Source: an uncultured virus (IMG/VR IMGVR_UViG_3300028883_000045)
Lineage: Duplodnaviria; Heunggongvirae; Uroviricota; Caudoviricetes
IMG/VR virus record: IMGVR_UViG_3300028883_000045
DNA length: 64,000 nucleotides
Reading direction: 5' to 3' (one strand)
Part shown: positions 1 through 64,000 of the stretch, one piece after another
How positions within the stretch are numbered: the stretch's first letter is position 1
Layout of the letters: the number at the start of each line of letters is the position of its first letter
Program-made: the position numbers and the translations under genes
Notes under the pieces: generated by a model
Database searches by the model: none
What the model was told of the DNA's origin: nothing
What the model saw: the letters and a program-made list of their open reading frames with translations, nothing else

Positions 1-150
1 GCCGACCGGATCGAGGCCGCGCGGCGCGACGCCCTCCGGCGCAGCGAGCGGATCAGTGCCAAGAGGCTGCGTGAGATCGCGGCCAAGAGCACCGGCACGG
101 ACATCGCCCGGGAGGTCAAGCGGCGAGCGTGGAACAAGATCAACGAGCAC

Positions 151-819
151 TTGCCGCAGGGGACCCCGACCTACGACCTGCCGGAGTATGGCGGGCCGCC
201 CTGGGACGAGTACTACACCGAGCGGATCCCGACCAACGAGCCGCGGTTCACCCCGCGGGAGGGGTACACCAACAGCGCCTACTCCGAGGCGACCGAGGGG
301 CTCCAGGACGAGCTGATCGAGAACTACGGGGTTCCGCCCGAGAGCGCGGGCGACGTGGCGTCCAACGTGGTGGACAAGTGGATCAAGATCGTCCGGCCCG
401 AAGAGCAGCCCTCCGAGCCGGCCGCCTACCTGCCCGACGCCACCAGGCCGCAGTTCAAGGTGCATCCCTTCTCGCCGGTCGATTACATGTCCGGGGACTC
501 GATGGCTCAGGGGTTCAGCGGGTACGACGAGGGCGGGAGGGCCTACTTTGGCCAGGTTCCCGTCGTTCACGAAGAGATCATCGAAGAGCAGCTCCCGATT
601 GCCCTTCCCGATAGCGACGCGGGGCATACTCCGATCACCACGCCCGCGGCCGGGGAACTGGAGCAGGCGGTTCGGCAGAAGGACCTGCCGGCCGTGGCGC
701 CCAGCCCGGAAGTGCTCAATGACATCAAGAAGCAGAATGCTGGTCGCAGCGTGGTCCCGCTGGCGGTGGTCGCGGGACTGGGGCTGGTGATCTACGCTAC
801 ACTCAGAAAGCCGAGGTGA
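151..819 (+). CDS. Putative virion membrane protein with C-terminal TM anchor (true start probably upstream)
   Basis: Acidic/Pro-rich body, then VVPLAVVAGLGLVIYATL followed by RKPR. Confidence 0.55.
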   Translation: MPQGTPTYDLPEYGGPPWDEYYTERIPTNEPRFTPREGYTNSAYSEATEGLQDELIENYGVPPESAGDVASNVVDKWIKIVRPEEQPSEPAAYLPDATRPQFKVHPFSPVDYMSGDSMAQGFSGYDEGGRAYFGQVPVVHEEIIEEQLPIALPDSDAGHTPITTPAAGELEQAVRQKDLPAVAPSPEVLNDIKKQNAGRSVVPLAVVAGLGLVIYATLRKPR

Positions 820-822
820 CCG

Positions 823-1113
823 TTGAAAGCCAAGAAGACGAAGCTGAATCTGACCAAAACGGCCTTGGTGCTGAGCGCCGTGGCCGGCGGGGTTTTCCTC
901 GTGGATTACTTCGTGGGCAAACGGATGAAGGCCGCTGAACTCGAGGAAGCCACCAAGCTGAAGCTCGAGGAGCAGAAGGCCGCCGGGGAACCCAAGAATA
1001 CTCTGGTCCAGACCATCCTGAACGACCCCAAGGTGGCCGAGAAGGTCGGCGAACTAGGGGACAAGGCGACGGGAATGGTCAAGGACCTGCTGAGCAAACT
1101 CGGGATCGGTTAG
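823..1113 (+). CDS. Small single-TM membrane protein
   Basis: Basic N-terminus, hydrophobic ALVLSAVAGGVFLVDYFV; tightly packed in operon. Confidence 0.6.
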   Translation: MKAKKTKLNLTKTALVLSAVAGGVFLVDYFVGKRMKAAELEEATKLKLEEQKAAGEPKNTLVQTILNDPKVAEKVGELGDKATGMVKDLLSKLGIG

Positions 1114-1123
1114 GGGTCGAGTC

Positions 1124-1483
1124 ATGGATAGTGGCACCAGGAAAGCTTTGATCTGGGGAGGCGTGGCGGTTGGGGGTTACTTCGCGTGGAAGTGGTGGCA
1201 GTCCCGGCAGCAGCCGGCGGCGGCCCTGCCGCAAGCCGCAGCTCCGCAGCCACAACAGGGCCTCTCCGGCGCGCGTGACCAGTACGACGTCGAGCAGTCC
1301 CCGCGGTGGTACGGTTACGGCCGGACGCAGGACACCATCTCCGACGCGCAGGCGTTCGGGAAAGAGACCGCCCAGACCCAGGGGCAGTCCCCGGGCCCGA
1401 ACATCGCCGTGGGGGACGTTGAAGAGGCGCCCTACGACTTCAGCGACGGCGGCGAGTGGACGGAGGGAGGGGGCGACTTCTGA
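1124..1483 (+). CDS. Small single-TM membrane protein
   Basis: ALIWGGVAVGGYFAWKWW segment; acidic tail. Confidence 0.6.
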   Translation: MDSGTRKALIWGGVAVGGYFAWKWWQSRQQPAAALPQAAAPQPQQGLSGARDQYDVEQSPRWYGYGRTQDTISDAQAFGKETAQTQGQSPGPNIAVGDVEEAPYDFSDGGEWTEGGGDF

Positions 1484-1677
1484 TGGACTGGGAACAGGAG
1501 CTCATCCAGCAGTACGGCCAGACGGCACAGGAGAACCGGATCGATCACTTCAACCGGTATCCTGATGCCGTCCAGGGGTATCTGGATTCCCGCACCAGCG
1601 TGCAGGTCACGAGCGGGCTGCTGCTGGCGGGGGTCCTGGGGGCCGTCTACTTCCTGAACAGGAGCCGAAAGAGATGA
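1483..1677 (+). CDS. Small membrane protein, C-terminal TM
   Basis: ATG at 1483 overlaps upstream stop (TGATG); GLLLAGVLGAVYFL then RSRKR. Confidence 0.6.
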   Translation: MDWEQELIQQYGQTAQENRIDHFNRYPDAVQGYLDSRTSVQVTSGLLLAGVLGAVYFLNRSRKR

Positions 1678-2030
1678 TCGGCCTGCCAGCAGACGACTCG
1701 GATGCCTGGGCCCTCGGGGAAGAGGTCCGCATAGGCGCCCCGGAGATCCAGTCCGACCCCATCGGCGAGGCGGTCGCGACCGGCAAGGTCGACCCCACAC
1801 AGATGGACGAGGCCCGCCGGATACTCGAGACCAAACAGGCGGTAGTGCAGGAGAAGATCAACGCCAAGCCCTGGCCGTGGTCCAAGATCGCGATCGCGGG
1901 CGCGGTGGTCCTGGGGGGAGTTGCGCTACTGGCTCGCCGGCGGCTGACCGGCGGCGGGAGCGCGCGGGCCTCGGCCGGGAAGAAGAAGACCCCGACCTTC
2001 AGGGTGAAGGGCAGCTTGAAGCTGCGATAG
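1674..2030 (+). CDS. Small membrane protein
   Basis: ATGA overlap; IAIAGAVVLGGVALLA then RRR. Confidence 0.6.
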   Translation: MIGLPADDSDAWALGEEVRIGAPEIQSDPIGEAVATGKVDPTQMDEARRILETKQAVVQEKINAKPWPWSKIAIAGAVVLGGVALLARRRLTGGGSARASAGKKKTPTFRVKGSLKLR

Positions 2031-2040
2031 GAGCGTTTCG

Positions 2041-2742
2041 ATGCCCGGAATGGGGATGAACCTTTACGAGCAGGCGCCGAGAACCCTGCAGGGTGATACC
2101 TGGTGGGGTATGGGGTGGACCTGGGAGGACTCGGATGCGCAGCTGGTGCGCGATGCGGCGGTGGAGCTCCTGTCGCAGGTGGACGAGATACGCCGGCTGA
2201 TCCAGCAGATCCCGAATCAGACCACCCGGCCGGATTACGAGAACCGGGTCAATTCGATCGAGTCCATGGCCAAGGCCAAGGTCCAGACCGCCAACACCAC
2301 GGGGTACAAGAACGAGACCGCCTTCAAGGACGTCATGAAGCAGCTGACGGTCTCGGCGCCGACCGAGCTCAACGCCATGCGCCCGTTGATCGTGGCCGAC
2401 CAACAGGACCCCAGCGGCAAGACCTCCGGGAAGCTGGTAGAGTCCCGCCTGGCTCAGATTCAGGCCGAGCAGAAGGCACGGGCTGAGAGCTTCGTGGTGG
2501 ACCCCGTGGGCTCGATCACGCGGACGGCCGAGAGTGTTGGGGGCTCGGTGCGCGACGTGCAGAGCGCTCTGTTCAAGGAGTGGCTCAAGACCATGTGGCC
2601 ATGGTTGCTGGTCGGCGGCGGGGCGCTGGCGACGGTTTACTTCTGGCCCGTGATTTCGCGCTGGTTGATCGCCAAGCGCGCGGCAATGGCTCGCAAGCCG
2701 GGAGATCTTATGGCCGGTACGCAGCATCAGCCTGGAGAGTGA
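2041..2742 (+). CDS. Helical protein with C-terminal TM
   Basis: WPWLLVGGGALATVYFWPVI near the C-terminus. Confidence 0.6.
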   Translation: MPGMGMNLYEQAPRTLQGDTWWGMGWTWEDSDAQLVRDAAVELLSQVDEIRRLIQQIPNQTTRPDYENRVNSIESMAKAKVQTANTTGYKNETAFKDVMKQLTVSAPTELNAMRPLIVADQQDPSGKTSGKLVESRLAQIQAEQKARAESFVVDPVGSITRTAESVGGSVRDVQSALFKEWLKTMWPWLLVGGGALATVYFWPVISRWLIAKRAAMARKPGDLMAGTQHQPGE

Positions 2743-2744
2743 TC

Positions 2745-4646
2745 ATGCCGAAGACCAAGCACCAGCGGGACAAAGAGCGGTGGCTGCGGGAGTTTCGGGC
2801 CGACGTTCACAAGCGGCTGAAGTTCAAGCCCAACCCCAAAGAGATGAAGCAGGCCTGCGACATCGCCCTCAAGTGGGCGCGCAAGGGCAAGAGTCCGAGC
2901 GAAATGGCCGAGAAGGCCTGCGCGGGGAAGCTCACGAACCCGCCCAAGAAGTGGCACAAGAAGCAGGCCCGCAAGTACAAGAAGCGCCTCGCGGCCGACA
3001 CGCGAGAGGGCCACGACGCGGCGGACTACTGGCAGGGGGCAGCGAGCGCCGAGACTGCGGCGCTGGCGTGGCACCGAAACCCAAAAGTCAAGGGTTACGG
3101 TCAGGTGTCCAAGCGCTGGAAGGCTGGGTACGACGCGGCCCGGAAAGATGCCCGCAGGGGCATTCCTCCTAAGCGGGAAACCAGCTGGGGCGATAAGGGC
3201 TATGCCGGCGGATACACCGTGGGCTATACCGAAGAGCGGCAGCGCCAGTGGGGTAAGGTGATGCGCGGTGCAGGGTATCGCTTCAACCCCTCTCGCGAGT
3301 ACCATCAGCTGGCGCGAGACATCTATAACGACAGAGCCGTCGCTGCCGAACTCCAGGCGCATAGCACGCCCGGCAAGTACGAGCAGTTTCTTCACTGGGA
3401 GGGTGCCGCGACCGCCGAAGAGCGGGCGCTGGGACAAGATCCCCGAGAACACTATGGGGAGCTGTCGGATGGAGAGCGCAGTGTGCTCCGAAAAGCCCGC
3501 ATGCGCCGCAACCCTGATAACCGGCGTCCATGGTACTGGGAATGCGAAGAGTGTGGGTTCATCACCCCGCGCAGCCCCAGAAGCAAAGCGCGCGACCTGG
3601 GGCCCTGCTGCAGGTGTGGTTCGACTGCCTGGAGGAAGGGCACCCGGGCAAAGTCTCCCGGGGGCGGCAGGCCTGAGATGCGCCGCAACCCCCTCATGAT
3701 GATCATGGAGAACCCGGGGGAGTTCTTCCCCGAGGCCCTGCTGAGCGTGGTTGACATGGCTCCAGGGAACACTGATTACGCCAAGTGGCATGGCCTGACG
3801 GAAGACCAGATCGTGAACCTCTACAATCTCGCCATGCAGGATCGGCTCTGGGGGAGCTCCAAGAAGCTTCGGGCCAAGATCAACAGGTATGCTGCGCACC
3901 ATGGCGGCACGGTGAAGCACGCCTGGCACAAGTTCAGCGCTTCGGAGATCGGCGAGATCCTGAACGATGCCCGATACGAAGTGGCTCACTCGATCCGCGT
4001 TCGCAAGAATCCTGGCCGTCGCCGCATGCGCCGCAATTCTGTCGACGTCGAGAGCGAAGACGAACGCAGGTGGGAGGAGTATCAGGACCGCCTAGAAGCT
4101 CAGGCCCGCTCCGAGCTGGCCAACAAGTACGGTAAACACGCAACCATTTTCGTACACGAGGACGGCTCTTTAGAGGTCTACCCCAGCAAGGGTTCCAGGT
4201 CCGCAGTCAACATACCGGGCTACGCCGAGCCCTACGTTCCATACGAAGGCAATCCGAGAAGGAGGGTCGCTGGCAACTCCCGCCGCTCCCGCATGCGCCG
4301 CAATTACCCCGCGCCTCGCATCCTTACGGATGTCACCACCGAGAACTACTTCGACGTGGCCGACGGGCTGTACTGGTTCTGCATGGAGTGGCACTCCGGC
4401 CAGGGCTCGCGGCTCTACGCGGTTGGCAGCAACCTGGGCTTCAGGCCGGCGCCCAGCGCCCGCGGCCCCGAGGGGGAGACAGCCCGCGAGGTCTACGACG
4501 AGCTCAACCAGATGGCAGAGACCAACTACAAGGACGCCGAAGATGAGGCCGAGCGACTCGCCAGAGCCGTGAAGCGTTCCTACGTGATGACCAGCAACCC
4601 GAGAAGGCGCGGCGCTCGCAGGCCCCGTGTGCGCAGGAGACGATAA
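2745..4646 (+). CDS. Basic modular polyprotein with 10 xxNP motifs and a Zn-ribbon module
   Basis: ATG at 2745 just after upstream stop; KPNP, LTNP, HRNP, RFNP, RRNP x2, MENP, RKNP, EGNP, TSNP separate distinct modules; CEECG...CRCG. Confidence 0.7.
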   Translation: MPKTKHQRDKERWLREFRADVHKRLKFKPNPKEMKQACDIALKWARKGKSPSEMAEKACAGKLTNPPKKWHKKQARKYKKRLAADTREGHDAADYWQGAASAETAALAWHRNPKVKGYGQVSKRWKAGYDAARKDARRGIPPKRETSWGDKGYAGGYTVGYTEERQRQWGKVMRGAGYRFNPSREYHQLARDIYNDRAVAAELQAHSTPGKYEQFLHWEGAATAEERALGQDPREHYGELSDGERSVLRKARMRRNPDNRRPWYWECEECGFITPRSPRSKARDLGPCCRCGSTAWRKGTRAKSPGGGRPEMRRNPLMMIMENPGEFFPEALLSVVDMAPGNTDYAKWHGLTEDQIVNLYNLAMQDRLWGSSKKLRAKINRYAAHHGGTVKHAWHKFSASEIGEILNDARYEVAHSIRVRKNPGRRRMRRNSVDVESEDERRWEEYQDRLEAQARSELANKYGKHATIFVHEDGSLEVYPSKGSRSAVNIPGYAEPYVPYEGNPRRRVAGNSRRSRMRRNYPAPRILTDVTTENYFDVADGLYWFCMEWHSGQGSRLYAVGSNLGFRPAPSARGPEGETAREVYDELNQMAETNYKDAEDEAERLARAVKRSYVMTSNPRRRGARRPRVRRRR

Positions 4647-4648
4647 TC

Positions 4649-5428
4649 ATGCCCTGTTCGTTCTGCGGTGGAGATGGCGAGTACATCGGCTCACTGGGGT
4701 CCGTTGACTGGTACCGCTGTCGCAACTGCGGCGCACAATTCATGCACGAGGTTCGCCGCAGGGCGCGTCGCCGGGCGAGAAAAACGCGCATGGAGGAGAA
4801 CCCCCTTCCCGAAAATGCCTTCAAGGGCAGAGCCAAAGATCGCAGGATACTGGCTCACCGCGCAAAAAAGAGCGGGGTTAAATCCATTCCGCCGAGAAAC
4901 TTCAGCAATAGCGGCCTTGTAGCTGCTAACCGGGAAGCCGAGATCAGAGAAGACGAGAACTGGGCGGGCCGGCTCGAGCGGGAATACATTCGCCGAGGCC
5001 TCAAGACAAATCCCCGCCGTCGTGGCCGCGGTCGCCGCAACCCCGGCCCCTCCGACGCCGAGATCCGCGCTGCCGAGAAGATCAAGGGGGTCGAGCCCTG
5101 GATGTTCGACCACGAGGAGTTCTGGACGGCGCTGCGCAAGTACAAGGAGTTCCACGGGAAGTACCCCGACAAGATTCAGGGTAAGCAGGTTCCCGGCGTC
5201 AAAGACGAGAGCTTCCTCGTCGGCATGGGCAAGGCGATGGACGTGACCTACAAGCCCACCGACAAGAAAAGCTCCAAGTACGGGAGTGCGTACATCCACG
5301 AGTTCTGCGACAACCTGAGTCGCAAGCCAAAAGACTCCGAGCTCCCCGATCGCGCCTGCAGCGCGGACGGGAAAACGATCGTTACGTACGGGGGGAAGTT
5401 TGGAGTCCGGGACTGGGTCAGGGGCTAG
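4649..5428 (+). CDS. NP-motif protein: N-terminal Zn ribbon, basic linkers, globular C-terminal domain
   Basis: CSFC...CRNC; EENP, KTNP, RRNP; C-terminal YKEFHG...YIHEF...GGKF domain. Confidence 0.65.
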   Translation: MPCSFCGGDGEYIGSLGSVDWYRCRNCGAQFMHEVRRRARRRARKTRMEENPLPENAFKGRAKDRRILAHRAKKSGVKSIPPRNFSNSGLVAANREAEIREDENWAGRLEREYIRRGLKTNPRRRGRGRRNPGPSDAEIRAAEKIKGVEPWMFDHEEFWTALRKYKEFHGKYPDKIQGKQVPGVKDESFLVGMGKAMDVTYKPTDKKSSKYGSAYIHEFCDNLSRKPKDSELPDRACSADGKTIVTYGGKFGVRDWVRG

Positions 5429-5511
5429 TGCTTGGAGCTGATTTTCGGGGCGATCCTGCTGGTCTTGATCTACCTGATAGCCCGGCAGGCACGAAAGGAC
5501 CGAGGTGACTG

Positions 5512-5694
5512 ATGCCACGAGGCGACGGAACTGGACCTTACTGGGGCGGCGGACCCCGCTCGGGTCTCCAGCGCGGAGACTGCCTGGGTAACTACGGCCT
5601 GGGGGCAATACCCTGGTGGGCGTGGGCGATGATGGGCGTGGGTACCCTGCTCATCATTCGCAGCTACGGGAGGAAACCGGCATGGCTGAAGTAG
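5512..5694 (+). CDS. Small membrane protein with DUF5320-like N-terminus
   Basis: MPRGDGTGP..GGP..G...GDC motif, then TM IPWWAWAMMGVGTLLII. Confidence 0.5.
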   Translation: MPRGDGTGPYWGGGPRSGLQRGDCLGNYGLGAIPWWAWAMMGVGTLLIIRSYGRKPAWLK

Positions 5695-5837
5695 AAGAGC
5701 TCGCCCCCCGCGCGTGGGGCTCGAAGGCCGGGGAGATCGCGATCAACAAGGTCAACTGGCCGCTGATCGCCTTGGGGGCGATCGGCGTACTGGCCTTGGC
5801 AAACCTGATGATCTACCTCAAGAAGAACGGGAGCTGA
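5682..5837 (+). CDS. Small membrane protein
   Basis: GGAGG upstream of ATG 5682; WPLIALGAIGVLALANLMIYL then KK. Confidence 0.55.
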   Translation: MAEVEELAPRAWGSKAGEIAINKVNWPLIALGAIGVLALANLMIYLKKNGS

Positions 5838-5840
5838 GAG

Positions 5841-6197
5841 ATGGATATCCTTTCGTCGATGAGCAACAAGAGCTTCCTCGAGAACCTGGGGGACCTCACG
5901 AAGAACACCGTGAACTCTTTGCTGCTCAAGGTCCCCGAGATCGGGGTTTCGGCCCTGACCAATCTGGTTCAGGACAAGCTGGTCGACAGCAAGAGCCGTG
6001 TCGAGTCGAAGAGCAGCAGCAGCAGCAGCAGCAAGACGACCAAGGCTGCCCCGGCGACCTCGACGACGACCCGAGAGATCGTCATGGTCCCCAAGGGATC
6101 CGACTGGAAGACCTACGCTCCGTGGGTCCTCGGTGGTGGGGCGGCACTGGCCGCCGGCTACTACGTGATGTCCCAGCGGAAGAAGCGCCGCCGGTAG
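5841..6197 (+). CDS. Small membrane protein with Ser/Thr-rich linker
   Basis: (AGC)n poly-Ser; WVLGGGAALAAGYYVM then RKKRRR. Confidence 0.6.
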   Translation: MDILSSMSNKSFLENLGDLTKNTVNSLLLKVPEIGVSALTNLVQDKLVDSKSRVESKSSSSSSSKTTKAAPATSTTTREIVMVPKGSDWKTYAPWVLGGGAALAAGYYVMSQRKKRRR

Positions 6198-6213
6198 ACG
6201 GGAGCCCTGAATC

Positions 6214-7494
6214 GTGGGCAGCTGGATCAAGGACGGGACCTACCCGTTCGCAGAGGTCTACGATACCGACTACAAGCCGGAGGGGGCTGAGAGCACCGCC
6301 GAGCAGATAATCAAGCAGGCGTGGCCCCAGTTCGTTGCGATCCTGGAGTCGGGTGCCCGAGCTGTGGGCGTGGGTCCCGAGCAGATCAGCATCCATCGTG
6401 AATATGAGCGCCCGGAGAAGCTCACATATCACGAGGGGCTCTACGCTTCCGGCATCACGGCCAAGCACGGGGTGACCCTCTCCGGATCCGAGATCAACGT
6501 CGAGCAGCTGATCAAAGAGGGCGCCGAGCAGGCGGCCAAGGACGCGGTGGTCGAGGGGCTGGTTGCGACGTTCCCGGGTCTGGCCCCCGGCGCGGGGGCC
6601 ATCAAGGCGGGGATCAAGCTGGTCGAGAACCGCGACTGGCTCAAGACCCCGGCCGGCCGGCTGCAGGCGGGATTCATGATCGCCAGCACCATCCCCGTGA
6701 TCAACATCTTCGTGGGCCCCGCTCAGTTGGCCCTGGCCGCCAAGAGTTTTATCGACGCGCAGAAGGCCGTCGAGGAGGCTAAGAAAGAGGCCAAGCGCGC
6801 CGAAGAGTTCGTCAAGATGGTCCGTTCGTACATCGACGCGGCGATCCCCGAGGCCAAGGGCCTGGCCATCGCGCTCGCCGAGCGGGGCTATGAAGTCATG
6901 GCCCAGCCCTCGGGAGACTTCGCAAACCGGCTCTGGCAGCACTATCACGAGCTGGTGTACACCAAGATCCGCGACATCAACGAACAGATCAAGAAGGAGA
7001 AGGCCGAGTTCCTGCTCAAGGGCGGCCTGAAGCGCATCGTGTCCTCTACGGGCGAAGCCGGGGGCCTGTCGCCCTACAGCCAGGGCAGCGGCGCGGACTG
7101 GACCATGCAGTTCGAACCCCGCAAGCTTGAGTTTGGCCGCAAACAGAACCTCCAGCTGTTCCTGCAGCTTGCCCGTGACATGCGGAAGTTGCGGGAGGCG
7201 ATCGAGAAGGGGATCTCCGCGAAGGGGTCCATCGCCAAGGTGGCCTCGGAGGTTTCCGGGGAGATAATGGGCCTGGTCGCGCAGATCCTCGCGAAGGACC
7301 CGACCATCCCGTACCAGAGCGCCGTGAACATGGCCGCGGGCATCGCCCGCGGCACCCGCGAGCCCCTGAGCCAGCCGGAGCAGCAGGTGATCGGTGCCAA
7401 GGTCGCCGAGAAGGTGGAAGCAGTCCGGGTCAACGACAACAAGATCTCGGTCGGGCTGATGGCCGCCCTTACGGTGCTGAGGTTCCTGAAATGA
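6214..7494 (+). CDS. Helical Ala-rich putative virion protein
   Basis: 426-aa ORF in the structural operon with internal and C-terminal hydrophobic segments. Confidence 0.55.
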   Translation: MGSWIKDGTYPFAEVYDTDYKPEGAESTAEQIIKQAWPQFVAILESGARAVGVGPEQISIHREYERPEKLTYHEGLYASGITAKHGVTLSGSEINVEQLIKEGAEQAAKDAVVEGLVATFPGLAPGAGAIKAGIKLVENRDWLKTPAGRLQAGFMIASTIPVINIFVGPAQLALAAKSFIDAQKAVEEAKKEAKRAEEFVKMVRSYIDAAIPEAKGLAIALAERGYEVMAQPSGDFANRLWQHYHELVYTKIRDINEQIKKEKAEFLLKGGLKRIVSSTGEAGGLSPYSQGSGADWTMQFEPRKLEFGRKQNLQLFLQLARDMRKLREAIEKGISAKGSIAKVASEVSGEIMGLVAQILAKDPTIPYQSAVNMAAGIARGTREPLSQPEQQVIGAKVAEKVEAVRVNDNKISVGLMAALTVLRFLK

Positions 7495-8387
7495 TTTTCG
7501 CGCTGAACGGGCGAACGATGGGGGCCTACCTGGGCGACATCAGCCTCTCCAGCCTCAAGAAAGAGCGCAAGAAGCTCAAGAGTCGCTTGAGGGAAGAAGA
7601 GAACCTTTCGTTTGCGGATCCCAAGCGTGCCAAGGCGCTGCGCGCCAGCATCAGGCAGCTGGACGAGCAGATTCGCAACTACGAGCAGTACACCCCCACT
7701 GAGCGGGAGGTCCAGCGCGACAGGCGCCAGGCCAATCAGTCTCGGGCCAGCATCACGCGCACGACTCCGGTCAAGAACGTTCAGAGCATCAAGAGCCAGC
7801 TGCGACGCCACAGGATCGAGTACCAGAAGGCCATCAAGGAAATGCCGGCCGCGGAGAAAGACCAGATCCTGATGCGGGAGAACGAGGCTTATCGCAGCAT
7901 GGCCGGCGACGTGCCCGCTCACATACGTGAGTACATGCTCGAGAACAAGGTCTACTCCGATCAGATTTACCGGGCCATGAACGTTCCCGGCGCGAAGGTG
8001 GACTCTCCGCTCTGGCAGATGTACAAGGACCGGGCCCGCAAGGTTAAAACCCAGCTGCGCCAGGCCGAGCAGTACCTCGAGCGGCAGGCGGTCACACCCT
8101 ACGTACCCCCGTCCCTCATGGACATCTACAGACAGGTAGGGAACCGCGTTGCCGAGAACAACCCCGGTTATGGCGAGCAGGAAGTTCAGCAGTCGGTTGC
8201 CAGGTACGTGGCCGGCAAGGCGGCCGGCGGCGGGGCGCAGTTCGGTCCCCCGTCAGCGCCCGGAGGGCAGGCGGTCGAAAGCAGCTACGCAACGGCCGAG
8301 GCGCCGCAGGAGAAGAAGAGCGACCTGCCGGGCTGGCTGGTGCCCATTGCGGCGGCGGGGCTGATACTCCTGGGAGCGGGCGGATGA
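7491..8387 (+). CDS. Coiled-coil protein with C-terminal TM
   Basis: ATGA overlap; charged helical body; WLVPIAAAGLILLG terminus. Confidence 0.6.
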   Translation: MIFALNGRTMGAYLGDISLSSLKKERKKLKSRLREEENLSFADPKRAKALRASIRQLDEQIRNYEQYTPTEREVQRDRRQANQSRASITRTTPVKNVQSIKSQLRRHRIEYQKAIKEMPAAEKDQILMRENEAYRSMAGDVPAHIREYMLENKVYSDQIYRAMNVPGAKVDSPLWQMYKDRARKVKTQLRQAEQYLERQAVTPYVPPSLMDIYRQVGNRVAENNPGYGEQEVQQSVARYVAGKAAGGGAQFGPPSAPGGQAVESSYATAEAPQEKKSDLPGWLVPIAAAGLILLGAGG

Positions 8388-9490
8388 TTTACGCGGTTTA
8401 TCACGAGGGGCCGGGGGAGTGGCGGTTGTGTGTTCTGGAACCGGGGATAGCGGATGAACAGCTACTGATCAGGAATCTCGGAGATTCCGAACACGAGATT
8501 ATAGATAGCCAAGATCTGATCTCCCTGATGAGCTACGACAGCCAGGGTGCGACCCGGGTTTATCCGTTCGCGGAAGTGACCGCGCTTGATGAAAGCATGG
8601 TCCACCCTCGTTACGCTTATGCGGCCAATGTCAAGCTTCCGCCGCTGGACGTTGAACTTCAGTCCGGATACGACATGGCGCGCCGTCGGCTGGAATACCT
8701 GCGCAACGAACACTTGACCGTCACGACCCTGCGTGGCGCAGCTATCTTTTCCGCCTTGAGCGCCAGGCTGGGCAACGGGCTTTGCGAGCGGTCCTTCTAC
8801 GAGATGTGGCCATATATTCAGAGTGGCGAGATAATCGATATGCCGCACCAGGAGGTTGTCGACCTGATACCTCCGCAGAAACCCGGAAGAGAGAGCTTCG
8901 TAAGGCTCACGATTCCCAGTCTCTGGCGCTGGTGCGAAGAGATCGAGCCGGTAATCAATTCCGGACTGAGAGATCGCCCGCTACGCCGAACCTTGGCACT
9001 GGAAGTCGGAGTGGCGCGTGGACTGGGACTTGCGAAGCTAAGCTTCTTCCTCGAGATATTGGGAAATGACGTGGGCTGCCTGGACTCGCACATGCTTGCG
9101 GTCATGGCTGGTAGCGTGAAAGAGGGGAACCGTGTAGCTAGTAGCTTCACGGGTCGCCGCAAGCCTCGCGGATGGACCAGTGAGTTTCTGCCCATGTCCG
9201 AGGCAGCTCTCAAGCGATACGAGAAATGGGAGCGTAAGCTTTGCGCCGGGAACCCGTACTATGATCCTCGGGATGAGATGAAGATCGCCAGATGCCAGTG
9301 GATGTCGTGGGAGCACATTCGGCGTGAATCTACGGAGCACGATTCCGTCCTGGCGACCCTCGAAGCTCACATGATGGGCGAGGAAGAAGTCCCTGAACTG
9401 GCGGGGAAGCTGGTGGGACTCAAGGCTCATGCAAAGTTCATATGGCGTACGAGGGGTTCTTCCTGGAGAAAGAAGAGTAGCGGAGCCTAA
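8384..9490 (+). CDS. Helix-hairpin-helix DNA glycosylase-like protein
   Basis: GLGLAKLSFFLEILGNDVGCLDSHM resembles the HhH-Lys...Asp signature of OGG/EndoIII-superfamily glycosylases; visibly lower GC than flanks. Confidence 0.5.
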   Translation: MIYAVYHEGPGEWRLCVLEPGIADEQLLIRNLGDSEHEIIDSQDLISLMSYDSQGATRVYPFAEVTALDESMVHPRYAYAANVKLPPLDVELQSGYDMARRRLEYLRNEHLTVTTLRGAAIFSALSARLGNGLCERSFYEMWPYIQSGEIIDMPHQEVVDLIPPQKPGRESFVRLTIPSLWRWCEEIEPVINSGLRDRPLRRTLALEVGVARGLGLAKLSFFLEILGNDVGCLDSHMLAVMAGSVKEGNRVASSFTGRRKPRGWTSEFLPMSEAALKRYEKWERKLCAGNPYYDPRDEMKIARCQWMSWEHIRRESTEHDSVLATLEAHMMGEEEVPELAGKLVGLKAHAKFIWRTRGSSWRKKSSGA

Positions 9491-9519
9491 TGGGCTACGC
9501 AGAAAAACCTGAAATAGTG

Positions 9520-9548
9520 TTGACTCGGGTGCACATCGTGACCATAAT
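9520..9548 (+). promoter_or_regulatory. Sigma70-like promoter upstream of the core/capsid operon
   Basis: TTGACT-17 nt-CATAAT. Confidence 0.65.
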
Positions 9549-9617
9549 GTAGTTGTAGTAGACATCAGCATACTTCCCGGCAGAGGCCCTTAGAGCCCAA
9601 ACCCGGGACCGCGTGTA

Positions 9618-9661
9618 AAGGCGGTCGAGGAGCACAAAGCTCCCCGGCCGCCTTCTTTTTT
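9618..9661 (+). terminator. Intrinsic terminator-like hairpin in the leader of the core gene
   Basis: AAGGCGGTCGAGGAGC/GCTCCCCGGCCGCCTT stem followed by CTTTTTT. Confidence 0.55.
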
Positions 9662-9688
9662 GTCGGTTGCCCAGAAAGGAGGTTGCGG

Positions 9689-10891
9689 GTGGCATTCGTG
9701 TTCAATCCCCCAACCAGGAAGGGTCGCAGAAAGTCCGCGACTCGCAAACGTCGGGCAGCCTCGAAGTCCGCCTCCAATTGGCGTGCCATGGTCAAGAAGT
9801 ACGGTGTCGCTGGCGCCGCGGCAAAGCGCAAGGCAGCCAAGAAGGCCGCTGCCAAGCGCAAGCGCACGCGCAAGACCACCAAGACCAAGAGCGTCAAGAA
9901 GCGGGTGACGAGGTCCAGGAAAAGGGTAAGGAGGAACCCCGTGGCCAGGAAGAAACGTCGCTCCACCCGGCGCAAGCGTAAGAGCTACGCCAAGAACCCG
10001 AGAAAGACCAGGAAGACCAGGAAGACCAGGCGGCGTAGCTATCGCCGCAACGCCTGGAAGGGCCAGCCCCGCAAGCACAGCAAGGCGGCCAAGCTGGGGT
10101 GGAGGCGCCGCAAACGCCGCAAGACCACGACCCGCAAGCGTCGCAAGACCGTCCGCCGGCGCAAGACCTACAGCCACCGCCGGTACGTCCGCCGGCGCGG
10201 GAAGCCCCGGGGCACCGCGAAGCAGGTTCGCGCCCGTCGGCGCAACATCCGCAAGGCACTGAACAAGCGTTACGGGCGGAAGTGGACCAAGCACTCCCGC
10301 GCGAAGTGGAACCCCGGCACCAGCCTGAGCCTGGGCGGGTTCAGCCGCTCGATGAGCCAGGCCTTCAGCCTCAACATGCTGAAGGACGGCCTGTCGGTGG
10401 CTGGTGGTATGGTCGGCGCGCTGGCTCTGCCGGCGGTCGTCCAGCGCATCCTTCCGTCCGCTGTCACCAGCCGCGTCTCGCTGGTCAGCGGGTGGACCGG
10501 GTACATCGCGAACTTCGCTTCGGCGGGGATCGTGGGTTACCTGGCGGGACTGGCCCTCGGTCCGTCTCGCGGTCGCCTGGTCCTCTACGGCGGTCTCGGC
10601 GGTGCCATGGCCAAGCTGCTGCTGGACAAGGTGCCGATGCTCAGCGCCAAGACCGGCGTCACCCTGAGCGGCAACTCCGAGCTGGACCGTCTGGTCGAGC
10701 AGGAGATCGCTGCGCAGCTGGCGACCGGCAGCAACATGGGCGCCTACCTGAACCCCGCGCAGGTCGGCGGGGCCGAGCAGCTGGGTGACTACGTCAGCCC
10801 CGGCCAGGTGGTCCGCTCCGAGCAGCTGGGCGGGATCTACGACTACCCCGAGTTCGGCGCGTACGACTCGGGCGTCGAGTTCCCTGTGTAA
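9689..10891 (+). CDS. Arg/Lys-rich core (DNA-condensing)-like protein with a hydrophobic membrane domain
   Basis: GGAGG RBS then GTG 9689; about 210 aa extremely basic with VFNP, RRNP, AKNP, KWNP; then about 3 hydrophobic helices; lies directly before the capsid genes. Confidence 0.7.
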   Translation: MAFVFNPPTRKGRRKSATRKRRAASKSASNWRAMVKKYGVAGAAAKRKAAKKAAAKRKRTRKTTKTKSVKKRVTRSRKRVRRNPVARKKRRSTRRKRKSYAKNPRKTRKTRKTRRRSYRRNAWKGQPRKHSKAAKLGWRRRKRRKTTTRKRRKTVRRRKTYSHRRYVRRRGKPRGTAKQVRARRRNIRKALNKRYGRKWTKHSRAKWNPGTSLSLGGFSRSMSQAFSLNMLKDGLSVAGGMVGALALPAVVQRILPSAVTSRVSLVSGWTGYIANFASAGIVGYLAGLALGPSRGRLVLYGGLGGAMAKLLLDKVPMLSAKTGVTLSGNSELDRLVEQEIAAQLATGSNMGAYLNPAQVGGAEQLGDYVSPGQVVRSEQLGGIYDYPEFGAYDSGVEFPV

Positions 10892-10900
10892 CACAAGGTG

Positions 10901-10931
10901 CATGGGGGCCGGGGCGTTCCCGGTCCCCATG
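10901..10931 (+). other. Intergenic hairpin
   Basis: CATGGGGGCCGGG/CCCGGTCCCCATG inverted repeat. Confidence 0.5.
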
Positions 10932-11007
10932 AAGAAAGGTTAGCCCCCGAGAACAGCTTCCTTCACCGGGAGGCCGGAAAAGGGGGCGAGCGCAAGGAGA
11001 GATTGAA

Positions 11008-11628
11008 ATGGCAGGTCGCACCCTCGTTGTTTCCAGTCCGCAGCCGCGGGCGACCCTGAGGCCGCTGAAGCAGCCCAGGTACGACACGGAGAACATCCCG
11101 TCGGCCGGTACGGCCAACACCCTGAACTTCTTCCAGCGTCCGATCGGCCAGGCGTTCGCGAACGCCCCGGTCGGTACCGGGAAGACCCTGGCCGACACCA
11201 ACATGCAGCAGGCCGGCCAGCTGGGCACCCCGACCGAATTCGACGTCTGGGGGTTCAACGTCCGGACGAACGTGACCATCACCCAGGCCGATCACCAGAT
11301 CGCGATGGACCAGGGCGTCTTCACGTTCAACTTCGGTCAGGGCAGGCCCTGGCTGCAGACCCAGCTGCGCGACATCCCCGCCGGCGTCGACAGCCACGGG
11401 TCGATGGCCGTGGACGGTGCCGGGGCTCTGGACGTGCGCCAGATCATCACCAACGGCATGCCGTCGATCAAGGAGCTCTACAGCTTCGCGGTCGGCCGCA
11501 AGCCCGTCCGGATCCGCTCGAACGAGACGTTCGGCGTAACCCTGAACTGGCCGAACGCCGCACCGAACCCCACGGTGTTCGTGCGCCTGACGGTCCTGAT
11601 CCGCGGCATCGAGTACTCGGCGCTCTAA
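11008..11628 (+). CDS. Putative single jelly-roll major capsid protein
   Basis: Strong RBS (AAGGAGA), highly biased codons, beta-strand-rich 206 aa, QPRYDT...TNM...GQL...F motifs, flanked by hairpins; fold inferred. Confidence 0.6.
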   Translation: MAGRTLVVSSPQPRATLRPLKQPRYDTENIPSAGTANTLNFFQRPIGQAFANAPVGTGKTLADTNMQQAGQLGTPTEFDVWGFNVRTNVTITQADHQIAMDQGVFTFNFGQGRPWLQTQLRDIPAGVDSHGSMAVDGAGALDVRQIITNGMPSIKELYSFAVGRKPVRIRSNETFGVTLNWPNAAPNPTVFVRLTVLIRGIEYSAL

Positions 11629-11663
11629 GGCCGGGCACTCAGAGTTCCAAAGCTCAACGGATA

Positions 11664-11692
11664 AAGGGGGGCGCCATCGGGGCGCCCCCCTT
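11664..11692 (+). terminator. Hairpin after the capsid gene
   Basis: AAGGGGGGCGCC/GGCGCCCCCCTT perfect 12-bp stem. Confidence 0.6.
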
Positions 11693-11744
11693 GTCCTAGA
11701 CAATCTGGGACAGCCTTTCCCGCAGTGAAAGGAGAGCCCTTCAG

Positions 11745-12629
11745 ATGGCTATCCCCCTCTTTCTCAAGCAGAAATCCACCGGCGTTGTTTACCTGAACGA
11801 GCTCAAGCGGTTCGTCAAGCCCTACTTCATGGTTCCCCAGAACGTCGGGAACCAGCTGGGGCAGGTCGCAGTGGGCGCGCTGGGAACCGGCAACATGATC
11901 CTCGCCCCGGACCAGAACGGCCCGTTCGAGGGGTTCTACTTCACCTCCGAGCACGGCGGGAACATGCTGGTCAGGATCAACGACGGCGGCGCGCGGCGCG
12001 ACCTCATGAACCGCGACGTCCACATCGACACGATCATGACCCCCGTCCCCGGCGGTCAGCGTCCGTTCATGCTCCCGGAGGGCCTCTGGATCCAGCAGCG
12101 CCGGAGCCTGCTCTTCACGTTCACGGACCTGTCCGGCGCGGCCCAGACGGTCAGACCGGTGCTCCACGGCCGGAAGTTCTTCCTGAAGCAGGCTACCCCG
12201 GGGCTCGCCAGCAAGTTCATTGCCCGGCGGGACATGATCAACCAGGTCACGACCCCCTTCTTCTACACCACCGACAACGACGTCAACCTGCCGCTGGCCA
12301 CGACCGCGAATCAGCAGGAAACCATCACGGTCAATGACGAGGGGCACTTCCTCGCGACCAAGATCACGTGCGTCTCCCAGGGCCCGTTCGACTTCATCAT
12401 CAAGGATGGTCGCACCGGCCAGTCGCTGAGCGGCGCGGTTCGGGTCTCGAACACGGGGTGCACCGGGATTTCCCGCTTCCCGTACGTCTTCCCGGAGCCC
12501 TGGCTGATCGAGCGCAACTCCCAGATCATAATCGAGTTCACCAACCGGTTCGCGCTGGGCTCGAACAACATCTGGATGACCTGGACCGGCCGGCGCATCT
12601 ACGACGAGCAGTACCAGGAAATCCTCTAA
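11745..12629 (+). CDS. Putative second capsid protein with internal duplication (double jelly-roll-like)
   Basis: The two halves align: INDGGARRDLMN/IKDGRTGQSLSG, PFMLPEGLWI..RSLLFTFTD/PYVFPEPWLI..NSQIIIEFTN, LHGRKFF/WTGRRIY. Confidence 0.6.
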   Translation: MAIPLFLKQKSTGVVYLNELKRFVKPYFMVPQNVGNQLGQVAVGALGTGNMILAPDQNGPFEGFYFTSEHGGNMLVRINDGGARRDLMNRDVHIDTIMTPVPGGQRPFMLPEGLWIQQRRSLLFTFTDLSGAAQTVRPVLHGRKFFLKQATPGLASKFIARRDMINQVTTPFFYTTDNDVNLPLATTANQQETITVNDEGHFLATKITCVSQGPFDFIIKDGRTGQSLSGAVRVSNTGCTGISRFPYVFPEPWLIERNSQIIIEFTNRFALGSNNIWMTWTGRRIYDEQYQEIL

Positions 12630-12644
12630 TCGGGAGGGCGCATC

Positions 12645-13130
12645 GTGCCCGAAAACCCGCTTGACTTCACCGCGCCCGCGGGGCAGAAGCCCCGCGGGCC
12701 GGGCGGTTACATTGCAGGAGGGGAGCCCGTCTTCTCCGGGCCTACCCGGGGGTTCTTCGACAACCTCAAGTCGTTCCTCCAGCGATACGTTTTCATCGCC
12801 AAGCCCGAGCCGTTCAAGTACTGGCGGGCGAACAGCTATGCCCTGCCGGCCGGCAACACCTGGCTGGACGAGATGGACTACATGGAGGGGCGCCGCGCAT
12901 GGGTGATCATCAATCACCAGTACTTCGACTGGACGCTGGGCGTGGCGCCCACGGCGGTCGACTACGTCTACTGTAACAGCGTCCCGATCCAGGCCGTCGG
13001 TCAGGGGCTCTGGATCTACGCCAATGGAGGGGTCCTGAGCAATCCCGTCGGATGGGGGCTCAGTGGCCAGAGGGTACACGTTCTTCCGGGAACCCCAGGT
13101 ACCAGCATAACCTTCATCCAATACGCATAG
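12645..13130 (+). CDS. Beta-rich putative minor capsid/penton protein
   Basis: Position after capsid genes; beta-strand pattern. Confidence 0.45.
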   Translation: MPENPLDFTAPAGQKPRGPGGYIAGGEPVFSGPTRGFFDNLKSFLQRYVFIAKPEPFKYWRANSYALPAGNTWLDEMDYMEGRRAWVIINHQYFDWTLGVAPTAVDYVYCNSVPIQAVGQGLWIYANGGVLSNPVGWGLSGQRVHVLPGTPGTSITFIQYA

Positions 13131-13143
13131 GGGGGGGGGGCTC

Positions 13144-14385
13144 GTGGTCCAGGTCTCGATGTACGAACCCCTGTTCGAGGCCCGCGCGGGCGGCGGGGTG
13201 CCCGTCATCGGTGGGTTTGGCGGTGGGGGTTTCCCCGGGGGAGCCCCCGTCACGGGCGGTCCGGGCCCGGGCGTGCCTGGCCCCGGGATCCCGCCCGTAC
13301 CGCTCTACACGATCTTCACTATGGGGGTTGGGGACTCCGGGGGCGCGCCCGTCGGCCGTCGGATCGCCGGGTGGAACACCATCTCCTCGCAGTTCGACGT
13401 GCTGCCGGCGGGCGGCGGAGTTGCGTGCGCATGGGAAGCGGATTCGGTGGCAGCGAGCAATCTGGCATGCTTCTATTCGAGCGCGGGGGGGTTCGACTAC
13501 ATCGAAGCAACTGCTTACCCCACACCCATCGCGTTCGGAGGCGGGTTTCTCGCGTTCTCGCAGAAGGGCGCCGGCATCTACTCGCGGATCCTCACCCACG
13601 ACTCAGCCCAGTTCTACTTCATGGAGCAATCCCCCTTACCCCCCTTCTCACTGACGCTGGCCGTGGCCGCCGATCCGCGGGCGGGGTGGTTTATGCCCGG
13701 CGTTCCGGGTCCATACATCGGCATTGGGCTGACCTGCTACGCGTTTCAGGGCGGCGCGGTGTTCATGGTCTCGGACGGATTCCTGGGCGGCGGCGGGGTT
13801 GCTCGCACGATCAACCAGGGCCTCGCCTGGACCCAGCCGCTACCAGCGTTGCTCAACATCACCGGCGCGGGGATGACCGAGGAACCCGCAGGAACTCGTG
13901 GGTTCCTGTCCACGACCGACAACGTCTCTGGCGGGTGGCAGTTCCGCAACACGAACGACCAGGGTGCAACATGGAACCTGATATACGACTGGTCCGCTGC
14001 CGGCCCCCCGTTTGGCACTTGGCTGGGCCCCGCATTTGTGCACCGCTGCGTGGCGCTGAGTCCTACGGTGCTGGTACACAGCTACTTCGATTCCGTCAGC
14101 GTCACGGTGGGCATTATGCGCTCAACCGACGGGGGAGCCACCTGGGCAAGCGTCTACACAGATCCTACGCGTTTCGTCCTGTATGACATGTGGCAGGAAA
14201 CCACCACTGGAGACCTGTACGCCTTGCTGGATACTTGGGGGGCCGACGGGCGCATCATCCGCAGCCAGGATGCGGGTGCGTCGTGGGCGGTCTGGTACGA
14301 TCAGCCCCTGAACATCCTCGGGCCCGGCGGTACCGCGCCGAACACATCTGTAGAGGGGCTGCTTATCGCGGGGGGCCACCGATGA
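13144..14385 (+). CDS. Asp-box/BNR-repeat beta-propeller (sialidase-like fold), putative spike
   Basis: RTINQGLAW, NTNDQGATW, RSTDGGATW, RSQDAGASW repeats; Gly/Pro-rich N-terminal linker. Confidence 0.65.
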   Translation: MVQVSMYEPLFEARAGGGVPVIGGFGGGGFPGGAPVTGGPGPGVPGPGIPPVPLYTIFTMGVGDSGGAPVGRRIAGWNTISSQFDVLPAGGGVACAWEADSVAASNLACFYSSAGGFDYIEATAYPTPIAFGGGFLAFSQKGAGIYSRILTHDSAQFYFMEQSPLPPFSLTLAVAADPRAGWFMPGVPGPYIGIGLTCYAFQGGAVFMVSDGFLGGGGVARTINQGLAWTQPLPALLNITGAGMTEEPAGTRGFLSTTDNVSGGWQFRNTNDQGATWNLIYDWSAAGPPFGTWLGPAFVHRCVALSPTVLVHSYFDSVSVTVGIMRSTDGGATWASVYTDPTRFVLYDMWQETTTGDLYALLDTWGADGRIIRSQDAGASWAVWYDQPLNILGPGGTAPNTSVEGLLIAGGHR

Positions 14386-14402
14386 TTTTCCGAATCCCGG
14401 TC

Positions 14403-14431
14403 TTGCTCGCGGAGGGGTTCTTCGGTAGAAT
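14403..14431 (+). promoter_or_regulatory. Sigma70-like promoter
   Basis: TTGCTC-17 nt-TAGAAT ahead of AGGAG RBS and ATG 14459. Confidence 0.5.
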
Positions 14432-14458
14432 GCTCAATGTGCATCAGGAGACCAAATC

Positions 14459-15019
14459 ATGGCTCTAACCCGCAAACGCACCTCTCCCAACAGGGAACAT
14501 TCCTCCAGCCCGATCTCCTCGAGGGGGAGCCCCTTCCCGGGCAATATGCTCGCGCACGGGGTGCCTGAGAGCGCGGAGCGCCCTTCGGGGTTGATCTTCT
14601 CCCCGAAGGACCTCGAGACCCGGCTGAAGGCGCTCAGGACCTACACGCCCGAGCAGGCCGAGGACATGATCACGGTCGTCTCCTCGGCGATCCAGGTGGC
14701 GCTGGACCGCTTCTCGGTCTTCGTCCAGAGCAAGACCTTCCAGAACTGGGACATCCAGCTGGTAGCGCTGGCGGCGAACGTCGCGAGCCGGCTGGACCTC
14801 AATGCCGACATAGTCGCCGAGCATCGACGGGCAGTGATGTTCGTGAACCCCAACGCCACGAACATTCTCTGGGTCGGCAAGAGCAATGTCGTTATCGCCG
14901 GCGGGGTTCCCGTTGCGGCCGGAGGAGGCACTTACCAGGTCTCGATCGAGGGGGCGCGGGTCCAGCACTACGGGATCATCGCTGCGAACGAAACTATCCC
15001 GGTAATCACCTTCTGGTAG
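14459..15019 (+). CDS. Putative virion protein with beta-rich C-terminal domain
   Basis: RBS AGGAG; RRAVMFVN...ILWVG segment similar in pattern to RRAWVIIN...WTLG of 12645-13130. Confidence 0.5.
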   Translation: MALTRKRTSPNREHSSSPISSRGSPFPGNMLAHGVPESAERPSGLIFSPKDLETRLKALRTYTPEQAEDMITVVSSAIQVALDRFSVFVQSKTFQNWDIQLVALAANVASRLDLNADIVAEHRRAVMFVNPNATNILWVGKSNVVIAGGVPVAAGGGTYQVSIEGARVQHYGIIAANETIPVITFW

Positions 15020-15026
15020 GCCGATC

Positions 15027-17342
15027 ATGTCCGGCGTAGTAAACATGGCCTGGGGGCTCAGCCTCGGCAACAGCGGGGTTCGGGCCCATAGTCTGCTTAC
15101 CGGGCTGCTGACGGGTAACGATCACAACCAATACGCGCCCCGCATGGGCCTGGTAGATCCCGCTGAAGCGGTTACGGCCTTCGACAACGCCTCGCGCACC
15201 TTTACGATCTCCCCGGTCGGCGCCAGCTGGCGCCTGCACATGTACGGGGTGGAGTACGTCAAGACCACCGAGAGCGTCACGATCACCAACAACGAGGGCC
15301 TTTGGCTCTTTTACTACGACGCCAATCAGGTGTTGCAGGCTACGCAGGGATACGTCGACCTGTTGATTGGCGCCTACGTGGGCTGGATCTACTGGGACTC
15401 GACTAACGCTCAGGCGATCTACAAGGGTTACGAGCTGCACGGGCTCGATTACCCCGCTGCTGTTCACCGGCAGCTGCACAACAGCATTCACACGACCTAT
15501 CAGACTGATGGCGGCCTGGCAGTTACCGACATTACGTTTGGGAACGGTGGCGCAAACGCCGATGCCCAATGTGGCATCTCGGACGGCACGATCTTCGACG
15601 AAGACATCCGCATACACATTGCTAACGCTGTTGCGCCCGCAGATCTCTTTGAGCAGATCCTAGCAGCCCCCTGTCAGCTGCCCGGGTTCTACAAGTCCGG
15701 CGCCGGCGGTGACTGGCGCCTGAAAGCTGCTGACACGTATCCGTGCATGCAGGCCAGCTTCACCGGAGTGGGCACGCGTCTCTCGTACAACGACCCCGCG
15801 GGTCCCTGGGACTTCGCCGAAGTGAACAATGGTGGCCACGTGGCCAGCTGGATCTGCGCGACGAACAACATGAACGCCCCGGTGGTCTTCATCTGCGGCC
15901 AGCGGCAGGACAACAATCTCAACATAGCGCGGCAGAACAACACCTTCGATGGGCTTGACCTTACGGGGTTGCCCTTCCAGGAAATGGTGCCCATTGCGCG
16001 GCTCATCTTTCAGACCTCGAACGCACACGGCAACGCGCCCAAGGCCCGCATCCGCGACTACCAGGACCTGCGGGGCACGACCAACATACGCGGTGCGAGC
16101 TACGTGCCAGTCAATCACCAGAGCCTCTCGGGCCTGGATCAGGACGACCACCCCGTCCACTACACTGGCGGTGAAGACATCACCTCCGAGACCCTTACCG
16201 CCAACCAGGATGACTGGAACCCCGCCGATCTTCAGACCGCGGGCATCTCGCGGGTCGACACCGATGGCGCCGACTATGACATAACGGGCATCACGGCGCC
16301 CGATGGGACTTACCGCACCAACGGCAAGATGCTGATCATCACGAACGTCGATGCGGCGCAGACCATTACCCTCAAAAACGAAGATGCAGCCAGCGTTGCC
16401 GCCAACCGAATGGCCCTGGGGGCGGACCTTGCGCTTGCCCCGTACCAGAGCGCGTTGATCTGGTACGACACTACGTCAAGTCGCTGGCGTCCACTTGGTG
16501 ACGGGGGCAACCTGCGGCTTCACGCCGACAGGCATGCCGGTGCTGGTGCCGATCCGATTATCAGCCTCGGCGCTCACGACATTACCGGGGACGCTGAGTT
16601 GCAGAATGGCATAGACCTGACGTGCGCCGTGGCTGGCGGGAGCGACCTGTTCAGCAGCGGGACTCCGGGCGGCACGGCCTACCTGCAGCAGTACAATGCC
16701 AACTACAGCGCGAGCGTGGCCGCGGGGGGGTACTTTCCCCAGTATTCCGGCACCATCGGGATACAGATCACCGACGATGCGGCATACTATCAGATAGGTA
16801 TCCAAGCATACGCGTGGCAAACAGTGGCAGCCACCAAGACCAATACCGGCTACCTGCACGGATCCTACGCGCAGGCGTTTAGAAATATCATTTCTGGCGC
16901 GGATGACGACGGCACGCTGGTAGCCCTCCGGGGCCAGTACATTCAGTATGGGCACTACAATCTCGAAGCCGGGGAAACCCCGCAAACTACCAATGCGTAT
17001 GGGCTCCACATTGACCCATACTACATGTCCGGCACCATCGCTAACATGTATGACATCTATCTGGGGGCCGGCTCCAGCGGCGGCACGGTCACTAACCCGT
17101 GGGGCATCTATCAGGCCAACAGCAGGACCAATTACTTTGGCGGCGACGTACAGATGGCAGCGGCCAAATCTGTTGACTGCGCTACCAACGGTGGCTACCT
17201 CAAGCCCCGCCGCGTCTCGCAGTCTGCGCAGCCGACACCAGATACTGCGGAATTACTGGTGTGGCGCGATACGGATGACAACAAGACGTACCTTGTTTAC
17301 GAGGACCCGGACGTGGGGACACGCAAGGTGGAGATGACGTAA
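15027..17342 (+). CDS. Fibre/spike-like multidomain protein
   Basis: 771 aa rich in G/A/T/N; H..L.GL..DDH.Y motifs typical of phage fibres; shares a roughly 100-aa module with 17761-19461. Confidence 0.6.
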   Translation: MSGVVNMAWGLSLGNSGVRAHSLLTGLLTGNDHNQYAPRMGLVDPAEAVTAFDNASRTFTISPVGASWRLHMYGVEYVKTTESVTITNNEGLWLFYYDANQVLQATQGYVDLLIGAYVGWIYWDSTNAQAIYKGYELHGLDYPAAVHRQLHNSIHTTYQTDGGLAVTDITFGNGGANADAQCGISDGTIFDEDIRIHIANAVAPADLFEQILAAPCQLPGFYKSGAGGDWRLKAADTYPCMQASFTGVGTRLSYNDPAGPWDFAEVNNGGHVASWICATNNMNAPVVFICGQRQDNNLNIARQNNTFDGLDLTGLPFQEMVPIARLIFQTSNAHGNAPKARIRDYQDLRGTTNIRGASYVPVNHQSLSGLDQDDHPVHYTGGEDITSETLTANQDDWNPADLQTAGISRVDTDGADYDITGITAPDGTYRTNGKMLIITNVDAAQTITLKNEDAASVAANRMALGADLALAPYQSALIWYDTTSSRWRPLGDGGNLRLHADRHAGAGADPIISLGAHDITGDAELQNGIDLTCAVAGGSDLFSSGTPGGTAYLQQYNANYSASVAAGGYFPQYSGTIGIQITDDAAYYQIGIQAYAWQTVAATKTNTGYLHGSYAQAFRNIISGADDDGTLVALRGQYIQYGHYNLEAGETPQTTNAYGLHIDPYYMSGTIANMYDIYLGAGSSGGTVTNPWGIYQANSRTNYFGGDVQMAAAKSVDCATNGGYLKPRRVSQSAQPTPDTAELLVWRDTDDNKTYLVYEDPDVGTRKVEMT

Positions 17343-17352
17343 GGAGATCATC

Positions 17353-17550
17353 ATGGTTACCGAGCTAGCCAAAGGAAAAAGCACTACGGTTACGTGGAAG
17401 AAGCTGGAGTGTTACCGGGTCAGGGCGGCCATTCGCCTGCTGGATGCCGAGGGGAAGATCATCGGGGAAATAGCGCTAAATCTCGACGACGACAAAATAC
17501 CCCCGGCAGTCGCTTCCGCACTGGAAGAAATTCAGGGGGCTAAGGAATAA
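17353..17550 (+). CDS. Hypothetical protein
   Basis: AAGGAG RBS; operon packing. Confidence 0.5.
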   Translation: MVTELAKGKSTTVTWKKLECYRVRAAIRLLDAEGKIIGEIALNLDDDKIPPAVASALEEIQGAKE

Positions 17551-17760
17551 ATGCCTCTCTCAGATGACGAACAGAAGCAGTTGATTGTGATGCTCAGCAA
17601 TCAAATACGCATTCCCCTTACGGCGACCGACTCCCTGGACGTGGGGCGGAAGGTTATGGCGGCTTCGGTCGCGATCCTTGCCTCCATGGTAACAATAGAC
17701 CAGAAGCCTGGGTCGCTCCAGCAGCCCCAGGGGTCACCCGCCGCTCCGACGGAGAAGTAA
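17551..17760 (+). CDS. Hypothetical protein
   Basis: Abuts neighbours on both sides. Confidence 0.5.
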   Translation: MPLSDDEQKQLIVMLSNQIRIPLTATDSLDVGRKVMAASVAILASMVTIDQKPGSLQQPQGSPAAPTEK

Positions 17761-19461
17761 ATGCCGAACCTGGCCATAGGGATCCTGGGTGTTAGCCCCC
17801 CTCCGGGGGGTGGGGGTTTTGACCCTGATAACACCGTGATCGTCGCCAAGGGCGGCACGGGCGGGGTGGACTCCAACACGATCCAGGGCGCCATAGACAG
17901 CATCACGGACGCCAGTGCCGCCAAGCCCTACACGGTCCTGGTCTTTCCGGGGACTTACATTGAGGACCTGATGCTACAGCCGTTCGTGAGTCTTTACGGG
18001 CTGGGCGATACCCTGTACCCCGTGCAGGTCGTCGCCGCGGCGGGAGCCGCGATCACCCTGCCGAACGTGGCCGCCGTGGCGGACGCGGGACTTACGATCA
18101 AGGGCATCACGTTCATCAGCGCGCAGGACGCGCCGATGGTCAACCTGCCGGCGGGAATGGGAAGCTTCTTCTTCCGGAACTGCATGTTCCTGCACTCGGT
18201 GGATAATCTCGCCCAGAACCTGGTTGAGCAGGCCGCCGGAGAGCTCTTCTTCGACGGCTGCGAACTGCTCTACAACATGGACGGTAACACCGGGGGCGCC
18301 AGCGAGCACAACGTCTTCTCCGTTACCGCCGAAGCGGACCTGTCGGTCAAGAACTGCCGCCTGAGCGCCAACATCGAGGACCCCACTGGGACCGTAAATA
18401 TCATCCACGCCGCTAACGCAGCGATCAGCATAAGCTTCGATAACAACATCTGCCGCAGCTACACCTCCGGTGCGAGGACGTGTCTTTTCGTGTTCACCGA
18501 GAGCACGCTCTCCGGCGACGAGCAGAAGTTCACCGGCAATTATGTAGAACTTTCCGCTCCCGGGTTCGCAGGCCAAGCGACCACCTACCTCATCGACAGC
18601 GGCGGCAACAACTCGGAGGTCCGCTCTGTCCACAACGTGTATGAGTACGGCACCGTGGCGGGCACCGAAAACCTGGTGATCGTGGCCAACGGCGACGCGC
18701 TCTACAGCAGGCTGGACTACTGGGGCACCAACGCGGACCCGATCGGGCTCGGGACCTTCGAGAATACCTCCATGTGGGATCCCGACAACATGGAGCTCGC
18801 GGGCCGCCAGAACTGGACGGGGGTCCTCACCCCCGCGCAGATCACCGCCAACCAGAACAACTACAACCCCACAGGGCTGGACAACGCGGCGATCATGCAC
18901 CTGGACTCCAACGGGAGCTACAACATAACCGGGATCACGGCCCCTCCGCAGCACGCCGAGGGGCGCATACTGGTCATCTATAACACGAACCAGGACAAGC
19001 GCATCACGCTCATGGACCAGGACGGAGCCAGCCTGGCAGCAAATCGTTTTGCCTTGGGCGGCAAGGACTTCGTGATCGAAGCCGGGCAGTGCGTCATACT
19101 GCAGTACGATGACGTGAATAACAACTGGCGGATCATCGGATCCAGCCACACCGGTGGCGGCGAAAGCATCATCAAGGGCTGGATCCAGTTCAGCGGCCAG
19201 GGCATCGTCGCCATTCAAGACAGCTACAACGTCAGCAGCATTGCGGATAACGGTGCGGGCAACTACACGGTCTTCTGGGACACGGACTTCGCGAACAACG
19301 ATTACGCTTGCGTCACCACCTATCACGACAATTCCATTCTTGATGTCTGGACACCGACTTCGTTACTCGCTGCTGCATCGGCTCAGGTGTTTTGCTGGAG
19401 GTCTACGCTGGTAGGTTACGATCCAGATTTTTACAGCGTCATGGCCATAGGAGACCAGTGA
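17761..19461 (+). CDS. Tailspike-like protein: pectin-lyase-type beta-helix plus C-terminal fibre-tip domain
   Basis: TIQGAIDSI...YTVLVFPGTYIE helix-cap motif; C-terminal KGWIQFSG...SYNVSSIADNGAGNYTVFW. Confidence 0.65.
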   Translation: MPNLAIGILGVSPPPGGGGFDPDNTVIVAKGGTGGVDSNTIQGAIDSITDASAAKPYTVLVFPGTYIEDLMLQPFVSLYGLGDTLYPVQVVAAAGAAITLPNVAAVADAGLTIKGITFISAQDAPMVNLPAGMGSFFFRNCMFLHSVDNLAQNLVEQAAGELFFDGCELLYNMDGNTGGASEHNVFSVTAEADLSVKNCRLSANIEDPTGTVNIIHAANAAISISFDNNICRSYTSGARTCLFVFTESTLSGDEQKFTGNYVELSAPGFAGQATTYLIDSGGNNSEVRSVHNVYEYGTVAGTENLVIVANGDALYSRLDYWGTNADPIGLGTFENTSMWDPDNMELAGRQNWTGVLTPAQITANQNNYNPTGLDNAAIMHLDSNGSYNITGITAPPQHAEGRILVIYNTNQDKRITLMDQDGASLAANRFALGGKDFVIEAGQCVILQYDDVNNNWRIIGSSHTGGGESIIKGWIQFSGQGIVAIQDSYNVSSIADNGAGNYTVFWDTDFANNDYACVTTYHDNSILDVWTPTSLLAAASAQVFCWRSTLVGYDPDFYSVMAIGDQ

Positions 19462-19850
19462 TGAAGTGCCGCGTAGTCTACAAACCTGACGGGACCGTGG
19501 CGGTGATTCATTACGCTCCGAAGTCGCGCCTGAGTTACGAAGACGCAATGGCGCGGGCCATGAAGCAGTTTCCCGGCTGCGACTTCGATGACATAGATAC
19601 CAGCGAACTGCCGCAGACGCGGGCTGACAGGAATGCGTGGCGGGGTGAAAAGGGGGTTGGGGTTCGGGTTGACGCGGGGGCGAAGGCGGCCCAGGATGCA
19701 GAAAAACGGGTTGCGCAGAAGCTCGAGGCCTACAAGCTCCGGGCCGCGCGCACAGAAGTCGAGGCGAGTGCGGATCCCGACAGGCAAACTATTTTGGACA
19801 AAATCGACGCGCAGCTCGCGGAGCTGCCACAAGTTGACCGAGTGAGGTGA
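19461..19850 (+). CDS. Fibre assembly chaperone-like protein
   Basis: DTSELPQTRADRNAWR motif; directly follows the fibre gene. Confidence 0.45.
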   Translation: MKCRVVYKPDGTVAVIHYAPKSRLSYEDAMARAMKQFPGCDFDDIDTSELPQTRADRNAWRGEKGVGVRVDAGAKAAQDAEKRVAQKLEAYKLRAARTEVEASADPDRQTILDKIDAQLAELPQVDRVR

Positions 19851-19853
19851 CGC

Positions 19854-20183
19854 ATGAGAGTACAGGGCAAAGAGTTTTCGCTATCCCACGTCGAGAGCAA
19901 CGCACCGGGTGAACACGTAGAGGTCTGGGTAGCCTCTGACGGACAGGTCATCAAGATCGGCTGCGAAGAGCGCGTTACTCCCGAGGTACTGGACTATCGC
20001 GAGCTTCGCCGGCGGGCCTACCCGCCGATCGGGGACCAGCTGGACGCGATCTGGAAGGCGCTCGGGTACCTCCAGATGAAGAAGAAGCTCAACCTCGTGG
20101 CCGAGGCCGACGACATTCTTGGCGCGATCCTCAACGTCAAGAAGCGCTACCCCAAAGACCCCGTGATCGTCCTGGAGGACTGA
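19854..20183 (+). CDS. Fibre-associated/chaperone-like protein
   Basis: YRELRRRAYPPIGDQLDAIWK motif typical of fibre-adjacent phage genes. Confidence 0.5.
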   Translation: MRVQGKEFSLSHVESNAPGEHVEVWVASDGQVIKIGCEERVTPEVLDYRELRRRAYPPIGDQLDAIWKALGYLQMKKKLNLVAEADDILGAILNVKKRYPKDPVIVLED

Positions 20184-20187
20184 GCGC

Positions 20188-20445
20188 ATGTTCGGCCGCA
20201 AACCCAAGTTCGTCAAGCCCCCACCCCCTCCCGAACCCTCCGAACCCGAGGTTGACGAGGAGCAGGAGACCCGTCCGCAGGAGCCTGTTGGGCCCGAGCC
20301 GGTCAGCAAGCTCTTTCCCGGCGGGCACCTCAGGGTCCATTACGTGCGCAACGGGTCGGGTACCAAGCGCATGATCGTGCCCGTCGAGGACCTGCCCAAG
20401 CACGTTGAGCGCTGGCTGCGCGAGAAAGCCGACCTGGAGCCGTAA
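20188..20445 (+). CDS. Hypothetical Pro-rich protein
   Basis: Operon packing. Confidence 0.45.
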   Translation: MFGRKPKFVKPPPPPEPSEPEVDEEQETRPQEPVGPEPVSKLFPGGHLRVHYVRNGSGTKRMIVPVEDLPKHVERWLREKADLEP

Positions 20446-22563
20446 ATGCCCTGGTACAACCCCCTCTCGTGGTTCGACGGCGGCAGTAGGCCTGCTGCCG
20501 AGCTGGAAGTCACGGAGGAGAACCTCAGCGCGCTTATGGGTGAGCAGGGCCTCAGGGATTCCGGCGAGGAGCTGGACGTCCTGTTCGACCTGAGACACCA
20601 GTACGTCGTAAGCTCCAACCCGGCCGGCCACTACGAGCAGCCCGGCGAGGACCACCGCAGGGGCGAGGGGTCCTGGCCCTACGTGATCCTGCGCATGAAC
20701 GCGGGGGCGATGCCCGACCAGTACGAACACGTCTCGGTCGAAGAGGATGACCCCGGCTGCACCCCGGAGGGGTACCTCCCGGGCGCGCTGATGCGCGCCC
20801 TCAAGAACGACATGCACATCCGGCGCTACAAGCCGCTCTGGGGCTGGCAGCGCGAGCTGGGGGAGGGCGAAGAGCACCCCGAAAAGCAGGTCCCCGAGTG
20901 CGCGGTCGGCGAGATCGGCACCCCGGTGCGCGAGGGCAGCAACATCAGGATACCGATCACGTTCGCACTGCCCAAGGGAGAGACCCGCGACGGGTACTTC
21001 GCCCAGAACGTGACTAACGCCCTCACGAACGATCCGTACCTCGGCGCGCAAGAGCTCGTCTCCGCGCTCCGGGCCGAGAACCTCGAAGAGATCTCCGAAT
21101 ATGACCGCGACGCGCTGAGACTGACACTCACCTGCGACCTCAAAGCGGACACCAAGGGCGAGCTGCACGAGGCATGGCGCGGGAAGAAGTCCGTAATAGA
21201 AAAGCGCCGTTGTCGGCGCATCACGCGCAGCTTCCTGGAGGGGCTGTCCGAAGACTGCCGGGTCAAGGACAGCAACCTCCCGAACATCTACTGCGTGACC
21301 GCGGCCATGCTCGCGACCGCCTTCGAGCCGGGCAGCGACGAGCACTTCAGGGCCGAGATCAAGCTGCGAGACACTCGGCAGAACACGATCAGGCAGGTGG
21401 GCTCGCTCTACGCGTTCGCGGTGATCCAGAATGCCATCAACGCTTCGGCGTCGGGTGACGGGGTCGAGGTCTACGGGAACGGCGGCACGCCGCTGGTCTC
21501 TGGCGACTACAACGAGAACTTGACTGATAATGCGCTGAACGGGGTACAGTTAATCGGGATGCTGGAGTCGGCTGACGGTATCATGCCTGCTATACGCATC
21601 CACAGTAATGCAGGCCAAGTGTTCACGGTCGCTGGAAATGATGGGTGGCACTTAGAAAACTTTGAGGTTGACGGTGAGTCTGGCGCGACTTACGGAATAC
21701 AGATGGCCAGTTTTATTGGTTCTGTATCCCGATGCGTTGTCCATGATTGCGTAACTGTTGGCATTGACACCGGCAATGACTCCGTTGCTGTTTCCAATTG
21801 TGTAGTGTATGACTGCGGCATTGGTTTTGACGACGGCACCACGCAATATGCCAGATTCGTCCACTGTACGGCAGTAGACAACACTGTCGGCTTTAACGGC
21901 CCCTTCGTTAACGACCTTTCGTGTCGCGCATGTCTCGCATCCGACAATGGGACCGACTACGTCAACGCTGTTGCCCAAGTCTGTGCATGGAACGTGTCCT
22001 CTGACCTGACCGCCCCCGGCGCAGGTTCCCGTACCGGCTTCACAAACAACAACTTCGTCAACTACGCGGGCGATGACTTCAGGCTTATCAAGCCGCAGAA
22101 TGCCACGGGCGCGGATATTGACGGCCGGCCATTAGTATCGGGCGATTACCTCGCCGCCCGCCGCTCCCGCAGCGACGCCGGCGCCAGCGTCTTCTTCGCC
22201 GGCGCGCACCACCCCATCACGGTGCCAACGGGCCTTGCCGCGACCGACCCGGGAACAGATGGGGACCTGGACGTCACGTGGACCAATGCGGCCAGCTACA
22301 CCGACAGTGAACTCTTGAAGATCTACGACAACACGGCCGGCACGCTGCTGGGCGTGTTCCTGGCCAGCGCCGGCACGGGCCGCATCACGGGGCTCACCAA
22401 CGGGACCGCCTACACGCTGGTCGCGCGGGCCACGGCCGAGAACCTGGTCGAAAGCGGGGACAGCAACACCGTCACCGAGACCCCCACCGGCGGGGGCGGG
22501 GGCGGGGGCGGTGGCATACGTCACGTTCGTGTGCTGGACAGGCTGATGCTAGACGTGAGGTGA
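20446..22563 (+). CDS. Multidomain protein: unknown N-terminus, right-handed beta-helix, FN3-like domain
   Basis: IQNAINAS.SGD.V.V cap; repeated xSxCVVxDC; PTGLAAT...VTWT...ITGLTNGTAYT.V.RA (FN3). Confidence 0.6.
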   Translation: MPWYNPLSWFDGGSRPAAELEVTEENLSALMGEQGLRDSGEELDVLFDLRHQYVVSSNPAGHYEQPGEDHRRGEGSWPYVILRMNAGAMPDQYEHVSVEEDDPGCTPEGYLPGALMRALKNDMHIRRYKPLWGWQRELGEGEEHPEKQVPECAVGEIGTPVREGSNIRIPITFALPKGETRDGYFAQNVTNALTNDPYLGAQELVSALRAENLEEISEYDRDALRLTLTCDLKADTKGELHEAWRGKKSVIEKRRCRRITRSFLEGLSEDCRVKDSNLPNIYCVTAAMLATAFEPGSDEHFRAEIKLRDTRQNTIRQVGSLYAFAVIQNAINASASGDGVEVYGNGGTPLVSGDYNENLTDNALNGVQLIGMLESADGIMPAIRIHSNAGQVFTVAGNDGWHLENFEVDGESGATYGIQMASFIGSVSRCVVHDCVTVGIDTGNDSVAVSNCVVYDCGIGFDDGTTQYARFVHCTAVDNTVGFNGPFVNDLSCRACLASDNGTDYVNAVAQVCAWNVSSDLTAPGAGSRTGFTNNNFVNYAGDDFRLIKPQNATGADIDGRPLVSGDYLAARRSRSDAGASVFFAGAHHPITVPTGLAATDPGTDGDLDVTWTNAASYTDSELLKIYDNTAGTLLGVFLASAGTGRITGLTNGTAYTLVARATAENLVESGDSNTVTETPTGGGGGGGGGIRHVRVLDRLMLDVR

Positions 22564-22566
22564 ATC

Positions 22567-22761
22567 ATGTCGGATTGCCGTGAGTGCCTGGATTACGTCC
22601 GCAAGCTCCGCGAACGCGCGCGAATGGCACAGAAGGACCTCGGGGACAACGGCAAGGACCTTGAGAGCCTGCACCAGATGCAGTTCTACGAGGGGCAGAT
22701 CCACCTGGCAGCGAGAATCGAGAGCTACCTTGAGAGGAGAGTCGAAGATGAGCAAGGCTGA
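22567..22761 (+). CDS. Hypothetical protein
   Basis: GAGG RBS; operon packing. Confidence 0.45.
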   Translation: MSDCRECLDYVRKLRERARMAQKDLGDNGKDLESLHQMQFYEGQIHLAARIESYLERRVEDEQG

Positions 22762-22933
22762 CAAGCAGACCCTCATGATCCTGGGCGGCATCGCCGCAGT
22801 TGTGGGGTTCGCCTGGTGGTTCAAGGGGCAGCTCGACATCCAGCGCCAGCTCGAGAACCCCACCCCACCCCACATCCAGGAGCACTACGACCACGTGGAC
22901 AGCATCCCGGAGGCGGTCCTCTATGAACGCTAA
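22748..22933 (+). CDS. Small single-TM protein
   Basis: GAGGAG RBS; LMILGGIAAVVGFAWWF. Confidence 0.5.
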   Translation: MSKADKQTLMILGGIAAVVGFAWWFKGQLDIQRQLENPTPPHIQEHYDHVDSIPEAVLYER

Positions 22934-23570
22934 ACAGCTGGCCGTCATGGGGTTGCTGGCGGTGCTGCTCGCCGGCTGTCCGGGCGGGGGAGGAACGCCC
23001 CATAACCCCGGAACCGGAGGGACCCCGGGCAACCCCAAGCCCCCGGCCAGCGTCAAGGACATCGATAAGCGACTCGCCGAAATCGAGCAGCGCGAACGCG
23101 AGCTTGCCGTCGAGAAGGCCAGCCTCAAGAAGCAGAGAGAGAATCTTCAGCAGGAGAAGTGGCAGGCGGCCCTGGGGTGGGCTATCGGGCTGGGGGTGTT
23201 CGGAGCCCTGGCCTGCGTGGTGCTCTTCTTCCTCGTGCCCTCGGGCCGCAAGACCTGGATCGGGCTGTTCATCGGCTGTGTCGCGCTGATCGGCGGGGCG
23301 TGGGGCATGAAGATCGTCTTGGAGTACCTGTGGGCCATCGCCATCGCGCTCGGAGCCGGGGTGATCGGGGCCCTCATCTGGTACCTGCGGCAGGAGAAGG
23401 ACGCCCGCCGGAAGGTCGTGAAGTTCATCGAGGGCAAGGCCAGGCAGGCCCCCGAGCTGCTCGACGACATGTCGAGGTACTACGACGCCACCACCAAGAA
23501 GATCATCAAGCTCGACCGCAAACAGCTGGGGCTGGTGCGGTCGGATGAGTCTGGGGGAGCCGCGAAATGA
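22923..23570 (+). CDS. Lipoprotein with coiled coil and 3 TM helices (possible spanin-like lysis protein)
   Basis: MNAKQLAVMGLLAVLLAG|C lipobox; heptad stretch; three hydrophobic segments. Confidence 0.6.
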   Translation: MNAKQLAVMGLLAVLLAGCPGGGGTPHNPGTGGTPGNPKPPASVKDIDKRLAEIEQRERELAVEKASLKKQRENLQQEKWQAALGWAIGLGVFGALACVVLFFLVPSGRKTWIGLFIGCVALIGGAWGMKIVLEYLWAIAIALGAGVIGALIWYLRQEKDARRKVVKFIEGKARQAPELLDDMSRYYDATTKKIIKLDRKQLGLVRSDESGGAAK

Positions 23571-23688
23571 CGAGCGCGCGGGCGCGAATGCCTCTCCGCA
23601 CTGACCCGGTCCGGATCGAGGCGAGCGCCATGGGTATAATGCGAGCCCGGGAGCGGCTCCCCCGCTAGTTTCAAGGGAGGTCCACCAG

Positions 23689-24063
23689 ATGCCAGAGCAC
23701 GAAACCAACCTGAACCCCGCGATCAACGGGGGAACCTACGTCTGCGGGAACCACGAGTCCTGTATGACCCACGTCTTCAACGCGATCGGCAAGAAGATCG
23801 GCTACGTGCAGCTGGTCTGGATCGTAAGCGTGCTGATGGGGGTCGTCGGGGGGTTCGGGGTCTGGATCTGGAACCGCACCGACCGGGTGGAAGTGGCCGC
23901 CATCCGGTCCGACAAGGACCTGGCGGTCCTCAAGACCGACCTCAACTACATCAAGAAAGCCCAGGCGGACACACAGCAGGCACAGCGCGCTCTCCGCGAG
24001 GACATGAAGCAGGAGTTCGACCGGCTATATCGAACTCTCAAGAATGGAGGATCGAACCCGTGA
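23689..24063 (+). CDS. TM plus coiled-coil protein (holin/lysis-like)
   Basis: GGAGG RBS; LVWIVSVLMGVVGGFGVWIW followed by coiled coil. Confidence 0.5.
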   Translation: MPEHETNLNPAINGGTYVCGNHESCMTHVFNAIGKKIGYVQLVWIVSVLMGVVGGFGVWIWNRTDRVEVAAIRSDKDLAVLKTDLNYIKKAQADTQQAQRALREDMKQEFDRLYRTLKNGGSNP

Positions 24064-24596
24064 GACAGGATCGCGTCTACAAGGCAGCCAGGGACATCGT
24101 CGAGATCCTCGAAAAGAACGTCCAGGGGGTCCGGCAGGCGATGGCCAGCGAGATCGAGGACCTGCTCAACAGCGTCGGGGCGCTCCTGGGCGAGCTGGAC
24201 GAAGAGCAGCTGAACAAGGCCAACATCCAGGACGTTCTGGCGTTCCTGCTCGACAGCCTGATCGGGGACGTGCTCGACTTCGGTGATGGGCTGCCAAGTG
24301 AGGCCGATGAGGACCTGATGGTGGCTCTCGAGGACTACATGCACGTCATGGAGCTGAAGTTCAACAGGAAGAGCAACGCCATCCGCTCCGAACGCCTGAG
24401 ACTGGTATTCGAGAACTTCTGGGAGGACAGCGGCGATGACGATGGGGAAGGGGAGCCGGATCATCACGAAGAGGGAAGCGGAGCGGCGCCGGAAGCAAAA
24501 ACTGACCAAGGAGAAACGCGGTCGCCAGCACCGAAGAGCGAAGAAAAACTCGCGCCTGAGACGGCGGATGTAGACGCCGAGGCCGAAGAAGAGTAG
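24060..24596 (+). CDS. Acidic helical hypothetical protein
   Basis: GTGA overlap; 178 aa. Confidence 0.55.
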   Translation: MRQDRVYKAARDIVEILEKNVQGVRQAMASEIEDLLNSVGALLGELDEEQLNKANIQDVLAFLLDSLIGDVLDFGDGLPSEADEDLMVALEDYMHVMELKFNRKSNAIRSERLRLVFENFWEDSGDDDGEGEPDHHEEGSGAAPEAKTDQGETRSPAPKSEEKLAPETADVDAEAEEE

Positions 24597-24603
24597 CCTC
24601 GCG

Positions 24604-25497
24604 ATGCGCCGCAACCCCCTGACCACCCGCAAGGTGCAGGTGCTCGACGCGCCTGATGATGCCAACGACATCATCGAGTGGCTGATGGGTGCCATGTACC
24701 TGTCTGAAGGGTACCACTACGAGCAGTCCCTATCCCGGCTGATGGCGATCAACGGGTGGCCCGAGGAGATGATCGGTCGGGGTTCGTTCGCGATTGTGCT
24801 TCGCGGCCGGCAGGCCTCGGGTACCGTGGTAAAGTTCACCAGCGACAAGCTCGACGGCCAGACCTGCGCGTACCTGTCCGAGCTGCAGCTCCGGGTCGGC
24901 AGCTTGCCGGGAGTGCCGAAAATCTACAGGGTCTCACGGGACGGTGAGCTTTACGCGATCCTGATGGAGCGGCTGGTGCCGCTGACCAGCCTCTACTCGC
25001 ACGTGTCCGACTTCGTAATTGCCCGCTTCCCCGATCTGGATCGCCGGGATCGCATGCAATTCGCGGCCATTTACGAATATGCAGTGCGCGAAACCCGCGC
25101 GGCCATCTCTCACGCCTTCGAAGTGAGCCTGGAAGACGCGCGCAATGATGCCGTGAACGAGGCTCGCCGAGAGGGCAAGCTGGGCCCCGGCACGAAAGAA
25201 GCCATTCTCGGGCAGATGGAAGTCTTTGCTGACGACCTGCGCGAAAACATGCCCATGGCCCCCACTGACCCGGCCGACGTGGCGCACACGGAAATGCTGG
25301 AGAACGCGGCCCAGGCGATCGAGAGCCTGATCGGTCTCGGGGTTGCGTGCCCGGACCTGCACGAGGGTAACTGGGGTGCTCGGCTTCACGCCGACCGGTC
25401 CACGCAACAGATCTTCATTGAATTCCTGGTCCTGGACTTCGGGATAAGCTCGTTTCCCGAGGGAGAAGAACTGAACATGGAGGTGCTGGAGCCATGA
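24604..25497 (+). CDS. Protein kinase-like (PKL fold) protein with N-terminal MRRNP
   Basis: IGRGSFAIV, VVKFT, ILMERL, DLHEGN and LDFG motifs in canonical order. Confidence 0.75.
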   Translation: MRRNPLTTRKVQVLDAPDDANDIIEWLMGAMYLSEGYHYEQSLSRLMAINGWPEEMIGRGSFAIVLRGRQASGTVVKFTSDKLDGQTCAYLSELQLRVGSLPGVPKIYRVSRDGELYAILMERLVPLTSLYSHVSDFVIARFPDLDRRDRMQFAAIYEYAVRETRAAISHAFEVSLEDARNDAVNEARREGKLGPGTKEAILGQMEVFADDLRENMPMAPTDPADVAHTEMLENAAQAIESLIGLGVACPDLHEGNWGARLHADRSTQQIFIEFLVLDFGISSFPEGEELNMEVLEP

Positions 25498-26453
25498 TGC
25501 GCGTACATCCCATGGACCCCGACGGCTACTGGGTGCTGCCCAGCGGCGAGCTCGTACCCCTGTACGAACATACTCACGTCGAGTACATCGAAGAATTCCC
25601 GGAGCAGTTCAGAATTGACGAGTTGCCCGACGACACGCTGAAGCTGTTCCCCATGGCGATCCGCAACGGCGCGATACGCCTGACGCTGGACTACGACACT
25701 GGTTCGGGCTACGCGGAGCGGCTGGCCGCGGAGATGGACACCACCCGCCCCATGAACCTGATCCGCCTCGCGGACGCGCTGCAGGAGATCGGATTCACAG
25801 AAGGCGAACTCTGGATCGAGGACCCGTTCCGGCCGAGGCGCCGCGGGGAAGCTGCGGCGCCGTGCGATGTCATCGTGCGTGCCGAGGACTTCATCGCACG
25901 GCCCAAGATCGACTGGACGCGGGCCCTGGTGCCCAACCCCTACCCCGAACTCGAAGAATCGCTCGTCTGGAGTGGCAACCCTGTAGTCCCCAAGGTCAGC
26001 AAGTACGAAGGCATGACCGTCCAGTACACCAACACCCGCAAGAAGCTCCGTCAGTGGGGCCAGATAACCAGCGGGGCGCGAATGCTGGACTTCGCGGTGG
26101 AAATGGACATGATGGACGAAGTCCGCGAGCGACTCTACGCGGTCTACACCAACATCAAGTACCGGCCGCTGGGCTACAGGTTGATCGGCGCCGGATCCCG
26201 GAGCGGAGCCCTGGTAGATCCCACTGTCGTCTTCGGGCCGGCCGTGGCGCTGCAGGCCTCGTGCCTGTTTATGGTCCACAATCATCCCTCAGGGGGGCGG
26301 GAGTTCAGCAGCGACGACAGGGCGATGACCTACAACCTGAAAAAAGGCGCGGAGATCCTGGGGATCAAGCTGGTCGACCACGTGCTGGTAACCTGGAGCG
26401 CCCAGACCGGGGCGCCGGTCCACCTGTCGATGGTAGAGGAAGGGCTGATTTGA
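25494..26453 (+). CDS. Two-domain protein: GYW..P.G domain, NP linkers, JAB/RadC domain
   Basis: HNHPSG...SSDD...GIKLVDHVLV JAB motif; LVPNP and WSGNP linkers. Confidence 0.75.
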   Translation: MMRVHPMDPDGYWVLPSGELVPLYEHTHVEYIEEFPEQFRIDELPDDTLKLFPMAIRNGAIRLTLDYDTGSGYAERLAAEMDTTRPMNLIRLADALQEIGFTEGELWIEDPFRPRRRGEAAAPCDVIVRAEDFIARPKIDWTRALVPNPYPELEESLVWSGNPVVPKVSKYEGMTVQYTNTRKKLRQWGQITSGARMLDFAVEMDMMDEVRERLYAVYTNIKYRPLGYRLIGAGSRSGALVDPTVVFGPAVALQASCLFMVHNHPSGGREFSSDDRAMTYNLKKGAEILGIKLVDHVLVTWSAQTGAPVHLSMVEEGLI

Positions 26454-26527
26454 TCCCCGGATTAGAAAACGTCCAGTCGTGGTGGATCGATCCGGAAGAG
26501 CTGACCTATGCCGAGTACCCGGAAGGT

Positions 26528-26562
26528 GTGGGCATGAAGTGGAACCCGCGATAATGGCCAAG
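26528..26562 (+). repeat. 35-bp direct repeat, copy 1
   Basis: GTGGGCATGAAGTGGAACCCGCGATAATGGCCAAG, identical at 27243-27277. Confidence 0.9.
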
Positions 26563-27252
26563 CCCAGAATTCGCAAGTATTACCCGACCTATGACGCTCG
26601 CGAAGAAGGCGAGGTGATGCTCGCACTGGGATCGCACTGGCGCGGGCCGAAGTTGTGGCTGGTGTGGCAGAGCGAGGACGACCTTTTCTGGCTGATGGGC
26701 TCCAGCCAAGGTGTCGTCGATGCTTACATCATCACCGATCGCGAAGGAAATTCGCTTTCGATAGACAGCCTGTGGATCGGCGGCGGTCGCAAGACTGGAC
26801 CGGATATCCTACACCAGGACGAGTGGAAGCTCACTTACGACGAAGACATGTCAGAGGAAGCAACGGCTAAAGGCCAGGCCCTTTCGCAAATGACGACCTT
26901 GGCCCTGATGATCGCTAAGCTGGCTGATGATCCCGATTTGCCGGAATACGATGACCGCGGCAACTGCATCAAGGACGCCCTTCTCAAGCGCCGCAACCAG
27001 TGGCTACGGTCACAGCGCGAAGATCTGGTCGCAGAACATAACCTTGATGTCGAACCTACCTACGAACACGATACATTTGAGCAGCTGTTCCAGTCAGCAG
27101 CGTGGACCTTTCAAGAGGAGTACGAGCAAAGCTTTGTATCCCAGCTTGCCAGGGATCTAGGCATCGACTTCGACTCAGCCGCGGAATGGATCCGCGAACA
27201 TTACCGCCGTCCCGACTACGATTACCAAGCCGAAATGGAGCAGTGGGCATGA
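26554..27252 (+). CDS. Acidic hypothetical protein between direct repeats
   Basis: ATG lies in repeat copy 1 and TGA in copy 2; lower GC. Confidence 0.6.
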   Translation: MAKPRIRKYYPTYDAREEGEVMLALGSHWRGPKLWLVWQSEDDLFWLMGSSQGVVDAYIITDREGNSLSIDSLWIGGGRKTGPDILHQDEWKLTYDEDMSEEATAKGQALSQMTTLALMIAKLADDPDLPEYDDRGNCIKDALLKRRNQWLRSQREDLVAEHNLDVEPTYEHDTFEQLFQSAAWTFQEEYEQSFVSQLARDLGIDFDSAAEWIREHYRRPDYDYQAEMEQWA

Positions 27253-27277
27253 AGTGGAACCCGCGATAATGGCCAAG
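27243..27277 (+). repeat. 35-bp direct repeat, copy 2
   Basis: Identical to 26528-26562. Confidence 0.9.
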
Positions 27278-27283
27278 TAATTC

Positions 27284-27311
27284 TTGACCGGACCCCCTGT
27301 CTGCAGATAAT
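27284..27311 (+). promoter_or_regulatory. Sigma70-like promoter
   Basis: TTGACC-16 nt-GATAAT before AGGAG RBS. Confidence 0.5.
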
Positions 27312-27331
27312 GGCGCCATAGGAGTTTAACC

Positions 27332-28420
27332 TTGGACCCAGCAGCTGCTACCCACGCCAACCAGTCTCGGATTATCGACGCTCAGCCCTGCCCGGGCGAG
27401 GCTTACCCCGAGAACTTCACTTTCACGGCCCGCGAGCTGGTCGGCCGGAGGTTCCTGCGCAAGGGACAGGAGATCCTCTGCGCCTACGTGGAGCACACTC
27501 CGGATCAGGGCCCCAAGGCCGAATTCATCCTGGACTTCACCAAGGAGTACCCCACCACGCTGGCCCTCGAGGCCGGCGAAGAGTGGGGCCCGGGAACCAT
27601 CCAGTGGGACCACAGCGTCAAGAACCTGGACATCATGGGCCGCTCCCTGAATCGCCTCCCGCACAAGGAGACCGTCTACTGCGTGGGAAGCGGCCCCTGC
27701 CTCATGAAGAATTGGGAGGAGCTTACCCGGGTAGACAAGTCCCGCGCCGCGATCGTGGGCTGCAACGAGCTCCTGCAGTACCTCCCGGCCGGCCTGCTCG
27801 ACTACTACATGGCGCTCGACCCCCGATGCCCGCCCAAGTGGTGGGCCGAGTACGACCTCTCGCGCACCACGGCGGTCCTGGGCCCCTGCGTGCCGCCGGA
27901 GATGGCGCGCGCTCCGTGGCGGGATGTGCTCTGGTACCGGCTCGGGTACCGTAACAAGCTCTCGAAGATGCTCGCCAACAAGCGCCCCTCTCTTCAGATC
28001 ATCAACCCCCGCTTCGGGATCGGCCCGGGCGAGCTGGAGCTGGCCTGGAAGTTCAAGCCCCGCAACGTGGTCCTGGTGGGCCACAGCTACGCCTACGATC
28101 GCGTTGACGGGGTGATCCACGAGCACATGAACGAACCTCTCACGCGCGACCGGTGGGAGACCTCCCTGCGGGCGGTGAACCCCTACTGCTGCGCAGACAT
28201 CAACGGCAAGAACGTGGTCACCGACTACCACATCCTGATCATCGGCATGATGACCCTCGCCTGCTGCCAGCTGCTGGCCGACGCGGGGGTCCGGGTCATC
28301 AACGCCTCGGAGGGCGGGATCCTCAAGAGCGCCTCGGACATTCCAGCCTACCGGGACCGGCCGATTTTCCCGGAGCGCGCCAGGCTGAAAGACGTGGTAG
28401 AGGAGCTGAATGCGACGTAA
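27332..28420 (+). CDS. Maf/DUF115 (MptE-like) putative nonulosonic acid transferase
   Basis: VGSGPCL, IVGCN, ALDP, VVLVG.SYAY, VINASEGG motifs. Confidence 0.7.
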   Translation: MDPAAATHANQSRIIDAQPCPGEAYPENFTFTARELVGRRFLRKGQEILCAYVEHTPDQGPKAEFILDFTKEYPTTLALEAGEEWGPGTIQWDHSVKNLDIMGRSLNRLPHKETVYCVGSGPCLMKNWEELTRVDKSRAAIVGCNELLQYLPAGLLDYYMALDPRCPPKWWAEYDLSRTTAVLGPCVPPEMARAPWRDVLWYRLGYRNKLSKMLANKRPSLQIINPRFGIGPGELELAWKFKPRNVVLVGHSYAYDRVDGVIHEHMNEPLTRDRWETSLRAVNPYCCADINGKNVVTDYHILIIGMMTLACCQLLADAGVRVINASEGGILKSASDIPAYRDRPIFPERARLKDVVEELNAT

Positions 28421-28760
28421 CCCGATCATTTGGCCCTGTTCTAGGAGAGCGAACATGAGCAAGCAGACATACCTCCTGGTCAAAGCCAGGAACACAGCTG
28501 AGCACACCCCCTTAGCAGAACTCGATTCTGTCCCCATCGGGTACCACGAAGACAGATGGATACTGCAGGACGCTCCGTATTCGCTCGTCGATTACGTGGA
28601 GCAGAACTTCCCGGACCTTGCCGACGAGGGCCCGGACGCATGCTCTATTGTAGCGCACTTGATCGTCGAAGCGCTCCTGGGTACCGTCGTTAGCGGGGGA
28701 CACATTGCCAGTACGCTGCTAGGGAAGTGCCAGTTTTACGGATCGCTCGTATACGAATGA
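28410..28760 (+). CDS. Hypothetical protein (ORF begins MRRNP; alternative start near 28454)
   Basis: ORF between the two Maf-like genes; AGGAG precedes the second ATG. Confidence 0.45.
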   Translation: MRRNPIIWPCSRRANMSKQTYLLVKARNTAEHTPLAELDSVPIGYHEDRWILQDAPYSLVDYVEQNFPDLADEGPDACSIVAHLIVEALLGTVVSGGHIASTLLGKCQFYGSLVYE

Positions 28761-28778
28761 GGAAACGGAGGACAACCC

Positions 28779-30050
28779 TTGACCCAGCAAATCAGACTGC
28801 TCGACACCGGCGAGGACGCAGTGAACATCGATCTGCACGTCTCGCTGCCCTATCACCTGCCGTTCGACATGCTGGGCGCCTACTACGACGGCCACATCCA
28901 CCGCCGGCTCGAGACCGTGAACGGGCGTAAGCCCGATCGCGTGGGGCACGAGATCCTCCCGATCACCGGGATGTTCGGGTCATGGGAGAACCTCGAGGGC
29001 TCCTGGTTCGAGCAGGGGGTGCACGTCGGCGCTCATCACTACGACTGCCGCGAGGTCCTCGGGATGCATATGCGGGGGGATCGCGAGCAGGAGTTCGTGA
29101 TCTACGCGGTCGAGAGCGTGAACGGCTGCCGGCCGACCGCGAGCGTGGTCCGCAACTTCACCGATCCGACGAACCTCAAGATCCCCGTCGCTGGCCACAA
29201 CCAGGTGGCCCAGGCCCACAACTGGCGCTCCACTATCTCCCGGAACCTCCCGAAGATCGAGAACAACTGGGGGGACGCCCCGGGCTGCGAGCGCATCATC
29301 TACGTGGGCTCCGGTCCGAGCCTGCGGCGGAACTGGCACGATCTACTCGAGGTAGACCGGACGAAGTGCCAGATCTGGGCCGCAAACGAAGCTTTCAGCT
29401 TCCTCCTGAGCAAGGGGATCGCAGCAGACTGCTTCTTCTGCATCGACGCGACCAGTCCCAAGAGGTGGTGGGACGGGCTCGACTGCTCTGAGACCTGCCT
29501 GGTCGCGGCCCCGTTCGTCACTCCCGAGGTGACCGAGGCGAACTGGAAAGAGGTCTTCTGGTTCAACATCTCGGGGGACGGCGCCTACTACAACATGGTC
29601 CGCAAGCACCATCCGGAGCTGTTCGAGATCGACGCCACCAAGGGCGTTGGATCGAGCATGATCGAAAGCAGCTGGTCCAAGGGCGTGAAACACCTTGCCA
29701 TGCTGGGATGCGACTTCTGCTACGAGAAGATAGACAAAGAGGTCTACCGTTCGGTGTGGCACTCGTGGAGCGAAGAGGAGTGGCAGGAGATCGCCACGAG
29801 GTATGCCCACTACGTGGTCACGACCATGACCGGAGAGACCAGCCTCACCTACATCGGTCTGGCAACGGAATGCGCGGCGGTCTTCGCCGCGGCGCAATGC
29901 CTCAGCGAGAAGGGTGTCCTCGTAACTAACTCATCCGAAGGGGGTTGCCTGTTCGTCAACCCCGCGGCGAAGTACCTGGCCAGCCGGCCGGCGGTCCTGG
30001 AGCACAAACCCCTCAGGGAATGTCTTGACTTTCTCTCCGGGAAAAGCTAG
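28779..30050 (+). CDS. Second Maf/DUF115-family transferase
   Basis: VGSGPSL, WAAN.A, CIDA, MLGCDFCY, VTNSSEGG motifs. Confidence 0.7.
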   Translation: MTQQIRLLDTGEDAVNIDLHVSLPYHLPFDMLGAYYDGHIHRRLETVNGRKPDRVGHEILPITGMFGSWENLEGSWFEQGVHVGAHHYDCREVLGMHMRGDREQEFVIYAVESVNGCRPTASVVRNFTDPTNLKIPVAGHNQVAQAHNWRSTISRNLPKIENNWGDAPGCERIIYVGSGPSLRRNWHDLLEVDRTKCQIWAANEAFSFLLSKGIAADCFFCIDATSPKRWWDGLDCSETCLVAAPFVTPEVTEANWKEVFWFNISGDGAYYNMVRKHHPELFEIDATKGVGSSMIESSWSKGVKHLAMLGCDFCYEKIDKEVYRSVWHSWSEEEWQEIATRYAHYVVTTMTGETSLTYIGLATECAAVFAAAQCLSEKGVLVTNSSEGGCLFVNPAAKYLASRPAVLEHKPLRECLDFLSGKS

Positions 30051-30053
30051 ACT
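30025..30053 (+). promoter_or_regulatory. Sigma70-like promoter
   Basis: TTGACT-17 nt-TAGACT. Confidence 0.5.
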
Positions 30054-30160
30054 GTTAACGGATCACACAAGTGCCGCGCGTTCAGCGCATTAGCTGAGGA
30101 GGCAAGCAGAGAAAAGCTCCCGACCCTTGAACCCGGATTCTTCATTCAGGAGGAGCTTTC

Positions 30161-30400
30161 ATGCTTCGTGCAAGAACTCAGCGCACCACCGGCAGCACCG
30201 GCGTAACCCTGACCGTCACCCACGGAATGGGCGCAGTGCCCGACTACTGGAACATCGAGCCGGTCTCCGACCGTTCGCAGGGCCGGGCCTACATCGTGCC
30301 GGCGACGTACCTCACAAACACCATCGACGTGGTCTGCTCGATCGAGTCGACCTGCACCCTGGACGTCTTCACGGTTACCTACCAGGGCCGGCTCTACTAA
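30161..30400 (+). CDS. Small Thr-rich beta protein, paralog 1
   Basis: AGGAGG RBS; VTLTVTHG.GAVPD.WNIEP...YQGRLY shared with the next gene. Confidence 0.75.
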   Translation: MLRARTQRTTGSTGVTLTVTHGMGAVPDYWNIEPVSDRSQGRAYIVPATYLTNTIDVVCSIESTCTLDVFTVTYQGRLY

Positions 30401-30415
30401 GAAAGGGGGCTCGTC

Positions 30416-30658
30416 ATGCTACGCACTCGCGTTCAGCGGGCCACCGACGCCAACACTGGCGTCACCCTGACCGTCACTCACGGTCTCGGCGCGGTACCCG
30501 ATCACTGGAACATCGAGCCGATCAACGACCGGTCCTTTGGTCGCACGTACGTCGTCCCGGCAACGAACCTCACGAACACCATCGACATCGTCAACTCGCT
30601 CGTCAGCAACGCGACGGTCGACGTGTTCGTCTGGTCCTACCAGGGTCGGCTCTACTGA
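30416..30658 (+). CDS. Small Thr-rich beta protein, paralog 2
   Basis: Tandem duplicate of 30161-30400. Confidence 0.75.
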   Translation: MLRTRVQRATDANTGVTLTVTHGLGAVPDHWNIEPINDRSFGRTYVVPATNLTNTIDIVNSLVSNATVDVFVWSYQGRLY

Positions 30659-30667
30659 GTCACGGCT

Positions 30668-30715
30668 GACTGGCCGAGGGGGTTCCCGCGCTTCCCGGGG
30701 AACCCCCGCTCAGTC
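30668..30715 (+). terminator. Hairpin after the tandem paralogs
   Basis: GGGGGTTCCC/GGGAACCCCC stem with outer GACTG/CAGTC pairing. Confidence 0.45.
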
Positions 30716-30738
30716 TTCCCTCGAAAGGAGAGAGTCAG

Positions 30739-31008
30739 GTGAATCTGGCAGAAGAATACGACAGGGACTACGAGGTCAACGGCAAGCCGGCCGTGCTGAC
30801 CGACGTCATCAGCGTGATGAAGGGCACCGGTCCCGACCGGGTCTGCGTCGTCACACGCAAGCTCATCGTCGCCTCGACCTCAGAAATCGTCGAGCAGGTC
30901 GAAGAGATCCCCTCGCCCGCCCCCGTGGTCGAGCCCGCTCCCGCTCCCGCGAAGAAACGACTCCTCGGCAGGAGCAAGAGCAAGGGCAAGAAAAAAGCCA
31001 GGAAGTAG
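30739..31008 (+). CDS. Hypothetical protein with basic tail
   Basis: AAGGAG RBS. Confidence 0.55.
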   Translation: MNLAEEYDRDYEVNGKPAVLTDVISVMKGTGPDRVCVVTRKLIVASTSEIVEQVEEIPSPAPVVEPAPAPAKKRLLGRSKSKGKKKARK

Positions 31009-31014
31009 GGCGTC

Positions 31015-31260
31015 ATGGCCGGGATCATCGATACCCTCAAGCTCCTGGTAACCCCCTCGAAGGACGTTGCCACTCCCGCGCAGCTCTACGAACAGGCGGT
31101 CCCGCGCGCCGAACGGGTCATGAAGCAGTACGACGCGGCGGCGCCGGCCATCGACTTCGCCACGCAACATCCGGTGATCGTGGCAGGAGTAGCGCTGGTC
31201 CTGGGGGCCTTCGCAGTGGTGGGCGGCAACTACCTGTACGACTACCTGAAGAAGCGCTGA
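31015..31260 (+). CDS. Small membrane protein
   Basis: VIVAGVALVLGAFAVVGG TM then KKR. Confidence 0.6.
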   Translation: MAGIIDTLKLLVTPSKDVATPAQLYEQAVPRAERVMKQYDAAAPAIDFATQHPVIVAGVALVLGAFAVVGGNYLYDYLKKR

Positions 31261-31291
31261 GTCTGCGGGCTCAGCGCTTCTTGCTTTTCTT
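31249..31291. terminator. Bidirectional terminator at the convergence of the two arms
   Basis: AAGAAGCGCTGAG/CTCAGCGCTTCTT stem followed by a T-rich tract. Confidence 0.7.
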
Positions 31292-31956
31292 CAAACCCCT
31301 TTGTGGTCCCTGAAGTCCACAAAGAAAATACCGTTCATGTAGATACGCATCCCGATCCACTTGGGCCCTCCCGAACGCAGGCTCAAGGATCCTGTCTCGA
31401 TCTCAACCGAAAACCTTTCTTTGGGCCTCACGCAGATCGGTCTTTGCTCAGTGGTCATGTCGTATATTCTGCGCTCCTGATAATGCTTGGGGAGGCTTTC
31501 GTAGTCTTTGGTTTTGAAGTCGACCACCTCCAGCGATTCCCACAACTGGTCTTCCGGATTGAGGGTCACGCTGGAATACCGCTTCAGGGCGCCCTCCTCC
31601 GGCGCTACGGTGTTGACCGGGATGGCCGACAGGGGAACCCTCACCCACGGCATGTGATCGAAATAGAACACGAATGACGATCTGTAGTAAACCTCCAGCC
31701 ACGCCTCATCCAGTCGCCCATCGGCCGGCTCGACGCTGAAACCCCACAGGTAAAACTGTGTTCTCTCTGGCAGCGATCCCGAAATTGGCATGTTGGTGTC
31801 TACGAAGGTCTTGACCTCCCCCGCATAGTCGCAATCCCCAAAGGGAACTTCAAACCCGCGGGAGAAGCAATCCCCTGATGCCCGGATGAGCACTGTGTCG
31901 TACAGGGGCTGCTTGAGCTGACGGTATAAAGGGGGAAGGTTCTTGGTCTCAGACAT
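31291..31956 (-). CDS. Divergent paralog of putative capsid protein 11008-11628
   Basis: LKQPLYDT vs LKQPRYDT; KTFVDTNM vs KTLADTNM; FYLWGFSV vs FDVWGFNV; MNGIFF vs IRGIEY. Confidence 0.75.
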   Translation of the reverse strand: MSETKNLPPLYRQLKQPLYDTVLIRASGDCFSRGFEVPFGDCDYAGEVKTFVDTNMPISGSLPERTQFYLWGFSVEPADGRLDEAWLEVYYRSSFVFYFDHMPWVRVPLSAIPVNTVAPEEGALKRYSSVTLNPEDQLWESLEVVDFKTKDYESLPKHYQERRIYDMTTEQRPICVRPKERFSVEIETGSLSLRSGGPKWIGMRIYMNGIFFVDFRDHKGV

Positions 31957-31971
31957 GTCCTTGGTCTCCTT

Positions 31972-32964
31972 TCAGATCAGTTTGTTCGAAATCAGCATGT
32001 CCCTGAGCGCTTCCACACTCATAGCTTCTTCCCGAGAGCTGTCCACCCCGCCCACCGGGATCGCGTCCCGGTATCGCGAGTAGTCTCTGGCCCCGAACAT
32101 CATCGGGGGAAGGATCACATAGTTGTCGCCATGCATGAATGCGCGCTCGGATTCTTCTGAAGTAATGATCTTCTCGTGCTGAGTCTCTCCCGGCCGGCGC
32201 CCGACCTGCCGGCGGGGCACGAATTCCAGGTCGTGCCTGCGGCAATACGCGTCGCAGAACACCTTGGCAAGATCCTCGAGTCTCGCGACCGGCATGCGCC
32301 GCACGAAGACCTCGCCCCCGACACCCCGAGAGGCGTCGATCAGCAGCCGGGAGCTTTCCTCCAGGGTGAGCACATACCGGGTCATGGTCGGGTCCGTAAC
32401 GGAGATCGAGCCCGTCGAGCACACCTGGTTCCGCCACAACCGCAAGACCGAACCCCTTGAACCAAGGACGTTTCCGAACCGAATGGAAACGAACCTCGTC
32501 TCCGGGTGGTGGCTGTTGGCCTGGGTGATGAGCTTCTCGGCGGTGAGCTTGGTGGCCCCCATGACGTTGTTGGGCTCGGCCGCCTTGTCGGTCGACGCAA
32601 AGACCACGCTCTCCGCACCGGTATCGATGGCCGCCGAGATGACGTTGCCAGTCCCGCCCACGTTCGTCTTGATGGTCTCTTCGGGATTGTACTCGCAGCT
32701 GTCGACGTGCTTCAGTGCCGCGAGATGGTAGACCGTTCCCACGTCACGGAACGCCCGCCGCAGTCGCGACAGGTCGCGCACGTCGCCGATGAAGAACCTG
32801 TAATTGCAGGGATCAAATCCCTCGGCCTCGAAGCTGGCCCGGAGCTCCAGCTGCTTCGACTGGTCGCGAGAGAGTATGCGTACCAGGTTGCCCCGACGCA
32901 GAAGGTGGCGAGCCAGGTGCGCGCCAATATCTCCAGTGCCGCCGGTGATGAGATTCCAGGTCAC
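31972..32964 (-). CDS. UDP-GlcNAc 4,6-dehydratase (PseB/FlaA1/CapD family)
   Basis: LITGGTG..G, HLAALKHV..CEYNP, STDKA, MGATK, RFGNVLGSRGSV. Confidence 0.9.
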   Translation of the reverse strand: MTWNLITGGTGDIGAHLARHLLRRGNLVRILSRDQSKQLELRASFEAEGFDPCNYRFFIGDVRDLSRLRRAFRDVGTVYHLAALKHVDSCEYNPEETIKTNVGGTGNVISAAIDTGAESVVFASTDKAAEPNNVMGATKLTAEKLITQANSHHPETRFVSIRFGNVLGSRGSVLRLWRNQVCSTGSISVTDPTMTRYVLTLEESSRLLIDASRGVGGEVFVRRMPVARLEDLAKVFCDAYCRRHDLEFVPRRQVGRRPGETQHEKIITSEESERAFMHGDNYVILPPMMFGARDYSRYRDAIPVGGVDSSREEAMSVEALRDMLISNKLI

Positions 32965-33006
32965 GTGTGCTTCTTTCCATCCCCCCGCGAGTCGTAATCG
33001 TACGGC

Positions 33007-33495
33007 TTACCCTTCTTCCTCCTCGGGCCCTTCAGGGGGAACGGCATCGGCTCCTTCGCCTTCTGGGTTTCCGTCGTAGAGGTCCGGGGTTTTTCCTTGT
33101 GCGGCTTCATGCAGATGCTCCACTGCCAGTTGCGCCTGATCGACGATCCCCTCGAGGTCTTCTCCGATGCGGGCTATCGAATCGTGGCCTTCGAAGCCTT
33201 TGATGTTGTCCGCGATCCGGCCGATCAGCGTACCGAGCGCCCGCGCGCCGCCGGCGAGGTTCCGCCCCGTGCGCACCCCTGCGCGGATCGTCTCCAGTCG
33301 TTTCTGAACGCCGGCCATCCCGGGATTCGAACTGCGACCCCGGTCTCCCTTGATCAGCTCTCTGTAGCTGGGCCAGGTCGCCCCGCACTTCACGCAGCGG
33401 ACCTCGGGACTGGACCCTTCGCCGGCGACCTCCCGCTCGACGGTCCCTTTGCACTTGGGACATGGGCGCCTGAGCGCTTCGTACTGCCGGTTCAA
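33007..33495 (-). CDS. Zn-ribbon protein with NP motifs
   Basis: CPKC...CVKC; SSNP, DGNP. Confidence 0.55.
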   Translation of the reverse strand: MNRQYEALRRPCPKCKGTVEREVAGEGSSPEVRCVKCGATWPSYRELIKGDRGRSSNPGMAGVQKRLETIRAGVRTGRNLAGGARALGTLIGRIADNIKGFEGHDSIARIGEDLEGIVDQAQLAVEHLHEAAQGKTPDLYDGNPEGEGADAVPPEGPEEEEG

Positions 33496-33881
33496 CTCAG
33501 GTCCCCCAGCTCAACCGTCTGGAGTTCGTGCGGGCCCACGTAACGGATCTCGACTCCCATCCGATTAAGAACCGCCAGGTCGGCACCGGCCTCGTCATCC
33601 ACCACGGATCCGCAGTCCCCGGCCAGCAGGTGACCGTACTCGTGGAGACATATCCCAATCTGGTGTTCGACCGCCTGATCGGTGATCGCCCGGGCCCAGC
33701 AAATGGTCTTCGGCCGGTGATAGGTGTGCGAAAGCTGCCGCGGTTCCTGGTCGTGTGCGGCGTCGCATTCGTCACACCAGGCATGTTTTATCCCTTTAAG
33801 TTCGGGGCACTTGCGTTCGGCGAAGACCGTCGCCAGCTCCACCCCCGGGAGCAGATCAGGAGTCATCATCGCACTCTTCAT
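33492..33881 (-). CDS. Small HExxH metallopeptidase-like protein
   Basis: CLHEYGHLL...E..AD motif. Confidence 0.5.
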   Translation of the reverse strand: MKSAMMTPDLLPGVELATVFAERKCPELKGIKHAWCDECDAAHDQEPRQLSHTYHRPKTICWARAITDQAVEHQIGICLHEYGHLLAGDCGSVVDDEAGADLAVLNRMGVEIRYVGPHELQTVELGDLS

Positions 33882-34206
33882 TCTCTTCTCCCCCCTTGGC
33901 TTCTTTGACCAGATCCTGGTAGGTCGGGCACTGCTTGCACTTCTCGAAGTCATCGCACATGCACATGCTCGGAGTCGGATCGAGGCTCACGAAGCGTGTG
34001 CGCTGCAGGCGCTCCATCCCCGGCTCCAGGTCGCGAACCACCAGCGCCGGGAACTCTCGCAGGAATGCCATCAGCCGGCCGTGGATGATGTCTATGTAGC
34101 TGCTCCCCTCCACGAAAATGCAGCACCTGTTTCGGATGTAGCCCTGGATGCTCGTGACCAGTTCACGTATCGCTTCCTCGTCTTCGAGTTCGTCGTCGAT
34201 GCTCAA
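33856..34206 (-). CDS. Hypothetical Cys-cluster protein
   Basis: CMC...CKQC; operon packing. Confidence 0.45.
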   Translation of the reverse strand: MSIDDELEDEEAIRELVTSIQGYIRNRCCIFVEGSSYIDIIHGRLMAFLREFPALVVRDLEPGMERLQRTRFVSLDPTPSMCMCDDFEKCKQCPTYQDLVKEAKGGEENEECDDDS

Positions 34207-34583
34207 TTATCCTTCTCTCCTCTCACGATGTCTCCTGCAATTTCGACCCATTCTTCTATGGTCATCGCGTCCGGATACCTGGTGGGCTCGTTCCCGCCAC
34301 CGCACTCAGGACAGACGGCCTTCCTACGATGCAGGCTGAAGTTCCGGCTCGCGGGCTTGCCGCACTTCGAGCAGAGCACTTGCCGGGTCAGCACGTCGAC
34401 CTGCATCGCGCGGGTACCCCAAACCCCCTGTCGCTTGCGGAGCGCGCGGCACTCCTTGCAACGGATGGGAGGAGGGAACCCCTTCTGGTCGAACCACTCC
34501 TGCTCGCCTATGCTGAAGACAAATTCCTGCCGGCAGTCCTGGCAGGTGAGCATCTGGTTCCGGTACTGTTTCAACCGTCGCAC
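34203..34583 (-). CDS. Zinc-ribbon protein (zf-trcl plus CxxC-x-CxxC)
   Basis: LTCQDC.QEFVFS.GEQEWF..KGF..P.RCKECR. Confidence 0.8.
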   Translation of the reverse strand: MRRLKQYRNQMLTCQDCRQEFVFSIGEQEWFDQKGFPPPIRCKECRALRKRQGVWGTRAMQVDVLTRQVLCSKCGKPASRNFSLHRRKAVCPECGGGNEPTRYPDAMTIEEWVEIAGDIVRGEKDN

Positions 34584-34996
34584 TCCCTGAATTCGTCGAT
34601 CAGCTTCTTAACCCACTCGGGAGCGGGCATCAGCTCGGCCGAGACCCAGGCGATCGGCTCGTCTCCGCGGATGATCATGGTCACCTCGGAGCCGTCCTCG
34701 CTCTCCGTGAGGTTGTCCTCCTTCTCGTCGGGCCGCACGAAATGCCGGTCACAGATCAGGTAATCACCGGGCTTGAATGGCCAGCGCTGGACGACACCGT
34801 CATTGGTTGTGAACCCCCCTCCCCGGACGATGCACCACCCACGGCGCTTGAACTCCTGGTGAGCATCCGGGATGATGATCCCTCCCGGGGAGCACCACTC
34901 GTTAGGATCCTTGGCGATCCAGACGTTGTCTCCGCGGGGCCAAAGACCCTTGAGGGTCTCCACGTCGAAACTGTATCCGGTGCGAGTTACAGGCAT
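34571..34996 (-). CDS. GroES/Cpn10-like co-chaperonin
   Basis: L.PRGDNV.I...SPGGIIIPD...G.......G...KPGD pattern. Confidence 0.6.
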   Translation of the reverse strand: MPVTRTGYSFDVETLKGLWPRGDNVWIAKDPNEWCSPGGIIIPDAHQEFKRRGWCIVRGGGFTTNDGVVQRWPFKPGDYLICDRHFVRPDEKEDNLTESEDGSEVTMIIRGDEPIAWVSAELMPAPEWVKKLIDEFRECDG

Positions 34997-35151
34997 CTCC
35001 TGATCCTTTCCTTTGCGGCACCAAGGATGAGGGCCGCGTAAGCGACGATCAGTCCAAACAGAGAAAAGAGGCGGATTCCCAAGCGCTGATATATGCCGAG
35101 TAGGTGGCCTGGAATCATGGCATTCTGGTCCGGTCCAAGGGTTATGAAGGT

Positions 35152-35179
35152 ATTATGCTCCCCGGACCCCTCGGGTCAA
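35152..35179 (-). promoter_or_regulatory. Sigma70-like promoter (minus strand)
   Basis: TTGACC-16 nt-CATAAT. Confidence 0.5.
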
Positions 35180-35181
35180 GG

Positions 35182-35880
35182 CTAAAGTCCTGACGGATTG
35201 GGGAGTCTCGAGACCGTTGTGTACCCCCGGGTAAGCAGCTCGGCGTCGAACTTCGGGCGACCCTTGTTGCGCTTATGGCCCCACTCCCATACCCTTTCGC
35301 GCACCCTGTGAAATTTGCCTCCATACCCGCCTCTGGCACTGATTTCCGCGACCTTTACCCCTAGGTGCTTCCCGTAGGGATCGGGAAGATTCACGTTCAT
35401 GACCACGCCTCGCTCCGGGCGGACCGGGAGTGCGTCCATCGCCTCGTGCAGCAGCACCTTGACCTGCTGGCAGTTGGGATCGAAAGCCCGGTGGCGGCCC
35501 AGATACTGACTAAAGGCGATCGCCGGGATACCCTCTATCGCCGCAACCCGGGCGGCCGCGATCGTCGCCGAGCACGAAATTGCGTGCTGGCCCGCGTTGT
35601 CGCCCCAGTTCAGTCCGGTGCAGACGATGTCGGGCTTCGCCAGGCGCTGCAACCCCCAGGCCACGCAGTCGCACGGGGTTCCGTCCAGTACACACGTGCC
35701 CTCGGGCATGATCTTGAGCACCTCTATCGGCCGGTTGAGGGTCCGCGCGCTGCCGAACCCACTGTGATTCTGAAGCGGCGCCGCCGTGCAAACGTGGATG
35801 TCCCGCTCGATAAGGACCTCTCTCAGTACCCGCAAGCCCGGGGAGTCATACCCGTCGTCATTGGAGAGCAGTGCGATCAA
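35182..35880 (-). CDS. surE: 5'/3'-nucleotidase SurE
   Basis: LLSNDDG...PGL, GTPCDCV, G.N.G.NAG, GIPAIAFS. Confidence 0.9.
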   Translation of the reverse strand: MIALLSNDDGYDSPGLRVLREVLIERDIHVCTAAPLQNHSGFGSARTLNRPIEVLKIMPEGTCVLDGTPCDCVAWGLQRLAKPDIVCTGLNWGDNAGQHAISCSATIAAARVAAIEGIPAIAFSQYLGRHRAFDPNCQQVKVLLHEAMDALPVRPERGVVMNVNLPDPYGKHLGVKVAEISARGGYGGKFHRVRERVWEWGHKRNKGRPKFDAELLTRGYTTVSRLPNPSGL

Positions 35881-36104
35881 GGCTTTTTCCTCCTCTGCTT
35901 TGGGCGATACGGAACACGCAGGTCTATCTCCTGGGTAGTGACTGCGAGCACCATGCCGTGGAGCGGGCCGATCCCCAGGGAGAGCTGAGCTACCTCCCGG
36001 GAAACATCCTCTCCTTCACGTTTCATCGGGATCCGCAGCGGCAAATCCCCGCCGCCGGCGGCGTTGATTTCAGCCAGGTGCCTCAGCGCCTCTTTGACGG
36101 TCAT
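35877..36104 (-). CDS. Hypothetical protein
   Basis: Start/stop overlaps on both sides. Confidence 0.5.
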   Translation of the reverse strand: MTVKEALRHLAEINAAGGGDLPLRIPMKREGEDVSREVAQLSLGIGPLHGMVLAVTTQEIDLRVPYRPKQRRKKP

Positions 36105-36343
36105 GCCTTGAGCCCCATCACCACGTAATCGTGGCGTATGCCCGGGTGGGCGAACAGCACGTAGGTGACCTTGCGCAGGATCTCTCGCCCGGTGTACTCT
36201 TCGTTACGGGGATCCCACTCCTGCAGTATCAGGGTATCGCCCACGCCGAACTTTCGATCGCTCTTGCGAACCTCGAACATCTTCTGGCAGGTGGAGAGGT
36301 CCTCGAAATACTCCGGCCAGGTCTTGAGCTTGTGTTCCATCAC
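36101..36343 (-). CDS. ASCH/DUF3850 domain protein
   Basis: HKLKTWPEYF...K.FEVR..DR.F.VGD.LIL.EWD...YTGR. Confidence 0.8.
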   Translation of the reverse strand: MMEHKLKTWPEYFEDLSTCQKMFEVRKSDRKFGVGDTLILQEWDPRNEEYTGREILRKVTYVLFAHPGIRHDYVVMGLKA

Positions 36344-36675
36344 AGCGCCATCCTCCTCTTCTGCGGCGTGAACGGCTTGAAAGGGACCTTCAGGGGTTCG
36401 GGCTTAGGAGGTTGCTGTTGCTGGGAAGGTGCAGGGGGGCTCGGTTCCGGAATCGACTGCGACCCCGACCCCGACCCCGCCCCCATCCCTGACCGCGCCC
36501 ACGACCCCGACCACGACCACGCCCCCGTCCACGACCCCGACCAGGACCACGCCCCCGTTCGCGACCTCGACCGCGACCGCGACCTCTCCCACGACGACCA
36601 TGACCCCGTCCGCGATGCCGATAGCGACCAAGGCCCCAAATTGCTCAGTCCCGCTCTCATCATGCAAACGTTCAC
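36340..36675 (-). CDS. Ser-Trp/Arg/Gly repeat peptide, copy F (MNVCMMRAGL leader)
   Basis: GTGA overlap with upstream copy; (S-x)n core; tail QQQPPKPEPLKVPFKPFTPQKRRMAL duplicated. Confidence 0.65.
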   Translation of the reverse strand: MNVCMMRAGLSNLGPWSLSASRTGSWSSWERSRSRSRSRTGAWSWSGSWTGAWSWSGSWARSGMGAGSGSGSQSIPEPSPPAPSQQQQPPKPEPLKVPFKPFTPQKRRMAL

Positions 36676-37022
36676 AGCGCCATCCTCCTCTTCTGCGGCG
36701 TGAACGGCTTGAAAGGGACCTTCAGGGGTTCGGGCTTGGGGGGTTGCTGCTGCTGTTGTTGTTGATGGGAAAGAGCGGAGGAGTTCAGGTCCGAAATCGA
36801 CCGCGACCGCGACCGCGACCGCGACCGCGACCGCGACCCCGACCACGAACGCGACTCCGACCACGACCGCGACCACGACCACGGCCGCGACCGCGACCGC
36901 ACCCGCGAGTACGACCACGCCCCCGTTCGTGAACGCGACCGCGACTGCGACCCCGACCTCGACCCCGACCACGACCGCGACCGAAAATTCGCGTACCCCG
37001 TGCGTAGCATGCAAGCATTCAT
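36672..37022 (-). CDS. Ser-Trp/Arg/Gly repeat peptide, copy E (MNACMLRTGY leader)
   Basis: ATGA overlap with recombinase stop; same tail as copy F. Confidence 0.7.
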   Translation of the reverse strand: MNACMLRTGYANFRSRSWSGSRSGSQSRSRSRTGAWSYSRVRSRSRPWSWSRSWSESRSWSGSRSRSRSRSRSRSISDLNSSALSHQQQQQQQPPKPEPLKVPFKPFTPQKRRMAL

Positions 37023-37645
37023 TTCATTCGGTCCAGCAGGCTTCTGAGCTCGTCGGGGGTCCGGTTGATGTACATCTGCGCGGTCTGCAGGTCCGCGTGC
37101 CTGAGCAGTTCTTTGACCAGCGTGACGTCCCCATTGGTCTCTCGAGCTATCCGGAACCCGAAGTAGTGCCGCAAACAGTGAAAGGTCCGGTGCCCGATCC
37201 CCGCGGCCTGGCACGCCGCGGTGAATACCGAATGCATCGTTCGCTCCGATGCCGGGCGCCGGGCCTTGGGGCCCCGCATCCCGGGCAGGAGCCACCCCTC
37301 TTCGGTCTTGTAGTCGATCCCGGCCCACTCGAAGTACTTCAGGCAGGTACGGATCACCCGCTTCGACACCGGCTGGCGGTGTTCGGGCCGCTGATCAGGG
37401 GTGATCTTGCATTTCCGGGTTATGCCCTTCTTGGCCACCCGGACAATCAGGACCGCTTTCTCGATCTCCCGGAAGTCCTCGATCCGCAGGTGCACCGTCT
37501 CCGTGATCCGGAGCCCGCACTCCGATGCCAGGTACACCGCCAGGAAGTACCGGGGGTGCCGCCTGGGCGGGTCGTTCGCCTTCAGGTAGTCCAGCACCTT
37601 GTCCAGTTCCGCCTTGCGAATGAACTTCTTTTCCTCGATCGCCAT
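37019..37645 (-). CDS. Tyrosine recombinase (catalytic domain only)
   Basis: CGLRITE (R), HCLRH (HxxR), LRHADLQTAQMY (H, Y). Confidence 0.9.
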   Translation of the reverse strand: MAIEEKKFIRKAELDKVLDYLKANDPPRRHPRYFLAVYLASECGLRITETVHLRIEDFREIEKAVLIVRVAKKGITRKCKITPDQRPEHRQPVSKRVIRTCLKYFEWAGIDYKTEEGWLLPGMRGPKARRPASERTMHSVFTAACQAAGIGHRTFHCLRHYFGFRIARETNGDVTLVKELLRHADLQTAQMYINRTPDELRSLLDRMK

Positions 37646-38115
37646 CTCGGTGTCTCCTCAACCAGGTCATGAACTTCCGGTACTCTTCAGTGCGGCATGC
37701 TTCGGAGGCCTCGCTCCATGGTACCTGACCGCCGCGGACCAGATAGACGTATTCGACGACCTCATCCATCGTCAGATATCGTTCATCATTGACCGCCGGC
37801 GCGAAATCCTGCGAACATCGGAGGCAAAACCCATCCAACAGCATTGCGGTATGCTCTCCGCAGCCAAGACAGTATGAACAGCCCTCTTCCATTGCTTCGA
37901 AACCCCTCTCGATGCCCCTATTCGCCCCTCAGACCCCGGCCTAAACGACCAAATCCACCAAATCCTGCTTATAACCCCGAATTCGGTGGCTTATGGCCGG
38001 TTCCCGGTGCTTTCGGCATCCTGCTCTCCGATGTTGCCCCCCAAAGACGTGCCCTCACTGCTGGTAATTTCGTCCTAAGTCCCGCAATTACGTCACTTAC
38101 ACCCCATTTTTTGGC

Positions 38116-38145
38116 TCGTAACTGTATATATATAATCAGTTACGA
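38116..38145. promoter_or_regulatory. Palindrome in the AT-rich region upstream of the recombinase
   Basis: TCGTAACTG-TATATATATAAT-CAGTTACGA. Confidence 0.5.
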
Positions 38146-38209
38146 ATTTCCTGTTGACAATTACAATTCTCTGAAAGGATCTGGCCCTCCGAATGCGTCT
38201 TTTGCGGGG

Positions 38210-38560
38210 CTACTCGAGCAATCCGCGCAGCGCGTGAACTACGCCGATGAACAGCGCGTCCTTGGCCTTCTGTTCGGCCGGCAATTCGTCGTAAGGAACG
38301 AAGCACGGATGTTCCTTCTTCTCGGCGTCCTTGACCGGGCCGTACTTCCATCCAGTCGCTTGCTTTTCCTTCAGCCATTCATCGTGGCTGTGGCTGGGCC
38401 CGGCTTCGGGATTGTCCAGGTGAAACCGCACACCGTTGACGGCGCTGGTTCGCTGCCACTCCGGAGCTTCGGCCCACGGCGGCTGGGTGTTGTCCCCGAG
38501 CGTCGCGCAGTAGGCGCGATTCGTTTCGTGACACACTTCCGCGATTTGTTCAATCTGCAT
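38210..38560 (-). CDS. RyR-domain phage protein
   Basis: H..W...K...GWKYGPVKD...KEHPC.VPYDELP..QK.KD. Confidence 0.8.
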   Translation of the reverse strand: MQIEQIAEVCHETNRAYCATLGDNTQPPWAEAPEWQRTSAVNGVRFHLDNPEAGPSHSHDEWLKEKQATGWKYGPVKDAEKKEHPCFVPYDELPAEQKAKDALFIGVVHALRGLLE

Positions 38561-38909
38561 CTGGCTGGTCTCCTTGCCCTACCGGGCTCAAGTCCTCTGA
38601 ATGCGTCTTTGGTTCGGCAAACTCGAAGAGCCGATTCACCCGGTCACCATCTGTCACGGTTACGGGGTTCAGCCCGATGAGACCGCCGCCGGCGTAGTTG
38701 CAGGGACCACCATTCTTCTTGCCGATGTCCTGGGTCGCGCCGGTCCAGCGCTCGACACACGAAAACGCCACTGCCCCCTGGGGTGCACCAGCTACCTTCC
38801 AGTCCATAACCGAAGCCACGTGGCCGCAGCTCGGGCAGACAAAGAGCCACGCTCGCTGGTCCTTGCCGAACCGGCGCTCTCCCTCTGCGATCCATTCTTC
38901 AGCTGTCAT
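38550..38909 (-). CDS. Conserved phage Cys-rich protein (VVA0879-like)
   Basis: FVCPSCGH...FSC...CNYAGGGL..LNPV. Confidence 0.55.
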   Translation of the reverse strand: MTAEEWIAEGERRFGKDQRAWLFVCPSCGHVASVMDWKVAGAPQGAVAFSCVERWTGATQDIGKKNGGPCNYAGGGLIGLNPVTVTDGDRVNRLFEFAEPKTHSEDLSPVGQGDQPDAD

Positions 38910-39130
38910 TGGCCTGTATCGCCTTTATCCTGAATCTCATTCCACGGATTTACACCCGGCTTGGTAACAGCTCCGTTGTTCCGGATATCGGCCCACGACC
39001 AGGACTCAGCTCCATCGACATGCAGACTGAACTGGATCTCTCCCGGTGGCAATTCCGGATGCTCGGTCTCTCGCAGGATAGCCTGCACCTTGTCCGCTAT
39101 CTCGCGCTTCTGCCTTACGCTAAACATCAC
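38906..39130 (-). CDS. Hypothetical phage protein
   Basis: GGAGG RBS; ATGA overlap. Confidence 0.55.
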   Translation of the reverse strand: MMFSVRQKREIADKVQAILRETEHPELPPGEIQFSLHVDGAESWSWADIRNNGAVTKPGVNPWNEIQDKGDTGQ

Positions 39131-39151
39131 TCACCTCCGTAAACGTCTCAG

Positions 39152-40081
39152 TCATCGCTCATTCTCGTCGCCGCACGGCACCTTGAGGTATGCCAGTACG
39201 TCACGCAAGCCGAGTTTGTCCGCGCAGTAGGACCACAGCTTCGGGTGCGTTTTCTTCATGCGCTGAAAGCGGTTGGGTTCCTTCTCCAGGTGGACGCCGA
39301 ACATGCAAAACATGCAGCCGGTGCGCTTCACTCCGGTGTCGTAAATAGAACAATAGGGCAGGCTTCGCTCGCGTATGTATTGCCAGATGTCCTCTTCAAG
39401 CCACGCGGAAAGCGGCGCTGACTTAGCCTTGCCGGCGCTTATCACGTTACACCCGCCAGCTCTCACGTATTGGCGCTGCCTTTGGCTGCTGTCGGACGCC
39501 ATTGTTCCCATTATCGGAGAGCACCCAGTGCGCTTCACATAACCGCCTATCGGCCGCTTCTTCATGAAGTCGCAGCACTTAGCGGAGATTTTGAATGGAG
39601 CATCGACCAAGAACCTCCACTTGTACGGCAGCATCATCGACCGCAAAAACCGCCCATCAGCAGTCATACCCGTCATGCGCAGGTGCTTCGTGTTGGCGTT
39701 GCGACTGCCCTGCACACGCATATCCGACACATACCTCGATACGGCCTTGCTCACTACCGGGTAACCGTATTCCTCCAGCACCCGTCTGAAACTCATTTCT
39801 GGCTTCACCCACTCCACGTTGTCAAACGTCTTCACAAACGCCCGCACCTCAGGATACTCAAGCCCAGTGTCGGCAAACACCGCGGGAACGTCCGGGTAGC
39901 ACTGCCGAACCAAGTCCAGCAGCACCGTGCTATCTTTGCCCCCACTGAACGCTACATACACATCGCCGTTCATAGCGCCATAGAACTCCCGAATGCGGCG
40001 CTTGGCCATCATGACCTTCTGAGCCAGCGGCAGAGATTGGCGCTGCTTCAAGACGTGCGCACTCATCAACTGGCTCATCAC
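39152..40081 (-). CDS. PAPS reductase-family protein (phage type)
   Basis: FSGGKDSTVL PP-loop, DTGLEYPE, CC, RTGCMFC. Confidence 0.85.
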   Translation of the reverse strand: MMSQLMSAHVLKQRQSLPLAQKVMMAKRRIREFYGAMNGDVYVAFSGGKDSTVLLDLVRQCYPDVPAVFADTGLEYPEVRAFVKTFDNVEWVKPEMSFRRVLEEYGYPVVSKAVSRYVSDMRVQGSRNANTKHLRMTGMTADGRFLRSMMLPYKWRFLVDAPFKISAKCCDFMKKRPIGGYVKRTGCSPIMGTMASDSSQRQRQYVRAGGCNVISAGKAKSAPLSAWLEEDIWQYIRERSLPYCSIYDTGVKRTGCMFCMFGVHLEKEPNRFQRMKKTHPKLWSYCADKLGLRDVLAYLKVPCGDENER

Positions 40082-40223
40082 GTGACCCCCACCAACACGT
40101 AGCTGATCGCCGAGGACGCCACCGCCGTAACGATCACGTACGCGGGGGCGCGCCAGCGGTAATCATCCAGGTCGAGGCCCAGCGCCTCGGCCCTGGCGAG
40201 CATATCTTCGAACGTCTCAGTCG

Positions 40224-40508
40224 TCACTCTTCATCCTTCCCGGGGCTTTCCACCTTTCTCTGCGCCCTGAAGAGATCCGGCCCCCTGGGCGCCCCCTTGC
40301 ACGCTTCTTCTCTCCCGGCCGCGGTCACGGTGTAGATGTAGTCGGGAATCCAGTCTCGCTCCGTCCTGGTCATCAGCCCGGCGGCCACGAGCTCCTCGCA
40401 CAACGGGTAGTTGTCGCAACCCGGGCCGGTAACGAAGTGATTCCTGTAAAGCTTCGGCCAGCCCAAGGCGTGGCGCAGGATGGACAGGTGCTTCTCGGTT
40501 ATGGACAT
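40224..40508 (-). CDS. Conserved hypothetical phage protein
   Basis: LRHALG...YRNHFV...C..LV..GLM pattern. Confidence 0.55.
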   Translation of the reverse strand: MSITEKHLSILRHALGWPKLYRNHFVTGPGCDNYPLCEELVAAGLMTRTERDWIPDYIYTVTAAGREEACKGAPRGPDLFRAQRKVESPGKDEE

Positions 40509-41797
40509 GGGTCACCGCCCTTCTGCTGCAGCTTCGGCGTCAGCTTGTAGGCGCCGCACGCGGGACAATTGGGTGTTCCTGTCATGAAGCGGTCTGGAAT
40601 TTTAAGGATCCCCGCTGCGTAGCTGCGCACCACCTCCACCTCCGGCGCGTCCTGCTGCCATGCCTCGATGATGCATCTCACGTTGTTGCACAACTCCTGC
40701 CGCGTGCCTTCTTTGATCTCCTGCCAGACTGCATCTATGTCGAAGCCCGTAAAACCTGTCGCTAGCAGGTCCCTGAGCAGTCCCGCCTTCGCGGCCCGCT
40801 CCAATCTCTCGTCAATCGTCACACTGCACCTCCGCTGGCATGAATACGTGGTTGAACCCGGCATCCGTCATCGCGTAGACCGCACGCTCCGGACTGTGGA
40901 TGATCCAGTCGCCCCTGCAAACAAACTGCTGGGTAGTGTCGCCCACGCGCAGCCGGCCGTGCTCGTTAAAAGGCTTGCCGCATTGGGCGCAATCCGGGGC
41001 GCCGCCGATCACGCTGTATGTCTGCTGTTGAGTCCAGGGATAGATGTCGCCATTGTTCACCAATCGAACGTCATCAGTAGGCGCGCCTTCCCACCTTTCG
41101 GCACGAACGCGGAGCGGGCGGCGGTCGTATAGCTGGTCAGTTGTCATGCTTGCCTCCGTCCCGGCGATTGCGCCACGCCAGACTCCACGCGATGCTCGTA
41201 AGGGCGCAGCCTCCCGCCATGATGCCCTGTGTCAGCATCGTCTCGCTCAGCTGATGCTCCATGTTGATGCGAATTACCGCGCTGATCCAGTAGAGGACCA
41301 GAGTGCTGCCCGCCATGAACGCGAATAGCCTGGCGACCACCTAGTCCTCCCTCCGGTATAGCAGGCTCACCGCGTAATCGTGTACGGCCCAGGCAGCGAG
41401 GCGAGGGGGTACATTTACCGCGAGCCACGGCCAGATGCAGCTGTTCCCGAACCTCTTTCCGCCATAAGCAGGACAGGCTTCGCAATTGTAGCCCATGACT
41501 TCGCAGAGAGGGCACTGAGTATCGCTGCACTCTTGCTGCGGGTTCTTTGCCGTGGCGATCTTCGCCCAGCGCACGATTGTTGCTTCAATCGCTGCGCGCA
41601 CGATTTTTGTCACGAGTCACCGTCCTTCTCGCGCTCGCCCTCGGTCAGCCTGCGCAGTACCTCGTCACGCGCTGCGTCGTCCATGAAGCACAATACCACC
41701 ACGGCGTCTAGCGCAGCTTCTTCGCACTTGCCGCATGCGATGTCGCTCGCGTATTCCTCGGCGCGCTCGTACTCACGTCCGCATTTTCCGCAGATCA

Positions 41798-42616
41798 TCA
41801 CCCGCCGCCCTTCTCGGCCTGCAGTTCGGCATACCCCGTCGCGTCGATCTCCCGCCCGCACCGACAGCAGTATCGCGCGCCGTTCTCCGATGGGCCGCCG
41901 TCTGGAAACTCCCAGATTCCGCCGCATTCCGTTTCCCATGCGCCGTCGCGGTCTTCGGTCCACGCGCAGGTGGGCGGCTCGCCCTTCTCGGTTTCCCCTA
42001 GGGCCTCACGCCCGGCTTTCAGCGCACGGTCTACACTGCCATTCGGGGTCACAACATGCCCGTGGCTTTTGAGTTGCTCTGCGCAATGGTACAACTCTGT
42101 AACGCACCGCCTCAGCGCCTTCCGGTACCGCGCCAGCTCGGCTTTGGCAGCATTGCGCTCAGACATCAGCGCAGCCTTTAGCCCCTCTCCGCACTCATTC
42201 ACCGACAGCTTGCGTAGTCGGCCCAGCGGCAAATACCCAAAGCCGTTATCCTGACGACGCGGCGCACCCAGCCTGTCCAGTTCCTGGTGTACGGCTTCGT
42301 AGTCGCTCATCACATCTCGCTGGTGCTGCTCCAACCGACTGACCTTCGCCTTCAGTTCGGCGTACTCCTGGAAAGCCCTATGCTCAGACGGTAGCTGGCA
42401 CATCCATTCATCTAGTGCCAGCTCCTTGTTCTCAGCCCGCGCCTCGGCAAGCTGGACGTAGAGATCGCAGAGGTCGCGCAGCTCGTGCTTGTGAACCGGA
42501 CCGCAGAAGCGCCCTTCCCCGGGCGTCTCGTGCTGGTAGTCGTTCACGATCAGTGGCTCGCCGTCGGTCAGCAGTTTCCTGCCGCAGCAACACCTGGTGG
42601 CTTTCGTCATCGACAA
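41798..42616 (-). CDS. Coiled-coil plus Zn-finger phage protein
   Basis: Heptad repeats; C-terminal C.W...W.TECG...YC..CG. Confidence 0.55.
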   Translation of the reverse strand: MSMTKATRCCCGRKLLTDGEPLIVNDYQHETPGEGRFCGPVHKHELRDLCDLYVQLAEARAENKELALDEWMCQLPSEHRAFQEYAELKAKVSRLEQHQRDVMSDYEAVHQELDRLGAPRRQDNGFGYLPLGRLRKLSVNECGEGLKAALMSERNAAKAELARYRKALRRCVTELYHCAEQLKSHGHVVTPNGSVDRALKAGREALGETEKGEPPTCAWTEDRDGAWETECGGIWEFPDGGPSENGARYCCRCGREIDATGYAELQAEKGGG

Positions 42617-42665
42617 TACCTCCTTCTAAAGAACACCGTGAGGCCCCCGCTTCGAACGCGGGATA

Positions 42666-42962
42666 CTAGGACCTCTTGTTCTCCCTCCCCGGGGAGAGCC
42701 TCGCCCGGAGCTTCCGCCCAGGCCGGAAGGTCACGGTCTTGTGCCGCTTCACCTTCACCGGCTCGCCGGTCCGGGGATTAGTGGAGATCCGTGCCGCGCG
42801 CACGCGCACATCAAAGACCCCGAAGTTCCGCAGTTCGAGGTTGCCGCCCTCGACGATCGCGTTGGACATCTCTTCGAGTATGTCGTTGATCGTGCTCCGT
42901 ACCTGCTTCTGAGACACGTCCCACTTTATTGACAGGGCCCTGATGACGTCCATCTTTATCAT
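42666..42962 (-). CDS. HU/IHF-family DNA-binding protein
   Basis: LELRNFGVF.VR.RAAR...NPRTGE.V.V......FRPG..L. Confidence 0.9.
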   Translation of the reverse strand: MIKMDVIRALSIKWDVSQKQVRSTINDILEEMSNAIVEGGNLELRNFGVFDVRVRAARISTNPRTGEPVKVKRHKTVTFRPGRKLRARLSPGRENKRS

Positions 42963-43180
42963 GTGATTGGCTCCGAATGCGATTCCGACCGCGACCGCGA
43001 CCACGACCGCGACCGCGACCACGAGCACGGCCGCGACCACGACCGCGACCGCGACCGCGACCGCGACCGCAACAACGACCGCGACCGCAACAACGACCCC
43101 GACCACGACCGCGACCGCGACCGCGACCGCGACTGCGGCCACAAATTCACGTATCCCGTGTGCAGCATGCAAGCGTTCAT
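42959..43180 (-). CDS. Ser-Trp/Arg/Gly repeat peptide, copy D (MNACMLHTGY leader)
   Basis: ATGA overlaps at both ends; (SR/SW)n core. Confidence 0.7.
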   Translation of the reverse strand: MNACMLHTGYVNLWPQSRSRSRSRSWSGSLLRSRSLLRSRSRSRSRSWSRPCSWSRSRSWSRSRSESHSEPIT

Positions 43181-43747
43181 GAAATCTCGTCTTCCAGCCT
43201 GCAGATCCTGCCCTTGAAGAGACAGCCTACCGCCACTATGTGTGACATGACCTTCCCGCCGGACTCGGTCTTGAGCAGTCCGACCCGGTCCATCGAGAGG
43301 ATCACCTCCTTGCTGGCGCGAGTGAACGTCGCGTAGTTTTCCCGCAACGAGGCCAGCTTCCTCTGCTTCGGACTCATCACCGGTCCGCTCATTTGCCACC
43401 TCGCTTGACCGCCAGGTACCGGGAAGCCATCACCACGTATCCGCCCGCGGCCGCCTCCATGTCATTGTGCAGTTCGGAAATCTCCAGCTGCAAGTCACTG
43501 ATAATGCAGTTCTTACAGTGCTTTCCCCCCTGCTGGATGATATCCTCCTCCAGTGTTCCGCCGCATTTCGGGCAATGTGGCTCACTCAAAGAGCACCCCC
43601 TGACCTTTGCATTCCCGAAGCTTCGCCTCGAAGCACTTCAGCGGGCGGCACGTCGAACACGCTTCGTTCGGCCACGCCTTGTTGCAGAAATGCTTCTTTG
43701 GTTTCTGCAGGCACCGGTTGTAATGCCTGCACCCCCGACAGCAGTGC

Positions 43748-44017
43748 TTAGGTCTTCTCACGCCTGAGCCTCCTCATGGCCATGGCGTAGGTGTAATACT
43801 CCCCGTCGATCCTGATGATCGGCAGGGTCTGGCCATGCATGAAGTACGCGCTGGAGATCGCTATCGACCCGTCATTCTTCCAGCCCTCGTGATGCTCGAT
43901 GTACTGAGCGATTTCGTGCTTGGAGAACTCCAGGCCCAGCAGCTTCAGCTTGCCGGCGGCCGCCTCGCAAAGAGAACAGCCCGGCTTGCCGAAGAGGTCA
44001 ATCTTCGGACGGCTCAC
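43748..44017 (-). CDS. Glutaredoxin-like protein
   Basis: LFGKPGCSLC...TLPII.IDG. Confidence 0.65.
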   Translation of the reverse strand: MSRPKIDLFGKPGCSLCEAAAGKLKLLGLEFSKHEIAQYIEHHEGWKNDGSIAISSAYFMHGQTLPIIRIDGEYYTYAMAMRRLRREKT

Positions 44018-44312
44018 GTGCCGCCTCCGCGGCCAGCTTCTGCTGCAGCAGTTCGTTGTAGCACTGCTCGAGCATCTTCTTGCCGGACTCCTGGAGCGAC
44101 GCGTCCTCCTGCTGCATCGTCAGGCACAGGGCGCCGAGGTAGTCGATCTTGGTGCTCAGGCGCACGAACGCGGGGTTGCTGCCATCCGTCGGGAACCGGC
44201 GAACGTGTTTCTCGAAAACCCTTTTCAGTATCCCGACCTCGGTCATGCCCACGGGAACCTGCATGACCTCTAGGTGGTCGATGGTCGGAATCATGAATAG
44301 CTTTTCGTCCAT
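43998..44312 (-). CDS. Hypothetical protein
   Basis: GAGGAG RBS. Confidence 0.5.
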   Translation of the reverse strand: MDEKLFMIPTIDHLEVMQVPVGMTEVGILKRVFEKHVRRFPTDGSNPAFVRLSTKIDYLGALCLTMQQEDASLQESGKKMLEQCYNELLQQKLAAEAAREPSED

Positions 44313-44329
44313 GGCTTCTCCTCTCGGGG

Positions 44330-44782
44330 TTACAAGCTGAACCTTCTCGATGGTCCCCCGGACTCCGATTCCTTCCTGGGCACCCTGCGAGAACTTGGGA
44401 TTTTCAGGCTCCCGGCCGCCTTGCTCCTCTGCTCGTGCCAGAGCGCGTGCTTCTGTCGCCAGTCATCGTAGCCGGCGTCGTAGACCTCTTTGCGTTCCAG
44501 ATCGAGACACCCGGTCGGATCCCAGTTCTCCGGAATGACCCACAATCGGAACATGTGCTGAGTGTGGGCCCGCTCGGAAGCCCCCGGGAGCAAAACCCCC
44601 AGGAACTCCTCCTTGAACTCCAGGTTCGAGGCCCCTGCAACGTAAATCCTTAAATCCGTGTTGTTTGTGATGTTCGCGGAATGGATCTCCCCGAGCTCGA
44701 CGACCACCGGGCAGGGCAACCCCGAGGGCACATCGCCCGGGATCGTTACCTCCCCGCCCTGCAGTCGCCAGCGCTGACTCAC
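44330..44782 (-). CDS. Hypothetical protein
   Basis: GTGA overlap with the NeuB-like gene. Confidence 0.45.
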   Translation of the reverse strand: MSQRWRLQGGEVTIPGDVPSGLPCPVVVELGEIHSANITNNTDLRIYVAGASNLEFKEEFLGVLLPGASERAHTQHMFRLWVIPENWDPTGCLDLERKEVYDAGYDDWRQKHALWHEQRSKAAGSLKIPSSRRVPRKESESGGPSRRFSL

Positions 44783-45534
44783 GCGCGCACCTTCTCCGCA
44801 ACCTTCTCGAAGTCCTCCCGGCTGAGGGACCACGGGCCCCCGTCCGGACACTGCCCGCGGAGCTTCTCGTCGTAACAGAAGTGGGCTTCCCACGCGGTGA
44901 CCCCGCGTAACCTCAGCTTCTTTCCAAGATCCTTGCTCGCCTCGAGCCATTCGCGGCCCGGAACATGCGACGAGATCCCCACCTTCCCGGGCAGGCGCCG
45001 GACCATCTGGTCTACTCTGCTGGGATGGTACTTTCTCTTCGGCACCGGGTACTCGGGCACGCAGTACATCCAGGTGATGGGCTGCTTCCCGTAGTAATTC
45101 CCGACGCTCAGCGTCGCGTCCGGCGGGACCGACACGTAGAGCGGCAGATCGCAGGCATCGGATACCTGCCCAAAGGCCTCTGCCAGCTTCGCGTTCTGCC
45201 ACTCCTGACAGGCGGACTTGAGGAACGCCGGGAGCAGGGTCGACATGTGACCCCAAAGATCCAGCACGTGCTTCCAATGAAAGAAGCTTGCTCCGATGCG
45301 GTCGTCCTCGGTCACGCAGTCTATGACATCCTCCCACATCAAGTTCCATCCACTCAGATCCTGGGGCCGGACGTTTCTGCGCGTGGACAAGAGATGAGCG
45401 TCGAAACACTGGACCTTCACGAGGTCCGCCCCGCAGTCCAGCGCCGCCTTGCAGGCGTCCCGAAGCGACGTCGGGTCGTCGTATCGCCAACAGGTCCCGA
45501 TCTCCGCGATCACCGTAATCTCGCTACCGCCCAT
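44779..45534 (-). CDS. NeuB/PseI-like nonulosonate synthase (short, divergent)
   Basis: VIAEIG, GADLVKVQ, MYCV.EYP.P, VGISSH, EAHF; no C-terminal SAF domain. Confidence 0.7.
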   Translation of the reverse strand: MGGSEITVIAEIGTCWRYDDPTSLRDACKAALDCGADLVKVQCFDAHLLSTRRNVRPQDLSGWNLMWEDVIDCVTEDDRIGASFFHWKHVLDLWGHMSTLLPAFLKSACQEWQNAKLAEAFGQVSDACDLPLYVSVPPDATLSVGNYYGKQPITWMYCVPEYPVPKRKYHPSRVDQMVRRLPGKVGISSHVPGREWLEASKDLGKKLRLRGVTAWEAHFCYDEKLRGQCPDGGPWSLSREDFEKVAEKVRA

Positions 45535-46433
45535 ACCGTCCTCCCGATGTGGGTCCACCCGCTCATCCCACTGGTCCACCAGAACTCCTGAAGCTCCGCG
45601 CGGCGCTCGTTCAGTCGGGCGCGCGCCTTCTCGTCCCGAGAGTAGTCCTCCCCGTGCAGCCTGAAGAGTTCGACCGGGTAGGTGGTCCGCATGTAGCACA
45701 CCTGCAGGCCGCAGCGATTGAGCAGGTTCTCGAGGCTCTTGGGGTTGAAGTAGTTGATGTGGTCCGGAGTGCTGACCCACCAGTTCCTTTCGCCGGCACA
45801 CAGGAACGCCTGCTCCTGGATGGGGTTAAAGTCCCACGGAACTTCGACCAACAGGAACGTAGTACCCGTGTTGCGATAATCCCTCATGTACATCTTGCAC
45901 TTCGACAGAACGTCGAACGGGTTCCTGGCATGCTCGAGCACGAACCCCAGGTTGATCACGTCGAATTGCGCGCCCTCGTAGCAACTGCTCAGGCCATCAC
46001 GGCCGAACTCCTCCCACGAGGGGAAGATGTGAATGCGATCTTGGTGAACCGCCTGCTCCAGGCTGGGCTCGATGCCGACCACGTCGAACTCCGGGTGCAC
46101 CAGGCCCTTCTCGATGGCGTATCTCAGCCAGACCGGATCGCGACCGCACCCCACGTCCAGCAACTTGCGGTTCTGTGCAGTTCTGTTGCGACCCATGGTC
46201 ATCCACTGCTCGAAGTATACATTCTCCCAGTATTTATCGATAGTATGATGCTCTGCCGAGTAATCCGGCTTCTCGTCTCCGAAGTACTTCTCCTTGTAGT
46301 ATTCGGCCAGCTCCTCTTCGGTGGGCCGGGGATCGACGTGCGCAAACCCGCAAGAGATGCAGTTTGTGATCCGCGTCTCCCGCCCGCGAACACAGGTGCC
46401 CTCGAAGATCGACGGTCCGGTACAGATGCTCAT
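45510..46433 (-). CDS. Class I SAM methyltransferase with N-terminal Cys motif
   Basis: LLDVGCG, VLEH, LLVEVP, PDHINYF. Confidence 0.85.
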   Translation of the reverse strand: MSICTGPSIFEGTCVRGRETRITNCISCGFAHVDPRPTEEELAEYYKEKYFGDEKPDYSAEHHTIDKYWENVYFEQWMTMGRNRTAQNRKLLDVGCGRDPVWLRYAIEKGLVHPEFDVVGIEPSLEQAVHQDRIHIFPSWEEFGRDGLSSCYEGAQFDVINLGFVLEHARNPFDVLSKCKMYMRDYRNTGTTFLLVEVPWDFNPIQEQAFLCAGERNWWVSTPDHINYFNPKSLENLLNRCGLQVCYMRTTYPVELFRLHGEDYSRDEKARARLNERRAELQEFWWTSGMSGWTHIGRTVWAVARLR

Positions 46434-47395
46434 CTCTCAGGCTCCTTGAAGATGTATTCTATGTAACTGATCGCCCTCGTTCCCGTGGCGATGGGGTCTC
46501 CCGTCGGGTGCCGATCCTCGCCGAGAATCATGTTGGCCAGCCTCCTGACCGAGTCCAGGCCGGCACGGATGCTCAGCGGTGTCCCGCCTCCGAATCGCAG
46601 GTTGATATCCGTGAGCCACGCCTTGCCGTCGCCGTCAACAATGAACTGCATGTTGACCGGGCCGAAGAGGTCCAGCAGCGCATCGACCTCCATCAACGAC
46701 TCTATGACAGGCTCGGGCATCGGAACCACCTCGCCGCAGTCCATCTGCCCCTCGGACACGGAGATCCTCCGGCGGCAACAGGAGCTGACTCTCGATCCGC
46801 TTGCCGGGTAGAACAGGTCTACCGTGTACTCGCATCCACTGAGCCAGGGCTGAACGATCAGATCCGCATGTTCGATGGCCATGGCCCCCAGTTCGCGAGG
46901 GGTGTGTACCTTCTGAGCCACGCGCGAGCCCGCCCCCTGGCGCTCTTTCGCGAAGAGCGGAAAGTCATGGCCCAGGCTGGCCCACTCCGACACCGGAACG
47001 GTGCGCGGCGCCAGCCCCTGCAGCTGCTTGCTCATGAGCAGCTTGTCCCGGGCTATTCGTATCGTCCTCGCCGGACTCAGGATCAGCGGAACCCCCATCG
47101 TCTCGAACTGACCGCGCATCGCGTTCAGCCAGTCCATGTCGCCGTCGCGAACGGGGAGAACCGCGTCTATGGGAATGCGCCGGCACGTGTCGGTCATCCA
47201 GCCGACGTACTGCGAGAAGTCCATGCCTCGCGGTTGCTCGACGAACCGCCCCTGTGCAGCCAGACAGCAGGAAGCCGTGTGCGCCGGCGCGAACCCACAA
47301 GGGTAAACCCGAAAGCACTGCTCCAGCTGGCGCATGAGCGCCACCTTGCGGCCGGCGCTGGGCATCAGTAGTCGGGGGCGGTCGTCAGTATTCAC
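46430..47395 (-). CDS. ATP-grasp protein (glycan-cluster type)
   Basis: SAGRKV.L, DKL, FPLFAK...G.GS, EYTVD, D/EIN.RFGGG. Confidence 0.8.
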   Translation of the reverse strand: MNTDDRPRLLMPSAGRKVALMRQLEQCFRVYPCGFAPAHTASCCLAAQGRFVEQPRGMDFSQYVGWMTDTCRRIPIDAVLPVRDGDMDWLNAMRGQFETMGVPLILSPARTIRIARDKLLMSKQLQGLAPRTVPVSEWASLGHDFPLFAKERQGAGSRVAQKVHTPRELGAMAIEHADLIVQPWLSGCEYTVDLFYPASGSRVSSCCRRRISVSEGQMDCGEVVPMPEPVIESLMEVDALLDLFGPVNMQFIVDGDGKAWLTDINLRFGGGTPLSIRAGLDSVRRLANMILGEDRHPTGDPIATGTRAISYIEYIFKEPER

Positions 47396-48402
47396 GTCGT
47401 CACCTTCGCTACCAGCTTGTAGCCTTTGAGGGCGTTCAGGATCTCGCGCGGGAGAATGCAAGTTTCGCGCGGCGGGTCGGCAGAAAAAGGATCTCTCATG
47501 TCGATCCAGTTCTGCAGCTCCCGCGAGAAAGAGACAATGCTGTTGAACTCTATCCTGGCGCCGGGCAGCTCCCGGCGAATCGCGTACGACAGCGTCTCGG
47601 CGTTGAACATGCTGAGGTGCCCCATGCCGAACATGGGACAGGCCTCGTGCATCACCCTGGCGGCCAGCGCATCGATGTTGGGAACACAGATCAGCATCGT
47701 GCCGCCGGGCTTGAGGTGGGCGACCAGCCTTCGCATCAAGGACAGGGGCTCGAACACGTGCTCGAGGGTTTCCCAGCAGCAGACCAGATCGTATTCTCGA
47801 ACAGCGTTGTCAGGAACCCCGTTGGCGCCGAACGTCCCGAGCACCCTCTCTGCTGCTATCTTGCGAGCGTCGTCGTTGATTTCGACCCCGACAGTCTGTG
47901 ATGTATATATCGGGCCGCGCTTGGGGTCGGTTATTTCGGACGCGGCCTGGAGTAGGGTTCCCGTCGAACACCCCCAGTCCAGGATCCGGGAATTCTCTTC
48001 GGGCGTCTTGCCGATCCGCGGGGGCCAGCCCGCCCACTCCAGGGCCCACCGGAACTTGAGCTTGTCGATGTGCATTTCGATGCTGTTCTGTTGAGTATGC
48101 TGGACCCAGTCCTGAGGTGCGCCGCCCGACTTGTAGTACTCGTTCAAAGCCTTCTCGCTGGGGGGTTGCGGCTGATAGACCATCCCGCACGTCGAGCACT
48201 TTACGTACAACCACCCGTCGCGACTGCGAAAGAGCGAGCGAGCAGCGCGCTTGTCACACAGTGGACACGGCCGCGGGTTGGTCAGAACTGCGTTCTTGGA
48301 GGACGGACGATCTTTCGACCAGAGCTTGTTGCGCCCGGTAATCTCCGCGAAGGTCTTCGGGCCGAAGGTCCATCCGGCGTCGAACTCAAGCCTGCTTATC
48401 AT
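47392..48402 (-). CDS. Class I SAM methyltransferase with Zn-ribbon
   Basis: CPLC...CSTCG; ILDWGCSTG; TLEHV; LKPGG. Confidence 0.85.
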   Translation of the reverse strand: MISRLEFDAGWTFGPKTFAEITGRNKLWSKDRPSSKNAVLTNPRPCPLCDKRAARSLFRSRDGWLYVKCSTCGMVYQPQPPSEKALNEYYKSGGAPQDWVQHTQQNSIEMHIDKLKFRWALEWAGWPPRIGKTPEENSRILDWGCSTGTLLQAASEITDPKRGPIYTSQTVGVEINDDARKIAAERVLGTFGANGVPDNAVREYDLVCCWETLEHVFEPLSLMRRLVAHLKPGGTMLICVPNIDALAARVMHEACPMFGMGHLSMFNAETLSYAIRRELPGARIEFNSIVSFSRELQNWIDMRDPFSADPPRETCILPREILNALKGYKLVAKVTT

Positions 48403-48408
48403 TACCGA

Positions 48409-48600
48409 TTATCCTTTTTTTGGTTTGATTGATCGCGAGAGAAACCACGACCACGCCCCCGACCGCGACCGCGACCCCGACCGCGACCACGACTGCGACC
48501 ACGGCCATGACCCCGGCCTCGACAGCAACCATGACCGCGACTGCGACCACGACCACGAACGCGAATTCACGTACCCCGTGTGTAGCATGCAGGCGTTCAT
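48409..48600 (-). CDS. Ser-Trp/Arg/Gly repeat peptide, copy C
   Basis: MNACMLHTGYVNSRSWSWSQSRSW...; ATGA overlap. Confidence 0.7.
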   Translation of the reverse strand: MNACMLHTGYVNSRSWSWSQSRSWLLSRPGSWPWSQSWSRSGSRSRSGAWSWFLSRSIKPKKG

Positions 48601-48746
48601 AAGAGCACCAATGAGACCGAGTTTGGCCTTGAGCCCGACCACGACCGCGACCACGACCGCGACCACGAGCACGACCACGACCGCGACCACGAGCACGACC
48701 ACGAACGCGAATTCACGTACCCCGTGTGTAGCATGCAGGCGTTCAT
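48597..48746 (-). CDS. Ser-Trp/Arg/Gly repeat peptide, copy B
   Basis: MNACMLHTGYVNSRSWSCSWSRSWSC...; ATGA overlap. Confidence 0.7.
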   Translation of the reverse strand: MNACMLHTGYVNSRSWSCSWSRSWSCSWSRSWSRSWSGSRPNSVSLVLL

Positions 48747-48904
48747 GAGGTTGACCTCGAGTGCGAATACGAATACACCCACGAATGCAGCCATGACCCC
48801 GACCACGACCCCGACCACGACCCCGACCACGACCCCGACCACGACCCCGACCACGACCGCGAATCCGACGTATTCAGTCCCTCTCGCATCATGCAGGCGT
48901 TCAT
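48743..48904 (-). CDS. Ser-Trp/Gly repeat peptide, copy A (absent from ORF track)
   Basis: Hand translation: MNACMMREGLNTSDSR(SWSG)5SWLHSWVYSYSHSRSTS; AGGAGG RBS. Confidence 0.7.
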   Translation of the reverse strand: MNACMMREGLNTSDSRSWSGSWSGSWSGSWSGSWSGSWLHSWVYSYSHSRSTS

Positions 48905-48962
48905 GAAGCATCCCTCCTGTCCGCCCCGGGGGCATTTGCCCCCGGGGCCGCAGGACCAGCCG

Positions 48963-49223
48963 TTACTTCTGCTGCGTCGGCAGGTCGTGGTTCCAGATGG
49001 TCGCGTCCACGATCGCGCCGCGGTTCACGAGCACGGGCCCAGTGAAGGGCTCGACCTCCGACATCTCGCCGTTTGCCAGCGCGTCGTGGAACCGCCCCGT
49101 GTCCGCAACCCAGCTGGCGTTCTCGAGGACGATCTCCTTGTCGTTCACGGATACGAGCTCGCCCACCTGATAGTGCGTCACGCAACGCACCAAGTACTTC
49201 TGCCCTACCTTCCAGAATTCCAT
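48963..49223 (-). CDS. Small beta-barrel (Sm-like/DUF6948-like) protein
   Basis: AGGAGG RBS; VGQKYLVR.VTHY..G.L......I.L..ASWVADTGRF; fold inferred. Confidence 0.55.
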   Translation of the reverse strand: MEFWKVGQKYLVRCVTHYQVGELVSVNDKEIVLENASWVADTGRFHDALANGEMSEVEPFTGPVLVNRGAIVDATIWNHDLPTQQK

Positions 49224-49252
49224 GACTCTCCTCCTCTTGTTTTCAAAAGCAA

Positions 49253-49966
49253 TCACAACCAGGCCAGAACTTTTCTGGCCAACTCCAGGTCGTTACTGTC
49301 GTGCACTTCGATCGCGCCCTTGTCCGGCACCGGAACGATCCGGGAGCCGAGCCACGCAAAGGCGTCGTCTCGATCGCAGGTCATGAGCACCTCGGTGCGC
49401 ACAACCGCGCAGCTACCGGTAGCGATGAACCTCTCGTCGAAGTCCTGCATGCGGTAATTCCGCCCGATCCTGCAGCGCACCAGCGCCCCGGACCGGTCCT
49501 TGACCCACATCCACTCCGGGATGCAACAGATCGGCCGGACGGTCATGCTGGACGTGGCCTCGTCATCACGCTGCAGGGCCCGTATGCACCTGTTGATGGT
49601 TTTCGACGTGATCGTCGGGACGTTGCCGGGTATGCAGGCCACGTATTTGAACTTGCGGATGCTGCCCGCAATCTGCCGTACGACCTCCTGCATCGGCCTG
49701 TGGATACTGGCCGAATCGGTAGCTGTCTCCGGACTCCGCTCGACCAGCTGTATCCGATGCTTCCAGGACTCCTCCCGGGCCAGCGCTTTGACGAACCGGC
49801 TGTCGGTCGACACCGCGACCTCAGATGCCATGGAACCCGTGGCGGCCCCGAACGCGTACTCGATCATGGGGTTCCGACCCACGTACTGAGAATGTTTGTT
49901 GCACAGGCGCTTGCTCCCGGCCCGCGCGCAGATGATCGCAAGAGTGCTCAAATCAGACTTCCCCAC
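49253..49966 (-). CDS. Acylneuraminate cytidylyltransferase (NeuA/PseF family)
   Basis: IICARAGSKRL.NK, VSTDS, IEV....DLE. Confidence 0.85.
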   Translation of the reverse strand: MGKSDLSTLAIICARAGSKRLCNKHSQYVGRNPMIEYAFGAATGSMASEVAVSTDSRFVKALAREESWKHRIQLVERSPETATDSASIHRPMQEVVRQIAGSIRKFKYVACIPGNVPTITSKTINRCIRALQRDDEATSSMTVRPICCIPEWMWVKDRSGALVRCRIGRNYRMQDFDERFIATGSCAVVRTEVLMTCDRDDAFAWLGSRIVPVPDKGAIEVHDSNDLELARKVLAWL

Positions 49967-51273
49967 TTTGCTGTCTCGCGCACAATTCTCGCGCGCGCTT
50001 CCTGCAGCCAGTATCCGCTCTGATTGGTCAGGTTCGCATACGGCCTCTCCCTGAAATCCCCCAGCGCGCGCACGTAGGCCAGCTCGTCTCCGATCCGGCC
50101 CGTCTCGACCGCTGTATCGTAGAGCGGAGTGCCCGGCAACGGGGTGGTGAAGAACACCACCTCAGGCCTGGTCTTCGTGCGCCGGCACAGTTCTATGCTC
50201 TCCTGTATGCTCTCGTCATCCTCGACGGGAGACCCTACCATCATGCTGTAGTCAGCTCCTCCGAACACCTCCTTACACGTATTGATCGCCTTCTCGTTCT
50301 GTTCGACCGTGGTCCGCTTGTTGTAGCTGTCGAGCACCTTCTGGCTGCCGGACTCGATGCCGAGTCCCACCAGGACACAGCCAGCCTCTTGCATGGCGAG
50401 CAGCAGGTCCGGGCTGCAGTGGTTCGCGCGCGCGGCGCAACCCCACGTGCAGTCTACCAGGTACGTATGTCCCATAATGCCGGCGCACAGTTCGCGCATC
50501 CAGTCGGCATCGGCCGTCGATAGATCGTCGGCCGCGTGGAAATACCGGACCCCGTACCGCTGCCACAGGATCTCCATCTCGTGGATGATGTCCGCGGGGG
50601 TGCGCTTGCGGTACTTCAGTCCCATCTGGCAGTGGCTGCAGAACGCGCATGCGTAAGGGCAACCCCGGGCCCAGACCAGGTTCATGCTGCGGGGCACCGG
50701 ATCACCGCCGGGTATCCCGCCGGACCACTTGTTGCGGTTGACCGCGCCCACCGGATTGCGGGTGTAGGCCTCCATGTTGAACGCCGACCAGAGGGGCAGG
50801 AGCTCGGAGTTCAGAGGCCCGGCCTTCAGCTGCATCCAGATCGGGGACCTGTCCGGCCGATCGAGGTCCCCGTTTTGGAGCGTCTCGGCGAACAGCGGCT
50901 CGGACTCCCCCTGCCAGACATCAACCCCGAGCCACTCGTGCAGCCTGCCGCCCAACACCGAGATCGGGCCGCCCACTATGACCGGGGCATCGGCCCGGAC
51001 GTCCCGGACCCAGCCCACGATCTCCTCGACCCTCGAGAACTGCGTCACGATCGCGCTGATGCCCACGTGCGTGAACCCGCCCGTCCCGAACTTCGAACGG
51101 ACGGTGTTCTCGATGTCAGGATGCCCGTAACGGGTAACGTTGAGGTCGAGCACCTCGCAGGGGACCCCCGCCTCCCGCAGCGCGGCCGCCGTGTAGGCCA
51201 GGCCCAGCGGCAGGTTCGCCGGCAGGGCCTCTTCGCGTATGGGCGGGTGGATAAGGAGGATTTTCATGATCAT
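49948..51273 (-). CDS. B12-binding radical SAM protein
   Basis: PLGLAY.AA.L; VGG; RGCPYACAFC; GIESGSQ. Confidence 0.9.
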   Translation of the reverse strand: MIMKILLIHPPIREEALPANLPLGLAYTAAALREAGVPCEVLDLNVTRYGHPDIENTVRSKFGTGGFTHVGISAIVTQFSRVEEIVGWVRDVRADAPVIVGGPISVLGGRLHEWLGVDVWQGESEPLFAETLQNGDLDRPDRSPIWMQLKAGPLNSELLPLWSAFNMEAYTRNPVGAVNRNKWSGGIPGGDPVPRSMNLVWARGCPYACAFCSHCQMGLKYRKRTPADIIHEMEILWQRYGVRYFHAADDLSTADADWMRELCAGIMGHTYLVDCTWGCAARANHCSPDLLLAMQEAGCVLVGLGIESGSQKVLDSYNKRTTVEQNEKAINTCKEVFGGADYSMMVGSPVEDDESIQESIELCRRTKTRPEVVFFTTPLPGTPLYDTAVETGRIGDELAYVRALGDFRERPYANLTNQSGYWLQEARARIVRETAKWGSLI

Positions 51274-51302
51274 TCCTCTGGATACGAATTGGGAGGGGGC
51301 GG

Positions 51303-51563
51303 CTACTTCCTCAACCACAGCGCCAGTGCGGTCGCCAGGATGAACATGCTCGCCACCGCGATCCCCGCCGCCTTGATGAGCGGGTGAACGGGGACCGCCT
51401 CGATCAGAGACCATGTCACCCCCACCACGGCGGTGACCAGCAGCAGAGCCGAAAACACGATGGTCACGCAGCCCATGCTGGTGATCCAGATGCTCAGGAA
51501 TGGTTCTGATCTGCTGGGCTCTGGTCCCACATCCGTCTCCTTCGCCGCTCGGCGTTCTTCCAC
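51303..51563 (-). CDS. Two-TM membrane protein
   Basis: Two hydrophobic segments. Confidence 0.45.
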   Translation of the reverse strand: MEERRAAKETDVGPEPSRSEPFLSIWITSMGCVTIVFSALLLVTAVVGVTWSLIEAVPVHPLIKAAGIAVASMFILATALALWLRK

Positions 51564-51841
51564 ATCGCGTCGATGATATTCGCGAGGCAGTCCCGGTCGC
51601 AGAAGTCGAACCTCTCCTCCATCCAGGCCACCGGCACCACGTCACCGGGCTCGTGGTCCGGATTGGGACTGCCGTCCTCCAGCAGCGGCGGCGTCCTGGT
51701 GCAGCTGATCACCACCGCCAGGAAATCCCGCTTGGGGTTCTTCGGGTGCGGGCCCAGGGCCGCCCTGATGTTGTAGCCGGCGTGCAGGCTCCCACACGCG
51801 TCGCAGATCCGCTCCGCTCCGTACCTAGTAGCGTCGTTCAT
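51494..51841 (-). CDS. Cys-containing hypothetical protein
   Basis: CDAC...FC...C; ATGA overlap. Confidence 0.5.
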   Translation of the reverse strand: MNDATRYGAERICDACGSLHAGYNIRAALGPHPKNPKRDFLAVVISCTRTPPLLEDGSPNPDHEPGDVVPVAWMEERFDFCDRDCLANIIDAMWKNAERRRRRMWDQSPADQNHS

Positions 51842-52584
51842 CGCTCGCTCCCATCGGACTGGTAGGACCGGTGGCCGCGGTAGTCGCCCTTGAGCAGACC
51901 GGCCAGGTCCCAGGTGGGGTCGTAGGCGCTCTCGAACGACCGGATCGAGATGATGTCCGACAGTTCGATCTCCGGGCTCTTCTGGAACACCAGGTAGACC
52001 GGAACGAAGGGCGTGTTTTGGAGCGTAGTCACGCGCTCGCCGTTGGAGTTGACTGAGGTCGCAGGAACCGCCTCGGATTCCTGCTCGCCCTTGAACAGCG
52101 AAACCCCCAGCTCGAGGCCCCCGCGCTGAAGCAGGACCGCCCACACGTCCGAGACGACCTTCTTGAGGGAGTAAAACGGGTCCCAGTGTTTGAACCGAAA
52201 ATATACCTCAGGGTTTTCGGACAGCGCGGGAATGGTCTCCAGCGGGACCGCCTCCGCGGTCGTGACCGGTCGCTTGTCGTGCCCGTGCCCGACGTCCAGC
52301 TGGTAGATCGGAACGCTGAACACGTCGTCCCGACTCGGTTCGACCCCGTCCTGCGAGTAGGGGCTCACCTCGGTCACGGCCTCCAGCGTCACGACGTCGG
52401 CCTCGATGTTGAGACCCGGGGTCCATAGCTCGGGATTGGCATCATCCCAGTTCCCGGCCCGCAGGGTCAGCTGCCGGCCGCCGGCTGCGAATATGTTGTT
52501 CGCAATCTCGCCGGCACAACCCACAAACCCCCAGCACTGCTCCCTCGAGGCCTGCGGAAACAACTTGTCGATCTGCTCTGGCAT
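51838..52584 (-). CDS. Hypothetical protein
   Basis: GGAGG RBS; biased codons; promoter upstream. Confidence 0.55.
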   Translation of the reverse strand: MPEQIDKLFPQASREQCWGFVGCAGEIANNIFAAGGRQLTLRAGNWDDANPELWTPGLNIEADVVTLEAVTEVSPYSQDGVEPSRDDVFSVPIYQLDVGHGHDKRPVTTAEAVPLETIPALSENPEVYFRFKHWDPFYSLKKVVSDVWAVLLQRGGLELGVSLFKGEQESEAVPATSVNSNGERVTTLQNTPFVPVYLVFQKSPEIELSDIISIRSFESAYDPTWDLAGLLKGDYRGHRSYQSDGSER

Positions 52585-52759
52585 TCTCTCATCCTCCAAT
52601 GGAATCAAAAGTGGGCCGGCGCCCGCGCAACGTTGTCGTCCAGGCATAGGAGGACGAGTCCGAGATGCCCAGGTGTGGGTCCCCGCTGGACGCCGGCCCG
52701 TAGAACATTCGCTGTTGGGTGTTAGGGTCCAAGGTGAGTTTCGTCCTCCTGCAATTCGA

Positions 52760-52788
52760 ATCATATCCCGGGTTGCGAATCGAGTCAA
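52760..52788 (-). promoter_or_regulatory. Sigma70-like promoter (minus strand)
   Basis: TTGACT-17 nt-TATGAT. Confidence 0.6.
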
Positions 52789-52809
52789 AAGGATTTTCTG
52801 AAAATCCGC

Positions 52810-53349
52810 TCACCCGAGCTCGAAGGAACTTTTCCCTATTTCCCTCTCGAACAGCCCACCCAGCTGCTGCCGGCGGGCGCCCCAGGCCACCCTGACCGTC
52901 TGCATGAACCGCTGCCGCTCGTCCCGGCTTTCGAGGACCCCGGGCTCCAGCGCTCGATCCAGCGCGGCGGCGAGCCCCTCGTTATCCGGCCGGATCCACT
53001 CGATCGCCACCTCGGCTCTGGCAATGGCCCGCGCGACCGCTGTAACGCTCGCCAGGGCCCTCCGGTAGCCGTCCAAGTCCATCTGGTCCAGAGGACCCTG
53101 CAGGACCTCCCGGGCCGCCCGCGGGGCCTTGTCCCCGACGATCTCGAGAATTGCATTCGTCTTTTGCAGCTGCAGGTGCCAGCCGGCATACGGAGTGGCG
53201 GGCGCCGCAGGTTCGACCTCGGGGACCTCGGGGACCTCGGGGGCCTCGGGAGGTTCGGGGGGTTTGGAGGTGTCCGGAACCGACTCGGCCTCGGGCGCAG
53301 GCCCCGGCTTCGAAACGCTCTCGGCGATGATGCGCCTGAAATCGACCAT
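52810..53349 (-). CDS. Hypothetical protein with PEV repeats
   Basis: PEAPEVPEVPEV linker; TGATG overlap. Confidence 0.5.
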   Translation of the reverse strand: MVDFRRIIAESVSKPGPAPEAESVPDTSKPPEPPEAPEVPEVPEVEPAAPATPYAGWHLQLQKTNAILEIVGDKAPRAAREVLQGPLDQMDLDGYRRALASVTAVARAIARAEVAIEWIRPDNEGLAAALDRALEPGVLESRDERQRFMQTVRVAWGARRQQLGGLFEREIGKSSFELG

Positions 53350-53709
53350 CAGGCCTCGATCCTCCGGAGCCAGTTCGGCTCGCAAACCCCGTCTTTCCAG
53401 ACGTATATCATGATCGTGGTCCCGGGCAGATAGAAGCTTTCGCCAGAAACGGCGCACTTCAGGTCGAACCGCCGGCACGTATCGAGCAGGTCTCCGAGGA
53501 CCTCCATGTTGGCGCCGTAGGGCTCGGAGGTCACAAGGACCGGATGACCGCCCCTCAGCCACATCATCGCGTGGTCCACCCATATCCCCGGCAGACCTAC
53601 GCAATTGTGGCCGTTGCAGTGCTCTCCCAGGAGACCAGTGAGACAGGTATGGCCGCGAGAACGTTTTAGACCTAGCTCTGCGGCCCAGGCCTTCCGCTTG
53701 TCCTCGCCC

Positions 53710-54009
53710 TCACTCCGAATCAGGTTGATGTCCACTGGTGTCCTCCGCGGCCATTTCGGCCTCCGCGGCCTCCACGGCCTCCCTGGCCGTAACAATCCCG
53801 TTTTTGATCTGCTCGATCTCCCGCGCGCCCTTCTCGGTTTTCGAGAACTCGGCCAGCCACCTCGACAGATCCTCAGTCGAGACCAGAACCGCGTTCCGGA
53901 GGCCGCACCCCCATTGCTCCGAAACCAGCCGGCCCTTTCGGATCTCCGTCCTGATTCTCGATTCAGAAACCCCCGCCAGTTTTGCGGCGATTACTACGTC
54001 TATCATCAT
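53710..54009 (-). CDS. Excisionase/MerR-like HTH protein
   Basis: AAKLAGVSESRIRTEIRKGRL; GGAGG RBS; TTGACA-16 nt-TACAGT promoter-like sequence upstream. Confidence 0.6.
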   Translation of the reverse strand: MMIDVVIAAKLAGVSESRIRTEIRKGRLVSEQWGCGLRNAVLVSTEDLSRWLAEFSKTEKGAREIEQIKNGIVTAREAVEAAEAEMAAEDTSGHQPDSE

Positions 54010-54116
54010 TTTGCACAACCTCCCTCTTGGTTTTCCGTTTGGCACCCAATCTACTGTACGGAGAGTTTTGAAATTGTCAACCCGTGTTTTTGATTTTTCG
54101 CAGACACCCCCGGCCC

Positions 54117-54629
54117 TGGACCAAAACGGTCCACGTTGGACCGAAACGGTCCAAGTTTGGACCGAAAACGGTCCACGAAATGGTCGCCTAATTTCAGAAT
54201 TCTATTTTGTAAGTCGCTGTGCCCCAATGGCCCAATGTGTACTCTGAACGTTTGGGCGCGTTGGACCACTTTTTCGGAAGAGTATTTAAAAATATACGTG
54301 TGAGAGTCTCCACAGGATTAGTTTTTTTTGACCCCCCGTTCTCAGGTTCCTCAAATACTTTTTCGGAAATGTCGTATTTTGGTCCAGCGGGGGGTAGTAG
54401 TAGTAGGTAGGTAGGTAGGTTAAGTTATATATATATATAGGGTTACGGTCCAGGGGGTCCAGCGAATTCTCTGAAAGTTTTTGGACCGAATACCAAAACA
54501 GAACGGTCCATACCCTGCCATAAGTTTCAGAGTAGTCGCCGGACACCCCTTTAACCCACACCTTTTCACCTAGTTAAAGAGCGGTCCAGGGTCGGTCCAA
54601 CACCCGGATTTCGGTCCAAAAACGGTCCA
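54117..54629. repeat. Putative replication origin with GGTCCA/TGGACC iterons
   Basis: 16 copies counted in both orientations around an AT-rich (TA)n core, directly downstream of the primase-helicase. Confidence 0.7.
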
Positions 54630-54722
54630 CTGTTTCAGAGTAGTCGGTTCGAAAGCGCGAATAAGCGCAAAAAACGCGGCCTAAGCCGCGTAGATGCGAA
54701 GCCTATCCTAGATTTCAGAGAA

Positions 54723-57464
54723 TCAGAATGTTGCCTGTTCGGGATTGCCTTTGGAGGGCCCTGTGGGCTCTGGGGTGAACTCCTGATTCATGATCCACTC
54801 TGCCAGGCCCTGCGGACAGGCGGGGTGAGCGGGGTTGATGGCGATGCAGTTGGGGCGCCCGGTTCCGATCCGGAACCGCCGGCACTTCTCCGCAATCACA
54901 TAGTCCTCCTTGCGCAGTATGGATTGGATCGACACCGATCCCGGCATCCCGCGATCCCTGGCCGGCCGCTGTTTGAGCCACTCGCTGTAGGCCTGTCTGA
55001 TCGCCAGGTAGAACACGCCGGTGTAGGAAGCGTAGTGCACGCCGGACCTGATGACGCCCATCCGGGCCAGCATGGGCAGATCCTCGAGAAATTCATCCGA
55101 GGGCTTCTGGACCACGGACTCCCCGGTCACATCTTCGCATCGGCGGGCCACCCATTCCGTGAACCCGAACTCGTCCTCGGGTTCGGGGTTGATGATCAGC
55201 GAATAGGCCGCCAGCACCGCACCGTAGTTGTTGCAGGCGCGCGCGTCGCCCTTGAGCGTGCTGCTGGTCTCCCTCAGGGTCGCGATCATTTCCTCGGCTG
55301 ACGGCCCATTGGTGAGCACCCAGGGCAGGACCTTGGGGAACAGGGTCCGGCTCAGGTTATCACGGATCTCCTTGTACTCGGCCCCGACCTTACCGGCTTC
55401 CTTGTCCTCGACGCTCATGTTCCGGAAGATCGCGAGCAGGCAGCGGGTGTTCAGCGCGGCGTCCGAGGGCCGGTGCTCGCCACCGATCATGACCGGCGCG
55501 CGGGGGATCACCACCCGGGTTTCGTTGGTGTCGTTTCGGGTGCCCTTTTTGATCGGAGAGCGGTCGTAGACCGAGCGCAGCAGCGACTCTTTGTTTCCGG
55601 AACTGAGTCCCATGTCCCGGCACTCGTCGAGGAACAGCGGGATGTTGTCGAGCAGGGAGATGTTCCGCTCCCACGCGACCGAGGTGTTCTTGTCGGAGTT
55701 GGAGTCCCCGCGGGTGATTCCGAACATCCGGCCGGACCACCTGCCGAGCGTCGTCTTTCCGCTCTGCGGCTCTCCGAGCATGAACATGATCGGGAACCCC
55801 TCCAGGTGCTCGTAGATCGCGTCGCTGTAGATCGCGGCCAGGGTCCACGAGAAGACCAGCAGAGCCTCGTGACCGCTGCGTTCGGCGCCGCCGTAGTTCC
55901 GGAACAGCCGGCGCGCGATGTCCTTGATGTCCACCTGGTCCAGGTTCGAGAAGTCCGGGGACGGCAGCCCCCGGTAGTCGACCTCTCCGTTGGCGATGTT
56001 GCCCAGGCCGCACTTGTAGCCGTGCTGCCCGTTCCAGCTGGCCTTGCTGACCGGATCGGGGGGCACGAACTCTCCGTTGATGTACGCCCCGTTGGCGAAC
56101 AGCCAGACGTCGTGTTCGGGCAGGTAGCCGATCTGGTTGGGCTCGATGATCAACCGGTCGCCGGCCCGCAGGTCCTCGTACCTGACCACCAGGTCGAAGT
56201 TCTGTGGGTTTCCCCAGAAGTGGTGGTTGGAAATTCCGGAGGACAGCGCGAAGGCCTTGAATCGCCCAAGCTGGCTGATGCAGTCGGGGCTGGACTTCCA
56301 GGACCTCACTGCCGGCAGGTCGGAGGGGTTGATCTCGCTGCCGGAGAAGTCGGTCACCGGGGTTCCGTGCAGCCCGTTGTGGTGCCCGAGCGGATGATGC
56401 GGCGGGTAGAAGGCCACGTGCCGGCAGGTTCGGGGTTCGCCGTCTACCATGGTCATGACCTTGGCAGTGAAGTCCATCGTGAAGTCGCTGACTCGCGCGA
56501 ACTCGCCGTCCTTCTCCATGACGTAGTACCCGTTGTAGCGTCTCTCGACTCTTCGGCTCAGGTAGGCCCGGTCCATGTGCCGGCTGACTACCCGCTGGGC
56601 CTCTTCGTTCAGGCTGCGGAGGTACTCCAGCCAGGTCCTTTTGCTGGCGACCACGGACTGGAACGCCTCGACGGTGTATCCTTGCCCCAGCGCGCCGTCG
56701 ATATCGATCTTCCCGTTCACCCGCCAGGCGTCGGGCAGCGGGCATATCGAGACGTCGTTGAACAGGCCGGACTCCTGGAGCTTGCGGGTCATGAGGATGG
56801 CGTAGAGCGGGGTGTCCCACCTGACGACCTCGTTGACCTTGTATCCCGGCAGCTCCGGGTCGTTCTTGATCTCGTTGTCGAAGATGATCCGGATGTCGGT
56901 GATCCCCTCTCCGGTCATCAGGGAGCAGAGCTTGTCGAAGTGCTTCCTGTAACACGACTGGATTCCGGGGATCCCCACCGCGGAGTATCCATACTGGTAC
57001 GCGGCGACCGCCTTGTAGGCGCTCTCGGTCAGTATGGCCAGCGAGTGGTTGACGATCCCCGTGGCGCTGTAGCTGCCGGTGCCGATCAGGTACGGTTCGA
57101 TCCCCTGTCCTTTGAATCCGGACTCCTTGTGAATCTGGATGAAGTAGACCTCGCCGTGCTGGTTGAGGTGCGGGATCAGCTGCAGGGAGTCGTCCAGGAG
57201 AGGTGCGTAGGTCCTGAACCCGGACAGGTCCTTGCGAGGAACGATGACCCCGTGCGAAACCAGTAGCTCCGATCCGTATTGCTGCTGCAAATCGGCGACC
57301 ACCTGTTCCATGTGCGGCCCGCACGAGCGGAAGCGGCAGGCGTCGATGATGTCGGGGCTGAATCCCCGTTCGGTCATGAGCTTTTCGCGGTGAGTTGCGG
57401 TCAGGATACAGGAGTCGTGATTGATCAGGCTGTTGTAAACGTTGATGATTGCAGGTGGGACCAC
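54723..57464 (-). CDS. TOPRIM (DUF3854-like) primase fused to a P-loop helicase
   Basis: LTES..KA, VGIPG, IIFDNE, DIDG; Walker A GEPQSGKTT; Walker B LFLDE. Confidence 0.85.
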   Translation of the reverse strand: MVPPAIINVYNSLINHDSCILTATHREKLMTERGFSPDIIDACRFRSCGPHMEQVVADLQQQYGSELLVSHGVIVPRKDLSGFRTYAPLLDDSLQLIPHLNQHGEVYFIQIHKESGFKGQGIEPYLIGTGSYSATGIVNHSLAILTESAYKAVAAYQYGYSAVGIPGIQSCYRKHFDKLCSLMTGEGITDIRIIFDNEIKNDPELPGYKVNEVVRWDTPLYAILMTRKLQESGLFNDVSICPLPDAWRVNGKIDIDGALGQGYTVEAFQSVVASKRTWLEYLRSLNEEAQRVVSRHMDRAYLSRRVERRYNGYYVMEKDGEFARVSDFTMDFTAKVMTMVDGEPRTCRHVAFYPPHHPLGHHNGLHGTPVTDFSGSEINPSDLPAVRSWKSSPDCISQLGRFKAFALSSGISNHHFWGNPQNFDLVVRYEDLRAGDRLIIEPNQIGYLPEHDVWLFANGAYINGEFVPPDPVSKASWNGQHGYKCGLGNIANGEVDYRGLPSPDFSNLDQVDIKDIARRLFRNYGGAERSGHEALLVFSWTLAAIYSDAIYEHLEGFPIMFMLGEPQSGKTTLGRWSGRMFGITRGDSNSDKNTSVAWERNISLLDNIPLFLDECRDMGLSSGNKESLLRSVYDRSPIKKGTRNDTNETRVVIPRAPVMIGGEHRPSDAALNTRCLLAIFRNMSVEDKEAGKVGAEYKEIRDNLSRTLFPKVLPWVLTNGPSAEEMIATLRETSSTLKGDARACNNYGAVLAAYSLIINPEPEDEFGFTEWVARRCEDVTGESVVQKPSDEFLEDLPMLARMGVIRSGVHYASYTGVFYLAIRQAYSEWLKQRPARDRGMPGSVSIQSILRKEDYVIAEKCRRFRIGTGRPNCIAINPAHPACPQGLAEWIMNQEFTPEPTGPSKGNPEQATF

Positions 57465-57666
57465 GGGCCGGTTCCTTCCTACTCCCCCGAGGTAAACAGA
57501 GGGCGCCCGTCGTGGACCCCGCGCGGGGAGGGATGAACGACGCGGATGGCCCCGCAATTCATGCAGGGCCCACGAAACGGGCGCCCTCTGTCAGAGGCTA
57601 TGAGTATTTGTCTATGCCGTTCATCCCAGCGAGACTTCTACCAAGACAGGTCGCACCGGTCAAGAC

Positions 57667-58506
57667 TTAAAAGGGGATTTCCTCCTCGTCGGCCTTGGGC
57701 TGGGGCTGGGCTGCCGGCCGGTTCGCAGCGGGCTGCGAGCTGGTCTGGACGTGGCTGTAATCCTCCTGCTGCGCGAAGCCCTTGGAGTACTGCGAGATGA
57801 GCTCCTTGAGCTTGAGCTGGTCCTCGCGCGGCAGGCGCTGGCGGGGATCGGCCTTCATGATCAGCCTGCTGTAGACCTCCTTGGGGTTCTTGGCGATCTT
57901 CTCGAGGCTGAAGTGCGTGATCACGGTCTGGTACGGAATGCCCTTGCCCGTGAGGTCCGTGAAGAACGCATCCTTCTCGCCGAGGCTGGTGGGCGGCATG
58001 CTCATGCGATACGGGACGGCCGACATCATGTCGCCCTCGATGGCCAGCACGAACAGCGTGTGGCCCTCCTTGCAGGCCTTGCCGCGGCCCCCCTTCAGGT
58101 CCGAACCCCAGGCGTTCATCGGGCAGGCGTCGCAGAAGAGCGCCTGTCCGTAGCGCTTCTCGCACTCGCGGCGCATCTGGGGCGGCATCGGGCACTTCTC
58201 GGGATAGTCGGGGGATGCCCAGTAGCCGTTGTCGCTCTTGCAGTCGGGGCGGTTCCCGGTCGCATCGGGGTTTTCCCAGTAGGCGCGGTTCCCGTGGTGA
58301 TGCAGGATCACGCCCCGGAAGTTCTGGACCGGCAGGTCCCCCGGGAACATGAAGATGCCGTCCTTGCTCATCTTCACGTCGGGAATCTTGGCGGTGACCC
58401 CCTCCATGTTCTCGGTCACGGCGAACACCTCGTCCTCGGACGTGGCGCCGAAGTTGGTGATCAGTTCGGGCAGCAGGCTCTCGTACTTCTGGATTTCGTT
58501 CGTCAC
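57667..58506 (-). CDS. Putative ssDNA-binding protein
   Basis: Replication cluster; acidic tail DEEEIPF; CDACP.N.WGS...GKAC motif. Confidence 0.65.
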   Translation of the reverse strand: MTNEIQKYESLLPELITNFGATSEDEVFAVTENMEGVTAKIPDVKMSKDGIFMFPGDLPVQNFRGVILHHHGNRAYWENPDATGNRPDCKSDNGYWASPDYPEKCPMPPQMRRECEKRYGQALFCDACPMNAWGSDLKGGRGKACKEGHTLFVLAIEGDMMSAVPYRMSMPPTSLGEKDAFFTDLTGKGIPYQTVITHFSLEKIAKNPKEVYSRLIMKADPRQRLPREDQLKLKELISQYSKGFAQQEDYSHVQTSSQPAANRPAAQPQPKADEEEIPF

Positions 58507-58808
58507 TTCGCGTTCTCCTTTTTCTTCGTGCTTTTAAGGATGTTTGCCAGTTCGTCGAACGGCTCGACGATCCTGGCGATCAGGTCCTCGACGGGGATTC
58601 CTACCGTGTCGGCGTAGGTGCAGAGCACCCGCACCGTCACCGAGTTGTACTTCCCGCGCTCGATGCGCGCGAGAAATTCGGCGTCGTAGCCGGCCAGTTC
58701 GCAGAACGTCACGGGGTCGAGGCCCGCCGCTTCCCGTAGGCGGGCCAGTGCGGCTCCCACGTGCTCCTGAGCCTCAGTAACGTTCACCGAGCGGCGCCCC
58801 TTTCGCAT
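58503..58808 (-). CDS. XRE-family HTH protein
   Basis: L.RLREAAGL.....ELAG.....LARIERG. Confidence 0.75.
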   Translation of the reverse strand: MRKGRRSVNVTEAQEHVGAALARLREAAGLDPVTFCELAGYDAEFLARIERGKYNSVTVRVLCTYADTVGIPVEDLIARIVEPFDELANILKSTKKKENAK

Positions 58809-59121
58809 CGACCAGGGGGGTAATGCGCGAGCTGGGGTTCTCCGGCAGGGGCTTTGACTTGGGTTCCGGCCGGTCGATGTTCCCCGAGAGCAGCCGGTCG
58901 CCGACCTCCCGGACCATGTTCTTGCGGCACGTCATGCAGAGGTCCAGGGGTTTCTGGTGAGTGCCGTGGTCCAGCATCGGGATCAGGTTGACCCGGGAGA
59001 ACACGCACATCCCGGGCCGGTGACCCTTGATGCGTATCGAGAGAAAAACGTCCCTTGTGATGCGGCTGTCCAGGTCGTTGAGGTAGAAGTCGCCGCAGAC
59101 GTCGCACTGCCTAGCCTCCAT
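58774..59121 (-). CDS. Zn-finger hypothetical protein
   Basis: CDVCG...DLCMTC. Confidence 0.55.
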   Translation of the reverse strand: MEARQCDVCGDFYLNDLDSRITRDVFLSIRIKGHRPGMCVFSRVNLIPMLDHGTHQKPLDLCMTCRKNMVREVGDRLLSGNIDRPEPKSKPLPENPSSRITPLVDAKGAPLGERY

Positions 59122-59581
59122 CGTCGCCCTCCTTTCTCGAAATCACATTCTTGTTGCGGACCTGCACCCCGACCTTCTCGAAGCGGCGCAGGTACCCGGG
59201 CAGCTCCTGTTCGTTGGCGGACCGGTCCTTGAGGATCTTCTTTATGGTCTGGGCCGGGATGCGGGCAAGCGACCAGTAGCCCTTGTCCTTGAGCCAGCCC
59301 TCGAACTCTTCGCCGTGCTCGCTCGGGCAGCTCAGGTACCGTTCTACGGTCCGCATGACCATGAGCCCGTCCTCGAACTTCACGCTGCTCTGCCCGAGCT
59401 CGGAGAGCTTGCGCGCGAGGTTCTGGGCGACCTCGTCCTTCTGTCGCTTGTAGCCCTTGCTTTTCTTGTCAGCCTCCTGGGCCTTGCGTTCGAGGCGCAC
59501 GATCTCCTCGACGAGGCCCCGGAGCATGACCTGTATCCCCGGGTTCTGGGGTTGCTCCAGCTCGAAAACCTCTTCAGTCAC
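59111..59581 (-). CDS. Coiled-coil phage replication/recombination-cluster protein
   Basis: N-terminal coiled coil; typical neighbour of SSB and VRR-NUC. Confidence 0.55.
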   Translation of the reverse strand: MTEEVFELEQPQNPGIQVMLRGLVEEIVRLERKAQEADKKSKGYKRQKDEVAQNLARKLSELGQSSVKFEDGLMVMRTVERYLSCPSEHGEEFEGWLKDKGYWSLARIPAQTIKKILKDRSANEQELPGYLRRFEKVGVQVRNKNVISRKEGDDGG

Positions 59582-59855
59582 CTTCCACCACCTTTCGCAC
59601 GTCGTTCACGCTTCGGGCTATCAAGTAAACGCCTCCTTTCTGTTCGATCTTTCGTTTCCAGTGCAGCTGCAGTTTGGACGACTTGCCGTTGGGGGCCTTG
59701 ACCTCGATGCCCATGAACCGGCCGCCCCTCAGGCACGCCACCAGGTCCGGCGCTCCGCGCCGGCCGTAGACGCTCGCGGGGATCGGGAACCACGGGATCC
59801 CCTTCCGCGTCAGGTACTGGGTGATTCCGCTTCTAACGCTTCTTTCGCTGACCAC
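59574..59855 (-). CDS. VRR-NUC nuclease
   Basis: G.PDL......F.GIEVK...GK.S.LQ. Confidence 0.85.
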   Translation of the reverse strand: MVSERSVRSGITQYLTRKGIPWFPIPASVYGRRGAPDLVACLRGGRFMGIEVKAPNGKSSKLQLHWKRKIEQKGGVYLIARSVNDVRKVVEGD

Positions 59856-59995
59856 GGGCGTACTCGTTCTGGCACTTCTTGCACCAGCTGCTCCAGGCAT
59901 TGCGCGCCCGGTTCCAGACAAAACATGCCAGGTCGTGAACCTCGTCGCAGCGCGAGCACCGTTTGGTCCCTTGTGAGGTCTTGGGCTTCCGGCCT

Positions 59996-61396
59996 CTACG
60001 TCGCGGTCTTGAGGTATTCGAGGGCCGCATGAGACATGGTTTCCTTTCGGTTAAGAGCCCGGTAGATAGTTTCGTCGATGCTGTTTTCGGCCAGCAGGGA
60101 GACATAGGTACACTTGTTCGTGGTGCCGATCCGGTGGATCCGGTCCTGACTCTGCTTCCAGTGCTCCAGGTTGTAGCTGAGCGAGTAGTAGACGCAGTAG
60201 GAACAGTTGGTCCAGGTCACCCCGTGCGCGATGGTCGCGGGGTGGGCCACCACGTACTGGACCTCCCCCTGCGAGAACTTCCTGATGTTCTCCTGCAGCT
60301 CCTTCGGGTTCATCCCGCCGATGATCTTGAGGGCTCCGAGCCGGTGGGCCAGCTGCTGCGCGTCGTGCCGGAACTGGACCCAGATGATCGCCTGCTGGTT
60401 GCCGATCTCCTCGAGGACTTCGTCCAGCAGCTCAGCCTTGCTCTGGTCGAAAACGTAATGGTTCTTGAGGGTGTCGTAGGTCCACCCGGAGGTCAATTGC
60501 CGGAGCTTCATGATTTCCGCCAGGGTGTTCGACCCGATCGCCTCGCGGTCCTCGACGAGCGGCAGGATCTTGTCCTTGACCATCGTGTCATAGGCATCCC
60601 GCAGGGGCTTGGGCATTACGTACTTGCGGGTCACGAAGACCTTCTCCGGCAGGTCGAGGCAGTCCTTCTTGGCCAGGAACGTGGCGTGAGGCTTGACGAG
60701 GTTCATGATCTCTTCTTCGGCCCCCGCGCGCGGGCGGTAGTCGAACTTGTGTCCCTGCCGGTTCTGGCCGTGGGCGATGAACCACCGGCCGCGGTACTGC
60801 CAGAAGTCCACCCCCAGGATCCCCGGCTTCACTACGTCCACCTGGTTGAACAGGTCCAGGTAGCCGTTCGGCATCACGGTGCCGCTCATGGGGTAGACGT
60901 ACGGGATGGAGCGCGCGAACTTCACGATCACGCGCGCGGTTTTCACCTGGTTCTTGATCCGGGTGGACTCGTCCAGGATCAGGTTGTCGAAGTCCTGCTC
61001 ATTCAGCCACCTCTCGATCAGCTTGAAGCTCTCGTAGTTGATGAGACAGACGTCCGCGTCCGCGGCCGCCTCGCACTTCTTCCTGCGCGCAGCCGCGTTG
61101 CGGCCCCACAAGTTGGAGACCTTGAGCTCCGGGCAGAACTTCTGCGCGTCGGACATCCAGGCCGCCTCCAGAAGAGGCAGCGGCGCGACCACCAGCGTCT
61201 TTCCGGAGCGCGTGGGGTTGGCTGCCCGGCGCTCGGCGATGGCCAGGCCCGCATAGGTCTTGCCTGTCCCGCACTCGGCCCCGACCAGATGGCTCGCGGG
61301 GAGCATCCGGTCGAACAGGACCTTCTGGTGCTGGTACGGGGGGAACTTCAAGCTTACCCGCCTGCCTTCGGCACCGGCAGCTTGCCGGCCCCCCAC
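59996..61396 (-). CDS. SNF2-family helicase
   Basis: GTGKT, LILDES, MSGT, KLRQL, Q..DRIHRIG; true start probably slightly downstream. Confidence 0.9.
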   Translation of the reverse strand: MGGRQAAGAEGRRVSLKFPPYQHQKVLFDRMLPASHLVGAECGTGKTYAGLAIAERRAANPTRSGKTLVVAPLPLLEAAWMSDAQKFCPELKVSNLWGRNAAARRKKCEAAADADVCLINYESFKLIERWLNEQDFDNLILDESTRIKNQVKTARVIVKFARSIPYVYPMSGTVMPNGYLDLFNQVDVVKPGILGVDFWQYRGRWFIAHGQNRQGHKFDYRPRAGAEEEIMNLVKPHATFLAKKDCLDLPEKVFVTRKYVMPKPLRDAYDTMVKDKILPLVEDREAIGSNTLAEIMKLRQLTSGWTYDTLKNHYVFDQSKAELLDEVLEEIGNQQAIIWVQFRHDAQQLAHRLGALKIIGGMNPKELQENIRKFSQGEVQYVVAHPATIAHGVTWTNCSYCVYYSLSYNLEHWKQSQDRIHRIGTTNKCTYVSLLAENSIDETIYRALNRKETMSHAALEYLKTAT

Positions 61397-61950
61397 ATGG
61401 CGGTGATCTTCTCGACCTCGATCACCACGAGGTCCACGCCGGCCGGCGTCTTGGCTTCCGGCCGGTAGTCGCCGATGAAGTCCACCTGACCGTCGACCTC
61501 GAGGTCCAGGATCACCGATTCCTGACTCAGGATGACCGCCAGCGCGCCGCAGAGGACCCGCATGTTGAACCCGAAGTCATCTTCGAACCACTCCGGATAG
61601 TTGCCCTCGGGGAAGACCACCACCTGCACCGATTTCTCGAGGCCGTGGTACCGGTCTCCCTCCCAGTCCGTGAAGAACCCCTGCTGCGCGATGAAGTTGG
61701 CCCCGCCCGGGTGCCCGTGCTTCAGCTGGTAGGTGCGAATCGCGGAGACCGCATCGATCACCTCGCGCATCGTTACCGGTTCGCCCTTGCTCCCGAAAGC
61801 GTTGTCGATGCCCCTCGTGAGCCCGACCCAGAGCCGGGCCCACGAGCGGCGGTTGCTCCACTTGTTGAGCTTGCCGGGGTTAGAGCACCATCCGGTGCCA
61901 GAGGCCTTCCAGGTGTTGCCTTCGACTTCGTAGTCCAGCGGGAAATGCAT
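61354..61950 (-). CDS. Hypothetical protein with an NP motif near the N-terminus
   Basis: AGGAG RBS; WCSNPG. Confidence 0.55.
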   Translation of the reverse strand: MHFPLDYEVEGNTWKASGTGWCSNPGKLNKWSNRRSWARLWVGLTRGIDNAFGSKGEPVTMREVIDAVSAIRTYQLKHGHPGGANFIAQQGFFTDWEGDRYHGLEKSVQVVVFPEGNYPEWFEDDFGFNMRVLCGALAVILSQESVILDLEVDGQVDFIGDYRPEAKTPAGVDLVVIEVEKITAMWGAGKLPVPKAGG

Positions 61951-61955
61951 GTTGT

Positions 61956-62453
61956 CTATCTCCTGACAGCGGCCAGTATCGCGGGGGTGTCCAGGTAGGT
62001 GAACTTCACCTGCCCCAGCGAGCCGTTCACCCGGTCGGCGCGGAACTTGAGACCGTGGGTGAGTTCGGCGGTGAACTCCCGGGGGTGCTTCTTGATCAGC
62101 GCTTCGAGCTCTTCATCGGAAACAGCGAGGGCCTCGGTCTTCCCGGGCAGGCAGACGCACTTCCGGCTCGGGGCGTTCGGGATCGGGGTTCCGTGCGTCC
62201 AGGAGACCAGCAGCTTCATCCAGTCCCTGTTCCAGTTCTCGCAGAGCCGGCCCAGCTCGGCCGCGTCTGCCGACCACAGGGTGACGGACATGGTGGGCCT
62301 GCTCATGACGGTGATCCCGCCAACCTGGCAGATGACCTTCAGGTTTCCGTGCAGGGTGCTCAGGCAGTATCCGTCCAGCAGGGTCCTGCGCTCTACGTGA
62401 ACGCTCGAGAGGGGGACCTCTCGGTCGTACAGGCGCCGGTAGGGGTCATTCAC
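61956..62453 (-). CDS. Hypothetical protein
   Basis: GGAGG RBS; GTGA overlap. Confidence 0.5.
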   Translation of the reverse strand: MNDPYRRLYDREVPLSSVHVERRTLLDGYCLSTLHGNLKVICQVGGITVMSRPTMSVTLWSADAAELGRLCENWNRDWMKLLVSWTHGTPIPNAPSRKCVCLPGKTEALAVSDEELEALIKKHPREFTAELTHGLKFRADRVNGSLGQVKFTYLDTPAILAAVRR

Positions 62454-62665
62454 GTGTCACCTCCCTTGTGATAGCTTACGGTGAACTTGCCGTTCTGTTT
62501 GTTGTACCTGACGATCTTGCTGATTTGCGCGCCGTCGATGTCGACGCACATCCGGACGATCTTCCCGGGTTTGTTCTTGAGGCCCTCCCGAAGCGCCATT
62601 TTTAGAGACTGCATCACGGTCATGATCGATTTTGCGATCAGCCGCTCCCGTTCCTCAGGCGACAT
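62450..62665 (-). CDS. Hypothetical protein
   Basis: Operon packing. Confidence 0.5.
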   Translation of the reverse strand: MSPEERERLIAKSIMTVMQSLKMALREGLKNKPGKIVRMCVDIDGAQISKIVRYNKQNGKFTVSYHKGGDT

Positions 62666-63329
62666 CCACCGTTACTTTCGTGCTGAACGCTCGCGCGAGC
62701 TCTCGCGCCCGATCCCCGGACCACTTCTCGAACATCTTCGAGCCCAGAACCTGGGCGTCGAGCATGCTGTTCCAGTTGACCACCCGCAGCGTGTTGTCGC
62801 GAAGGCTCACGATCAGCCCGAGAGCGCGGCGCAGGTAGATCCAGTTCTCCAGCGCGTCCAGGTCGCCTTCCTCTATCGGGTCGTGGAAGATGAAGGTCGC
62901 GATCTGGAGCGGCGGGTTGCGCTGGAAGACCTCGCCGCGCAGCAGCGCGTCCACGGACATGACCTCTTCCAGGTTGCGCCGGTGATCGATCACGCGGATG
63001 CGTTCCCCGCGGTCGGCAAGGCCGGTGCTCCTTATGGCCTCGTCGATGCGGAAGAGCGCATCGTCGGTCATGCGCCACACGTCGAAGGTCGGCGACATGC
63101 CCGGCGCCCTTCGGAACCGGATCCAGCCGCGAACCAGCGCGCGCTTGATCAGGCGCTCCCGGTTCATTGCTGGGCCCTTCGGGCCGGCGGCCCGCTCTTC
63201 GGGCGTGAACATGATGTCCTCGATGGTCAGCCCGAACACGTCGGGGTGCTTCTTCATGTAGTTCAGGTGCTCGTAGATCTCGATGGCCTCGCCCGTTGGC
63301 GACAGCCAGTATCCGGTTCCCTGGGGCAC
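62655..63329 (-). CDS. GYW..P.G-domain protein with QRNP linker
   Basis: N-terminal domain resembles the N-terminus of 25494-26453; AGGAGG RBS. Confidence 0.6.
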   Translation of the reverse strand: MPQGTGYWLSPTGEAIEIYEHLNYMKKHPDVFGLTIEDIMFTPEERAAGPKGPAMNRERLIKRALVRGWIRFRRAPGMSPTFDVWRMTDDALFRIDEAIRSTGLADRGERIRVIDHRRNLEEVMSVDALLRGEVFQRNPPLQIATFIFHDPIEEGDLDALENWIYLRRALGLIVSLRDNTLRVVNWNSMLDAQVLGSKMFEKWSGDRARELARAFSTKVTVDVA

Positions 63330-63591
63330 TTGGGACCTCCTTTCGGCGGGGTCGTATTGTACCTCCGCAGAAGTCAGAATTCAAGAATTCTGCAGGCGTT
63401 TCTCGGCCTTGGCCCACTGTGCCTGGGCGTGGCGAACCTCCAGCTCGAGTTCCTGTATCCGGCGGCACGCCGGAGAGCGTTCTCTCCGGTAGACCGATCC
63501 GCACTCGAAACCCTTCTTGCCCAGGGGCAGTTTGACCTCGGGCATTCCGCAGTAGGGGCAGTTCATCGCAGGATCTCCTTTCAAGGGTTGG

Positions 63592-63832
63592 TGGAGGGCA
63601 ACACAATTATGGGCTTCATTGATATCCCGGCCCTCCAGAAAAGCTGAAGGGGGCACAGCGGTCCTGGGCTTCAGTGTATCTATGGCCCCCTTCTCAAAAT
63701 CAACGGGATGGGCAACGCACTCTTGGGCTTCATCGGTGTTCTGGCCCACCCCAAAAACATCTCCCTCAAGACGCGGCTTCGGAGGAACGAGCAGGGATCC
63801 CTTGGTGCTCACAGTAGTCTTGGCTCTTCCTC
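63592..63832 (-). ncRNA. TIGR-like stem-loop guide RNA array, 4 units
   Basis: Each unit is stem-C(A/G)-9 nt variable-TGA(AGC/GCA)CCA-9 nt variable-T-stem; units at 63782-63832, 63705-63752, 63646-63693, 63592-63637. Confidence 0.8.
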
Positions 63833-64000
63833 GCTTCCACCCACAGTTCTCTCAGGAGCCTCTTGGCCACGTAACGGTGCGCCCGCTTGTGGGCGTGGCC
63901 GTTTGTGATCTCCGGGTTCTTTTCCTTCTCGTAGGCCTTGCGTTCATCGTACAAAGCCTTGTACTCCGGATTGCCGCATCGGAGAGCTCCGACGTCCACA
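63766..64000 (-). CDS. C-terminus of a Nop-domain/IS110-related protein (Tas-like); 5' end outside the window
   Basis: Y...YD.RKAYE.......GHAHKRAHRYVAKRLLRELW resembles the C-terminal helices of IS110/Nop-domain proteins; array overlaps its 3' end. Confidence 0.65.
   Translation of the reverse strand, partial: VDVGALRCGNPEYKALYDERKAYEKEKNPEITNGHAHKRAHRYVAKRLLRELWVEARKSQDYCEHQGIPARSSEAAS

What the first reader, a model, noticed from the sequence alone, without database searches (positions are those of the whole stretch)
2745..5428. Polyproteins segmented by a recurring (R/K)xNP motif: candidate proteolytic maturation system
Seen: the 633-aa ORF has 10 xxNP sites plus RRNS/RRNY variants, and these fall between unrelated small modules (a duplicated H...W.GAA.AE..AL unit, a Zn ribbon, an FDV...W...HSGQ.S.LY unit). 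The next ORF has 3 NP sites and the basic half of the core protein (9689) has 4. Inference: NP is a protease site or packaging tag that releases many small effectors from a virion-packaged polyprotein, analogous to adenoviral core-protein or T4 internal-protein processing. No classic maturation protease is recognisable here; weak candidates are the C-terminal domain of 4649-5428 and the HExxH protein at 33492.
Basis: partly seen in the sequence, partly recalled or inferred. Interest (0 to 1): 0.85.

Follow-up and report, generated by a model that had tools for sequence, protein, structure and literature searches.

The report
Asn-Pro seams in viral cargo polyprotein
Two neighbouring genes of an uncultured membrane-containing bacterial virus encode chains of small swappable protein modules joined by a conserved basic-Asn-Pro seam that looks like a cut-here mark, although no cutting has been shown.

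Summary
ORF A (2745-4646, 633 aa) has 10 Asn-Pro against 1.5 expected (0 of 20,000 shuffles reach 10). ORF B has 3 and the basic half of the core protein has 4.

The seams are not chance. In 43 unselected relatives of 180 aa or more, NP is 5.0x enriched while SP, TP and DP are at 1.1-1.5x. Homology blocks end at NP. A virus that is 98-100% identical in its flanking genes carries a reshuffled ORF A, and its DNA breakpoints lie within 10 nt of N|P junctions.

Eight viral contigs share the gene order transglutaminase-like protein, NP polyprotein, NP-segmented basic core protein, two capsid-like genes. The first of these matches Salisaeta phage SSIP-1 virion protein gp34.

Cleavage at the seams is my preferred reading (about 0.5) but is inferred only. 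A better candidate, a Cys-His-Asp transglutaminase-fold protein, lies just upstream of the window.

I found no paper describing such seams. Earlier AI notes of this scan report the same seams on other viral DNA, also without evidence of cutting.

The parts
2745..4646 (+). ORF A: 633-aa polyprotein of about 8 modules joined by basic-Asn-Pro seams. The Asn codons of the 10 NP start at nt 2832, 2937, 3078, 3285, 3510, 3687, 3711, 4008, 4251 and 4596.
2745..2939 (+). Module 1 (aa 1-65): three-helix unit. It contains NP30 at a helix start inside the module.
   Evidence: AF2 pLDDT 85-91 over most of it. Shared with P0002, P0011, P0104 and P0135. NP30 is also present in P0135 but absent in P0011 and P0104.
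2940..3080 (+). Module 2 (aa 66-112): W-H...Y...GH..A.YWQGA.SAE helical hairpin, copy 1. This is the commonest module among relatives.
3081..3287 (+). Module 3 (aa 113-181): the KVKGYG...YRFN unit. In L001 it sits after the zinc ribbon instead of before it.
   Evidence: block W 327-545 = L001 648-866, 96% nt identity
3288..3512 (+). Module 4 (aa 182-256): hairpin copy 2 plus a further helix. It ends in MRRN|P.
3513..3689 (+). Module 5 (aa 257-315): Cys4 zinc ribbon bounded by MRRN|P on both sides.
   Evidence: AF2 strands with pLDDT 80-87. Shared with P0008 and P0011. Moved as a block in L001.
3690..3713 (+). Hydrophobic mini-spacer PLMMIMEN between two NP. It recurs in relatives as PLMMIMEN, PLMMLVEN, PLLMVVPN and PLLMSVMAN.
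3714..4010 (+). Module 6 (aa 324-422): helical unit shared with P0003, P0007, P0016 and P0017.
4011..4304 (+). Basic spacer PGRRRMRRN(S), module 7 (aa 432-503, helix plus small sheet) and basic spacer PRRRVAGNSRRSRMRRN(Y).
4305..4643 (+). Module 8 (aa 521-618): the YWFC..WHSGQ.S.LY unit, which is widespread as a stand-alone protein of about 80-110 aa. It is followed by SN|P and an Arg-rich tail (619-633).
   Evidence: More than 100 stand-alone relatives. One hit in Pseudanabaena phage PA-SR01. AF2 pLDDT 97.
4649..5428 (+). ORF B: 259 aa with its own Shine-Dalgarno sequence. It has a Lar-like zinc ribbon (aa 1-34), a helical part, the seam NPRRRGRGRRNP (aa 121-132) and a conserved C-terminal domain (aa 132-259, nt 5042-5425). 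That domain ends many polyproteins in relatives.
9683..10891 (+). Core-like protein. An 8-residue hydrophobic leader ends in N|P. Three Lys/Arg-rich segments are bounded by NP. An N|P falls exactly at the junction with the hydrophobic C-terminal half (Asn codons at nt 9704, 9935, 9995, 10310 and 10751).
24604..24617 (+). MRRNP at the N-terminus of a kinase-like protein, encoded by the same 14-mer ATGCGCCGCAACCC as two internal seams of ORF A.
28410..28423 (+). MRRNP at the N-terminus of a 116-aa protein.

Best explanation
ORF A and ORF B together form one cassette polyprotein in the morphogenetic gene block of an uncultured, probably membrane-containing, jelly-roll-capsid bacterial virus. It is a string of small autonomous modules of about 35-110 aa. 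Every module, including the first, is preceded by a short and mostly basic stretch ending in Asn-Pro. I propose that these seams are processing sites. After translation as one chain, the protein is cut at or next to N|P, and the neighbouring basic core protein is cut in the same way. This would release the modules, short Arg-rich peptides and a leaderless core protein. The cut could be made by a virus-encoded protease; the best candidate is the conserved transglutaminase-fold Cys-His-Asp protein encoded a few genes upstream. Alternatively it could occur by Asn-driven self-cleavage. The conserved C-terminal domain of ORF B would then be the handle that brings the chain into the particle. Separately, the seam-coding microhomology (CGC CGC AAC CC) serves as the place where cassettes are exchanged between related genomes. 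Shown here: the seams, their Asn specificity, their position at module borders, their conservation across a virus lineage, and cassette exchange at them. Inferred: cleavage, the protease, virion packaging and any effector role.
For: (1) Enrichment: 10 NP against 1.5 expected in ORF A. Polyprotein and core genes of all 8 related contigs are enriched (polyprotein p from 6e-8 to 6e-4, core p from 6.5e-6 to 1.3e-2), while the remaining genes stand at 0.64-1.84x.
(2) Asn specificity: in 43 unselected HMMER hits of 180 aa or more, NP is 149 against 29.7 expected (5.0x). SP is 1.1x, TP 1.3x and DP 1.46x.
(3) A site-like context: Arg or Lys at P3 in 52% and at P2 in 49% of 166 unique sites, and Gly at P2' in 24%.
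(4) Module borders: 54-58% of 302 BLAST HSP ends lie within 5 aa of an NP, against 18% for random positions. Seven of the 10 NP in ORF A fall in AF2 segments with pLDDT below 50. The NPRRRGRGRRNP seam of ORF B overlaps the disordered stretch 117-128, which lies between confident domains.
(5) Leaders: polyproteins of relatives start with a short leader and then NP, for example MRRRKNP, MFKGRRNP, MAKRKAKKNP and MSNPG. Two further window proteins start with MRRNP. Six of 7 distinct core proteins start with a 7-9-residue hydrophobic leader ending in N|P and have N|P at the border between the basic and hydrophobic halves.
(6) One chain: the internal MRRN ATG codons lack the GGAG that precedes true starts.
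(7) A Transglut_core protein (PF01841, E 3.8e-8 and 3.6e-11) with invariant Cys, His and Asp lies upstream of the polyprotein in L001, L003, L009, L011, L012 and L013. Its only relative among phage records is the virion structural protein gp34 of SSIP-1.
(8) Precedent: cleavage exactly between Asn and Pro is established for EscU/FlhB (PMC3189125, passages read) and for aquareovirus VP5 at Asn42-Pro43 (PMC9148132, abstract and passages read). Five of the ten asparagine peptide lyase families are viral coat proteins (PMC3207474, passages read).
Against: No result here shows a cut. Natural C-termini of relatives do not end in Asn more often than chance (6 of 161). NP30 lies inside a confidently modelled three-helix module. 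In about half of the ORF A seams a helix starts within 0-3 residues after NP, so a helix-capping role is possible. The low pLDDT partly reflects a shallow alignment and not only disorder. SSIP-1 has the transglutaminase-like virion protein but no NP excess in any of the 30 proteins tested, so that enzyme is not tied to NP seams. From recall, enzymes of this fold in archaeal prophages cut cell-wall cross-links. The C-terminal domain and all modules lack any family or fold match apart from zinc ribbons. Virion location rests on gene order alone.
Confidence: 0.5

Rival explanations
1. The seams are never cut. Basic-Asn-Pro is a structural punctuation mark: an N-cap Asn plus Pro that stops one helix and starts the next, set in a flexible basic linker. 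The protein then works as an intact beads-on-a-string polyvalent protein.
For: Helices begin 0-3 residues after NP at residues 31, 68, 183, 316 and 619 of the ORF A model. NP30 sits inside a folded module. There is no excess of C-terminal Asn among natural termini (6 of 161). No protease has been shown.
Against: SP, TP and DP are, from textbook knowledge, equally good cap-plus-Pro pairs, yet they are not enriched (1.1-1.46x against 5.0x for NP). Seams also precede beta-rich and zinc-ribbon modules. NP stands before the first module after a leader of only 2-22 residues, where nothing needs to be linked. Double seams enclose peptides of 6-12 residues such as PVVVAN and PRRSRSRRARRN, which are too short to fold.
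Confidence: 0.28
2. The seam is mainly a DNA-level device. It is a conserved microhomology that lets cassettes recombine, and the NP dipeptide is only its translation.
For: The 14-mer ATGCGNCGNAAYCC occurs 4 times against 0.04 expected. MRRN-coding repeats of 14-24 nt occur 4-5 times in ORFs A and B. Of the 8 internal ends of the five 96-99% identical blocks shared with L001, 7 lie within 10 nt of an N|P junction and the eighth lies at the MRRNY variant. P0152 differs from ORF B by one module inserted between two NPRRRxRGRRNP repeats.
Against: Most seams share no nucleotide similarity beyond AAY CCN; KPNP, TNPP, HRNP, RFNP, ENP, GNP and SNP all have different flanks. NP is kept across clades whose capsid-like proteins are only about 30-37% identical and whose seam contexts differ (V/A at P4, S/A at P2). 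It is also kept in the non-shuffled core protein at fixed positions. Selection therefore acts on the peptide.
Confidence: 0.1
3. Basic-Asn-Pro turns are DNA-binding or docking motifs, in the manner of SPKK or AT-hook turns. They would tether the chain to the packaged genome or to a capsid or membrane partner, without cleavage.
For: The seams are embedded in Arg/Lys-rich stretches. They occur in the polycationic half of the core protein, where the Arg+Lys fraction is 0.44-0.64. ORF A ends in RRRGARRPRVRRRR.
Against: Many seams are not basic (ENP, GNP, SNP, TNP, FNP and the hydrophobic PLMMIMEN|P and PVVVAN|P). The invariant part is N-P and not the charge. The N-terminal hydrophobic leader plus NP of the core protein does not fit a DNA-binding turn.
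Confidence: 0.1

Closest known systems
Polyvalent proteins of phages and conjugative elements (Iyer et al. 2017, PMC5512222; abstract and searched passages read)
   Same: Many unrelated domains sit in one polypeptide of a mobile element. Domain content is mosaic and turns over fast. Processing by an associated peptidase and delivery with the DNA are proposed.
   Different: None of the domain families catalogued there was detected by Pfam, PHROGs or NCBIfam. The modules here are much smaller (median 58 aa). That paper does not use the word 'linker' at all, and its three uses of 'asparagine' were not all read. The paper proposes zincin-like peptidases, which are absent here.
Adenovirus core proteins (pVII, pX/mu) cut by the adenoviral protease, and ASFV polyproteins pp220/pp62 cut by pS273R
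   Same: A jelly-roll-capsid DNA virus makes basic DNA-condensing precursors and structural polyproteins that are cut at a short repeated motif during maturation, giving small basic peptides.
   Different: Those sites are (M/I/L)xGx-G or GG-X, cut by a clan CE cysteine protease. Here the motif is basic-Asn-Pro, no adenain-like protein was detected, the host is prokaryotic, and cutting is not shown.
Asparagine peptide lyases: reovirus mu1 and aquareovirus VP5 (Asn42-Pro43), EscU/FlhB N|PTH, and noda-, tetra- and picornavirus coat proteins (PMC3207474, PMC9148132, PMC3189125)
   Same: The scissile bond follows Asn, and in two families it is exactly Asn-Pro. Many members are virion proteins cut inside the particle without a separate protease.
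   Different: Those are single cuts inside a folded catalytic environment. Here 10-16 sites per chain lie in apparently floppy linkers. No sequence similarity to those families was found. None of the 13 NP of ORFs A and B is followed by Thr-His.
T4 internal proteins and other head cargo with a capsid-targeting sequence removed by the prohead protease gp21 (recalled)
   Same: Cargo proteins carry a short N-terminal leader that is removed at a short motif; compare MRRN|P, MSN|P and the MIGALVFAN|P-type leaders here.
   Different: The T4 motif is (L/I)xE, the virus is tailed and has no polyprotein chain. No prohead-protease family was detected in the window.
[quoted passage not shown]
   Same: Its virion protein gp34 is the only phage-record relative of the transglutaminase-like protein encoded upstream of the polyprotein (33% identity, E 3e-19). 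Both have two adjacent small capsid-like genes and many small membrane-protein genes.
   Different: No other protein is detectably similar. SSIP-1 has no NP-enriched protein among the 30 tested. The genome here is larger, with a contig of 76 kb.

Membership tests
Polyvalent proteins (Iyer et al. 2017) | Two to fifteen distinct domains in one polypeptide of a phage or conjugative element | tested here: met
   About 8 modules in ORF A and 3 in ORF B, separately found in other proteins. The viral context is shown.
Polyvalent proteins (Iyer et al. 2017) | Contains domain families catalogued for polyvalent proteins (zincin-like MPTase, ArdC-N, LPD domains and others) | tested here: not met
   Pfam, PHROGs and NCBIfam give 0 families for ORF A. 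For ORF B they give only a sub-threshold Lar-like zinc ribbon (23.4 bits against a cut-off of 28.6). That these libraries hold the catalogued families is recalled, not checked.
Polyvalent proteins (Iyer et al. 2017) | Packaged and delivered with the DNA | not testable with these tools
   Only the gene position in the morphogenetic block speaks to this.
Asparagine peptide lyases (MEROPS N families) | Conserved Asn at the scissile position | tested here: met
   Asn is the fixed residue of all 166 aligned sites by construction. Independently, NP is 5.0x enriched while other X-Pro pairs are not.
Asparagine peptide lyases (MEROPS N families) | Self-cleavage through Asn cyclisation | not testable with these tools
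   Needs a purified protein or mass spectrometry.
Asparagine peptide lyases (MEROPS N families) | Homology or fold shared with a described N family | tested here: inconclusive
   No Pfam match. Fold searches listed only zinc ribbons and generic helices, and single modules were not folded alone.
FlhB/YscU/EscU autocleaving switch proteins | N-P-T-H motif in a four-strand sheet domain | tested here: not met
   None of the 13 NP of ORFs A and B is followed by TH, and there is no family match.
2A-type ribosome-skipping peptides | D(V/I)ExNPG|P consensus | tested here: not met
   NPGP occurs once (ORF B residues 131-134) and lacks the upstream D(V/I)Ex. Gly at P2' is found in only 24% of 166 sites. 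That 2A works only on eukaryotic ribosomes is recalled.
Transglutaminase-like cysteine peptidase fold (PF01841), for the upstream candidate protease | Pfam match above the cut-off and a conserved Cys-His-Asp triad | tested here: met
   L001 4293-4913 scores 34 bits and L003 4521-5078 scores 43.7 bits, against a cut-off of 23. GDC(D), H and D are invariant in 6 of 6 aligned proteins. The gene lies outside the window, inferred from the near-identical L001.
Transglutaminase-like cysteine peptidase fold (PF01841), for the upstream candidate protease | Acts on the NP seams | not testable with these tools
SSIP-1-like membrane-containing phages | Shared virion proteins | tested here: inconclusive
   Only gp34 matches. 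The capsid-like proteins have no match in phage records. The Atlas places the 294-aa protein in viral clusters, with only a weak lead (0.77) to the PM2 coat protein.

The most novel reading that the evidence does not exclude
The basic-Asn-Pro seams are enzyme-free, self-cleaving linkers. Asn followed by Pro cannot deamidate through the next backbone nitrogen and can only attack its own carbonyl. A chain of NP seams would therefore break into its modules and into protamine-like peptides by asparagine-lyase chemistry once confined in the particle. A whole lineage of prokaryotic jelly-roll viruses would then use one dipeptide both as a protease-independent maturation code and as the recombination joint for exchanging cargo cassettes.
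Probability: 0.15. Interest if true: 0.9.

Novelty: new variant of a known kind. Interest (0 to 1): 0.72.

Why it matters
Polyprotein maturation at a repeated short motif is a hallmark of eukaryotic viruses and is hardly known in viruses of bacteria. If the seams are cut, this lineage would show a bacterial-virus counterpart of adenovirus and ASFV core processing, with a different site (Asn-Pro) and possibly a different or no protease. It would also define a simple rule for predicting the mature products of hundreds of unannotated metagenomic viral proteins.

Even if the seams are not cut, they mark the exact units that these viruses exchange. Two genomes that are 98-100% identical elsewhere differ by whole cassettes at this locus. 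That is the signature expected of host-interaction or counter-defence cargo, and it gives a ready list of small domains to test.

The seam is also a candidate tool for protein engineering, as a short sequence that delimits autonomous modules.

Tried and rejected
- **Family searches.** Pfam, PHROGs and NCBIfam on ORF A, ORF B, ten seam-bounded pieces and the neighbours gave nothing except a sub-threshold Lar-like zinc ribbon.
- **Fold searches.** Both AF2 models were searched (Foldseek pdb and BFVD, VIA wide). Only zinc ribbons (Z 4.4) and generic helical bundles (Z up to 6.1) appeared. The C-terminal domain and the single modules were not folded alone, so no statement can be made on fold novelty.
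- **ESM Atlas.** The C-terminal domain looked like Topoisom_I_N at 0.91, but recognition was far below the bar, so I disregarded it.
- **HExxH protease at 33492.** It is absent.
- **Internal translation starts at the MRRN ATG codons.** There is no Shine-Dalgarno sequence, unlike at true starts.
- **2A-like skipping and the NPTH switch.** The motifs are not met.
- **Excess of C-terminal Asn at natural protein ends, as a footprint of cleavage.** It was 6 of 161, which is background.
- **NP excess in stand-alone small relatives.** It was 21 against 15.5 expected, so no excess.
- **NP excess in SSIP-1.** None in the 30 proteins tested.
- **Searches for relatives that found none.** ORF A in viral contigs; the C-terminal domain in genome contigs and viral contigs; P0007 in viral contigs; the capsid-like proteins in phage records.
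- **Tools or data not available.** No whole genome is held for the window. Complex prediction, intended for the transglutaminase-like protein with the core leader, was not available. The SSIP-1 primary paper (Aalto et al. 2012) is not held, so its virion N-terminal data, which could bear on processing, were not seen.
- **Module alignment.** A segment-wise alignment meant to deepen the ORF A fold could not be made. The fold therefore used an alignment that is deep only for module 8.
- **Literature.** Searches for 'Asn-Pro'+'autocleavage'+'phage', 'polyprotein'+'bacteriophage'+'Asn-Pro' and 'Asn-Pro'+'succinimide'+'peptide bond cleavage' returned no paper on such seams.
Full report
**What is at the coordinates.** The window is 62% G+C and reads as a virus-like element. 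Its plus-strand block from 1 to about 31 kb encodes proteins with almost no family matches. Its minus-strand block carries an integrase, HU, an SNF2 helicase, methyltransferases and sugar-nucleotide genes.

ORF A (2745-4646, 633 aa) starts at an ATG preceded by GGAGA. ORF B (4649-5428, 259 aa) follows three bases later with its own AGGAGA. No whole genome is held for the window.

**Checking the observation.**
- ORF A has 10 Asn-Pro against 1.48 expected from its own composition. None of 20,000 shuffles reached 10; the largest value was 7.
- The contexts are MRRNP (twice), VRKNPGRRR, GNPRRR, SNPRRR, HRNP, RFNP, KPNP, TNPP and ENPG. MRRNS and MRRNY are variants.
- ORF B has 3 NP against 0.54 expected. 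The ORF at 9683 has 5 against 0.49, four of them in its basic half.
- The other 96 called proteins of the window have 65 NP against 37.4 expected, a ratio of 1.74.
- The duplicated hairpin, the zinc ribbon and the YWFC..WHSGQ unit are all present.

The 'HExxH protein at 33492' does not: none of the frames translated there contains the motif.

**The seams are a property of a protein family.**
- An exhaustive HMMER search gave 233 hits at E of 0.001 or better, of which the best 150 were listed.
- Most listed hits are stand-alone proteins of 80-110 aa matching only module 8 (residues about 528-616). The longer hits are multi-module chains.
- Taking all 43 listed hits of 180 aa or more without selection, NP is 149 against 29.7 expected (5.0x). 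The 106 short hits have 21 against 15.5.
- In the same 43 proteins SP, TP and DP stand at 1.1x, 1.3x and 1.46x. The signal is therefore specific to Asn and is not a generic cap-residue-plus-Pro signal.
- Cutting the chains at N|P gives internal pieces with a median of 58 aa. It also gives two kinds of mini-spacer, one basic (PRRRGRGRRN) and one hydrophobic (PLMMIMEN, PLLMVVPN).
- Over 166 unique sites, P3 is Arg or Lys in 52%, P2 in 49%, and P2' is Gly in 24%. That site set came from chains chosen for having at least 4 NP, so its size is biased, although its context is informative.

**The seams are module borders.**
- Among 23 polyproteins, 54% of HSP starts and 58% of HSP ends (302 HSPs) lie within 5 residues of an NP or a terminus. 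For random positions the figure is 18%. However, 174 of the 302 HSPs also span a seam, so neighbouring modules often travel together.
- P0003 (1091 aa) carries modules of both ORF A and ORF B in one chain and ends in the ORF B C-terminal domain.
- P0152 equals ORF B plus one module inserted exactly between two NPRRRxRGRRNP repeats.
- The AF2 model of ORF B (mean pLDDT 75) has a confident zinc ribbon (1-34), helices, a disordered stretch at 117-128 that overlaps the seam NPRRRGRGRRNP (121-132), and a confident C-terminal domain (131-254).
- The ORF A model (mean pLDDT 64.7) places 7 of the 10 seam Asn in the listed segments with pLDDT below 50, which cover about 32% of the chain. By my own binomial estimate that is p of about 0.02. 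NP30 lies inside a confident three-helix module, NP323 follows the mini-helix PLMMIME, and NP618 ends module 8.
- This structural test is weak, because the alignment was deep only for module 8.

**Cassette exchange at the seams on a short time scale.**
- Locus L001 comes from a virus whose flanking proteins are 98-100% identical to the window's. Its ORF A (P0002) has a different module set and order.
- At the DNA level the two ORF A/B regions share five blocks of 96-99% identity. Of the 8 internal block ends, 7 lie within 10 nt of an N|P junction. The starts lie 9-10 nt upstream, inside the RRN-coding bases, and the ends lie 2 nt downstream. The eighth end lies at the MRRNY variant.
- The 14-mer ATGCGNCGNAAYCC occurs 4 times against 0.04 expected: twice inside ORF A, and at the starts of the genes at 24604 and 28410.
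- Most seams share no nucleotides beyond AAY CCN. The microhomology therefore explains how cassettes move but not why Asn-Pro is kept.

**The viral context.** Eight contigs share the following gene order: a transglutaminase-like protein (not detected in L010), small membrane proteins, one or two NP polyprotein genes ending in the conserved C-terminal domain, a basic core-like protein, a capsid-like protein of about 205 aa, and a capsid-like protein of about 295-320 aa. The contigs are the window, L001, L003, L009 and L010-L013.
- In L010-L013 the capsid-like proteins are only about 26-35% identical to those of the window or L009. Their polyproteins are 1259, 1213, 766 and 950 aa, with 15, 16, 13 and 11 NP against 2.0-3.2 expected.
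- Every polyprotein and every core protein in the eight contigs is NP-enriched, while the remaining genes stand at 0.64-1.84x.
- The core proteins are the clearest case. In 6 of 7 distinct sequences a 7-9-residue hydrophobic leader ends in N|P (RVAFVFN|P, SAFIFN|P, MIGALVFAN|P). Arg/Lys-rich pieces follow, each bounded by N|P. The border to the hydrophobic half is an N|P. L009 departs from this pattern.
- The 294-aa protein falls in viral clusters of the ESM Atlas, with jelly-roll-like structural neighbours and only a weak lead to the PM2 coat protein.
- The transglutaminase-like protein has a Pfam match (PF01841, E 3.8e-8 and 3.6e-11) and invariant Cys, His and Asp in 6 of 6 sequences. In L011-L013 it is fused to a long tail that ends in a hydrophobic stretch and an Arg run, which I read by eye as a possible membrane anchor. 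Its only match among 50,697 phage records is gp34 of Salisaeta icosahedral phage 1, annotated there as a structural protein.
- SSIP-1 is described as a membrane-containing phage with two capsid protein types (PMC6356626, passages read). It has no NP-enriched protein among the 30 tested.
- The transglutaminase-like gene lies just upstream of the window start. In L001 it sits immediately before the homologue of window ORF 1-819.

**How it most likely works.** The invariant Asn-Pro, the basic P2 and P3, the position in linkers, the short leader plus NP before even the first module, the 6-12-residue peptides enclosed by double seams and the leader of the core protein together look like a processing code.

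Cleavage exactly between Asn and Pro has precedents in EscU/FlhB (PMC3189125) and aquareovirus VP5 (PMC9148132). Asn-driven self-cleavage is common in virion proteins (PMC3207474). Asn-Pro is also listed among hydrolysis-prone peptide bonds (PMC10056213, Table 3).

I therefore prefer cleavage at or next to N|P, with confidence about 0.5. The agent would be the transglutaminase-fold enzyme or self-cleavage. The ORF B C-terminal domain would act as a packaging handle. All of this is inference.

The main rival is an uncut structural or docking seam. It is favoured by helix starts right after several seams, by NP30 lying inside a module, and by the lack of excess C-terminal Asn among natural termini (6 of 161).

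**Comparison with what is known, and novelty.**
- The architecture resembles polyvalent proteins (PMC5512222). It shares none of their catalogued domains in the libraries searched, and that paper does not use the word 'linker'.
- Functionally it resembles adenovirus and ASFV core maturation and the capsid-targeting leaders of T4. Those comparisons are recalled, and the motifs and enzymes differ.
- Three literature searches returned no description of Asn-Pro seams in phage proteins.
- Earlier AI notes of this scan describe the same kind of seams in other uncultured viruses, and an NP-seamed polycationic core protein. None shows cutting. They are not independent evidence, but they suggest the format is widespread.
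- I rate this a new variant of a known kind.

Noticed in passing
window 8384-9490 (+): This 368-aa gene has a lower third-position G+C (0.66) than its neighbours. It is absent from the otherwise 98-100% identical L001 and present in L003 (50% identity, 509 aa). It is a second variable spot next to the polyprotein.
   Followed up: partly
window 31291-31956 (-) and 11008-11628 (+): The 206-aa capsid-like protein has a distant paralogue (26% identity over 182 aa) on the opposite strand, 20 kb away.
   Followed up: no
window 13144-14385 (+): This 413-aa protein with a BNR/Asp-box repeat is only 83% identical to its L001 counterpart, while its neighbours are 98-100% identical. It may be a receptor-binding protein under diversifying pressure.
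   Followed up: no
window 28779-30050, 31972-32964, 35182-35880, 49253-49966, 49948-51645: A scattered set of sugar-nucleotide-type genes: MptE-like, Polysacc_synt_2 dehydratase, SurE, a cytidylyltransferase and a B12-binding radical SAM enzyme, together with several methyltransferases. They suggest a virus-encoded sugar or glycan modification pathway.
   Followed up: no
window 24604-25497 and 25494-26453 (+): A T7 gp0.7-like kinase (PHROG E 1.2e-9) that starts with MRRNP is followed by a RadC-like JAB-domain protein (Pfam E 7.6e-23). Both are protein types discussed as injected or early-acting.
   Followed up: partly
L011 6130-7671, L012 6690-8330, L013 6521-8146: In the more distant clade the transglutaminase-like domain is the N-terminal part of a 513-546-aa protein. 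Its C-terminus is a hydrophobic stretch followed by an Arg run, which suggests an enzyme anchored in a membrane.
   Followed up: partly
L001 1312-3546 and L003 1499-3628: Large proteins (744 and 709 aa) upstream of the window's left end start with a basic leader and several NP within the first 40 residues (6 and 4 NP in all). They were not analysed further.
   Followed up: no
window 19431-19832 (-): An ORF with NPNPNP scored among the NP-rich ORFs. It lies on the strand opposite to its neighbours, overlaps the end of the 17761-19461 gene by about 30 nt and has weak codon bias, so it is probably not a gene.
   Followed up: no

Follow-up and report, generated by a model that had tools for sequence, protein, structure and literature searches.

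Ser-X repeat peptides of uncultured phages belong to a very large, undescribed gene family tied to an Sm-fold protein

The eukaryotic proteins SmB, SmD1 and SmD3 carry C-terminal tails of Arg-Gly dipeptide repeats, and LSm14/Scd6 carries RGG boxes. In these proteins, as is proposed here for a pair of phage genes, a basic, disordered dipeptide-repeat tail accompanies an Sm-fold core and aids nucleic-acid binding or assembly. A second precedent comes from mobile elements. Five of 19 Sm proteins of Borgs have N-terminal amino-acid tandem repeats that are predicted to be disordered, according to the part of the Borg report used here (PMC9879509), and the likeness extends to a mobile-element Sm-fold protein, a perfect nucleotide tandem repeat that codes for the disordered region, and repeats that evolve fast. 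The phage module differs from the eukaryotic proteins in that its repeat is made as a product of its own, translationally coupled and bearing a conserved N-terminal motif, in that the repeat is Ser-X (X = Trp, Arg or Gly) and not Arg-Gly, and in that the phage protein has no detectable Sm1/Sm2 motifs (no Pfam LSM match). In Borgs, by contrast, a canonical Sm protein carries the repeat as an N-terminal fusion, with a unit of 4-17 aa, and in so far as the same part of that report describes them, Borgs have neither a separate leader-bearing peptide family nor a Ser-NGG rule (PMC9879509). A literature search found no description of Ser-X peptides or of their Sm-like pairing.

The phage studied here comes from marine sediment, and the whole 64,000-nucleotide stretch of its IMG/VR record (IMGVR_UViG_3300028883_000045) is referred to as the window. 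It contains six small genes, c1 to c6, for basic Ser-Trp/Ser-Arg/Ser-Gly peptides that are predicted to be disordered. The first-pass annotation of this DNA had described six such open reading frames with a common leader followed by a (Ser-X)n core of TCG-NGG hexamers; all six are present on the minus strand at the positions given there, with the shared start MNACM(L/M)(H/R)xG(Y/L) and that core, and they form a true family with a short conserved N-terminal part and a variable Ser-X core. Three lie in tandem. The first, c1 (48743-48904, 53 aa), has the leader MNACMMREGL, a core that is mostly (SWSG)n and its own ribosome-binding site, GGAGGG, 8 nt upstream; the ATGA start of c2 (48597-48746, 49 aa) overlaps the c1 stop, and that of c3 (48409-48600, 63 aa), which is followed by a methyltransferase gene, overlaps the c2 stop. 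The other three are dispersed. The ATGA start of c4 (42959-43180, 73 aa, net charge +14) overlaps the stop of a 71-aa ORF (43177-43392), and c4 ends over the first ATG of an HU-like gene (42666-42962; Pfam Bac_DNA_binding). In c5 (36672-37022, 116 aa, net charge +22), which has an additional Gln run and a Pro/Lys tail, the ATGA start overlaps the stop of a tyrosine-recombinase gene (37019-37645), while c6 (36340-36675, 111 aa) begins with GTGA at the c5 stop, has the same C-terminal tail as c5, and ends over the start of a DUF3850/ASCH-like gene (36101-36343). In all, five of the six genes, c2 to c6, start in a 4-nt ATGA or GTGA overlap with the stop upstream. Tandem Repeats Finder places period-6 arrays at 36460-36584, 36798-36983, 42986-43137, 48444-48558, 48636-48704 and 48791-48862, together with a 146-nt higher-order repeat at 48498-48872.

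Alignment of 30 peptides gives a leader of 11-12 residues with the motif M-N-x-x-hydrophobic-hydrophobic-R-x-G-aromatic, in which M1 is invariant and R7 and G9 are each found in at least 90% of the peptides, and a core that is variable. Judged from sequence, the six ORFs look to be translated in the Ser frame, and this is likely because leader differences are mostly synonymous and because the Ser codon varies between phages. Counted over pairs of leaders, which are not independent of one another, the synonymous share of single-base codon differences in the window is 25/45 in the Ser frame against 7/45 and 20/44 in the other frames; the corresponding values are 118/262 against 31/193 and 56/184 for locus L043, and 10/18 against 0/4 and 0/4 for locus L015. 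Across loci with a GC content of 0.33-0.70 the Ser codon may be TCG, TCT, TCA, AGC or AGT, and ATGA or GTGA opens every one of the 41 leader-bearing ORFs listed for 21 loci. An exact degenerate DNA pattern of the leader had no match in IMG/VR, which indicates that the leader is conserved as protein and not as DNA. In the arrays X is Trp, Arg or Gly at 725 of 848 positions, the peptides have a net charge of +1 to +22 and a pI of 8-12, and the AF2 model of a peptide has a pLDDT of 53 and no secondary structure.

A small beta-barrel gene had been noted upstream of the tandem trio, and the fold of its product, as modelled by AF2 and searched with Foldseek, is Sm-like. The gene (48963..49256, minus strand) encodes a protein of 97 aa with the invariant motif WVADTGRF and is the conserved partner of the peptide genes; a start at the second ATG gives the 86-aa form annotated earlier, and the Atlas sequence begins at residue 12. 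The AF2 model (pLDDT 91.4, pTM 0.79) is an Sm/LSm-like barrel in which a helix at residues 2-14 is followed by strands, as in the Sm fold, with an extra helix at residues 56-62. Nearly all Foldseek matches in the PDB are Sm, LSm or Sm-like subunits (E from 9e-4, TM by target up to 0.76), and the Atlas structure search reaches an archaeal cluster with LSM on 25% of its members. Pfam LSM does not match the protein at E<=0.01, and canonical Sm1/Sm2 RNA-binding motifs are therefore not evident; a sequence search of the PDB with the family profile returned nothing at E<=1. The family comprises 2067 representatives of 50%-identity clusters at E<=1e-3, and four of its members (P0002, P0004, P0014 and P0149) are tandem duplications of the Sm-like domain, an arrangement that hints at an oligomer. 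None of Pfam, PHROG and NCBIfam names the protein, and PHROGs has no family for any of the peptides. Among GenBank phages, a megablast search with positions 46000-52000 gave no match and tblastn of the Sm-like protein found a single record, an uncultured Caudoviricetes.

The two-gene unit of Sm-like gene and Ser-X array is widespread in many unrelated uncultured phages. The linkage, which the first-pass annotation had seen in the window, is strong elsewhere in both directions (50-locus and 62-locus sets), so that a lack of linkage in other genomes, which that annotation had named as a refutation, is not what is observed. Of the 50 IMG/VR loci found as relatives of the Sm-like protein, 42 have a strict array no more than 800 nt downstream on the same strand and one has a strict array upstream only; of the seven that fail the strict rule, six have short or degenerate arrays by eye and the remaining contig ends 148 nt past the gene. 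The background for the strict array is 19 matches in 351,188 bp located more than 1.5 kb away. In the reverse search, by (TCGNGG)6 only, the Sm-like gene was found in 43 of 62 loci with at least 600 nt upstream, a few contigs of which are common to the Sm-protein set, and it mostly ends 24-140 nt before the array. The array is also present in six of nine loci from bacterial metagenome-assembled genomes, the labels of which span Actinobacteria, Acidobacteria, Planctomycetota, Omnitrophota and Saccharibacteria. The order of the genes and their coupling persist between phages with Sm-like proteins of just 36-57% identity. In most cases the peptide gene begins no more than some tens of bases from the end of the Sm-like gene, often in an ATGA stop-start overlap, which suggests that a single transcript yields both the Sm-like protein and the peptide, in amounts that are linked. 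When ORFs from 51 loci were compared all against all, the Sm-like gene was the only neighbour that they had in common. The six ORFs are real, small genes, and the phage family to which they belong, tied to an Sm-fold protein, is very large and undescribed; for the TCG-type array alone an estimated 510 IMG/VR stretches are found. The peptides can evidently also be encoded apart from the Sm-like gene: none lies within 2.5 kb of 19 of the 62 arrays with enough upstream sequence, and in the window c4 to c6 are located 5-12 kb from it.

The enzyme genes reported earlier around the trio were borne out by Pfam. All on the minus strand, they encode a PseF/NeuA-like cytidylyltransferase (49253-49966; CTP_transf_3), a B12-binding radical SAM protein (49948-51273; B12-binding plus Radical_SAM), two methyltransferases (47392-48402 and 45510-46433; both Methyltransf_23) and an ATP-grasp protein (46430-47365); every NCBIfam match of the context genes in 45510..51273 lies below its curated cut-off. 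Among 107 neighbour proteins from 15 loci, Pfam found no Radical_SAM, ATP-grasp, Methyltransf_23 or CTP_transf_3. The neighbours at these other loci are genes of DNA metabolism, replication and recombination among them, and include DnaB, RecA-like, gp32-like, RecT and ThyX proteins and DNA methylases, as well as HNH nucleases, recombinase and terminase. The radical SAM, ATP-grasp, methyltransferase and sugar-nucleotide genes are context and stand outside the conserved unit.

We tentatively suggest, with a probability of about 0.35, that the pair is a putative two-part nucleic-acid-binding unit made of an Sm-fold core and interchangeable, Arg/Trp-rich disordered tails. Among the alternatives listed by the first-pass annotation, that of RS-domain-like nucleic-acid binders partnered with an Sm-like protein agrees best with the evidence; the pairing and the fold have stood, and the binding is what we infer. 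The two products would act as one unit early or midway through infection, with the Sm-fold protein as the structured and probably oligomeric core. Docking of the peptides would rely on the conserved N-terminal motif and would bring in, in trans, flexible tails rich in Arg and Trp, in which Arg may contact phosphates and Trp may stack on bases, with Ser and Gly as spacers, so that the tails could bind, chaperone or condense RNA or single-stranded DNA. Replication slippage would lengthen, shorten and reshuffle the arrays, and the extra copies c4 to c6 would have come to lie behind other DNA-handling genes (recombinase, HU). Should the pairing be functional, it would rank among the larger unnamed gene families of tailed phages, and would constitute a bacterial-virus analogue of the Sm core plus repeat tail known from snRNPs and Borgs, split into two coupled genes. 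The peptides themselves make up a natural and near-ideal 'sticker and spacer' set, with Arg and Trp as stickers and Ser and Gly as spacers. If the tails did no more than extend the core, one might expect fusions, and their absence therefore counts against the tail model: no fused Sm-like-plus-array protein was present among 10 longer or odd representatives inspected of the best 150. Apparent fusions in six reverse-search loci were rejected, as the arrays there are upstream and read in another frame.

A purely protein-level function leaves the near-absolute NGG rule of the arrays unexplained. Over 41 loci (GC 0.33-0.70), array Arg codons are CGG or AGG in 420 of 430 cases, where a crude background is 31%, and array Gly codons are GGG in 300 of 307, where a crude background is 23%; hexamer positions 5 and 6 are G at frequencies of 0.92 and 0.87, and position 4 is near-uniform. 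The leaders of the same ORFs escape the rule, with AGG for Arg7 in 1/38 and GGG for Gly9 in 7/40. A tRNA scan of the window found no genes, and the window therefore has no phage tRNA for NGG or Ser codons. The rule provides a clean, testable constraint on codon choice beyond amino-acid selection alone, and it favours a function of the array as RNA, either alone or in addition to the peptide. TRAP binds spaced (G/U)AG triplets (GAG/UAG) and CsrA binds the GGA repeats of CsrB, and in a similar way the periodic GG of the array transcript could be a multi-site ligand for an Sm-fold oligomer, a putative match to the small RNA-binding oligomer and RNA with many evenly spaced G-rich motifs of those systems. 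The protein might then regulate the operon that encodes it, at the level of translation or stability, or else be held or titrated by the array RNA, the peptide being a second product or a by-product. The partner has an RNA-binding type of fold, and array and Sm-like gene adjoin in cis in either order, as such a function would favour. However, the phage repeat, unlike the TRAP and CsrA targets, doubles as an open reading frame whose start and leader are conserved and whose Ser codon is fixed; its three-base spacer invariably encodes Ser, with codons of both families in use, which an RNA ligand does not need, and the start codon, the mostly synonymously varying leader and the stop-start coupling are all kept. 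Rfam at the gathering threshold gave no family over the window, and part of the NGG bias stems from the amino-acid set, Trp being TGG only. On balance we regard an RNA-level or dual function as rather unlikely. A bolder form of it, speculative and unlikely in our estimation, is that the arrays are dual-coded, specifying both a disordered Ser-(Trp/Arg/Gly) polypeptide and an RNA or ssDNA ligand with GG every six bases for an Sm-fold ring, so that core, tails and repeat RNA would assemble into a phage ribonucleoprotein or condensate. If true, this would define an unrecognised and very widespread class of phage organiser in which slippage tunes array length and the order of Trp, Arg and Gly.

Other readings start from the enzymes or from the peptides themselves. 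The first-pass annotation saw a resemblance to RiPP precursors, in which the N-terminal motif would be a leader recognised by a maturase and the core would be modified by the B12-radical SAM protein, the methyltransferases and ATP-grasp. Multi-copy RiPP precursors, such as those of the prochlorosin type, have a conserved N-terminal and a hypervariable C-terminal part, and the phage peptides are like them in this leader-plus-variable-core design and in their tandem and dispersed copies per genome. Candidate enzymes are adjacent in the window, and the radical SAM protein has weak NCBIfam similarities that include RiPP C-methyltransferase models, all far below cut-offs. As an explanation for the whole family the RiPP reading is nevertheless not supported, since the Sm-like gene is the only neighbour common to the 51 loci and such enzymes are missing from the 107 neighbour proteins of 15 loci. 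No maturase or RRE is co-conserved, Pfam found no RRE-like, protease or exporter gene in the window, the ~11-aa leader is unusually short and the core is of low complexity. Moreover, half of the six copies are 5-12 kb away from the enzymes, after a recombinase gene and ahead of an HU gene, and the constant partner is an Sm-fold protein and no enzyme; we therefore hold RiPP precursors to be improbable. The Ser residues, which make up 22-36% of each peptide, could instead be acceptors or decoys for modification, through pseudaminic-acid-type O-glycosylation by two Maf/MptE-like proteins or phosphorylation by a host kinase. Maf proteins glycosylate Ser/Thr of flagellins, and besides the PseF/NeuA-like cytidylyltransferase the window encodes a PseB-like dehydratase and the two MptE-like proteins. 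This idea is quite improbable, however, as all NCBIfam matches are below cut-offs, the Maf-like genes are ~20 kb off, where the plus-strand block ahead of the minus-strand early genes ends, sugar-pathway or Maf-like genes are not beside the module in the other loci examined, and nothing marks the peptides as acceptors. A modification specific to this window, whether RiPP-like or an O-glycosylation by the Maf-like/PseB/PseF-like set, may still occur. That the products are host-directed basic Trp/Arg peptides, which would condense host ribosomes or the nucleoid or perturb membranes with the Sm-fold protein as chaperone or antidote, seems unlikely to us. They are strongly basic, Trp-rich and predicted to be disordered, they occur in many copies, the number of which varies and reaches 12 in locus L043, and their genes occur in accessory or early regions. 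Arg-rich disordered antimicrobial peptides are described as condensing bacterial nucleic acids or ribosomes in the parts of two reports drawn on here (PMC10630377, PMC13720017). The phage peptides, on the other hand, lack a signal peptide and are not linked to a lysis cassette. The Ser alternation also makes them far less hydrophobic than known Trp/Arg antimicrobial peptides. A comparison with the T4 internal proteins IPI-III, which have a 10-residue capsid-targeting sequence, raises the very improbable alternative that the peptides are packaged in the virion, with the N-terminal motif as targeting sequence and the basic body travelling with the DNA. Shared features are the short conserved N-terminal tag, which in the 30-peptide alignment often ends in Asp or Glu, on variable basic bodies, and tandem genes of variable number in a plastic region. 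The phage genes are found among DNA-metabolism genes, however, and no link from them to head genes or to a prohead protease was seen; their bodies are dipeptide repeats, and the Sm-fold partner would be left unexplained. Finally, the arrays might be slippage-prone filler or selfish mini-ORFs without a function of their own. The hexamer arrays contain no stop in any of the six frames, and metagenome assemblies break at them, with a summed word depth several-fold to ~60-fold that of the flanks in three runs; for virus metagenomics this means that such arrays are easily dismissed as low-complexity noise. Against filler, which we judge highly improbable, stand the protein-level conservation of the leader, the gene order and coupling kept across such diverged Sm-like proteins, and a Ser frame that runs uninterrupted from start to stop in each of c1 to c6.

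A few minor observations concern the peptide genes of the window and their leaders. A homology search with c5, limited by low complexity, gave one match (E 2.3e-3) among 8000 candidates scored, and this was rejected as a relative because it has an unrelated N-terminal domain with an SR/SW-rich tail. The possibility that the arrays are targets of a diversity-generating retroelement was also rejected: no reverse-transcriptase family is present in the window or common to the loci, and the variable base of Arg is C in GC-rich loci and A in AT-rich loci, a pattern that does not match template-A replacement. The R-A-G of the leader resembles the R-A-G-P of SecM, which makes the leader a conceivable arrest peptide. 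The 15-nt leader start occurs nine times in the window at up to three mismatches, where 1.64 would be expected and none of 100 shuffles reached nine; six of these are c1 to c6 (0, 0, 0, 1, 2 and 3 mismatches) and the other three adjoin no listed hexamer array. Between the Sm-like gene and c1 lies a GC-rich RNA hairpin (48915..48955, minus strand), which has no U tract and was not called by a terminator scan. Its outer stem touches the ribosome-binding site of c1, and a 67-nt stretch there folds at -42.1 kcal/mol (z -4.5), a value that none of 200 shuffles equalled.

The six minus-strand ORFs in which the first-pass annotation had seen a conserved leader followed by a (Ser-X)n array are all present where it placed them, c1 to c3 in tandem (48743-48904, 48597-48746 and 48409-48600) and c4 to c6 dispersed (42959-43180, 36672-37022 and 36340-36675). 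With up to three mismatches allowed, the 15-base leader start occurs nine times in the window against 1.64 expected, and none of 100 shuffles gave nine; six of these occurrences are c1 to c6 and the other three adjoin no listed hexamer array. Tandem Repeats Finder detected a period-6 array of 11.5 to 31 units within every ORF, as well as a higher-order repeat of 146 bases that spans c1-c3. Composition leaves it undecided whether the arrays are coding, because arrays of TCG-NGG hexamers have no stop codon in any of the six frames, several of which have a third position rich in G+C. Each of the six copies has an uninterrupted Ser frame from the start codon up to a stop abutting the next gene; c2 to c6 start at ATGA or GTGA, overlapping the stop of the upstream ORF, and c1 has a separate GGAGGG ribosome-binding site of its own. 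All 41 listed leader-bearing ORFs of 21 loci also start with ATGA or GTGA. In pairwise counts, which are not independent, synonymous differences among leaders number 25 of 45 in the Ser frame of the window (other frames, 7/45 and 20/44), 118 of 262 at the IMG/VR locus L043 (31/193 and 56/184) and 10 of 18 at a further locus, L015 (0/4 and 0/4), the enrichment being confined to the Ser frame. At related loci of other phages (G+C 0.33 to 0.70) the Ser codon always comes first in the hexamer, and its spelling (TCG, TCT, TCA, AGC or AGT) varies among loci and is near-uniform inside one locus, so that an identical protein is obtained in the Ser-X frame only. The leader is conserved at the protein level and not the DNA level: in an alignment of 30 peptides M1 is invariant and R7 and G9 are found in at least 90%, and the exact degenerate leader DNA pattern had no match in IMG/VR. 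The open and coupled Ser frame, the synonymous leader changes, the Ser spellings and the protein-level motif lead us to conclude, from sequence, that c1 to c6 are in all probability translated.

The partner gene (48963-49256, minus strand) encodes a 97-aa protein with 50 relatives in IMG/VR, which are 36-57% identical to it and have an invariant WVADTGRF. When 1.84 billion cluster representatives were searched with a profile, 2067 matched at E<=1e-3 and 1558 still did so at E<=1e-10; the protein's clusters in the ESM Atlas are all named 'hypothetical protein' and are largely viral, GenBank phages gave one match, from an uncultured virus, and there was no family match in Pfam, PHROG or NCBIfam. 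The Sm-like fold that had been guessed for it is borne out by the AlphaFold2 model (43 sequences; pLDDT 91.4, pTM 0.79), for which Foldseek matches in the PDB were nearly all Sm, LSm or Sm-like chains (E from 9e-4, TM by target up to 0.76). The fold is therefore taken as Sm-like; since the LSM family sequence profile did not match, the protein is not assigned to that family. Foldseek matches among viral models were uncharacterised phage proteins, some bearing DUF6948. Four family representatives contain a tandem duplication of the Sm-like domain, which hints that the protein is oligomeric. At locus L031 (6209-7377) the Sm-like gene and its peptide gene are separated by an HNH endonuclease gene, and a DUF6948 protein (E 1e-32) is encoded after the peptide gene.

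The linkage to the beta-barrel gene, whose absence elsewhere the first-pass annotation had listed among its grounds for refutation, clearly recurs in other genomes. At 42 of 50 Sm-like loci the 800 bases that follow the gene contain, in the same orientation, a strict array, defined as a run of four or more Ser-[WRGKC] pairs in which W or R occurs at least twice. One locus has an array upstream only and seven miss the strict rule; by eye six of these have short or degenerate arrays, and the contig of the seventh stops 148 bases past the gene with an array-type ORF just starting. The background was 19 strict arrays, extra copies among them, in 351,188 bases more than 1.5 kb away. In the reverse direction, the pattern (TCGNGG)6 was found at no fewer than 121 IMG/VR loci, with about 510 stored stretches estimated to match. 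Among the matches listed, 64 of 121 array loci have the Sm-like gene, as do 43 of the 62 in which the upstream sequence is 600 bases or longer (19 are without it); in those 43 the gene usually ends 24-140 bases ahead of the array, and in six loci the array is upstream of it. These array-first and protein-first sets have a few contigs in common. The Sm-like gene was also found at nine loci of metagenome-assembled bacterial genomes, six of them with an array; some are possibly prophages, since some lie on contigs of 57-649 kb.

The peptides c1 to c6 have 49-116 aa, a net charge of +1 to +22 and a pI of 8-12, with Ser, Trp, Arg and Gly making up 50-66% of residues. At 848 X positions in 42 distinct peptides there are 301 Arg, 220 Gly, 204 Trp, 42 Cys and 81 others, and AlphaFold2 predicted no structure (30 sequences; pLDDT 53). 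The best-supported reading, given a probability of about 0.35 on the basis of fold, composition, coupling and genomic context, is a two-gene unit of an Sm-fold core and nucleic-acid-binding Ser-X chains. Both genes would be expressed from one transcript; the Sm-fold protein would form the structured core, and nucleic acid would be bound by one or several basic, disordered Ser-(Trp/Arg/Gly) chains, which would recognise the core via the N-terminal motif that they conserve. Eukaryotic Sm proteins carry Arg-Gly tails and are one of the two nearest precedents for such a core with chains. The other is provided by Sm proteins of Borg elements, which have tandem-repeat disordered extensions (PMC9879509). 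The design of an Sm-fold core bearing a repeat tail is already known; neither gene, nor their pairing, is described in the literature searched or in Pfam, PHROGs, NCBIfam or Rfam.

Copy number and tails vary. The 12 leader-bearing ORFs of L043 (5309-9017) form two clusters and are also rich in Cys; L015 has four in two clusters (6338-6753 and 9093-9460). A C-terminal tail shared by c5 and c6 (36672-36790 and 36340-36440, minus strand), and not found in c1-c4, consists of a Gln run, a Pro/Lys-rich stretch and a terminal RRMAL, its final codons containing the AAGAGGAGG ribosome-binding site for the next gene. The metagenome protein P0001 (118 aa) joins an unrelated N-terminal domain to an SR/SW/SG-rich C-terminal tail; tails of this type therefore also exist fused to other domains.

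A role for the repeats in RNA, alone or together with the peptide, is the foremost of the alternatives, although clearly less probable than the core with chains. Across 41 loci array Arg codons are CGG or AGG in 420 of 430 cases and Gly codons GGG in 300 of 307, against a crudely estimated background of 31% and 23%; leaders of the same ORFs show the opposite trend (Arg7 is AGG in 1/38, Gly9 is GGG in 7/40). The four bases occur at similar frequencies at the first position of X codons (A 0.18, C 0.24, G 0.28, T 0.30); Arg codons tend to start with C where the locus is GC-rich and with A where it is AT-rich. Synonymous drift between loci is seen in the Ser codon and never in the third base of X. 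The rule is partly set by amino-acid choice, because Trp is TGG only. One possibility is that the periodic GG has a role at the RNA or DNA level, perhaps in being bound by the Sm-fold protein; another is that the rule reflects array turnover coupled to Trp units. A retroelement mechanism is unlikely, since no reverse transcriptase was found in the window or in the examined loci and neighbours. If the dual-coding reading is true, in which the arrays both encode the peptides and supply a nucleic-acid ligand, the system would be categorically new.

The Sm-like gene and c1 are separated by a GC hairpin (48915-48955, minus strand) that is highly stable (-42.1 kcal/mol and z -4.5 for 67 folded nt) and has no U tract; part of the c1 ribosome-binding site is paired in its outer stem. 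Owing to the ATGA overlaps, the frame of each downstream gene is open backwards through the upstream array (48597-48935, 48409-48702, 42666-43172 and 36340-37014, minus strand), encoding a Val/Ala/Gly-rich stretch, and a -1 ribosome slip within the array, were it to occur, would give read-through into the next gene.

That the peptides act freely and are directed at the host is improbable, though only a little more so than the RNA-level reading. The two proposals that look to modifying enzymes, RiPP precursors and, by a shade the less credible, modification acceptors, are both doubtful. The modifying-enzyme setting described in the first-pass annotation does exist around c1-c3, and does not extend to other loci: among ORFs of at least 50 aa from 51 loci, compared all against all, the sole common neighbour was the Sm-like gene with its antisense shadow. 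Pfam found no radical SAM, ATP-grasp, small-molecule-type methyltransferase or cytidylyltransferase among 107 neighbour proteins of 15 loci; it found DnaB, RecA-like, gp32-like, RecT, ThyX, DNA methylases, HNH endonucleases, TnpB, recombinase, ParB and terminase. The enzymes around c1-c3 therefore belong to the window phage and not to the module. Together with a PseB-like UDP-GlcNAc 4,6-dehydratase (31972-32964, minus) and two MptE/Maf-like genes (27332-28417 and 28779-30047, plus), they look like a nonulosonic-acid (pseudaminic-acid-type) glycosylation kit, to judge by gene content; the NCBIfam matches (MptE-like, PseB-like, PseF-like) are all under curated cut-offs. The kit also includes a SurE-like nucleotidase (35182-35880) and a PseF/NeuA-like cytidylyltransferase (49253-49966), both on the minus strand. 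Packaging of the peptides as internal proteins is more doubtful still, and the least likely account makes them filler or selfish ORFs.

The window (62% G+C) looks like a tailed-phage genome: roughly its first 31 kb form a plus-strand block, and the remainder, up to about 64 kb, is a minus-strand block that contains helicase, recombinase, HU, nucleases and regulators. PAPS-reductase/PP-loop-like (39152-40081, minus), RyR-domain (38210-38560, minus) and RadC-like JAB (25494-26450, plus) proteins are also encoded. Three runs labelled marine sediment metagenome have contigs with DNA near-identical to the window, and in those three runs the contigs of this phage are broken at the arrays. In IMG/VR, contigs start and stop within Ser-NGG arrays (L064/L127, L094/L122 and L107/L124) and many more stop in one, which indicates that assemblies fragment at these repeats.

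Follow-up and report, generated by a model that had tools for sequence, protein, structure and literature searches.

Introduction

At one end of a 64,000-nucleotide stretch of DNA from an uncultured virus (IMG/VR record IMGVR_UViG_3300028883_000045; the whole stretch is called the window here), four short stem-loops meet the tail of a gene that runs off the edge. What does this locus do, to which DNA, and does its protein act alone? TIGR systems are described as generally single-protein, with one ParB-like exception (available text of PMC12045711 and 10.64898/2026.09.09.750476). Their stem-loop arrays are processed to single units, and the two spacers of a unit pair with opposite DNA strands in tandem, with no PAM (PMC12045711, available text). 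The nuclease-less MbTasA represses in E. coli without any partner (10.64898/2026.09.09.750476, available text). Spacer acquisition, the maturation of stem-loop guides and natural targets are named as open questions in the available text of PMC12045711 and 10.64898/2026.09.09.750476, where no adaptation protein is associated with these systems. The available portions of 10.64898/2026.07.30.739390, PMC12385481 and 10.64898/2026.09.22.753630 were also drawn on.

Stem-Loop Units at the Edge of the Window

A first-pass annotation had placed four units between 63592 and 64000 on the minus strand. They are present as placed: four dual-spacer stem-loop units occupy 63592-63832 (minus strand), overlapping and then following the tail of a Nop-domain gene. 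The features at this end of the window are as follows.

63766..64000 (-): 3' end of tasA (last 77 codons and the stop; C-terminal Nop helices; full length 284 aa); the gene runs past the window edge
63782..63832 (-): tigRNA unit 1, in the last codons of tasA; spacer A 63820-63812, loop 63811-63803, spacer B 63802-63794; interrupted stem; spacers the same in variant L006
63704..63753 (-): tigRNA unit 2, stem type A; spacer A 63741-63733, spacer B 63723-63715
63646..63693 (-): tigRNA unit 3, stem type B; spacer A 63682-63674, spacer B 63664-63656
63592..63637 (-): tigRNA unit 4, terminal stem type C; spacer A 63627-63619, spacer B 63609-63601; spacers identical in L006
63574..63600 (-): array end, 27 nt, containing AAGGAG, which resembles a ribosome-binding site; past the window edge another copy stands before the start codon of tasA, and the layout is similar in L006
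63381..63566 (-): gene of 61 aa that follows the array; its product has two Cys pairs ahead of a helical tail and belongs to no family; first gene of the replication-side block, with the first 168 nt of the gene identical in L006

All four units share one anatomy, CC(A/G)-9 nt-TG-4 nt-CCA-9 nt-TG, and each has its own closing stem. The motif CC(A/G)-N9-TG-N4-CCA-N9-TG occurs exactly four times in the whole window, always within the same 240 nt, while 200 dinucleotide shuffles gave a mean of 0.32 and a maximum of 3. When a stem of at least 7 bp is added to the motif, three window units qualify (8-10 bp) against none in the 200 shuffles. The eight spacers are each 9 nt long and no two are alike, as had been annotated. 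The claims of a conserved 9-nt loop and of differing stems that still pair hold for units 2-4 and need a small correction for unit 1, whose loop is changed at 3 of 9 positions relative to the others and whose stem is interrupted. The stems are variable and palindromic and stand in for edge repeats, that of unit 1 being weak; against shuffles, unit 1 folds no better than chance (z -0.74), and units 2, 3 and 4 give z of -2.25, -4.70 and -2.01. The position of a unit inside the coding tail is not unusual and has precedent in the intragenic stem-loop units reported in the available text of 10.64898/2026.09.09.750476. The word CTT lies near three of the four stem bases and is too short to carry weight. 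Rfam returned no match, and the exact array DNA was not found in the viral and metagenome contigs.

A Tas Protein Without a Nuclease

The reading frame at 63766-63999 is open at the window edge, and its translation is identical to the last 77 aa of a 284-aa protein, P0006. P0006 was reached by a search for longer relatives, which led to P0001, of which it is a cluster mate. The window stops short of the first 207 codons of tasA, which were assigned through P0006 and the variant locus L006. Contigs from runs X1 and X2, which like the other runs used here are marine sediment metagenomes, extend 1,667 nt beyond the edge; 625 letters separate the end of an upstream array from the edge, which leaves room for the missing 207 codons.

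The model of P0006 is all-helical (pLDDT 93). Its first helix begins at residue 12, and the 11 residues before it leave no space for an N-terminal nuclease. All eight Foldseek matches at E<=0.001 are TasR or TasH chains. A wider structure search gave TasR 9MTY first (Z 16.6, rmsd 2.7, 188 aligned), then TasH (Z 15.8, 200 residues), an IS110 recombinase (Z 13.2) and unrelated helical bundles at about 8. Profile searches agree, with 9MTY at E 6e-20 and TasH at E 8e-10; the NCBIfam model TIGR_Tas_endo matches at E 1e-16 with 61.6 bits, under its cut-off of 100 bits. By profiles, model and structure search the protein consists of a coiled coil and a Nop domain, and RuvC, HNH and DEDD domains are all absent from the structure model and the profile matches. 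Stem-loop TIGR-TasA systems are marked by the lack of a C-terminal Y/H processing loop and by CUU at the stem bases; here unit 1 encodes the tail that comes after the last helix, and P0002 lacks this tail.

The window protein is therefore a nuclease-less TasA of the stem-loop TIGR type, which bears out the earlier assignment to a Nop/IS110-like gene of TIGR-Tas kind and settles the content of the full reading frame: a Nop fold without RuvC or HNH, and no canonical DEDD IS110 transposase. By analogy with its relatives, TasA is most likely an RNA-guided DNA-binding repressor and not a cutter. The original proposal of a programmable DNA-targeting system is thus supported as far as binding and probable repression are concerned, and cutting drops out of it since TasA itself has no nuclease domain.

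History of the Arrays

The variant locus L006 encodes a TasA that is 95% identical, in an intact frame. It has 14 units (13 found by script and one with a shifted stem): seven upstream, one in codons 1-16, one in the last codons and five downstream. On the contig of the window, too, there is an array upstream of tasA, closed by the same 27-nt end. Further units, which the annotation had proposed to look for, thus exist before the gene and within its first codons. Two stem types alternate in blocks of 130-131 nt and a third type closes each array. The linker of the second upstream block repeats the last codons of the gene that precedes the array, which shows duplication. Downstream of tasA the window has one block and L006 has two.

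Differences between blocks and between strains fall in the spacers. When L006 blocks are compared with one another, spacers differ at 15/36, 20/36 and 21/36 positions, as against 2/95, 8/95 and 3/79 non-spacer positions (Fisher p<1e-7 each). Units 1 and 4 have the same spacers in the window and in L006. In unit 2 the two loci disagree at 2 of 18 spacer positions and at none of 30 in the frame, whereas unit 3 and the L006 units of its type disagree at 10-16 of 18 spacer positions and at 0-3 of 30 in the frame. Over the shared tasA tail 9 of 234 nt are changed, and over the gene that follows 0 of 168. Of the 20 differences listed for run X3 at 63601-63685, 19 lie within spacers (eight more fall outside the listing), and they arise from that strain's upstream array being aligned to the downstream one. 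A single Thermoguttaceae MAG contains two copies of a locus, between which 69 of 90 spacer positions and 10 of 241 others are changed. High spacer difference beside low frame difference, in L006 and in this MAG, means that spacers are altered in place. Homologous loci thus vary in their spacers while boxes and stems are kept. At the level of sequence, these comparisons show an array that grows by duplication of two-unit (131-nt) blocks and spacers that then change in place inside a fixed frame. The route may be templated replacement or point mutation under selection.

Graded relatives of this kind are rare. Only 5 of 824 within-array pairs (58 arrays) differ at 6 or fewer of 18 positions, and four of the five are in L006; overall, spacers of same-stem units are weakly closer to each other than to those of other units (p 0.0495). 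At least two units lie near tas in 27 of 54 metagenome loci, and units are dense there, with 128 in 131 kb, but sparse elsewhere, with 2 in 561 kb. By the strict motif, 64 of 141 tas loci have no unit, though several have CGA-box units by eye. Loci L019, L026, L045, L171 and L175 have, by eye, stem-loop units near tas with a CGA-type box in place of CCA, which suggests a box-variant subclade. In L004/L005 a distant relative of Tas has a long dual-repeat TIGR array behind it, at about 4360-4900, and the partner gene described below is absent.

A Conserved Gene Upstream of tasA

In L006 an open reading frame of about 170 aa lies directly before the upstream array. The corresponding gene of the window virus is outside the window and was assigned through L006 and P0201, a protein 97% identical to the L006 one. 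An iterated profile found homologs in 113 of 142 tas loci. Among loci with at least 1.5 kb upstream the count is 94 of 102, and after clustering of TasA it is 83 of 91 clusters at 90% identity and 49 of 56 at 60%. With the profile of alignment A4, 112 of 113 matches lie upstream of tasA on the same strand and one lies downstream; there is none elsewhere in 2.02 Mb. No match was found in 28 loci outside the tas set, two of them with dual-repeat arrays. This profile was built from the same tas loci, hence a reverse test was made in genomes. Among 401 genomes of one order, four matched besides the centre, and three of these four have tas directly downstream; among 401 genomes of another phylum the centre alone matched (8 candidates scored per genome). 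Both genes are present in the isolate phage RHph_X2_25, where they are annotated as hypothetical.

Searches of Pfam (best single-member E 0.001), PHROGs and PDB sequences place the partner in no family. None of 68 members matches ParB families at E 0.01, the partner shows no similarity to the TasA profile, and no invariant polar residues point to a catalytic site. A fused TasA-partner form was not seen among about 160 TasA proteins. Pairwise identity within the partner family has a median of 18%, and it reaches 50% in 1.3% of pairs. According to the available text of PMC12045711, neighbouring genes were sought there by 50% clustering, which a family of such low identity would escape. No description of the partner was found in the article texts of the TIGR literature that were available; it may be drawn in figures S4, S13 or S14 of PMC12045711 or in bioRxiv supplements. 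From gene order only, the partner is probably a functional second component of the module.

Search for Targets

The annotation had proposed that spacer A, joined to spacer B in reverse complement, be searched against the genome, other viruses and candidate hosts. No target above chance was found in the window, in three distant capsid-related viruses, in pooled loci or in scans of a viral collection. Five target geometries in the window gave none at 3 or fewer mismatches; the self-target search covered 64 kb of a 76-kb contig. Sixteen units searched against three capsid-related viruses gave 3 matches at 3 mismatches (1.75 +/- 1.26 expected) and 14 at 4 mismatches (13.7 expected). For 290 units against 1.95 Mb of pooled loci, the real pairing gave 552 near-matches, while two wrong geometries gave 539 and 513, and four re-pairings gave 584-654; matches with silent differences only numbered 74 against 54-93.

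Scans of the viral collection covered unit 2, unit 4 and the upstream A-type units of L006. Unit 4 matched 11 loci, which are AT-rich and unrelated to the window virus, unit 2 matched none, and the L006 units gave one match, outside any long frame. We considered whether related spacers might follow one coding target through its silent variants; the difference positions have no common codon phase, and the idea was rejected as unsupported. One of the upstream units of L006 translates to D-E-D-I-P-F and agrees, apart from 3 silent differences, with the C-terminal end of a small ORF in a capsid-related virus. An exact scan for it found three contigs, one of them at a C-terminus, and the match is a lead only. 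An acidic tip ending in IPF is typical of ssDNA-binding proteins. The window protein at 57667-58506 (minus strand, 279 aa), which has such a tip and falls in a PHROG of unknown function, is presumably an ssDNA-binding or annealing protein.

The Virus and Its Probable Capsid Genes

Two genes of the window bear on the kind of virus that carries the module.

11008..11628 (+): 206-aa jelly-roll protein, probable small major capsid protein; model pLDDT 78; SPV1 Z 8.1, HHIV-2 Z 7.6; atlas leads to P2/P3 capsid families (0.75-0.77)
11745..12629 (+): 294-aa protein, probable second capsid protein; tblastn matches to L152/L155 and L162; role judged from the position of its homologs

Tailless single-jelly-roll (Singelaviria-like) viruses have one or two vertical single-jelly-roll major capsid proteins and an FtsK-HerA-type packaging ATPase, and they lack a terminase, a portal and an HK97 capsid. 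The best fold match of the first is SPV1, at a middling Z of 8.1 (rmsd 3.8, 135 aligned), and Foldseek gave no match at E<=0.001. Homologs of the 294-aa protein come after the small capsid gene in two related viruses. Among the 81 window proteins no large terminase, portal or capsid family was found in PHROGs, and a Walker A scan of the window found the primase-helicase alone. This suggests, as far as the fold model goes, that the window virus may be a large tailless single-jelly-roll virus. The annotation had named a putative tailless virus and an unusual context: the first part now has moderate support from the jelly roll, and the second stands in that none of 50 TasA viral records examined, out of 80 fetched, has this capsid (control 3/3), while 16 of the 50 match one terminase family. 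The small-capsid profile had no match in the genome contigs. None of three viruses with the same capsid carries tas, so the module looks acquired. A literature search found no paper on a TIGR or Nop system in a tailless virus; 'tailless' and 'jelly' do not occur in the main text of PMC12045711, and the supplementary files available gave no match for the locus, the tail peptide or realm names.

Several other features of the genome were observed. A diverged paralog of the small capsid gene (31291-31956, minus strand; 26% identity, E 5e-14) sits at the far end of the other gene block, and the related virus G053 likewise has two copies far apart. Words of the form R/K/E-N-P are repeated in basic or unknown proteins at 2580-5428, 9683-10891, 24604-25497 and 62655-63329, five of them in a 688-aa protein, and occur in the related virus L152 too; they are possibly a packaging or cleavage signal of the virus group. 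The proteins at 62655-63329 (-) and 25494-26453 (+) have in common a short N-terminal GYW..P.GE motif (E 3e-6); the latter contains a RadC-like JAB domain and is preceded by a kinase-like gene. Glycan and modification genes lie at 27332-30050 (+), 31972-32964 (-) and 45510-51645 (-) and comprise two MptE-like genes, a sugar epimerase, a cytidylyltransferase, an ATP-grasp protein, two methyltransferases and a B12 radical SAM protein. SurE, GroES and PAPS reductase are encoded elsewhere in the window. Low-complexity short repeats at 42666-43214 translate to poly-(Asp-Arg/His) from the plus strand and to poly-(Val-Ala) from the minus strand. At about 61350-61364, a gene junction, some contigs of runs X2 and X3 have 522 other letters, a strain insertion polymorphism.

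Proposed Mechanism

We consider it likely that the locus is a two-gene stem-loop TIGR-TasA module in which guide-directed TasA binds and represses foreign DNA without cutting it. The order would be the partner gene, the upstream array, tasA itself, whose first codons contain one unit and whose last codons contain another, and the downstream array. On the pattern of PlTasA and BlTasA, the arrays would be transcribed and cut in their linkers into single stem-loop guides of about 46-51 nt. As in the rest of the family, a TasA dimer would sit on each guide at the two C/D-like boxes, spacers A and B would pair with opposite DNA strands, and the site would be 18 bp long with no PAM. The target would consist of spacer A and then spacer B in reverse complement, a layout derived from the 3' overhangs given in the available text of PMC12045711. 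Because TasA has no nuclease, it would block transcription or replication at the site, as MbTasA does, instead of cleaving it. Targets would most likely lie outside the virus's own genome, in competing viruses first and host genes second. Two-unit blocks duplicate, and their spacers are then altered within the fixed frame, as the sequence comparisons show.

A bolder proposal, which we put forward as speculative and on the whole unlikely, is that the stem-loop TasA of this clade form two-protein systems whose upstream protein writes new spacers into the fixed frame or matures the guides. The present lineage would then display block duplication followed by rewriting in steps of 2 to 16 of 18 positions.

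Alternative Explanations

It can be asked instead whether TasA is only the aiming half, with the partner bringing an effector activity beyond passive repression, such as help with recombination, a block of replication or contact with RNA polymerase. The near-universal presence and fixed position of the partner fit this, and partner and TasA pairwise identities correlate (rho 0.49, reached in 0 of 499 permutations), a correlation that shared descent alone could yield; the available text of PMC12045711 also speculates on an aid to recombination and reports tasParB operons. We nevertheless find an effector partner distinctly unlikely, given that MbTasA represses in E. coli without one (10.64898/2026.09.09.750476, available text), that the partner has neither catalytic-looking invariant polar residues nor a Pfam, PHROGs or PDB family, and that fusions are lacking among the TasA proteins surveyed.

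Guides that regulate the virus's own genes, as a built-in transcription switch in place of an attack on foreign DNA, are highly improbable. The module does head the replication-side gene block, both arrays end in a ribosome-binding-site-like motif, and units 1 and 4 stay unchanged between strains. Against the 64 kb, however, 18 units gave no match at 3 or fewer mismatches where 2.07 were expected (gaps 0-2) and 6 at 4 mismatches where 8.2 were expected, and fast spacer change suits an arms race better than fixed self-regulation. That the locus is a decayed IS110/IS1111 transposon with duplicated bridge-RNA-like hairpins, devoid of guide function today, has scarcely any probability left and has already been largely refuted. 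Its weak matches are the IS110 model NF033542 at 19.6 bits (cut-off 140), a PHROG 'transposase' at E 3e-11 and the structural Z of 13.2. There is no DEDD domain, however, the family extends to 2,333 clusters of relatives at 50% identity, which among those listed align over the Nop core with variable N-termini, and the frame is intact in the 95%-identical variant, with boxes and stems kept as spacers change. The preferred reading remains a module that binds and represses foreign DNA under guide direction.

Relation to Known Systems and Significance

The closest systems are PlTasA (PMC12045711; 10.64898/2026.08.11.744272) and BlTasA and MbTasA (10.64898/2026.09.09.750476). According to the available texts, these too have a Nop-only protein with a coiled coil, CCA and UG boxes that bound two spacers of 9 nt each, a 9-nt loop, variable palindromic stems, and units upstream of, downstream of and inside the gene. 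Unlike in those texts, a conserved partner of about 170 aa is encoded upstream here, with two-unit block duplications, related spacers, a very short N-terminus and a carrier with a probable jelly-roll capsid. TasR (TaTasR, PDB 9MTY) and TasH (SpTasH, PDB 9W04/21KL) share the coiled coil and the C-terminal Nop domain, whereas the window TasA has no RuvC or HNH and its guides are stem-loop and not dual-repeat. The tasParB-TasA operons in the available text of PMC12045711 likewise have a second gene beside tasA, but with dual-repeat arrays and a ParB-like partner, in contrast to stem-loop arrays and a partner that matches a ParB family in 0 of 68 members. The IS110/IS621 bridge recombinases resemble the module in a Nop-like RNA-binding domain and C/D-like boxed guide segments; they differ in having a DEDD recombinase domain and one two-loop bridge RNA instead of many arrayed single-stem units.

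Stem-loop TIGR-TasA is hence a kind of system already published, and the partner gene and the array history are new. A partner upstream of tasA in about nine of ten loci is a concrete candidate for the questions named as open, and the strain pair with graded spacer differences is a record of array change that may help to explain how new guides arise. Even if the partner merely modulates repression, it changes the design of TasA tools. With 284 aa and a guide of about 50 nt, and with no PAM, the module would by analogy be a very compact programmable DNA binder. A jelly-roll carrier would widen the hosts of TIGR systems past the tailed phages, archaeal viruses and CPR bacteria named in the main text of PMC12045711.
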